In this document: in pieces, positions 1 to 17,929 of the stretch
Layout: the number at the start of each line of letters is the position of its first letter
Numbering within the stretch: position 1 is the first letter of the stretch
NCBI GenBank assembly: GCA_016196885.1
Contig: JACPWU010000065.1
Location: forward strand, 1-17,929
Origin: Chlamydiota bacterium
GTDB lineage: Bacteria > Auribacterota > JACPWU01
DNA length: 17,929 bases
Direction: 5' to 3'
Position numbers and translations under genes: made by a program
Notes under the pieces: model-generated
The model's input: only the letters and a program-made list of their open reading frames with translations
The model's database searches: none
What the model was told of the DNA's origin: nothing

Positions 1-3000
1 CTGATCAAAGAAAACCTCCTTAGTTCGAACTAAGCCCATCGCTTCAATCACTTCGTGATCTGCCTCTGGAAATAGGATGTGCGCAGTTTCATGCACAATT
101 GTGGCCTCATCCAGCAGCTCTACCTGAAAGAATATTTCCTTGCCCACAGGGTCCGTGAAGCCAACCGCGATTGTGGGTAATCGCATGGCCTCCTGTAGTA
201 GCATGACGAGGAAGAGAGATACCCCTAAACTAAAAATCACGACCTCAAAAATCGCCCATAGCCTTCTCTTTGTCTCTACCAGGCCAAACACGCCAGCCAC
301 CATCAGGAGTACCGAACACACCATAGCATACAGAAAAGAAGATCCGTGGAAGAGTAAGTTGAGCACGGTGAGTGGAAAGACGTTATGCAAGTGATGAATT
401 TCTTCCGGTGAAAGGCTGGGTTTCACGCGTCGTACCAGCAACGCTTGTTCTTTAACGATCATCTCCACTTGTTTATCGCCAAACCCCCGTCCGACGAGTT
501 CTTCAGTAATCTGTTGCTCCTGACTTAGGGAACCTCGCCCATCCATGCCCTTTATCCCTGTGTTGACCATGAGGCCACCAAGTGCAATACCAGAGAACAA
601 AGGGAGCATGAGCAGTCTGCTTCGAACGCGATGCCATCCCCCATTACCCACGGTGTTAGTTGGGGTCATTAAAGAAACTTCTCCGGTTTCTTTAAGCCGC
701 ATTAAGGATCTAATTTTATTTCGCGGCGAATCCGGCAGACTTTGCCAGAAGGCATAAATCCCTAGAAGAGCGAATGTCCCCAAAACAGCTCCCCATATCA
801 TATTGGAAGATCCGAAAAGCCCTAGCACGCCCCGACTAAGCTCGACCGCCCCAGCCTGATGGGATGCCAAAAGAGCAATCGCCGCGCCCGCCGCTAAAAA
901 TAAGGCCGTGATAAACTCTGTCCCTCCTGAACCTTCTTCACCGAGCGTCCTCGCGCTCCCCGATGCCCCATCAACCACCTGCAAAGTCATGACTTGATCT
1001 TCATCGGGCGCTGACAGTGAAACGGGGCCCTTATCATTATATTCTTTCTCAAAGCGGTAAAAAAAGCCTGGATTTAAAATAGTATTGCCTATCCGCAAAT
1101 TATCGTTCGTCAGCCTTTCCATCTTTAAATCGTAGGCGCCAGGATCAAATTCTGTATATCTATCCAGCGGCACATCTGAAATAAACAATACCCGGCTGCC
1201 ATCTTCACACACTTTTTGCGCCTTTACAGGCCCCTGATAAAAACATTTGTGGGGTTGAAAAGAAAAACTGGTGCTCCAAAAAACATCCATGCCGCGGCTC
1301 AAATACTTTTCTGCTGTTGCATCGGTATCATGGGCATCTCCAATGTAATAAATAATTGCATGGGTTATTCCATCCATTTTAAAGCGAATCAAAGACTTAA
1401 CGCTATCTTGTGGCCTCTCCCTTAAGATACTTCTTTTTGCGCTATAGGGCAGTCTTATTCTTTCTCCACTCATACGATCTAGATACTCCAGAACTCCTCC
1501 TCCTTCACTCCCAATATCCTGATGTTTGTAAAAGACTTTTTCGGTTCCATCATTTAACGTATAAATCAATCCACGCCATTGTGTAGATTCGTATAAAAGA
1601 AATGACCGTTCTGTAACAAAAGGTATTTCCAGGTCCTGAATAAAGCCTGATCTCTCCAGATACTTCATTTTTTCGATTAAGCCATAAGGCCAATCCGCAT
1701 CCTCGCTTACATAGACATGCTGGCTGGGGATCCCCAATGCTTTAGCGACTAAAATGAGGCTAAGATCCTCCCCTGCCGCGGGATAATAAAACCTTACAAA
1801 ACCGTGATTTTGCAATTCCGGAAGGCTGTCAAAAATTTTACGAGCCACTCCTTGGTAGTCCAGTATGGAATTATTTGCTCTGCCGAGCAAATCCGGACTA
1901 AAAGAGCTGGGTTTCTCTGTGTAAGGACTTACAAAATTTTTCTGCGCAGCCCTCAATAATTCAAAAAAGAACAAAGAATTTCTTGTATCAATCACTGTCT
2001 CCAATGTTTCCAGGATATGCTCTATTAAGACGCCTTCAGGTAATATATGAAGGACAGCTTTGACATCCTGAATCGCCAACTCCCTTGCTTCAAAAAGCTC
2101 CTGCAGCATACTGTGCGTAATTCCCACACCCAAGAGGATTTGCAGAATCTCCTTTTTCTTGCTGTGGTTTTGAGCCAGCTTTTCAAAAAAGATCCGATTA
2201 ATCCCGATAGCATCACCCCTCCTCTCAAAAAGTTCATTTGATTGATCAAGAGATACAAGTGTCACAACCGGCGGCCACTGGACAGGCGGATTTTTTAAGC
2301 TGATATCCCTCGCCTCAAGTCCTTTTTTGATTAACGTCATGAGTTCCTGATCCGAGGCAATAACTCCGCTATCTTTCAACTGTTGAATTAATTCTTCCGA
2401 AACAGAAAATCGTGTTGAATGATATGGCAGCAAAGCATTCCCGTCATTCAGTCTTAAATCCTCGAATTGTATTCCATGATTGACAAGCATCGAAACAGCA
2501 TCTTGTGAATGATCCTTTTCATGCAACGGTGCAAACGAGACCGATTCCGGGAGTTCACCGATTCTAGAAAATTCATCTTGTCCCAAAAATTTCCCTGCAT
2601 CTTGAGGGTGCAAATAGCTTTCAAAAAATTCTCTCACGACCTGGGATAGATCCACGTTATCCGGATTTTCAATTGCAATAAATTCGCTGAATAGGTCATC
2701 ATAATCAAATTTAATCCCTTTACTTGCTAAAAATTCCTTCAGCCTTCGGTGCCAGTCATTATGAAGGTTTGCAGGCAGGGTTTCCCCTATCTGGTTTAAC
2801 TCTTTAACAAAGTCATTTCCACCACCTGCTATGCTCTGCAACTGAATCAGTTGTTGCAGCCGCGCGGGAAGATATTGGACCAGATCAAACCGGACAAGGA
2901 GGTTGTTGATAAAGTGGATGCCAATGGGTGCGATAAGGCTGAATAATCCAATGAGGGCGAGATCCGCAACGATAGCCGCTGTGATGGTTTGTGCGGGAAC

Positions 3001-6000
3001 AAGAACAATCAACGCACCAATGATAAATGGCACTGCCGCAAACCATCCCATCGCCCTTCCAAAGTTGAGATGGGCACGGTATTCGACATTCGCTTTGCTC
3101 AGGATGACGTCCTGAGTCAGATTGCCACGGCCTCCTTCGGCAAGCTCTGGCTCCCTCGCAATGACGCCTTGATGTTTCACCCACGCCCCATAATGCGTAT
3201 CAGCAAATTTTCTGGCCTGGTATTCGATGACAAGCGGCATCAGCGCGATGGCAAGAATTCCTCCAGGCAGGACCAGAGCCGGAGCAAGGCTTGATATGCT
3301 GAAAACACCCACCATCAGAGCCCCAATCCCCGCCAGCGTCAGTCCCCTAAAAACCACTTCTTCCCATTGATCTACAGCGCTCAATACCACATTCGCCGCT
3401 GGCTCCGGCAAATACCGCCTGATAAATTCATAGAGCTTGCTCTTATCTAAAATGGATTGCGGTGTCCCCTCATCATTCCAAAAATAAAGCCCTTCCCCAT
3501 GCGCCAGGGGAAATAAAATTGCGCCCAGAGCTAGGCCGATGGCTCGGCCTGACATCAAATCCAAGCCCAGAGTAAGATGAAGTAGCCAAGCAAGCCCTTC
3601 CATTAAAATACCAGTAAATCCAATCTCCTCCCCCCCACTCCATTTCGCTTTCTTTTCATCGGGAACCCCAAACCGATCGAGAAGGCGATAAAAGAAACGC
3701 GTGAGACCAAGAGGGTTTTCACTGTCACTACTTGTTTCTTTGATCTCTAAAGCATGCGACCCGAAATTTGGATTATCTTTGACAAAAAAGTTCCCAGAAG
3801 TAGTTTGGTTTCCAGGAAAGCGTCGATCGGTTTGAATGGGCTCCCCATCTTTCAGACTTTGGAGTCTGATAAAGCGCTCAACGCTTCTGGGTTCATAGTC
3901 TGACGGAGACTTCAGGGAATTTGCCGGAATATGTTGTGGATCGGCCTGGGCAACCATCGACAAACCCATTGAAAATAAGACATTTTCTACTTGTTTTAAG
4001 AGGGCTTGCTGAAGTCCTTGACTTTGGTATCCAGGGGCAAGATAAATAAAATTAGACCCCACAAAAGGAAGCCCATTTTGATCAATACCGAACCAGCATT
4101 TGAGCCAGCCAACTTGTTTCCCACCCCTCGATTCTGTACTCATTTGAAAGAAAAAGGTAGTTGCATCTGTAATCCAGCGATGAGCATTTCTATCATAAAT
4201 ACCATTGCCAAAAGCATTACCCACCTTAGGGTCCGATGTATTACAACAGTGAGCACCATCTGAAAATCTCAAAATTTCAAAAAGATCCCGTTTATCTACA
4301 TAATCTAAATAGACAACAGATGAAATTTCTTGCGCGACAGAAGTCTGTGATGAAAAATTTGAAAAACTTGCTATCAAATCTCCTGCTGTTTCATCGAAGC
4401 TTGCTTTCAAAACTCTCTCATCCATACCAAATTTTTTGGCAAGGTCAGAAAGAAAAGTTCTAAGAGCCTCTTCTGGGGTTATTCCCTTACGTTGCGCACG
4501 ATGTTCCAGAGCGCGAATGACTGTCTCAATGCCCCTTTTGGCGCTTAAGATATCCCAATTTTCGAGCCATGTTTCTTTATTTTTAAGATCGAGTGAATCT
4601 TTTTTGTTTTGAAAGAAAGCCTTGTAATGAGGATTGTCTCTAAAGAAATAACCCCAGCTTTTTGCAGCATCTTTATTCCATTTGATTAAGAGTCCGCCCT
4701 GGAATAATCGTTCGTCAAAATCCCGTATTTTCTCAAACATACCTTGATCACCCACCTGATGGGCCTGGGAAACAATTGCTTCAACCTCCTCTTTCCTCTG
4801 GGAAATTCCTTCAGATCCTTGCTTTTCTAATCGTGCAAGCTCCTTCGAAATAAAGCGAATCATGCTGCTCAATTTAAGAAGATTTGATAAGTTGGCAGAA
4901 GAAGTTTGAAAGCTTTTCTGTGCCTGTTCCCTCATCCCTTCCTGACCCTGATCTTGAGAAATCAAACTATCAATGCGTTGAGGAATAAACCTTCCCTCTC
5001 CATCTAAAAAGGCAGAATTAGTAGGCAGAGAAGGGCGTCCCTTTAACAGAAAATCCATCATCTGGCGAGCGTCCATTTCAGGAACGCCTGCCTTTACAAA
5101 CGCTGATCTGAGGGTGACGTTGACGACCGATGTGTCTTCCAAATCTAAACTTTGAGAAGCCTTCTGAATAATGGCTTTAAATCGGTCATAACTGATAGGG
5201 CTAACCCCCGAATATGAAAAGGGAGAAGGGCGCAAGCAATAATAGGCCAACATGAGATGTTCATCCTGGACAAGTGCTCTTACCATGACCCGATAATCTC
5301 TTAAAGCATCTAATGCCGTTAACTTTTGCTGACCTTCTTTAATCTCTGCAATCGTCATACTTGCGTTACTGACCTTCTCCAACAAAATCCATGGAGGGAC
5401 GATGCTTCCTAATTCTTGATGTGCCGCAGTGAGAATGGGCAATGAATCTTCTTTAATATTAAGATACGCTTCGTCGAGAATTCCTGCTCGTGCCAAACCG
5501 CCGATCACTTCTATTCTTAAACCAGGGTCTATATTAGATTGATAAATAAATGGGTACAGGGCTGACAGACTATGACTTCCTAAAATTGCTAGAATAATCA
5601 ATCTTTCTTGATCGCCCACATCCACATAAAGCTGATCTCGTTTAGAAACACGCGACAGCACAGACTGTGCAACGCCACTCAAATAACTCTGAGCATCATT
5701 GAACCCCGCATGAGTCAGCCAACACATGATCTTTAAAGCCTTTTTAAAATCATCATCTGGACGCTTCCAACGTTTCATTTCACCGCAAAGATAAGCAACA
5801 TCTGTCCGATCTACTTTTCCTTGATCCATGCTGCGAATTTTGACAATTCTGGCTCTCTGGGAAAGGGTCAGACTCTCTTGTCTCATCATGCGATAACACT
5901 GATCTGGATTTCCAAGAATCTCTTCTAAGGAAAATATACCCGCACTCTTCAGTCGACTTAAAACCTCTGTGTTTTCAGGTTTTAAAGGTTCCGAGAAATC

Positions 6001-9000
6001 AGTTAAAAGTCTTGATAACATGATTTGATCATGAAAATAGGAGGTCACGGCATCATGATGCGAAACAAGAGTTTCTACAAGCCTGGCCCAGGCCACTCGC
6101 ATTTCTAAATCTTGATCTGTAAGTCCTCGCTTTACAAGGCTCAAAAAATCATCATCGACCTCTTCCCTTGTCACAAATCCTTTGCTGACCATCACCTCAA
6201 GACTACGAATCACTTTGGAACGAACTGAAGAGTCAATATCACTTTTTACAAGCCCTACAAATCGACGAAAACCATTCTTTCGCTCTAAAACCTCACCTCC
6301 TAAGGCTCCCTTCTCAATCAAAATCCCTAAAGCAATGGCATTGCTTGAAAAACTTTTTCTGGAATAGTGGATCTCGTAAGGTTCTAAATTAGAAAATAAA
6401 TTATCTAAAGGAAGATGCTTTTCTACAAATCTTGCATTCCATACCCCAACTTCTACCAAGATCCCAATCATTTCTGCCGTTTCTTCGTATAGTATTTTCA
6501 AGTCCTTGTTGATCAGCAGCCTCGCAATATTATTCCACAGTTTCTGCGGATCCAAGGAGCGGATCTCCTCTTCATATTGACCTGTCTCTTTTAAGGCTTT
6601 TAGAACGCTCGCACACAACTGAGCATTTCGACCCACACTAATCCGATCTCCTAAAACATTCATTAAATCGTATGCGAGAACTTTCTTTTTTGAGATCCAA
6701 CGACTTCGGATAAGAATTTCAAGGTATTTAAGAATGGAAGTTTCGTTATAATTATGGTGTTGAAGAGAAGAGAGCCAATGGGGTAAAGAAATTTTTCCAA
6801 CAACTTTTTTTCGAGGTATCCATTCTGTATCTACCAACAAGGCAAGCACCTTCAGGGCATTCAAAACATCCTCGCCTTTCCTTCCTTCTCTCAAATAAGG
6901 GATCGCCGTGCTTGCGATTTTATCCATAGCCCCTTTAAATTTTTCATCCACCAAACCCATCTCTATTAATAACCTTAAACTTTTTATAGGAGTTTCTCCC
7001 TCAAATCCAATAAGATAACGAGATATATTCCTCATCCATTGATCTATAGGAAGCTCTTTCCTTAAGATATCTGCGCTAACCCACCCTTTGTCCATCATCA
7101 ATTTTAAACACTCGAGAATATTGAAAATATAATTTCCCCTAGCAAATTGAGCTGACTGCATGAGTGATCTGAGAACTCTTTCTCGATCCTTTTCATGTCC
7201 TTCAAAGAAATCTCCTTGGAGTAAAAACCTTGCTGAATCAGGAGCAAAAAAGAAATAGTCTAATTTTTTTATAGTTTCGTTTAATCCATGAAAAAAATAT
7301 TCTGCTCTCTCTAAATTTTGATCGAGCATCTGAGAAATAGCAGTAGCTGTTTCAGACTGTGATTGAGCTCCCACCATCCCCGCAGGCCATTCAAACTTTC
7401 TGGCAAACCAGGTGCTGTAGAGGCTGTGCAAAATGCCTGCCGTGAGAATCACAAGAGTGCTGGACACAATTACAGGTAAACTCCAAATCAAAGAGATTGC
7501 CACAATCGACAAAAGAGCCACAAGCCGAATCACCAGCCCTGCCCCAGAAAGTTTTCGTAAGGCCTTCCAAAAATCTCGTCCTAATGCCTGTCTTTTTTTA
7601 AATTCGAACTTTCCATTCTCCCAAAAATAAAACCCCTCCCCATGCGCCAGTGGAAACAGAATACCGCTCAGGCCCAAACCCATCACCCGTCCTAATGTCA
7701 GATCCCAACCCCAAGCCAGATGAAGCGCCCAAGCCAAACCCTCAATCAAAACCCCCGTAAATCCAATTTCCTCCACCCCACTCCATTTGGCTTTCTGTTC
7801 ATCAGGAACCCCAAATCGATCGAGAAGACGATAAAACCAAGGCATGAGGCCAAGCGCTCGACCTTGTGAAGGCATCCTAGACGATAGATTTGCTGCATGC
7901 ACAGTTCCACGAACGAGGGGGTTCAGGCCTGCTGGAAGAGAACGAGCACTGTCTGTGGATGGCGGCGGCTTTATTCCCAAATGCCTTCCCAAATCACCCA
8001 GGGGCAGTGTTGGGCGTGTCATCTTGAGAAGACCCAGCCGCGTCACAACGTCCTTCATTTCATCTTCATTGGGCTCGGTGTCAAATAAAACAAATCTTCT
8101 ATAATGTTTGACATCTTCTGTCCCAATGCCGACGAAGATCATGTTCACGCCATATTCTTTTTCAAAATTCTCAACTTTTTTTTCTAATTGTCTCCATTGT
8201 TCTGGAGTGGGAGGGTCGCCAAAGGCTCTTTCCCCTCCATCGGTGAACACAATTTCCACTTTGTTCTTTTGCTTCTTTTTATCCGCATATTTTTGTTTTA
8301 AGCCTTCAATTAAATGCAGGGTATTAATCCCGCCGCCGTCCTGCATGTTCCACATTCTATTGGGACCGGTTCTCACCTTCTCAACATCCCCCGTTTCGTT
8401 GAATCCAAACACAGGATGATAATCTTCCCCGATCACACCGAGTGCGTGTCCGACACTTCTATGGCCCTGTCCCGCCTTTCGCATGAGGGCAGAAAAGAAT
8501 TTCGTAAGTTCGGTGAAGGATCGAACAAGGTTATCTCTCATGGTGATACTTCCGCTGCCATCCACGGTTATTCCCATCCATAGTTCAGGCTCTGCATCTT
8601 CATAGGCGGTTGATTTAATGACGCGGGACATTCCCAGCTGCCACCTTCGCATATCAATTTTTCCAATCCCACTTCTTTTATAAACGTCCTCACCCTGAGG
8701 CTCTGAGGCAAAGAGGGCCATGAGCCGTTTTGCAAATCCTCCCAGTCTCTTGCCGTATTCTTCAAGCCAATCCCCGCTCACTATTTGGCGTCTCCCCGCT
8801 GAAGGCGCCTCTCCTTTAGATTCGCCTGGTTTCCCTCCTGTAGCCTTCCCTTCTTTGTCATGCTCTATTTCTTTGGCGTGGCCCTCACTTCCGCTTTCTT
8901 CCTCTATTTCTATGTTTTGCTCAATTTGCCTCCCAGATGCTTCGTCTAAATCCTCCATTTCCACATTTGGACCTTGCGCCAATCCGTCTGCAATTTCATG

Positions 9001-12000
9001 GATGCTATTTCCTGTTCCACGACCCCCTGCCATCTTGTATCTTCCGCCCTTAGCGCTTGATAAATCGTAATCACCTTGAAATTTCTTTTTCCAGGCCTCT
9101 TGATACATGGCAATCGCGATATTTCTGACGGTTTCATCATTTAATTTAAGTCGCTCAATCGCGTTTAAAATAGCTTGGGCGCGATCATCTTCAAATAGGT
9201 CTGTGATTTCTTCTATGCGTTTTAATTGATCATCCTCTGCATTTTCTCGCTTAAGCATTCTTAAATAGCCGTTGAGGATTCCTTTGGCGGCCTGGCTGTA
9301 ATAGGATTTTTCGTCTTTGTCGGTCTGAAGCTGTCTTGCCAACTCATTTTTTAAATATTCTTTTGGGTTAAGTCCAAAAATGAGGGGGAATAACATGGAG
9401 AAAAGTTCTATGTTGTCATGGAGTTTAATCACCTCTTCTCCATGAAGCCTCATTTGATCTATGAAATGTCCCAGTTCATGAGAGCCAACTTGTGAAAAAG
9501 CGCTTTTCTCGTTCATACCGCTTAAGGCGCTTTTGTAAGCCAGAACGTAATCTCCTCCCTTGAATACTCCCCGTGCCGCTTCTTCCTCGGCAAAGGGGTG
9601 CTTTTCCACCAAATAGGCGTGAAGTGGGAGTTGGGCTTTGTATTTTTCAGCGTTGATTCCCAATTTCTGGAGATCTGATTCTTCGAGTGCGAGGGTTTCT
9701 AAAATAGGTTCGCTGTGAATAAGAAGATAAAGTTTATTCTCCTTTTCAAGGGCAAAACTGAATATAAACCGTTTAAGCGATTCATTTTTAAGGACGATGC
9801 TTCGCAGTTGATTCATGGCTAATTCAATTCCTGTCTCACTCACTTTTTCTCCTTTGAATAAGGCATGAAGATTTTTTGTCCATGCTTCAAGTGCGAAATC
9901 AAGTCCCTGTGTCAGGGTTTCGATTTCTTGCTGCAATGATTCATCCATTGTCCCAGCGCTCAGGGCGAGGAGATAATCGCGTAATACATGATCCAGAAAA
10001 TGTTGGTATTTTTGTAGGGGACTAGAAAGGGTTTGAATCCGATCCAGCTCTGTTCTTATTTTTGAAAGGCTGTATTTAAAATTCAGGTCTTTTTTTATTT
10101 TGATGGGCGGTGCTCTTTCTTTTTCTGACTTTTGAATCGTTCTTTCTACGGTGCCTTCCAAGCGAGGGTAGGTTTTGTAGGTCATTTCGCCACTTGAGGC
10201 AGGTTTCAACTCTTCTATCGGCAAGGCGTTATCAGAATGATATGTCATCGCAGTTCTCACTTGCGCGAAGGATTCAGATCGGTCCAGCTCTTTCATTCGG
10301 CGTGTGTGGAGCCCCATCAGGATTTCCGCGAGATCCTCCCTCTTCACCCGTGGAGATTCTAAATAGCGGTGCAGAACGGGAACCCATATTTTATGGGCTG
10401 ATTCAAGGAGGTCTGGCGAAAAGGTTGAACGACCTTCATAAGTACCCGCGGGATTACCTGCTAAGATGAGAATCACCTCTGGATCAAGCTCTACTTCAAA
10501 TCGAGCACCAGCCAGATAATAGGTGAATTGTCGTCTGCCCTCAAACAGGGGTCTGAGGCAGTGCATGATTTCAGGGGCGGTGTTAGCCTCGTCTATGAAT
10601 AGAATTTTTCTTTGGGTGTGACTCGTCATTCCTTCAGCATTGTAGTATTGACCATTGATTTTACCCAGTTGGCTAAAGAAGCCCTTCATTTGTAATGAGA
10701 GTTGACGCTGGGAGCCCCTCCCTTGCCCCGCTTCCATTCGAGCGATGATGCTGTCCGGTTCCATTCCTTTGTACGCAGTGAGTGTGTGGACAGGGATGCC
10801 TGTGATGGCGCCGAGATTTCGGACAAGGGTGCTTTTGGACCCGCCTGTTTCACCCATGAGGACAATAGGTCGCGGTAAAATGATACGGCCCTGTGTGTCC
10901 CGAATGCGCCGTGTGGCCCACATCACACTTTCCATCACTTCGTTAATCACTCCGTAATGTTTGAGGTAATCCATTTTTGGTACTTCTTCGGGAGGCAAGG
11001 CCGTTTCATTCGGCAAAAGAGGCATTCCCCCGATGGACTCAATGAGGCTTAATTCTAATGTGAGATGATCCGCATCTTCCCGGACTTTTAAGCCTCCAGA
11101 AAGCTCCATTTCTCCGCCTTGATAGAGATAGCGGTTAAACGGGGTCTGAATCGTGTATCCACTTTGCGTCTTTTGTATTTGAATTCCATTGGCAAATGTT
11201 TTCCCGTTTTCCAGCTCTGATTTGGTTATTGGAATCGTCACCGTTTTTCTTTTCACATCTCTTAACTCGTTTTCTAATGCTTGAATAGTTTGAGCGTTGA
11301 TCCCTTCATATCGAAATACTTCTGTGATGAGACGTTCTAAATAAATGGATCTATCAGAGGGTTTGCCGACTTCATTCATGCCTTGTCCGTAAAGGCGAAG
11401 GATGTTGCACAGCACCGTTCTGACAGAATCTATTTCGGTGACGCCACTTGTCATCTGGCGCTTTTTATCCCATAGCACCAGCTCGGCCAAATGTCGAGCA
11501 TCCTTGACGCTGTATCCATATCGAGTGTTCAATTTCTGGCGTTCGATGTTGAGATGGAGATCATGAAGTCCCATGTCCAAATACCACGCCAGTTTTGAGG
11601 ATTGAACGATGAGCGTTTTTTCTTCTTCGGTGAGACCCTCATGATATCGATCAAGGTAGCTCTCCATTTCATCCTCTTCTGTGACAGCGCTCAGGGCAAT
11701 TTTTTGGAATCGGTTGTAAAAGGGTGATGAAAATTGTTTGGTACGAGTGGATGCGGTTGAGGCAACGATGTGAATATGCGAAGGTAAACGGTAATTTTTT
11801 TGCTCAATGCGGATCTCTCCTGTATTTAAAAAATCGTTAAGCCGTTCAAGCTCTTCGTCTCTCAAAAGTTCGAGGCTAGAGAGATAAAGGATTTTGTCCG
11901 GTTCTCCTTGAGAAGGGGGCTTTCCTTCTTCAACCAGATGTTCGCCCAAGAAGCCCAATAAAGTCGCTTCTTCATCGGTTCCTACGGCCAGGCCGTTTTC

Positions 12001-15000
12001 ATCCATAGGACCCTGTTTTAGGCCTCTTTCACCGACCAGTTCCGTGCTGCTTGTAAAAGAAGTGCCATCAAAGACCGCGATTTCCATCCCTGTGACACGA
12101 CCTAATTCTTTGACGAGATCGAGGGGGTCGCTCCCTTGTTCGGCAATGAGTAGGCTGTGAATGGGCTGTGTGTCGCTTTGCTGGCCTGTGCTTCTGGCCA
12201 AGGCCTTCAAGGCCCCCATTTGGCTTTTCACCGGCACAAAATAAGGGGCGTCTTCTCTCTCTTGAACTGAAGAAACATATTTGGGTAATCGGACATTTCC
12301 AATATCCACATGGGTTCCACCGTCTATGATTTTTGTATCATTCTGCCACTCCTGAATATAATTTTTAAATCCCGGGAAAAACTTTTCTACAATTTCTATG
12401 GCGCCTTTTGCGTCCTCTTCATTGAATTGATAAATGTAATTGAGCAATATGCCTTCATAGAGATTCCCGCCCTGCTCGATCAAGCTCGCGATGCGAATAA
12501 GTTCTCGGGGACTGACCCCATATTGATAAGTGTAAAGCTCGTTAAACTCGCTTAATTTAAATTGTTTGACCTCGTCTAATAGAGGCCCTCGATAGGTTTT
12601 ACGGAAGGTCTCGTCCATAATCCATTTCATGGCGATGTGAAGATTAATGAGCGGATTTATTTGGGGCTCGAGCGATCGGGTTCCTTCCCCTGAATAATAC
12701 CGGATCAGCCGTTCATAACTTGCTTGGCTCCATTGATCGGTGATCCAGATTTTTTTTGCGTTCTGTTCGAGGCTTAAGGGCAGTTCTTGACGACTTTGGG
12801 TGATGTCTGACGGGTTATAGGTTGCTATAACTTTGAATAGGGGATGGATTTTAACGGTGCGTTGTATGGGGATCCCTTGATGATAGAGCCCTAGATCAAG
12901 CGTTTCACTCCGTATAATTTGCATGAGAAAGCCCATGAGCTGTATCGCCTGATGGGAGATATTCCCTTCATCCAGACAGAAGACGCCTCCCTTTTCTATA
13001 TAATCTAAAAATTCTGTGAGAAATTTATTTTGATCGTCTCTCGTTGCCGTTAGAATCCATCGCTCATTACGCTGCTCTAATTTGCCAATGAGTTCACCTA
13101 GGTCAATGTCTCGATACATCGAGAGCTTGCGGAATTTTAAATTTAGCCTTCTTGCCAGGTCTTCTGCCAATGCGGTCTTTCCTCCCCCCGGAGGGCCTTC
13201 CAGCAAAATGACATTGCGATCATTTGCGAAACCCATTAGCAGGGCCTCCATGGCGCTGATATTTTCCTGGACCTCGGCCAAGTATTTATTTTTCTGGGCT
13301 GCTTCAAGCGACTGATATTCTGTTGGATATTGCGTGCCATTTATTTTTAAATAAATCACTCCCTCATGTTCGATGTATTTTATTTCTTCAATCGCTTCCG
13401 GAATAAGGTCCTGACGGTATTCGTCTCTTAAGCCGATACCCAATGTGTTATAGGCTATTCTTTTCATTTTTTCAGCGCTTAAAGTTTCCCCCTCTGACGC
13501 CTTCTTTAATGTGTTCACATATTCTTCAAAATCACGCCAGCTAAGTCGGGTATGGCGGTAATGCCCATCCTCTATTTCTTGCCCATATCTTTCCCAAATC
13601 TTAAGGGCATATTCTATGGCGGAGTCTTGAAGGGTCCCCTCAGGTAAATGCTCCGCGATGTAGTGTCTAATCCAGGCATCACAGATTTCGCTCGTGAGAT
13701 GGACTCCCGAGTAGCGCGACAACTCTGCCGCACTCATGGGCAATTTGTCATTTAAAGAAGGCTCTCTGGGTGTGTAAATAAGTCCAACAATTCTAAAATT
13801 TTTGGGCAGTCTCAAATAGCGCCCTTCCTCCAGCAATGGATTTTCTGCATACTGCCTCGCTAAAGCGGGGGTGAGTTCAAGGCGTCCTTCTTGTAACGCA
13901 CGGTTTAAACCGACAGCCGTATCTGCATTCATTTGTTGGAGGTTGTCTATCACCAGGTATTGCGTTTGCTCGGAACTCGCTTGGGCCAGTTCGACAATTT
14001 TAAGCACCGTTCCCGCATAATTGCGAATTTCTCCCGTTTCACCTACACTCACACCCCCCGTCATTCCCTCTAGTTCTGTGAATTCACTCGCGGTGATGTA
14101 ATGCCTCTGGACCTTTTCATTTTTCTTTTCAATGTGGCGTTTCAAGAGTTCAAGCCCGTCTGCCGCGTCGCTCCCCTGAATGAGGATAGGACCCAGCCTA
14201 GCGTCTAAAATCAAATCAAACGCATTTTCGTTACTATAATTTTGCGTGTTAATTTGATGCTTCGCAAAAATAGGGCTTAGCCCTTGACGCACCTCAATTT
14301 CCATCCACATTCCCCACAATGTGATAAGCGCAGCACGTTGATAGGCCTCACCTATCGATTCTCCCTTTTCCCTTAAATGGCGAGTGAGTTTAATGGTTCG
14401 AATCGCGTCTCTTATCGTTAAGACCTGATAGAAGCTTGTAGTCTTCCCTGTCTGGAGCGCTTTTTGTAGGTCGTAATAGAGCTGGGCTAGTTTTTTGCTG
14501 AATAAAGCCCTCCTTTCATCATCAAGTTCAGGATCGTGGACTTTAAATAATTGTGCCATCAAGCGCTCAAGTTCGGACTTGATTTTGTCTTGATAGAGGG
14601 GGTCTTCCTCACCATAGTCATAACCGACCCAGAAATTTTTAGAGTTTCTGGTCAATGCTAAAGGAAGGGGGCCCCGGGCTCGAAAATCGTCGGGATTGAT
14701 ATCTGCGATGTAAAGATTATCGGGTGAAATTGTATTCGTGTAGAAAGGGTCGCCTGCGGGATCGATTTTTGCAATTTCAGGCATTTGCCGCCTCTCATCG
14801 TTTCGGGCAATAGGTGTTAACCAATAGCCCAGGGCCTGCCTTTGAACGGTGTTGAGCTCACTTGTGTGAATGACATGCCCCCCCGATCGTTCCGCCTCCA
14901 AATACGGGGTGTCATTCACAACTTGCATGCCTTCTAATCCTGGCTCTAACCCACCGCGAAATTCCTCAAGCAGGGTCTTGCGATGAGCGGTGTAACCGGT

Positions 15001-17929
15001 GACGCCATAACCCAATATTTTTCCTAACACTTGCGCAAGTTCCGTCTTTCCTTCTCCGCTAGCACCTTCAAGGACGGTGAAAAGGCTTTCCTCCCTTGAC
15101 CCGCTTCCTCTGACATAAATTTGCCTTACCCATTGCCCGATCAGTCTTTTATCCTGTTCCCTCAACACATATCCATAAAGATTTAAAATCATCTCTTCCA
15201 CCCTTTCTTGCGAATGCCCAGCAGCATACCCTAAGAACTCATTCCCAATCTTCACAGGGACTCCATCTGCAATCAGTTGACTGCCTCCTATCCTTAACTC
15301 GCTCGTTTCATAGGGATCAGGCACTTCAGAACCTGGATAGAATAAATTCTGAAACACTTCCCTGAAATTCCTTCGGTCCTTCTCAAATCTAAATCGAAGA
15401 ATCATGTAGCGATAGAGTTCTTCAGCCAAGATGGGAGATGGTTCAAGTTGCGGATTTTCTGCACAGCGGCTTTTTGCGGTGAGGGCAATGTTAATGAGGT
15501 CTTGAGGATACATTCGAAATGAGCTCTGTTGCCATTCTTGATGCTGGATCTGGGTGTAAAATTGGCTTAATTTTTTTGCGGATGTTTCCTCTAGATTTAT
15601 TTTGTTCTTTAACATAGCCTCCATGTCTTTTTCACTCAGCTCACCGGCCTTGTGTTTAATCACGCGATTTAAGAATGCCTCATCTTCTAATTTGCCCCCT
15701 TCGGCCATCGTGAAAATGATGTGTAAATTCTTCGGGATCCGGTACCTCACTCCTGTTTTGGCGATGAAAAGCTCTTTCTCCCATAAAATGGGATTAAATT
15801 CCACACGCAAAGAACCTTCAGCCGCTTCAATGTTGTCCAGGACAAGGTAAATGGGTTTCCCGCCATTAGAGTCAGCCTGAGTGATGAGTCTGGGTAGTAT
15901 TCCTTCGCAAGGCTTCATTTGTCCTGCTTCATCTGGTAAGTCCATTCCAAAAAGTTCAGCACGATCACTGTAACCCGATAATGATGCTCGGTAGGCCGTG
16001 CCCCCGCTTTCTTGGGCCAGCTCAGCCAATGCAACTTTCACACTGTCGGCACTCCCATCCGCTTCCACAACAAGACTTGCCTCGCCCATTTCGCAGGCCC
16101 TTTTAAGGCTCCAATACATCGCTTCATAAGATTCCACTTGATAAAATCGGTTGGAATCTGTTCGCTCAGCTTCAAAAGATCTCATCCAGTATTGATGCAG
16201 TCTCTCTTTTAAATTTTCACCCGATTCTCTATCGCCCAACGCAAGTTTTATAAATAAATCCCTGTGTTCTCTCATGAAACGCTCTAAAATATTCTCTAGC
16301 CAGTTCTTTTCTTCGCCAAAGAGACCGCCGTAAACCGTGTAGACCGTCATCACAAATTTGCCCATGACATCCTTGGCTGCAATCGTTTCATCCTCGCCTA
16401 CGGATAAGTCAGATAAGTAGCGATGAATGAATTCTCTGTGCAACTTGATTAGGTCTCTTACGCTGGTGATCCAGAATGGATCATCCGCATGATAAAGGGT
16501 TGCATATTCCCTTATCTCTTGATCCAGATCCATACTCATGTCAACAATCTCTCGAATATCCCTTTCTGATAAATAAGGCTCTTTCCCGTTTAATTGGTCT
16601 AATATCATTTTGACAATGCTGCTCTTATGAAAATCTTCGAAAGGGACACCTTCCATGAGAAGGCCATATTTATGCCATAAGGCATTATAGATGAGGCTTA
16701 ATCGCTCAGGATTTGTCTCTCTTTCCAGCGCTTCAAATGAAAGTTTCTTTAAGTCCAGACCCTGAATAGCACGTATCCATTGTTGAATCGTTTCATTCGC
16801 ATCTTGAGACTCTGATAGTTTATTCACCATCCAGGGGGTCAGCTGAATTTGGTTTTGGGTCAAAGCTTGAATGATGGGGTGGTCTATAAGAGATGCATAA
16901 CCATCAATCGACGATTGAATGAGAAGATCTGAAGGCTTTCCTAACGACATTATAAGGAGCCCTATTTGATGGCAGAATTGAGCAAATTTTGTCCCGCGGT
17001 TATAATCGTTTAACGACGATTTCTGAACACTCAAAAATTCTTTGATACAACTTTTAAAAGTAAGAACATATAGCTTAGCTACCTCTATATCTGTAATATA
17101 CGGACCGCTATGGATGAGGGCAGTTAATATATCCTTTACCCCGCCTCCGGCCTGCTTGATCCAAGCAGCCACATCCCCTGCCTTCTTTAACACATCTTTT
17201 GCATTGCCTTCTGTCACCTTTGGGCTTTTAAAGAGTTCCGTGATTGCGCTAAACACTGCCTCAATCTCAGGGACTCCGCCTCCTGCCCACTTGATCAACC
17301 GAGCCACATCCCCTGCCTTCTCTAACACATCTTTTGCGTTGTCTTTTGTTACCTTTGGGCTTTTAAATAGCTTGGTCACACCCGATGATATTGCATCGAA
17401 TTCTTCGTCGCTTAAATATCTATTTGAAAATCTAAATTCATTCAGCCAATGAGTTAAAATCGTTTCTTTCGTGTCCTTTCCTTTTCCTCCCACCATCCCC
17501 GCCGGGAAGCTTGTGAATCTCCGTGCGAATCTTGTGCTGTAAAGACTATGCAAAATCCCTGCCGTGAGAATTACAGTACCCATAGATACAATCGCGATCA
17601 TGACTGTCGATGGCAAGTTTAAAGATAGAAGTGTTACGGTAGAGGGCAAATCGCTAGGGATTAAAGGTGTGAATAAAGGGAGCAGCGCAGCAATCCGAAT
17701 CACCAACCCTGTCCCAGAAAGTTTTGCTAAAGCCTTCCAAAAATCTCGTCCTTTAAAATCTTTTCTTTCCTTAAACTCAAGTTGTCCATCCTTCCAAAAA
17801 TAAAGCCCTTCCCAATGAGCCAGTGGAAACAGAATACCGCTCAAGCCCAAAGCCATCACCCGTCCTAATGTCAGATCCCAACCCCAAGCCAGATGAAGCG
17901 CCCAAGCCAAACCCTCAATCAAAACTCCC
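1..17929 (-). CDS. Internal fragment of one giant ORF (5,976 complete codons, no start or stop in the window). It encodes a multi-cassette, multi-pass membrane protein containing a midasin/dynein-like hexa-AAA+ plus MIDAS/VWA unit.
   Basis: Triplet-by-triplet scan of the minus frame (codons on + coordinates 3k-2..3k) found zero stop codons over 17,928 nt. The other five frames are broken (longest ORF in the supplied track is 136 aa). In-frame motifs occur along the whole length: Walker A GPPGGGKT (13174-13197), GASGEGKT (15043-15066) and GETGGSKS (10831-10854); Walker B VFCLDE (12967-12984) and ILFIDE (10588-10605); MIDAS DGSGS (8548-8562); HELGH (9466-9480); HETAH (79-93). Confidence 0.93.
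49..921 (-). other. TM cluster (~6 predicted helices) ending in an HExxH motif, possibly a membrane-embedded zinc metalloprotease-like domain. It continues beyond the window.
   Basis: Hydrophobic segments: FITALFLAAGAAIALLAS, MIWGAVLGTFALLGIYAFW, LLMLPLFSGIALGGLMV, FPLTVLNLLFHGSSFLYAMVCSVLLMVAGVFGLV and LWAIFEVVIFSLGVSLFLVMLL. Then DEATIVHETAHILFPEADHEVIEAMGL, with HETAH at 79-93. Confidence 0.45.
960..2894 (-). other. Soluble region of about 640 aa with no motif I can assign
   Basis: Continuous in-frame translation, for example ...NDWHRRLKEFLASKGIKFDYDDLFSEF...HGFVRFYYPAAGEDLSLILVAKALGIPSQHVYVSEDADWPYG...ITHAIIYYIGDAHDTD... It has a globular-looking composition and no long hydrophobic segments. 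Confidence 0.4.
2895..3360 (-). other. Additional TM-helix cluster following module copy 3
   Basis: Hydrophobic runs: GLTLAGIGALMVGVFSISSLAPALVLPGGILAIALMPLVI and GWFAAVPFIIGALIVLVPAQTITAAIVADLALIGLFSLIAPIGIHFI. Confidence 0.6.
3478..3711 (-). other. Conserved TM module, copy 3 (first hairpin only is conserved)
   Basis: LGLTRFFYRLLDRFGVPDEKKAKWSGGEEIGFTGILMEGLAWLLHLTLGLDLMSGRAIGLALGAILFPLAHGEGLYFW. The last 74 aa (RFFYRLL...YFW) match copy 2 at 56 of 74 positions by hand alignment. Confidence 0.8.
3955..4260 (-). other. Possible GNAT-like (acyl-CoA N-acyltransferase) segment
   Basis: ...QVGWLKCWFGIDQNGLPFVGSNFIYLAPGYQSQGLQQALLKQVENVLFSMGL resembles GNAT motif A (hhV.P.yqgkGhG..Ll..h). The Q/RxxGxG/A signature is imperfect (QSQGLQ). 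Motif-level resemblance only. Confidence 0.3.
5300..7100 (-). other. Degenerate alpha-helical (HEAT/ARM-like) repeat region
   Basis: A recurring motif [LI]xxLh[ED]xG[hydrophobic]xxxxh appears every ~40-60 aa: LKLMMDKGWVSADIL, LRLLIEMGLVDEKF, LKVLALLVDTEWI, LKYLEILIRSRWI, VLKALKETGQY, IGILVEVGVWNARF, LGILIEKGALGGEVL, IRSLEVMVSKGFVTREEV, LSRLKSAGIFSLEEIL, IGGLARAGILDEAYL. Confidence 0.45.
7366..7854 (-). other. Conserved TM module, copy 2 (complete, ~4 predicted TM helices)
   Basis: LGLMPWFYRLLDRFGVPDEQKAKWSGVEEIGFTGVLIEGLAWALHLAWGWDLTLGRVMGLGLSGILFPLAHGEGFYFWENGKFEFKKRQALGRDFWKALRKLSGAGLVIRLVALLSIVAISLIWSLPVIVSSTLVILTAGILHSLYSTWFARKFEWPAGMVGA. Positions 7648-7756 match 17821-17929 at 106 of 109 nt (hand count). 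Confidence 0.8.
8040..8590 (-). other. von Willebrand factor A (VWA) domain with MIDAS motif
   Basis: ELWMGITVDGSGSITMRDN (DxSxS at 8548-8562), MQDGGGINTLHLIEGL (conserved Thr position), KVEIVFTDGGE (TDG Asp) and VNMIFVGIGTEDV. These have the order and spacing expected of a VWA Rossmann-like fold. Confidence 0.8.
8790..8964 (-). other. Acidic low-complexity stretch (about 30% D/E by hand count)
   Basis: VEMEDLDEASGRQIEQNIEIEEESGSEGHAKEIEHDKEGKATGGKPGESKGEAPSAG, located between the AAA+ region/linker and the VWA domain. Confidence 0.7.
9300..9600 (-). other. HExxH (zincin-like) motif region inside the post-ring linker
   Basis: GVFKGGDYVLAYKSALSGMNEKSAFSQVGSHELGHFIDQMRLHGEEVIKLHDNIELFSMLFPLIFGL, with HELGH at 9466-9480 and a further His 7 residues after the second His. 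Confidence 0.45.
10370..10870 (-). other. AAA+ module 6 (canonical Walker A and Walker B)
   Basis: PIVLMGETGGSKSTLVRNLG (Walker A at 10831-10854; the GETG.GK[ST] form is the midasin/RNF213-style P-loop). RKILFIDEAN (Walker B at 10588-10605), then LRPLFEGRRQFTYYLAGARFEVELDPEVILILAGNPAG. Confidence 0.85.
11690..12160 (-). other. AAA+ module 5 (degenerate P-loop)
   Basis: SLLIAEQGSDPLDLVKELG (12121-12156) sits at the P-loop position. Walker-B-like KILYLSSLELL follows, then LNDFLNTGEIRIEQKNYRLPSHIHIVASTAS...FYNRFQKIAL. Confidence 0.55.
12740..13215 (-). other. AAA+ module 4 (canonical Walker A and Walker B, likely hydrolysis-competent)
   Basis: VILLEGPPGGGKTALAEDLARRLN (Walker A at 13174-13197), GGVFCLDEGN (Walker B at 12967-12984), then IPIQRTVKIHPLFKVIATYNPSD. 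This is a typical MoxR/AAA_5 layout. Confidence 0.85.
13740..14200 (-). other. AAA+ module 3 (degenerate P-loop)
   Basis: PILIQGSDAADGLELL (14155-14187) sits where a P-loop is expected. Walker-B-like QYLVIDNLQQ (about 13939-13959) follows, then NRALQEGRLEL...RYLRLPKNFRIVGLIYTP. Confidence 0.55.
14620..15100 (-). other. AAA+ module 2 (intact Walker A, non-canonical Walker B)
   Basis: TVLEGASGEGKTELAQVLG (Walker A at 15043-15066). The Walker B position reads GHVIHTSELN. Downstream LYIADINPDDFRARGPLPLALTRN resembles the AAA_5 'atmNP...L..Al.nR' segment. Confidence 0.7.
15600..16110 (-). other. AAA+ module 1 (AAA_5/midasin-like fold signature, degenerate P-loop)
   Basis: Pseudo-P-loop LVVEADGSADSVK (EADGSADS at 16042-16065) lacks the GK[ST] residues. 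Walker-B-like IYLVLDN (LVLDN at 15832-15846) is followed by EFNPILWEKELFIAKTGVRYRIPKNLHIIFTM. That matches the AAA_5 pattern (LDEin...L..ll....l.ip..ge.i....nFrlfatmN). Confidence 0.6.
17105..17400 (-). repeat. In-frame tandem duplication, 2 copies of a 45-49-aa unit (135-147 nt period)
   Basis: Copy A: FDAISSGVTKLFKSPKVTKDNAKDVLEKAGDVARLIKWAGGGV. Copy B: FSAITELFKSPKVTEGNAKDVLKKAGDVAAWIKQAGGGV. The nucleotide core ccgcctcc...cacatcccctgccttct.taacacatcttttgc...cctttgggctttt is seen at 17141 onward and again at 17276 onward. Confidence 0.85.
17485..17929 (-). other. Conserved TM module, copy 1, N-terminally truncated by the window edge (predicted ~4 TM helices)
   Basis: Translation: GVLIEGLAWALHLAWGWDLTLGRVMALGLSGILFPLAHWEGLYFW..GRDFWKALAKLSGTGLVIRIAALLPLF..VMIAIVSMGTVILTAGILHSLYSTRFARRFTSFPAGMVGG. 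These are hydrophobic stretches separated by K/R-rich loops. The module is paralogous to 7366-7854 and 3478-3711. Confidence 0.7.

Follow-up and report, generated by a model that had tools for sequence, protein, structure and literature searches.

A giant bacterial reading frame with six tandem AAA modules, a zinc-site motif, and a MIDAS-type VWA domain between repeated membrane modules

Midasin is a eukaryotic AAA+ mechanoenzyme of ribosome biogenesis, acting in pre-60S remodeling through UBL-domain clients; bacteria are not known to have Rsa4 or Ytm1. BchD-type partners join a degenerate AAA domain, an acidic linker, and a VWA domain. Dynein and midasin are treated as the proteins in which all six AAA+ modules reside in one chain (PMC4047620), and this six-in-one-chain arrangement has been traced to a MoxR-like ancestor, its origin falling at an early stage of eukaryote evolution (PMC3495828). 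Numerous giant genes have been described from the PVC group and from Omnitrophota (bioRxiv 10.1101/2023.11.21.568195; PMC11573180).

The window, that is, the whole 17,929-nucleotide stretch of DNA under analysis, is an entire MAG contig. It is spanned by one minus-strand reading frame of 5,976 codons (1–17928), open at both ends, whose codons occupy plus-strand positions 1–3, 4–6, and so on, so that residue i corresponds to positions 17929−3i to 17931−3i. All features below lie on the minus strand and are located by plus-strand positions. The original prediction, which took this stop-free frame for an internal part of a single giant gene exceeding 5,976 codons and 17.9 kb, is borne out by a six-frame stop count, which gave zero stops in this frame and 276, 284, 317, 385, and 392 in the other five, with a longest open run of 141 codons. 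TTA, CTA, and TCA are indeed absent from all plus-strand positions congruent to 1 modulo 3, and the base composition leads one to expect approximately 362 stops (log10 P(0) of about −162). The mechanical ORF list, which tops out at 136 amino acids, misses the frame as had been pointed out, because ORFs running off both ends are dropped from it. The window also contains neither a start nor a stop, in agreement with the prediction, and the GenBank coding sequence is partial at both ends. Residue 1 lies midway through a membrane module, the other copies of which extend at least 48 residues further at the N-terminus, and the final residues of the product sit just past an HExxH motif. Because the upper end of the contig lies inside a repeated module, the gene continues beyond both ends.

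NCBI has already annotated this giant gene in two MAGs, under the name "AAA family ATPase, partial." The window product is identical to GenBank MBI3267371.1 (Chlamydiae bacterium, 5,976 amino acids) and differs by two amino acids from MBI1883138.1 of the second MAG. One unbroken coding frame of more than 15 kb, the mark of a huge protein of more than 5,000 amino acids, is present. The gene had been ranked among the rare prokaryotic giants; its size agrees with that of the complete members of its family (5,074–7,593 amino acids), and giant size by itself is ordinary for this bacterial group.

A conserved core, residues ~380–3,340, is colinear with proteins of 3,000–7,600 amino acids, mostly from Omnitrophota, at 24–40% identity. 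BLAST alignments, with more than 15 long proteins in this identity range, start at residues 180, 380, or 670 and end at ~3,320–3,347. HMMER returned 112 matches, and a scan of species-level genomes located 30 core-family loci. Complete genes of 5,074 and 7,593 amino acids in bacterial contexts are among the members, and most relatives end 30–250 amino acids past the VWA domain. Judged by sequence, the core belongs to a conserved, uncharacterized, and unnamed family centered on Omnitrophota, its membership resting on core colinearity and on the invariant HExGH...N.E and MIDAS DxSxS/T/TDG residues. A single-sequence PDB search with the core gave only a chance-level match to Lon, and a profile was needed for more. 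The core opens with a helical part (residues ~380–600; 16129–16791), the colinear BLAST and phmmer matches starting at residues 180–440. Six tandem AAA modules follow, arranged as a degenerate and an active module three times over; behind them lie an HExxH-19-E motif, an acidic patch, and lastly a VWA domain of the MIDAS type.

Profile–profile comparison sorts the six modules into an odd class (1/3/5) and an even class (2/4/6). The odd modules are degenerate and lack Walker A and nucleotide-binding motifs. Module 1 (residues 600–770; 15619–16131), delimited by hhalign and self-BLAST, matches modules 3 (E 2e-17) and 5 (E 1e-10). Module 3 (residues 1235–1405; 13714–14226) was recognized by hhalign to modules 1 and 5, with a Pfam AAA_5 match (E 0.0023) below the cut-off. 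Module 5 (residues 1910–2085; 11674–12201), for which Pfam gives no match, was recognized by hhalign to modules 1 and 3 and also aligns with module 6 (E 6e-6); it is modeled as an AAA-like alpha/beta module and aligned within dynein rings. Each of the even modules is detected by Pfam AAA_5. Module 2 (residues 935–1110; 14599–15126; E 2.7e-7) carries the Walker A motif GASGEGKT and matches modules 4 and 6 at E ~1e-16 in hhalign. Module 4 (residues 1555–1735; 12724–13266; E 1.7e-11), with Walker A GPPGGGKT and Walker B LDEGN, is modeled as an alpha/beta AAA fold. Module 6 (residues 2335–2520; 10369–10926; E 3.2e-9) has GETGGSKS and IDEAN at the corresponding sites. Nine aligned sequences show no variation at the Walker A and B residues of modules 4 and 6.

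The predicted model of modules 4–6, a half ring, has a pLDDT of 75 and a pTM of 0.76. Among solved structures, the best sequence match of a profile of these modules is midasin (E 3.7e-53), a value that is largely the sum over repeated AAA domains, with single stretches scoring 19–37 bits; the same profile scores ~20 bits against NorQ/CbbQ/CobS. In structural comparison, the model resembles dynein motors (E ~1e-23, TM ~0.5, ~1,100 columns, ~13% identity). The core is predicted to form a dynein/midasin-type ring of six MoxR/midasin-clade AAA+ modules. Closure of the full ring is something we infer, because modules 1, 3, and 5 are devoid of motifs and the model covers modules 4–6.

A conserved and confidently modeled linker domain follows the AAA modules (residues ~2610–2990; 8959–10101). 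It contains a gluzincin-type zinc-site motif, HELGH-19 residues-E (residues 2817–2841; 9406–9480), with thermolysin-like spacing (HELGH-x19-E). H2817, E2818, G2820, H2821, N2839, and E2841 are invariant in nine sequences, at identities down to 25%. The HExxH domain has no sequence match to known peptidase families, and the matches from a fold search with its model were dominated by the VWA part of that model. The same domain recurs in DUF58 proteins of ~1,160 amino acids, where a MoxR gene directly follows the DUF58 gene. Next comes an acidic patch (residues 2985–3035; 8824–8976), with 15 D/E in 51 residues, which is predicted to be disordered (pLDDT <50). The VWA domain (7969–8586; Pfam VWA E 1e-7) has a complete MIDAS (D3123-x-S-x-S, T3203, and T3229-D-G), and these residues are invariant in the family alignment. 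Its model matches integrin I-domains as well as the MDN1/Rea1 MIDAS domain, and the domain is not midasin-like in particular.

Three copies of a four-helix membrane module, seen in no genome but this one, flank the core. Copy 1 (residues 1–164; 17437–17928), found by self-BLAST and hydropathy, is cut by the contig edge and lacks the leader and first helix. It shares 60% amino acid identity with residues 3392–3537, and its DNA is 88% identical to 7521–7756, including an exact 73-mer (17853–17925 = 7680–7752). Copy 2 (residues 3344–3540; 7309–7899), identified in the same way, comprises an amphipathic leader and four hydrophobic helices, carries, like copy 1, the motifs EEIGFTG, FPLAH, and HSLYS, and gives a Pfam Rce1-like E of 0.09. 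Copy 3 (residues 4725–4830; 3439–3756), seen by self-BLAST and as a DNA repeat, consists of the leader and first two helices and is 64% identical in amino acids and 78% in DNA to the segment encoding residues 3344–3438. A further hydrophobic domain (2884–3381) bears the canonical-looking CPBP motifs EEVVFRG (4856), FADTH (4908), and HFINN (5005). Assignment to the CPBP/Rce1-like family (PF02517) was taken to require EExxxR, FxxxH, and HxxxN/D on successive helices together with the Pfam gathering cut-off; residues 4725–5030 score 22.3 bits (E 1.6e-4) against a cut-off of 22.4 and yield no PDB sequence match. CPBP-like motifs read by eye in hydrophobic regions of two relatives (P0019 and P0004) were discarded, as Pfam gave them no support. 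A fourth copy of the membrane module occurs elsewhere in this genome, as part of an unrelated NAGPA protein. Searches for the module gave no relatives in metagenome contigs and no PDB sequence match. After the last helix of the modules, P-x-G-M-V/A-G is conserved. A tandem 33-residue helical unit (residues 187–219 and 232–264; 17137–17370) is visible as a DNA repeat of 86% identity (17138–17235 and 17273–17370).

Approximately 2,400 amino acids without detectable relatives follow the membrane-flanked core. Segments of this region have no relatives by phmmer among 120 retrieved proteins, and nothing in Pfam, NCBIfam, PHROGs, PADLOC, or plasmid tblastn beyond faint or borderline Pfam scores. They comprise a helical region of no assigned family (residues 3540–4200; 5329–7311), with faint HTH_27/TrmB matches only; a weak GNAT acetyltransferase-like stretch (residues 4586–4663; 3940–4173; Acetyltransf_1 E 6e-4, 20.5 bits against a cut-off of 20.7); and a soluble region of unassigned family (residues 5030–5640; 1009–2841), with no Pfam, NCBIfam, PHROGs, PADLOC, or plasmid matches. 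Hydropathy indicates about six hydrophobic helices thereafter (residues 5665–5915; 184–936). The last of the HExxH motifs, HETAH (residues 5946–5950; 79–93), is the second in the product and lies 26 residues from the contig edge, its context cut by the contig end.

From these sequence features, the product is most likely a membrane-tethered, ATP-driven remodeling or proteolytic machine. It would be encoded by a giant gene of at least 5,976 codons that lost both ends at assembly breaks, and would form a multi-pass protein whose cassettes are separated by the repeated four-helix module. The even helix count of each membrane module would leave the cassettes to either side of it in the cytoplasm, held at the membrane. 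The MIDAS site may capture a peptide or an acidic side chain of a client, and ATP hydrolysis in modules 4 and 6, perhaps also in module 2, would move the ring and linker so that the client is pulled or unfolded; the zinc site may cut it. Taken jointly, a real giant gene, membrane-tethered cassettes, a core of six AAA modules with a zinc motif and a VWA domain, and a pulling or unfolding mechanism make up the reading we consider probable, if well short of certain.

The contig itself might be an assembly artifact, an in-frame join at the membrane modules having united two or more separate genes (or organisms), with the core coming from another genome than its flanks. The original prediction had named such a chimera among the findings that would refute its claim, and the risk is real in principle because the exact 73-nt repeat links membrane modules 1 and 2 and the contig ends inside the repeated module, 4 nt past the exact repeat. 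Synonymous codon usage in the core also differs from that in the rest of the ORF: in the core, 39% of NNY codons end in C, compared with 22% for its flanks and 25% for the genome's other genes. This contrast counts against the giant-gene reading and calls for an explanation. Furthermore, the relatives of the core are from Omnitrophota, not Chlamydiota. However, the twin contig of the second assembly differs at 8 of 17,928 nt and keeps the same order and the same two ends. Six of the eight differences fall at third codon positions and seven lie within 1972–2011, in the soluble region of residues 5030–5640. No extension of the contig was obtained: an exact 51-mer of the window turned up in none of the collections of viral, genome, and metagenome contigs, and the only other copy of the window sequence is the twin contig with its identical ends. 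On the N-terminal side, the shift in composition does not coincide with a repeat. A chimera of different organisms would require common sequence at both of its two junctions, and the membrane module was found nowhere else. The frame is open for more than 2,500 codons on either side of the 73-nt repeat, so that a wrong join at module 2 would still leave more than 2,500 open codons each side. We therefore regard an artifact as very improbable. Eukaryotic or viral contamination was rejected because the relatives sit among bacterial housekeeping genes and the membrane module is found again on a 67-kb contig that also carries recA, alaS, and mraZ. Likewise, fusion of two neighboring giant genes was rejected: the downstream part of the window has no tblastn similarity to the separate 5,048-amino-acid gene that follows the relative at loci L002 and L003.

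Granting one true gene, its product could be a polyprotein that the repeated membrane modules, possibly of CPBP/Rce1 type, or the HExxH domain cut into separate membrane-anchored proteins, in which case no single mature giant chain would ever exist. The modules do delimit cassettes that are separate or otherwise combined elsewhere, most relatives stopping shortly after the VWA domain, and the module's presence in the NAGPA protein points the same way, as do the EE, FxxxH, and HxxxN-like motifs with their near-threshold Rce1-like score and the conserved P-x-G-M-V/A-G. A preprint has also suggested that giant proteins of Omnitrophota are processed by embedded peptidases (bioRxiv 10.1101/2023.11.21.568195). 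Nevertheless, modules 1 and 2 give Rce1-like E-values of 0.09 or worse, with the motif-1 Arg and motif-3 Asn replaced; the copy in protein P0097 has no Pfam Rce1-like match; and the module has no match in the PDB. Such processing is accordingly unlikely, though it deserves more credence than an artifact. The least probable account, to which we give hardly any weight, is a secreted or surface giant of the Omnitrophota "Archaeovorin" or adhesin kind, acting from outside the cell on the surfaces of prey or host. In its favor, giant proteins of Omnitrophota are the nearest relatives, the literature on them describes many transmembrane regions and lists AAA_5, and VWA domains are common in adhesins. 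Against it stand the lack of SecA_DEAD, dockerin, carbohydrate-active, and signal-peptide features in the window, the conserved Walker A and B motifs, which imply ATP use and hence a cytoplasmic location, and the four-helix modules, which would leave the two flanks on the same membrane side.

The interest of the membrane-tethered machine favored here lies in a bacterial single-chain six-AAA ring, not in gene size. A further-reaching proposal, which we put forward tentatively and as a whole consider doubtful, is that the core is a bacterial single-chain six-AAA+ ring with a MIDAS, built by triplication of a degenerate-plus-active pair and joined to a zinc-protease-like domain; that bacteria either arrived at the midasin/dynein body plan independently or retain a relative of the form ancestral to it; and that in this organism the ring additionally sits among repeated protease-like membrane modules, within a giant gene of polyprotein-like make-up. 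In either case, a ring of six modules in one chain would no longer count as an innovation of eukaryotes alone. The core family, which occurs in at least 30 species-level bacterial genomes, has six tandem modules, an acidic patch, and a MIDAS, with a different internal logic of inactive and active modules repeated three times. Module-by-module phylogeny could separate convergence, transfer from eukaryotes, and the survival of a prokaryotic relative. Situated between ring and MIDAS, the invariant zinc-site motif suggests a new ATP-dependent machine that may capture, pull, and cut.

Several known systems share parts of this design. The giant proteins of Omnitrophota and the PVC group (West-Roberts et al., 2023 preprint; Seymour et al., 2023) resemble the window in their very long ORFs interrupted at assembly breaks, their numerous transmembrane regions, the high divergence of their domains, and their PVC-group hosts. 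In contrast, their hallmark SecA_DEAD, carbohydrate-active, and dockerin domains were not found in the window, whose host MAG is labeled Chlamydiota; of the "Archaeovorin"-type features, transmembrane clusters are present and no SecA_DEAD match occurs anywhere in the window. FtsH follows a comparable logic, pairing an AAA+ ring tethered to the membrane with a zinc site of the HExxH kind, but it belongs to another AAA clade, with one AAA per subunit, an M41 peptidase domain, and no VWA domain, and no sequence similarity between FtsH and the window protein was detected. Dynein motors, cytoplasmic and axonemal, are the top structural matches and also form single-chain rings mixing active and degenerate modules. 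However, the window protein is without dynein's stalk, microtubule-binding domain, and linker, and dynein is without a MIDAS domain.

The MoxR-VWA systems (RavA-ViaA, NorQ-NorD, CbbQ-CbbO, CobS-CobT, BchI-BchD, and MoxR-DUF58) share with the window protein the AAA_5/AAA_3 clade and a MIDAS-type VWA domain. Whereas they assemble homo- or hetero-hexamers from subunits of ~300 amino acids with a separate VWA protein, the window protein carries everything in one chain; its matches to CobT, NorQ, CbbQ, and CobS are weak, and it combines a MoxR-class AAA+ with a VWA domain as a fusion. Midasin (Rea1/MDN1) shares six tandem AAA_5-type modules per chain, a linker, an acidic region, and a MIDAS/VWA domain with DxSxS. 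As in midasin, the six AAA+ modules lie in one polypeptide, in which modules 1–3 would complete the ring, and the acidic region leads to the MIDAS, which is not C-terminal here, as the ORF continues for 2,600 amino acids past the VWA domain. All six modules of midasin are P-loop modules, while those of the window protein alternate between degenerate and active; midasin's helical linker spans ~1,700 amino acids, compared with ~450 amino acids containing the HExxH-E motif. The window protein further differs in being bacterial and apparently membrane-tethered and in having an acidic patch of ~50 amino acids. In reviews and analyses, a layout of six AAA modules, a zinc-protease-like motif, and a MIDAS is otherwise described only for eukaryotic midasin.

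Translated on the minus strand with codons on plus-strand positions 1-3, 4-6 and so on, the window contains no stop in 5,976 codons, whereas each of the other five frames holds 276-392 stops and no open run longer than 141 codons. About 362 stops are expected from the base composition of the window, and the log10 chance of finding none is approximately -162. This six-frame count, recomputed without requiring terminal stops as the original prediction had proposed, leaves a single open frame and agrees exactly with its claim of a minus-strand frame uninterrupted across the window. The accompanying claim that the supplied ORF track misses this frame is also borne out: the mechanical ORF lister ignores ORFs open at both ends, so no entry above 136 aa appears in its output.

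With aa 2341-3540 as the query, an exhaustive HMMER search retrieved a 5,976-aa entry differing from the window translation at 2 residues. A cluster look-up linked this entry to MBI3267371.1, from the 17,929-nt contig that is the window, and MBI1883138.1, from a contig of 17,928 nt; these GenBank records share the name 'MAG: AAA family ATPase, partial [Chlamydiae bacterium]'. The window therefore represents an entire contig, and its frame had been annotated before, as a CDS incomplete at either end. The twin contig (GCA_016178005.1, JACOUD010000022.1) has the same two termini and differs from the window at 8 of 17,928 bases, six of them third codon positions. Seven of the eight differences fall within 40 nt (plus-strand positions 1,972-2,011); they are mostly synonymous, with one R5316 to K change, and suggest a short tract of recombination or strain variation. 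The upper window end lies in a repeat (17,691-17,929 against 7,521-7,756, 88% identity), in which an exact 73-mer stops 4 nt short of the contig edge, and thus has the appearance of an assembly break. An exact 51-mer taken from the window does not occur in the viral, genome and metagenome contig collections, which thus offered no extension of the gene. The window is, with high confidence, an interior fragment of a real giant gene.

The core of the product (aa ~380-3,340) belongs to a conserved family. Colinear alignments show 24-40% identity over 2,650-3,170 residues to proteins of 3,000-7,600 aa; of the named relatives, one is from Elusimicrobia and the others are from Omnitrophota MAGs. Complete family genes include one for 5,074 aa and one for 7,593 aa, the latter located just past dnaA-dnaN-dciA-gyrB-gyrA, with another giant gene after it. 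At the two loci carrying this larger relative (L002 10001-42782 and L003 7676-40457), that neighbour begins 280 nt later and encodes 5,048 aa; its TrmB/ABC1 matches are only faint, and it shows no BLAST similarity to the downstream half of the window product. A scan with one genome per species found at least 30 core-family loci, a lower bound because a single peptide pattern was used, including about 19 in Omnitrophota, seven in MAGs labelled Planctomycetia or Planctomycetales, one in Auribacterota and one labelled Actinomycetota; with that one pattern, none carried a Chlamydiota label. The source MAG is labelled Chlamydiae/Chlamydiota at NCBI, and the named core relatives all come from Omnitrophota, Elusimicrobia or Planctomycetes-labelled MAGs; either the core was transferred or the taxon label is loose. 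Most relatives end 30-250 aa past the VWA domain; the window frame continues for 2,600 aa more, through the second membrane module.

Pfam AAA_5 matches lie at aa 952-1057, 1574-1718 and 2355-2507, with a weak one at aa 1264-1388. Profile-profile comparison, using one alignment per module (the window and 13-17 relatives), separates the six AAA modules into two classes. Modules 1, 3 and 5 lack a Walker A motif and match one another at E 7e-9 to 2e-17; modules 2, 4 and 6 carry GASGEGKT, GPPGGGKT and GETGGSKS, respectively, and match at E ~1e-16. The sole cross-match joins modules 5 and 6 (E 6e-6). Because the classes alternate, the chain reads as three repeats of a degenerate plus an active module, an order that suggests a triplicated pair. 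In modules 4 and 6, the Walker A and B residues do not vary among nine sequences with identity down to 26%. Against solved structures, the profile of modules 4-6 matches yeast midasin (E 3.7e-53) and fission-yeast midasin (3e-40), followed by NorQ, CobS and CbbQ near 1e-3. The midasin total adds up separate stretches scoring 19-37 bits each, of which the longest spans ~400 columns and crosses a lid into the next module. The core is therefore nearer to midasin than to single-module MoxR proteins, although not dramatically so per domain. An AlphaFold model of aa 1500-2600 (pLDDT 75, pTM 0.76) aligns with dynein motor domains over ~1,100 columns (E ~1e-23, TM ~0.5), and the three modelled modules correspond to half of a single-chain ring.

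Alignment of aa 2600-3345 with eight relatives reveals two sets of invariant residues. H2817, E2818, G2820, H2821, N2839 and E2841 form an HExxH motif followed by a Glu 20 residues past the second His, the spacing of thermolysin-type gluzincins. D3123, S3125, S3127, T3203 and T3229-D-G make up a complete MIDAS motif. The two sets are separated by an acidic stretch of low model confidence, with 15 D/E in 51 residues. The aa 2600-3345 profile has no significant match among PDB sequences, and integrin I-domains are about as good a match to the VWA part of the model as MDN1/Rea1 MIDAS domains are. Omnitrophota proteins of ~1,160 aa with a C-terminal DUF58 contain the HExxH domain too. On a complete Omnitrophota chromosome (OY759724.1), a two-gene unit at L018 8948-13546 encodes one such protein, of 1,191 aa, and, starting 25 nt after its gene, a canonical MoxR ATPase (AAA_3 and AAA_lid_2, E 4e-63). 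Adjacency here and fusion in the core tie the HExxH domain to MoxR-class ATPases, and the pair looks like a portion of the giant core in unfused form.

Hydrophobic helices form four clusters in the product, with long soluble stretches between one cluster and the next. Three open with a common module, an amphipathic leader (FYRLLDRFGVPDE.KAKWSG) followed by four hydrophobic segments. Only copy 2 (aa 3344-3540) is whole; the contig edge truncates copy 1 (aa 1-164), and copy 3 (aa 4725-4830) comprises the leader and helices 1-2. The copies share 60-67% protein identity. Just past the first, window 17137-17370 encodes a 33-aa unit (..FKSPKVT.xNAKDVLxKAGDVA..IKxAGGGV..) twice in tandem, the DNA of the two being 86% identical. 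A fourth, more distant copy (E 2e-15) lies within a 1,350-aa NAGPA-domain protein that both MAGs encode; its 67-kb contig also has recA, alaS and mraZ. In the twin's genome, this 'phosphodiester glycosidase' (L004 10001-14053) has an S/L-rich N-terminal region, then the module (aa 322-466), then the enzyme domain. It follows that the module is a reusable internal membrane anchor in the source genome; a search of the metagenome collection found no relatives of it.

Searches of Pfam, NCBIfam, PHROGs, PADLOC and plasmids with aa 3540-5976 returned two weak signals only: a GNAT match (20.5 bits, cut-off 20.7) and, at aa 4725-5030, a borderline Rce1-like/CPBP match (22.3 bits against a cut-off of 22.4), within which EEVVFRG, FADTH and HFINN are readable. 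Membrane modules 1 and 2 contain EEIGFTG, FPLAH and HSLYS and score only E 0.09 as Rce1-like/CPBP; the copy in the NAGPA-domain protein has no CPBP match, and the membrane module/CPBP-like region has none in the PDB. At window 79-93, 26 residues from the contig edge, a second HExxH (HETAH) comes after six clustered hydrophobic helices; its domain is truncated by the contig end.

The protease-like motifs of the membrane modules, together with the placement of the modules around cassettes that elsewhere form separate or differently combined proteins, would fit a polyprotein that is processed; the protease assignment of the modules is unproven, however, and this reading is improbable. Still less probable is an assembly chimera joined at the repeats, for which the exact 73-mer and a codon-usage island in the core might speak. 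Among two-fold NNY codons, 39.4% end in C in the core (window 7900-16791), compared with 22.1% in the rest of the ORF (p 4e-10) and 25.4% in eight ordinary genes of the genome at L004 (p 7e-8); the latter two do not differ (p 0.18). The switch coincides with the boundary between the core and membrane module 2. Against a chimera, the N-terminal island boundary has no repeat, and the second assembly has the same structure. The island is more likely to stem from a core of foreign origin or from selection that favours preferred codons where domains are conserved. An extracellular 'Archaeovorin'-type protein is the least credible alternative, fitting poorly because SecA_DEAD is absent and the ATP sites are conserved.

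The analysis shows one open frame, a conserved family and conserved ATPase, zinc-site and MIDAS residues. It also shows the succession of six AAA modules, an HExxH-E domain, an acidic patch and a MIDAS, the dynein/midasin-like fold of modules 4-6 and the four hydrophobic segments of each membrane module. In the proposed mechanism, the six modules would close as a ring, in which ATP turnover in modules 4 and 6, perhaps also 2, would drive movement. In the manner of midasin and MoxR-VWA systems, this movement could be passed to a client gripped by the MIDAS site, and the zinc site may cut that client. The even number of helices per membrane module would hold the cassettes on the cytoplasmic membrane face. 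The mechanism as a whole has roughly an even chance of being correct.

Omnitrophota and the PVC group are known to have giant genes (bioRxiv 10.1101/2023.11.21.568195; PMC11573180), and simply as a giant gene this one is ordinary and already deposited. Its core architecture is not ordinary. Dynein and midasin are described as the proteins with six AAA+ modules per chain (PMC4047620), an arrangement dated to early eukaryotes (PMC3495828), and no description of the core's bacterial family was found in the literature, of which coverage was incomplete. The core differs from midasin in linker length, in that not all six modules have P-loops, and in that its MIDAS is not C-terminal; it is therefore classed as a putative machine of midasin/MoxR-VWA-like action rather than as a midasin.

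Follow-up and report, generated by a model that had tools for sequence, protein, structure and literature searches.

The DNA region described here encodes a self-contained AAA+/VWA machine that forms part of a giant polytopic bacterial protein and most likely lies on its cytoplasmic side. This placement is suggested by the machine's need for ATP and by the four-helix segments that flank it. The best explanation of the whole arrangement is a bacterial midasin-like, membrane-tethered, MIDAS-targeted AAA+ remodeller, possibly a protease, and we consider this explanation probable. Midasin (Rea1/MDN1) itself is an AAA+ protein of 60S ribosome assembly in eukaryotes, and it has hitherto been thought to have no prokaryotic counterpart. 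Both the domain layout and the ring sequences of the bacterial protein resemble it.

Reading Frame and Layout of the Cassette

The window, which is the complete DNA stretch of 17,929 nucleotides, consists of one uninterrupted minus-strand reading frame (nt 1-17928; 5976 codons, zero stops) that is open at both ends. All features described below lie on the minus strand, and the codon of amino acid i begins at window position 17928-3(i-1). The 5976-aa translation is identical to the NCBI entries MBI1883138.1/MBI3267371.1, named "AAA family ATPase, partial [Chlamydiae bacterium]", and two near-identical contigs carry the gene. A pseudogene can be ruled out, since the frame is unbroken across 17.9 kb and the family is conserved.

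Within this frame, a conserved cassette extends over aa 381-3329. It opens with an N-terminal domain, continues with six AAA+ modules and an HExxH domain, and ends, after an acidic spacer, in a VWA domain that bears MIDAS residues. The sequence-only reading had placed the unit at positions 8040-16110. That unit is real, but the conserved part starts further upstream, at aa 381 (nt 16788), with a family-specific N-terminal domain (NT; 16117..16788, aa 381-604) that its HMM finds conserved and collinear in all full cassettes.

Annotation resources offered little guidance for this protein. No family of NCBIfam or PADLOC covers any part of it, and no published description of the cassette family was found in the literature. 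A single-sequence PDB search with aa 601-3400 returned generic P-loop matches only, while a shallow profile of D1-D3 gave zero matches in the PDB, so that deeper per-module profiles were required.

The Six AAA+ Modules

The proposal that six AAA_5-type modules lie in one chain was confirmed by Pfam, by profile-profile comparison, and by AlphaFold models of both halves of the array. Each of the six P-loop positions proposed from sequence coincides with Walker A in an AAA+ module or, in the degenerate modules, with the place where that motif would be. By the structure models and by profile comparison, all six modules, including the degenerate ones, proved to be AAA+. One correction to the sequence-only reading is that intact ATPase motifs occur in only three of them, D2, D4, and D6. 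These three exceed the Pfam AAA_5 (PF07728) cut-off of 22 bits and D3 falls below it; D1 and D5, which have zero Pfam matches, are linked to the AAA_5 (MoxR/dynein/midasin) clade through profile-profile comparison only.

The degenerate module D1 (15277..16116, aa 605-884) was recognised by hhalign, by the family profile against midasin, and in the model. At the Walker A position it carries EADGSADS (16042-16065), DN replaces the DE of Walker B, and an invariant arginine lies in AFLNR. Its hhalign probability to midasin AAA1, AAA3, and AAA5 is 97.5-97.8%. D3 (13294..14220, aa 1237-1545) matches Pfam AAA_5 with 18.7 bits over profile positions 17-125. Walker A is absent from its site GSDAADGL (14152-14175), DN is present in LVIDNL, and the invariant arginine is found in AELSR. 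This module reaches 98% to D1 and 77.6% to midasin AAA3 in hhalign, and its part of the AlphaFold model has a pLDDT of 80-92. The third degenerate module, D5 (11254..12213, aa 1906-2225), was identified by hhalign to D1, D3, and midasin (97% to both D1 and D3, 96% to midasin AAA5). Its site EQGSDPLD (12118-12141) has lost Walker A, and DE is absent as well, with the arginine of PFYNRF kept in 26 of 26 sequences.

The modules of the live class are D2, D4, and D6. D2 (14227..15141, aa 930-1234; Pfam AAA_5 30.7 bits) possesses a Walker A motif GASGEGKT (15043-15066), a Walker B variant of the form [S/N/D]E, here IHTSEL, and sensor-1 in ADINP; it matches midasin AAA5 with an hhalign probability of 98.9%. 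Because its Walker B is non-canonical, with S or N replacing D, D2 may bind ATP yet not hydrolyse it. D4 (12289..13266, aa 1555-1880) scores highest in Pfam (AAA_5, 44.8 bits) and combines Walker A GPPGGGKT (13174-13197) with Walker B FCLDEG and sensor-1 in ATYNP. In D6 (10204..10926, aa 2335-2575; Pfam AAA_5 37.7 bits), Walker A is GETGGSKS (10831-10854), Walker B is LFIDEA, and sensor-1 lies in LAGNP. The best hhalign probability of this module to midasin, 98.8%, is to AAA4.

Alternating Classes and Proposed Ring Geometry

The distribution of motifs along the chain is regular. D2, D4, and D6 retain Walker A, the Walker B glutamate, and sensor-1, D1, D3, and D5 are without Walker motifs, and these patterns are consistent over 19-28 family members per module. 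Therefore, the array is a triplicated dead-live pair, (dead-live)x3. Comparison of the modules with one another by hhalign separates the same two classes, with probabilities of 97-98% within the odd class, above 99% within the even class, and mostly below 6% between odd and even. Moreover, a late arginine is invariant in the odd modules only, and a separate early arginine is invariant in the even modules only. Judged by these motifs, D1, D3, and D5 appear to be conserved pseudo-ATPases, and D2, D4, and D6 alone are predicted to be catalytically competent.

Structure models agree with an arrangement of consecutive modules as found in dynein. The AlphaFold model of D1-D3 (pLDDT 78.9) aligns with dynein AAA1-3 (E 2e-23, TM 0.50), and the model of D4-D6, which is of low confidence (pLDDT 56, pTM 0.45), aligns with three consecutive dynein AAA modules (E 4e-18). 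Each of these half-array alignments spans about 1050-1090 columns, and the models show additional beta-hairpins within the large subdomains. Most likely, the six modules close into one pseudo-hexameric ring, of which the models cover two half-rings. In such a ring, three ATP sites would lie at the D2/D3, D4/D5, and D6/D1 interfaces, and the invariant arginine of each dead module would be supplied to the neighbouring live site. The finger role of this arginine is suggested by general knowledge of AAA+ proteins.

For either half-array model, no structure matched better than dynein, whose single chain likewise forms a ring of six AAA+ modules that includes degenerate ones, as proposed here. It nevertheless lacks a VWA domain, and its sequence similarity to the family (20.9 bits) is far weaker than that of midasin. 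In Pfam, no significant dynein-specific N-terminal linker or motor regions were detected, with weak sub-threshold matches to AAA_6 and AAA_7 only. Another eukaryotic protein, the E3 ligase RNF213 (mysterin), can be likened to the cassette by description only; it is without a VWA domain, and its active modules are a minority that lie adjacent to each other (AAA3, AAA4) rather than alternating. RNF213 is described as a giant protein whose single chain forms a ring of six AAA modules (PMC7311170).

VWA Domain, Acidic Spacer, and Membrane Modules

The C-terminal part of the cassette is a VWA domain with MIDAS residues (7942..8646, aa 3095-3329). The Pfam PF00092 match spans aa 3121-3279 and reaches 34 bits against a cut-off of 23.8. 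The MIDAS residues are found in DGSGS (8548-8562), GGINT (8320-8334), and TDGGE (8230-8244); they are conserved in the family, with D.S.S kept in 27 of 28 members. A VWA domain with DGSGS...T...TDG residues had been predicted at 8040-8590, and these results support it. In many complete family members, for example P0093 and P0103, the VWA domain is C-terminal; in the present window it is internal. It is preceded by a short, flexible acidic spacer of low complexity (8788..8964, aa 2989-3047), in which 17 of 59 residues are D or E. With 29% D+E, the spacer includes the most acidic 40-aa window of the cassette, and its length differs among homologues. The D/E-rich stretch seen earlier at 8790-8964 is thus real but modest.

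Hydropathy analysis revealed about four hydrophobic helices on each side of the cassette, as anticipated from the sequence, and an interior free of hydrophobic segments. The upstream copy of the membrane module (17539..17928, aa 1-130) is truncated by the window end and has about 3-4 hydrophobic helices, with hydropathy peaks at aa 19-37, 72-90, and 108-126, together with the motif FPLAH. Copy 2 (7399..7899, aa 3344-3510) has four hydrophobic helices and both EEIGFTG and FPLAH, and the two copies share 63% identity. The cassette is most likely tethered to the membrane by these flanking helices. The modules were also searched for the CPBP/Rce1-like motifs EExxxR, FxxxH, and HxxxN. EEIGFTG has T at the position of the CPBP R, FPLAH occurs in all three copies, and HFINN is present in copy 3 only, which scores 22.0 bits against Pfam PF02517 (CPBP/Rce1-like; cut-off 22.4).

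The HExxH Domain and a Possible Protease

The region of about 430 aa that separates D6 from the acidic stretch had been described as a helical linker. A linker region is indeed present there, but it is a conserved HExxH domain that forms a separate family (LNK; 9019..10095, aa 2612-2970). HELGH (nt 9466-9480) and NIELF (nt 9400-9414) together make up the motif HExxH-x18-E, a putative zincin-like metal or peptidase site. As a sequence motif, it has the gluzincin form of HExxH with a downstream Glu ligand. A search of 1.84 billion representative proteins found 71 relatives of LNK, and the motif is strongly conserved among them (H2817, E2818, and H2821 98%, N2838 97%, E2840 95%, in 64-66 sequences).

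The domain raises the question of an ATP-dependent membrane protease, in which the VWA domain would recruit proteins, the ring would unfold or extract them, and the HExxH domain would degrade them, as a single-chain analogue of FtsH or of a MoxR-VWA-peptidase system. We regard this as a genuine possibility, though on balance a doubtful one. The near-invariance of HExxH-x18-E in the 64-66 relatives speaks for it, and the x18 spacing is that of gluzincin peptidases, such as the M1 family. Furthermore, the weak LNK matches are exclusively to metallopeptidase families, namely Ste24 (E 0.33), M90 (E 0.13), and Peptidase_M60 (E 0.018, in 2 of 22 members). A likeness to CPBP intramembrane proteases is also seen in the flanking membrane modules, copy 3 being borderline. 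Systems that combine MoxR, VWA, and peptidase components at membranes have been proposed (PMC3495828; PMC7159879). On the other hand, no peptidase matched LNK significantly, by profile or by structure. Profiles of 5 and of 22 sequences gave no significant match in the PDB, and a Pfam scan of 22 members gave none either. In FtsH, as in this protein, one polypeptide combines an HExxH domain with a membrane anchor and an AAA+ ring, but FtsH assembles as a homo-hexamer, its AAA modules are of the classic clade, and its peptidase domain is of the M41 type; no sequence or profile similarity of FtsH to the protein was found in PDB and Pfam searches. In addition, AAA+ rings of the dynein/midasin clade are not known to thread substrates through their pore, which argues against this mode of action. 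The HExxH domain is possibly a protease, a peptidase reading that rests on its motif.

Comparison with Midasin

Similarity to midasin goes beyond the analogy in domain order that was first pointed out. Family profiles match the midasin chains in the PDB, with E 2e-67 for the D4 class, full-length on AAA5, and E 4e-27 for the D1 class. With the same D4-class profile, NorQ reaches 5e-8, CbbQ 8e-7, and MoxR 2e-6, and the D1-class profile reaches McrB at E 0.19. All six modules match midasin modules with hhalign probabilities of 78-99%. Per-module scores to midasin are 35-67 bits over the full module length, compared with 27-35 bits for NorQ, CbbQ, MoxR, and CobS, which match the P-loop part only. 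Among solved structures, the midasin AAA modules are, by these profile comparisons, by far the closest relatives of the family modules.

The layout is shared as well. In midasin and in the cassette alike, a single chain leads from an N-terminal domain through six tandem AAA_5-type modules, then a linker region and an acidic stretch, to a VWA domain carrying MIDAS residues; in both proteins two module classes alternate, odd versus even. The midasin-type domain order proposed for the protein is therefore present in one chain, with the reservation that the linker is not homologous. Neither the N-terminal domain (hhalign 0.2%) nor LNK (0.1%) is similar to its midasin counterpart, and the VWA domain shows no specific similarity to the midasin MIDAS domain (3.4%). 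Best midasin partners are AAA5 for D2, D4, and D5, AAA3 for D1 and D3, and AAA4 for D6. A collinear orthology of modules (D1 = AAA1, and so on) is unsupported by this pattern, and a clear phase preference is shown only by D1, for odd modules.

Several differences are substantial. In midasin, AAA2-AAA5 possess all catalytic motifs (PMC11603028) and are all catalytically competent, whereas D1, D3, and D5 of the family are dead. The midasin linker of ~1700 aa (stem, middle, and top) has as its counterpart a 360-aa HExxH domain, and its D/E-rich region of ~600 aa is about ten times longer than the 59-aa stretch of the cassette. The MIDAS domain of midasin docks on the ring and binds the UBL domains of the ribosome-assembly factors Rsa4 and Ytm1, clients that are eukaryotic. 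Unlike midasin, the cassette is bacterial and membrane-tethered, with membrane modules and an HExxH domain that midasin does not have. Since the AAA modules are specifically related to midasin and the rest of the cassette is unrelated to it, the family is best classified, from sequence, as bacterial midasin-like and not as an orthologue of midasin.

The same mixture of likeness and difference could have arisen by convergence, through an independent bacterial concatenation of MoxR/AAA_5 modules and a VWA domain. The cassette would then amount to a fused MoxR-VWA system, and its likeness to midasin would reflect parallel evolution out of shared components. Such an origin is conceivable but somewhat unlikely. 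It would account for the absence of one-to-one module correspondence and for the unrelated N-terminal domain, linker, and VWA domain (0.1-3.4%). Also in line with it, P0098 is a single-AAA relative in which a D6-type AAA module is followed by LNK and then VWA, and a family of ~1150 aa with LNK and DUF58 is present in Omnitrophota; beside one of its members, P0062, there is no MoxR gene within 8 kb. Against convergence, the module scores to midasin exceed those to NorQ, CbbQ, MoxR, and CobS over the full module length, the dead D1 class matches midasin only, with a preference for the odd modules AAA1, AAA3, and AAA5, and midasin has the same odd/even alternation of classes.

Relation to Bacterial AAA+/VWA Systems

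In bacteria, MoxR-clade AAA+ proteins cooperate with VWA/MIDAS partners in NorQ-NorD, CbbQ-CbbO, RavA-ViaA, and CobS-CobT, and in this respect they resemble the cassette. Those MoxR-VWA systems are, however, homo-hexamers of single-AAA subunits with a VWA protein that is usually encoded by a separate gene, whereas the cassette unites six diverged modules and one VWA domain in one chain, with an extra HExxH domain. By this definition of a homo-hexameric single-AAA ATPase and a separately encoded VWA protein, the cassette is not a MoxR-VWA system. The layout is also that of the magnesium chelatase D subunit, in which an AAA module, an acidic spacer, and a VWA domain are fused in one chain, as in the cassette.

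These parallels allow the protein to be viewed as a metal-insertion or activase chaperone like NorQ-NorD, CbbQ-CbbO, CobS-CobT, or magnesium chelatase D, with a metalloenzyme, or some other portion of the giant protein, as the client that it would remodel. The top bacterial PDB matches are indeed NorQ, CbbQ, MoxR, and CobS, the Pfam Mg_chelatase family weakly matches D6 (19.9 bits versus a cut-off of 20.3), the D-subunit layout fits, and the HExxH site could hold a metal without catalysis. We still judge this function improbable. Matches to NorQ, CbbQ, MoxR, and CobS are limited to the P-loop region and remain far below the midasin scores, no candidate client enzyme occurs in the conserved neighbourhood, and known systems of that type use homo-hexamers.

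Family Distribution and Gene Context

About 20 protein clusters, formed at 50% identity, share the collinear order NT-D1..D6-LNK-VWA. One homologue, P0004 (3147 aa), is free-standing, and it counts with P0077 and P0094 among the members taken to be soluble. Named clusters belong to Omnitrophota, plus one to Elusimicrobia, and the window's own record is named Chlamydiae. Homologues adjoin the ribosomal-protein/rpoA operon, prfA-secA-lnt, and tatAC, on contigs of up to 491 kb. Both these gene contexts and the organism names (Omnitrophota, Elusimicrobia, or Chlamydiae) agree with the prokaryotic host that had been suggested for the protein. In the neighbourhoods of complete family members, no conserved neighbour, target protein, or partner gene was found.

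The fact that midasins are the top non-family matches in large protein searches might suggest a eukaryotic origin or an artefact, with the gene being either a eukaryotic midasin gene, recently acquired or present as a contaminant, or the product of a chimeric assembly. A eukaryotic contaminant is ruled out because homologues sit in bacterial gene contexts, including operons on long contigs. The other versions of this idea are largely refuted and retain hardly any credibility: only the AAA modules show identity to midasin, at a low level, the divergence within the family is deep, as its roughly 20 clusters indicate, the intact frame is represented by two near-identical contigs, and the membrane modules and the HExxH domain do not occur in midasin.

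Proposed Mechanism and Significance

For the midasin-like remodeller that we favour, a sequence of events can be proposed. The MIDAS metal would capture an acidic residue of a target protein, and the acidic tether would allow the VWA domain to reach or dock on the ring. ATP-driven motions of the ring might then pull on the target or remodel it at the inner face of the membrane, and cleavage, either of the target or of the giant protein, may be the task of the neighbouring HExxH domain.

Single-chain rings of six AAA+ modules, known from dynein, midasin, and RNF213, have been treated in the literature as eukaryotic inventions. Dynein and midasin are considered unusual for their six-module layout (PMC4047620), and MoxR is held to have given rise to a six-module protein "early in eukaryotic evolution" (PMC3495828). 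With a bacterial family that shares this layout and whose modules have midasin's as their nearest relatives, phylogenetic and structural work can directly test how these motors arose. Additionally, this ring is simpler, with three active sites, and its strict alternation of dead and live modules with reciprocal arginines constitutes a natural experiment on asymmetric AAA+ rings.

The finding also bears on the enigmatic giant proteins of the Omnitrophota-like type, for which only adhesion and cell-wall degradation have been proposed as roles so far. An energy-consuming machine can now be assigned to their cytoplasmic part. On the present comparisons, it is distinctly unlikely that eukaryotic midasin has in this family a true sister or precursor among prokaryotes. 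If it were, a single-chain ring of three odd-even AAA pairs ending in a MIDAS domain would have existed in bacteria, with Omnitrophota, Elusimicrobia, and other members or neighbours of the PVC group as hosts. This would contradict the view that the concatenation of six modules arose only in early eukaryotes, and the family would serve as an outgroup for reconstructing the origin of midasin, and perhaps of dynein.

Reading Frame and Product

On six-frame translation, a single minus-strand frame spans the window (nt 1–17,928; 5976 codons); it contains no stop and is open at both ends. The contig is thus one ORF without start or stop, and the encoded protein exceeds 5976 aa; residues are numbered in this frame, aa i starting at nt 17,928 − 3(i − 1). 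In the public protein collection, the product is represented by MBI1883138.1 and MBI3267371.1 (“MAG: AAA family ATPase, partial [Chlamydiae bacterium]”), encoded on contigs of 17,928 and 17,929 nt, which indicates that the window is a complete MAG contig and encodes only part of an even larger protein. Five plus-strand ORFs of 100–136 aa lie antisense to the giant frame and are regarded as noise. The records are labeled Chlamydiae/Chlamydiota, but every close relative with a name belongs to Omnitrophota, and the taxonomy of the source bin may be wrong.

Six AAA+ Modules in Two Alternating Classes

The cassette (aa 381–3329) comprises an N-terminal domain, six AAA+ modules (D1–D6), an HExxH domain, an acidic spacer and a VWA domain. 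All coordinates assigned by the sequence-only reading hold, and its six P-loop positions fall on Walker A in D2 (GASGEGKT), D4 (GPPGGGKT) and D6 (GETGGSKS) and on the degenerate equivalents in D1, D3 and D5. In Pfam searches, AAA_5 exceeds the threshold in D2, D4 and D6, and D3 gives a sub-threshold match spanning almost the whole profile.

That the degenerate modules D1, D3 and D5 are AAA+ is established by three independent lines of evidence. The first is provided by AlphaFold2 models built on alignments with Omnitrophota homologues, of which D1–D3 is good (pLDDT 78.9, pTM 0.70) and D4–D6 is poor (pLDDT 56). In Foldseek searches against the PDB, each half-array model aligns with cytoplasmic dynein across a run of three consecutive AAA modules, over about 1050–1090 columns, the top match being 7z8h (AAA1–AAA3; E 2e-23 and TM 0.50 for the D1–D3 model, E 4e-18 for D4–D6). 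The second is profile–profile comparison of family alignments of 19–28 sequences, each module against the six midasin modules, with probabilities of 97.8% for D1, 98.9% for D2, 77.6% for D3, 99.4% for D4, 96% for D5 and 98.8% for D6. Finally, the dead D1 class, used by itself in a profile search of the PDB, matches chains of midasin (E 4e-27 and 1e-24).

Profile–profile comparison also separates the modules into two classes. Mutual match probabilities are 97–98% among D1, D3 and D5 and exceed 99% among D2, D4 and D6; odd–even pairs mostly remain below 6%, except for D5–D6 (85–88%), which bridges both classes. In the models, a small beta element follows each odd module, ahead of the next even one. 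The array is thus an odd–even pair in triplicate.

Throughout the family, even modules retain Walker A, in the form GxxGxGK[ST], and an Asn at sensor-1; their Walker B reads [S/N/D]E in D2 and DE in the other two. Walker A is missing from the odd modules, which carry DN or no acidic pair. Three modules of the array are therefore potentially active and three are dead. In the odd modules, a late xNRF-type arginine is invariant (20/20, 18/19 and 26/26 sequences); it is absent from the even modules, which instead have another invariant arginine soon after sensor-1 (24/24, 26/26 and 27/28). In ring-forming AAA+ proteins, the arginine for each ATP site comes from the neighboring module. The reciprocal arginine pattern thus fits an arrangement in which the three interfaces D2/D3, D4/D5 and D6/D1 each hold a live site, the identity of the finger arginine being putative.

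Relation to Midasin

Judged by sequence profiles, eukaryotic midasin (Rea1/MDN1) is the closest solved relative by a wide margin. The D4-class profile reaches 229 bits on Rea1 (E 2e-67) in five stretches, the best of which covers a full module on AAA5. Among bacterial proteins, it scores 35.5 bits on NorQ, 31.5 on CbbQ, 30.3 on MoxR and 26.9 on CobS, with matches confined to the P-loop surroundings. The D1-class profile matches midasin only (next best McrB, E 0.19) and favors its odd modules, with 26–27 bits on AAA1, 32–37 on AAA3 and 8–23 on AAA5 against at most 5.5 on even ones. Midasin’s own modules fall into odd (1, 3, 5) and even (2, 4, 6) classes, as in the bacterial array (hhalign, midasin proteins P0007–P0055): the M3–M5 and M2–M4 pairs give 7e-41 and 5e-45, and cross-class pairs 1e-17 to 1e-28.

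The live modules D2, D4 and D6 show no phase-specific correspondence with midasin modules, and no similarity is detectable between the N-terminal, HExxH and VWA domains and their midasin counterparts. The family is therefore classified as bacterial and midasin-like, not as a midasin orthologue.

A Conserved HExxH Domain

The segment first taken for a plain helical linker (aa 2612–2970) is in fact a conserved domain. H2817, E2818, H2821, N2838, E2840, P2847, Y2857, Y2876 and N2885 are 95–98% conserved over 64–66 sequences, which defines an HExxH-x18-E signature. This spacing is that of gluzincin peptidases. The domain has no significant match in PDB or Pfam, and its weak matches are metallopeptidases only (Ste24, E 0.33; M60, E 0.018; M90, E 0.13).

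The same domain occurs in a separate family of Omnitrophota membrane proteins, about 1150 aa long and with DUF58, a MoxR-partner type of domain, at the C-terminus (P0061 and P0062, the latter at L014/L015 8001–11510); no MoxR gene was found within 8 kb of P0062. It is also present in P0098, where one AAA module precedes the HExxH and VWA domains.

VWA Domain, Membrane Modules and Other Regions

Pfam places a VWA domain above threshold at aa 3121–3279, and its MIDAS site is complete, with DGSGS, GGINT and TDGGE conserved family-wide. The acidic stretch is real yet short (17 D/E in 59 residues).

Hydropathy shows hydrophobic helix clusters on both sides of the cassette (aa 1–126 and 3390–3505), which are copies of one module, 63% identical. 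In all, this minus-strand membrane module, which carries EEIGFTG and FPLAH, occurs three times, at nt 17,539–17,928 (aa 1–130), 7399–7899 (aa 3344–3510) and 2884–3756 (aa 4725–5015), the third also carrying HFINN; they are 63–66% identical over their common part. EEIGFTG, FPLAH and HFINN resemble the EExxxR, FxxxH and HxxxN motifs of CPBP/Rce1 intramembrane proteases, and copy 3 scores 22.0 bits on the Pfam Rce1-like family (cut-off 22.4). Many family members have hydrophobic segments ahead of the cassette, only P0111 has them inside it, and some have none, so membrane tethering is common but not obligatory.

Further minus-strand features lie outside the cassette. Two tandem units of about 45 aa (nt 17,212–17,370, aa 187–239; start LFKSPKVT..NAKDVL.KAGDVA, 28/40 identical) sit past the first membrane module, ahead of the cassette. 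A Leu- and charge-rich region (nt 5329–7311, aa 3540–4200), assigned to no Pfam family, contains an internal repeat (aa 3597–3693 versus 3684–3780, 22% identity); our guess is that it is helical, possibly HEAT/ARM-like. Membrane modules 2 and 3 flank a match to GNAT acetyltransferases (Acetyltransf_1, nt 3937–4176, aa 4585–4664; 21.8 bits, cut-off 20.7). A second HExxH, HETAH (nt 79–93, aa 5946–5950) followed by EADHE, lies close to the window's C-terminal end, immediately after a hydrophobic helix cluster at nt 196–915, in a region for which no family match was found.

Family Distribution and Gene Context

The first protein search retrieved Omnitrophota proteins 39–43% identical over 94–99% of aa 601–3400. 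A scan of GTDB species genomes yielded seven loci, six with Omnitrophota names and one labeled only “uncultured bacterium”. An exhaustive search of 1.84 billion proteins with the HExxH-domain profile returned 71 representatives, among which our module HMMs found the full collinear cassette, from the N-terminal domain through D1–D6 and the HExxH domain to VWA, in about 20 clusters at 50% identity. Cassette proteins span 2661 to 7593 aa, frequently with VWA at the extreme C-terminus, and named members comprise Omnitrophota and one Elusimicrobia (“Ca. Liberimonas magnetica”).

Complete family genes occupy ordinary bacterial contexts: one adjoins a ribosomal-protein/rpoA operon, another lies beside prfA-secA-lnt, another downstream of tatAC, and another on a 491-kb contig amid other giant genes. 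The Omnitrophota cassette gene P0003 (L001 3152–12628) stops shortly past VWA and is directly followed by a DDE transposase gene (12707–14059); a 1006-aa ORF terminates 130 nt upstream of P0003. Splitting or truncation of the giant gene at this locus is possible. In the Elusimicrobia protein P0006 (L004 10001–22756; 4251 aa), an insert about 1450 aa long breaks up a related AAA array, VWA is at the end and HExxH is absent; its gene has two S8 peptidase genes upstream and one for a further VWA protein downstream.

Novelty and Possible Mechanism

In the literature searched, no account was found of a midasin-like protein from bacteria or other prokaryotes. A preprint on Omnitrophota giant genes lists AAA_5 among frequent intracellular domains without further analysis; two further Omnitrophota papers do not mention AAA, VWA, MoxR or dynein, nor does the one also searched for midasin mention it. 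The family sequences are already public, annotated merely as “AAA family ATPase” or “hypothetical protein”.

The domain order, the split into potentially active and dead modules, the complete MIDAS site, the conserved HExxH-x18-E site and the hydrophobic flanks are direct observations. In the proposed mechanism, the six modules would close into a ring, in which the dead modules would donate an arginine to the live ATP sites, and MIDAS would capture an acidic residue of the target. ATP-driven pulling or remodeling may take place at the inner membrane face, and the HExxH domain would possibly cleave. This protease variant, still hypothetical, is plausible, since MoxR–VWA–peptidase systems near membranes have been proposed (PMC3495828; PMC7159879).
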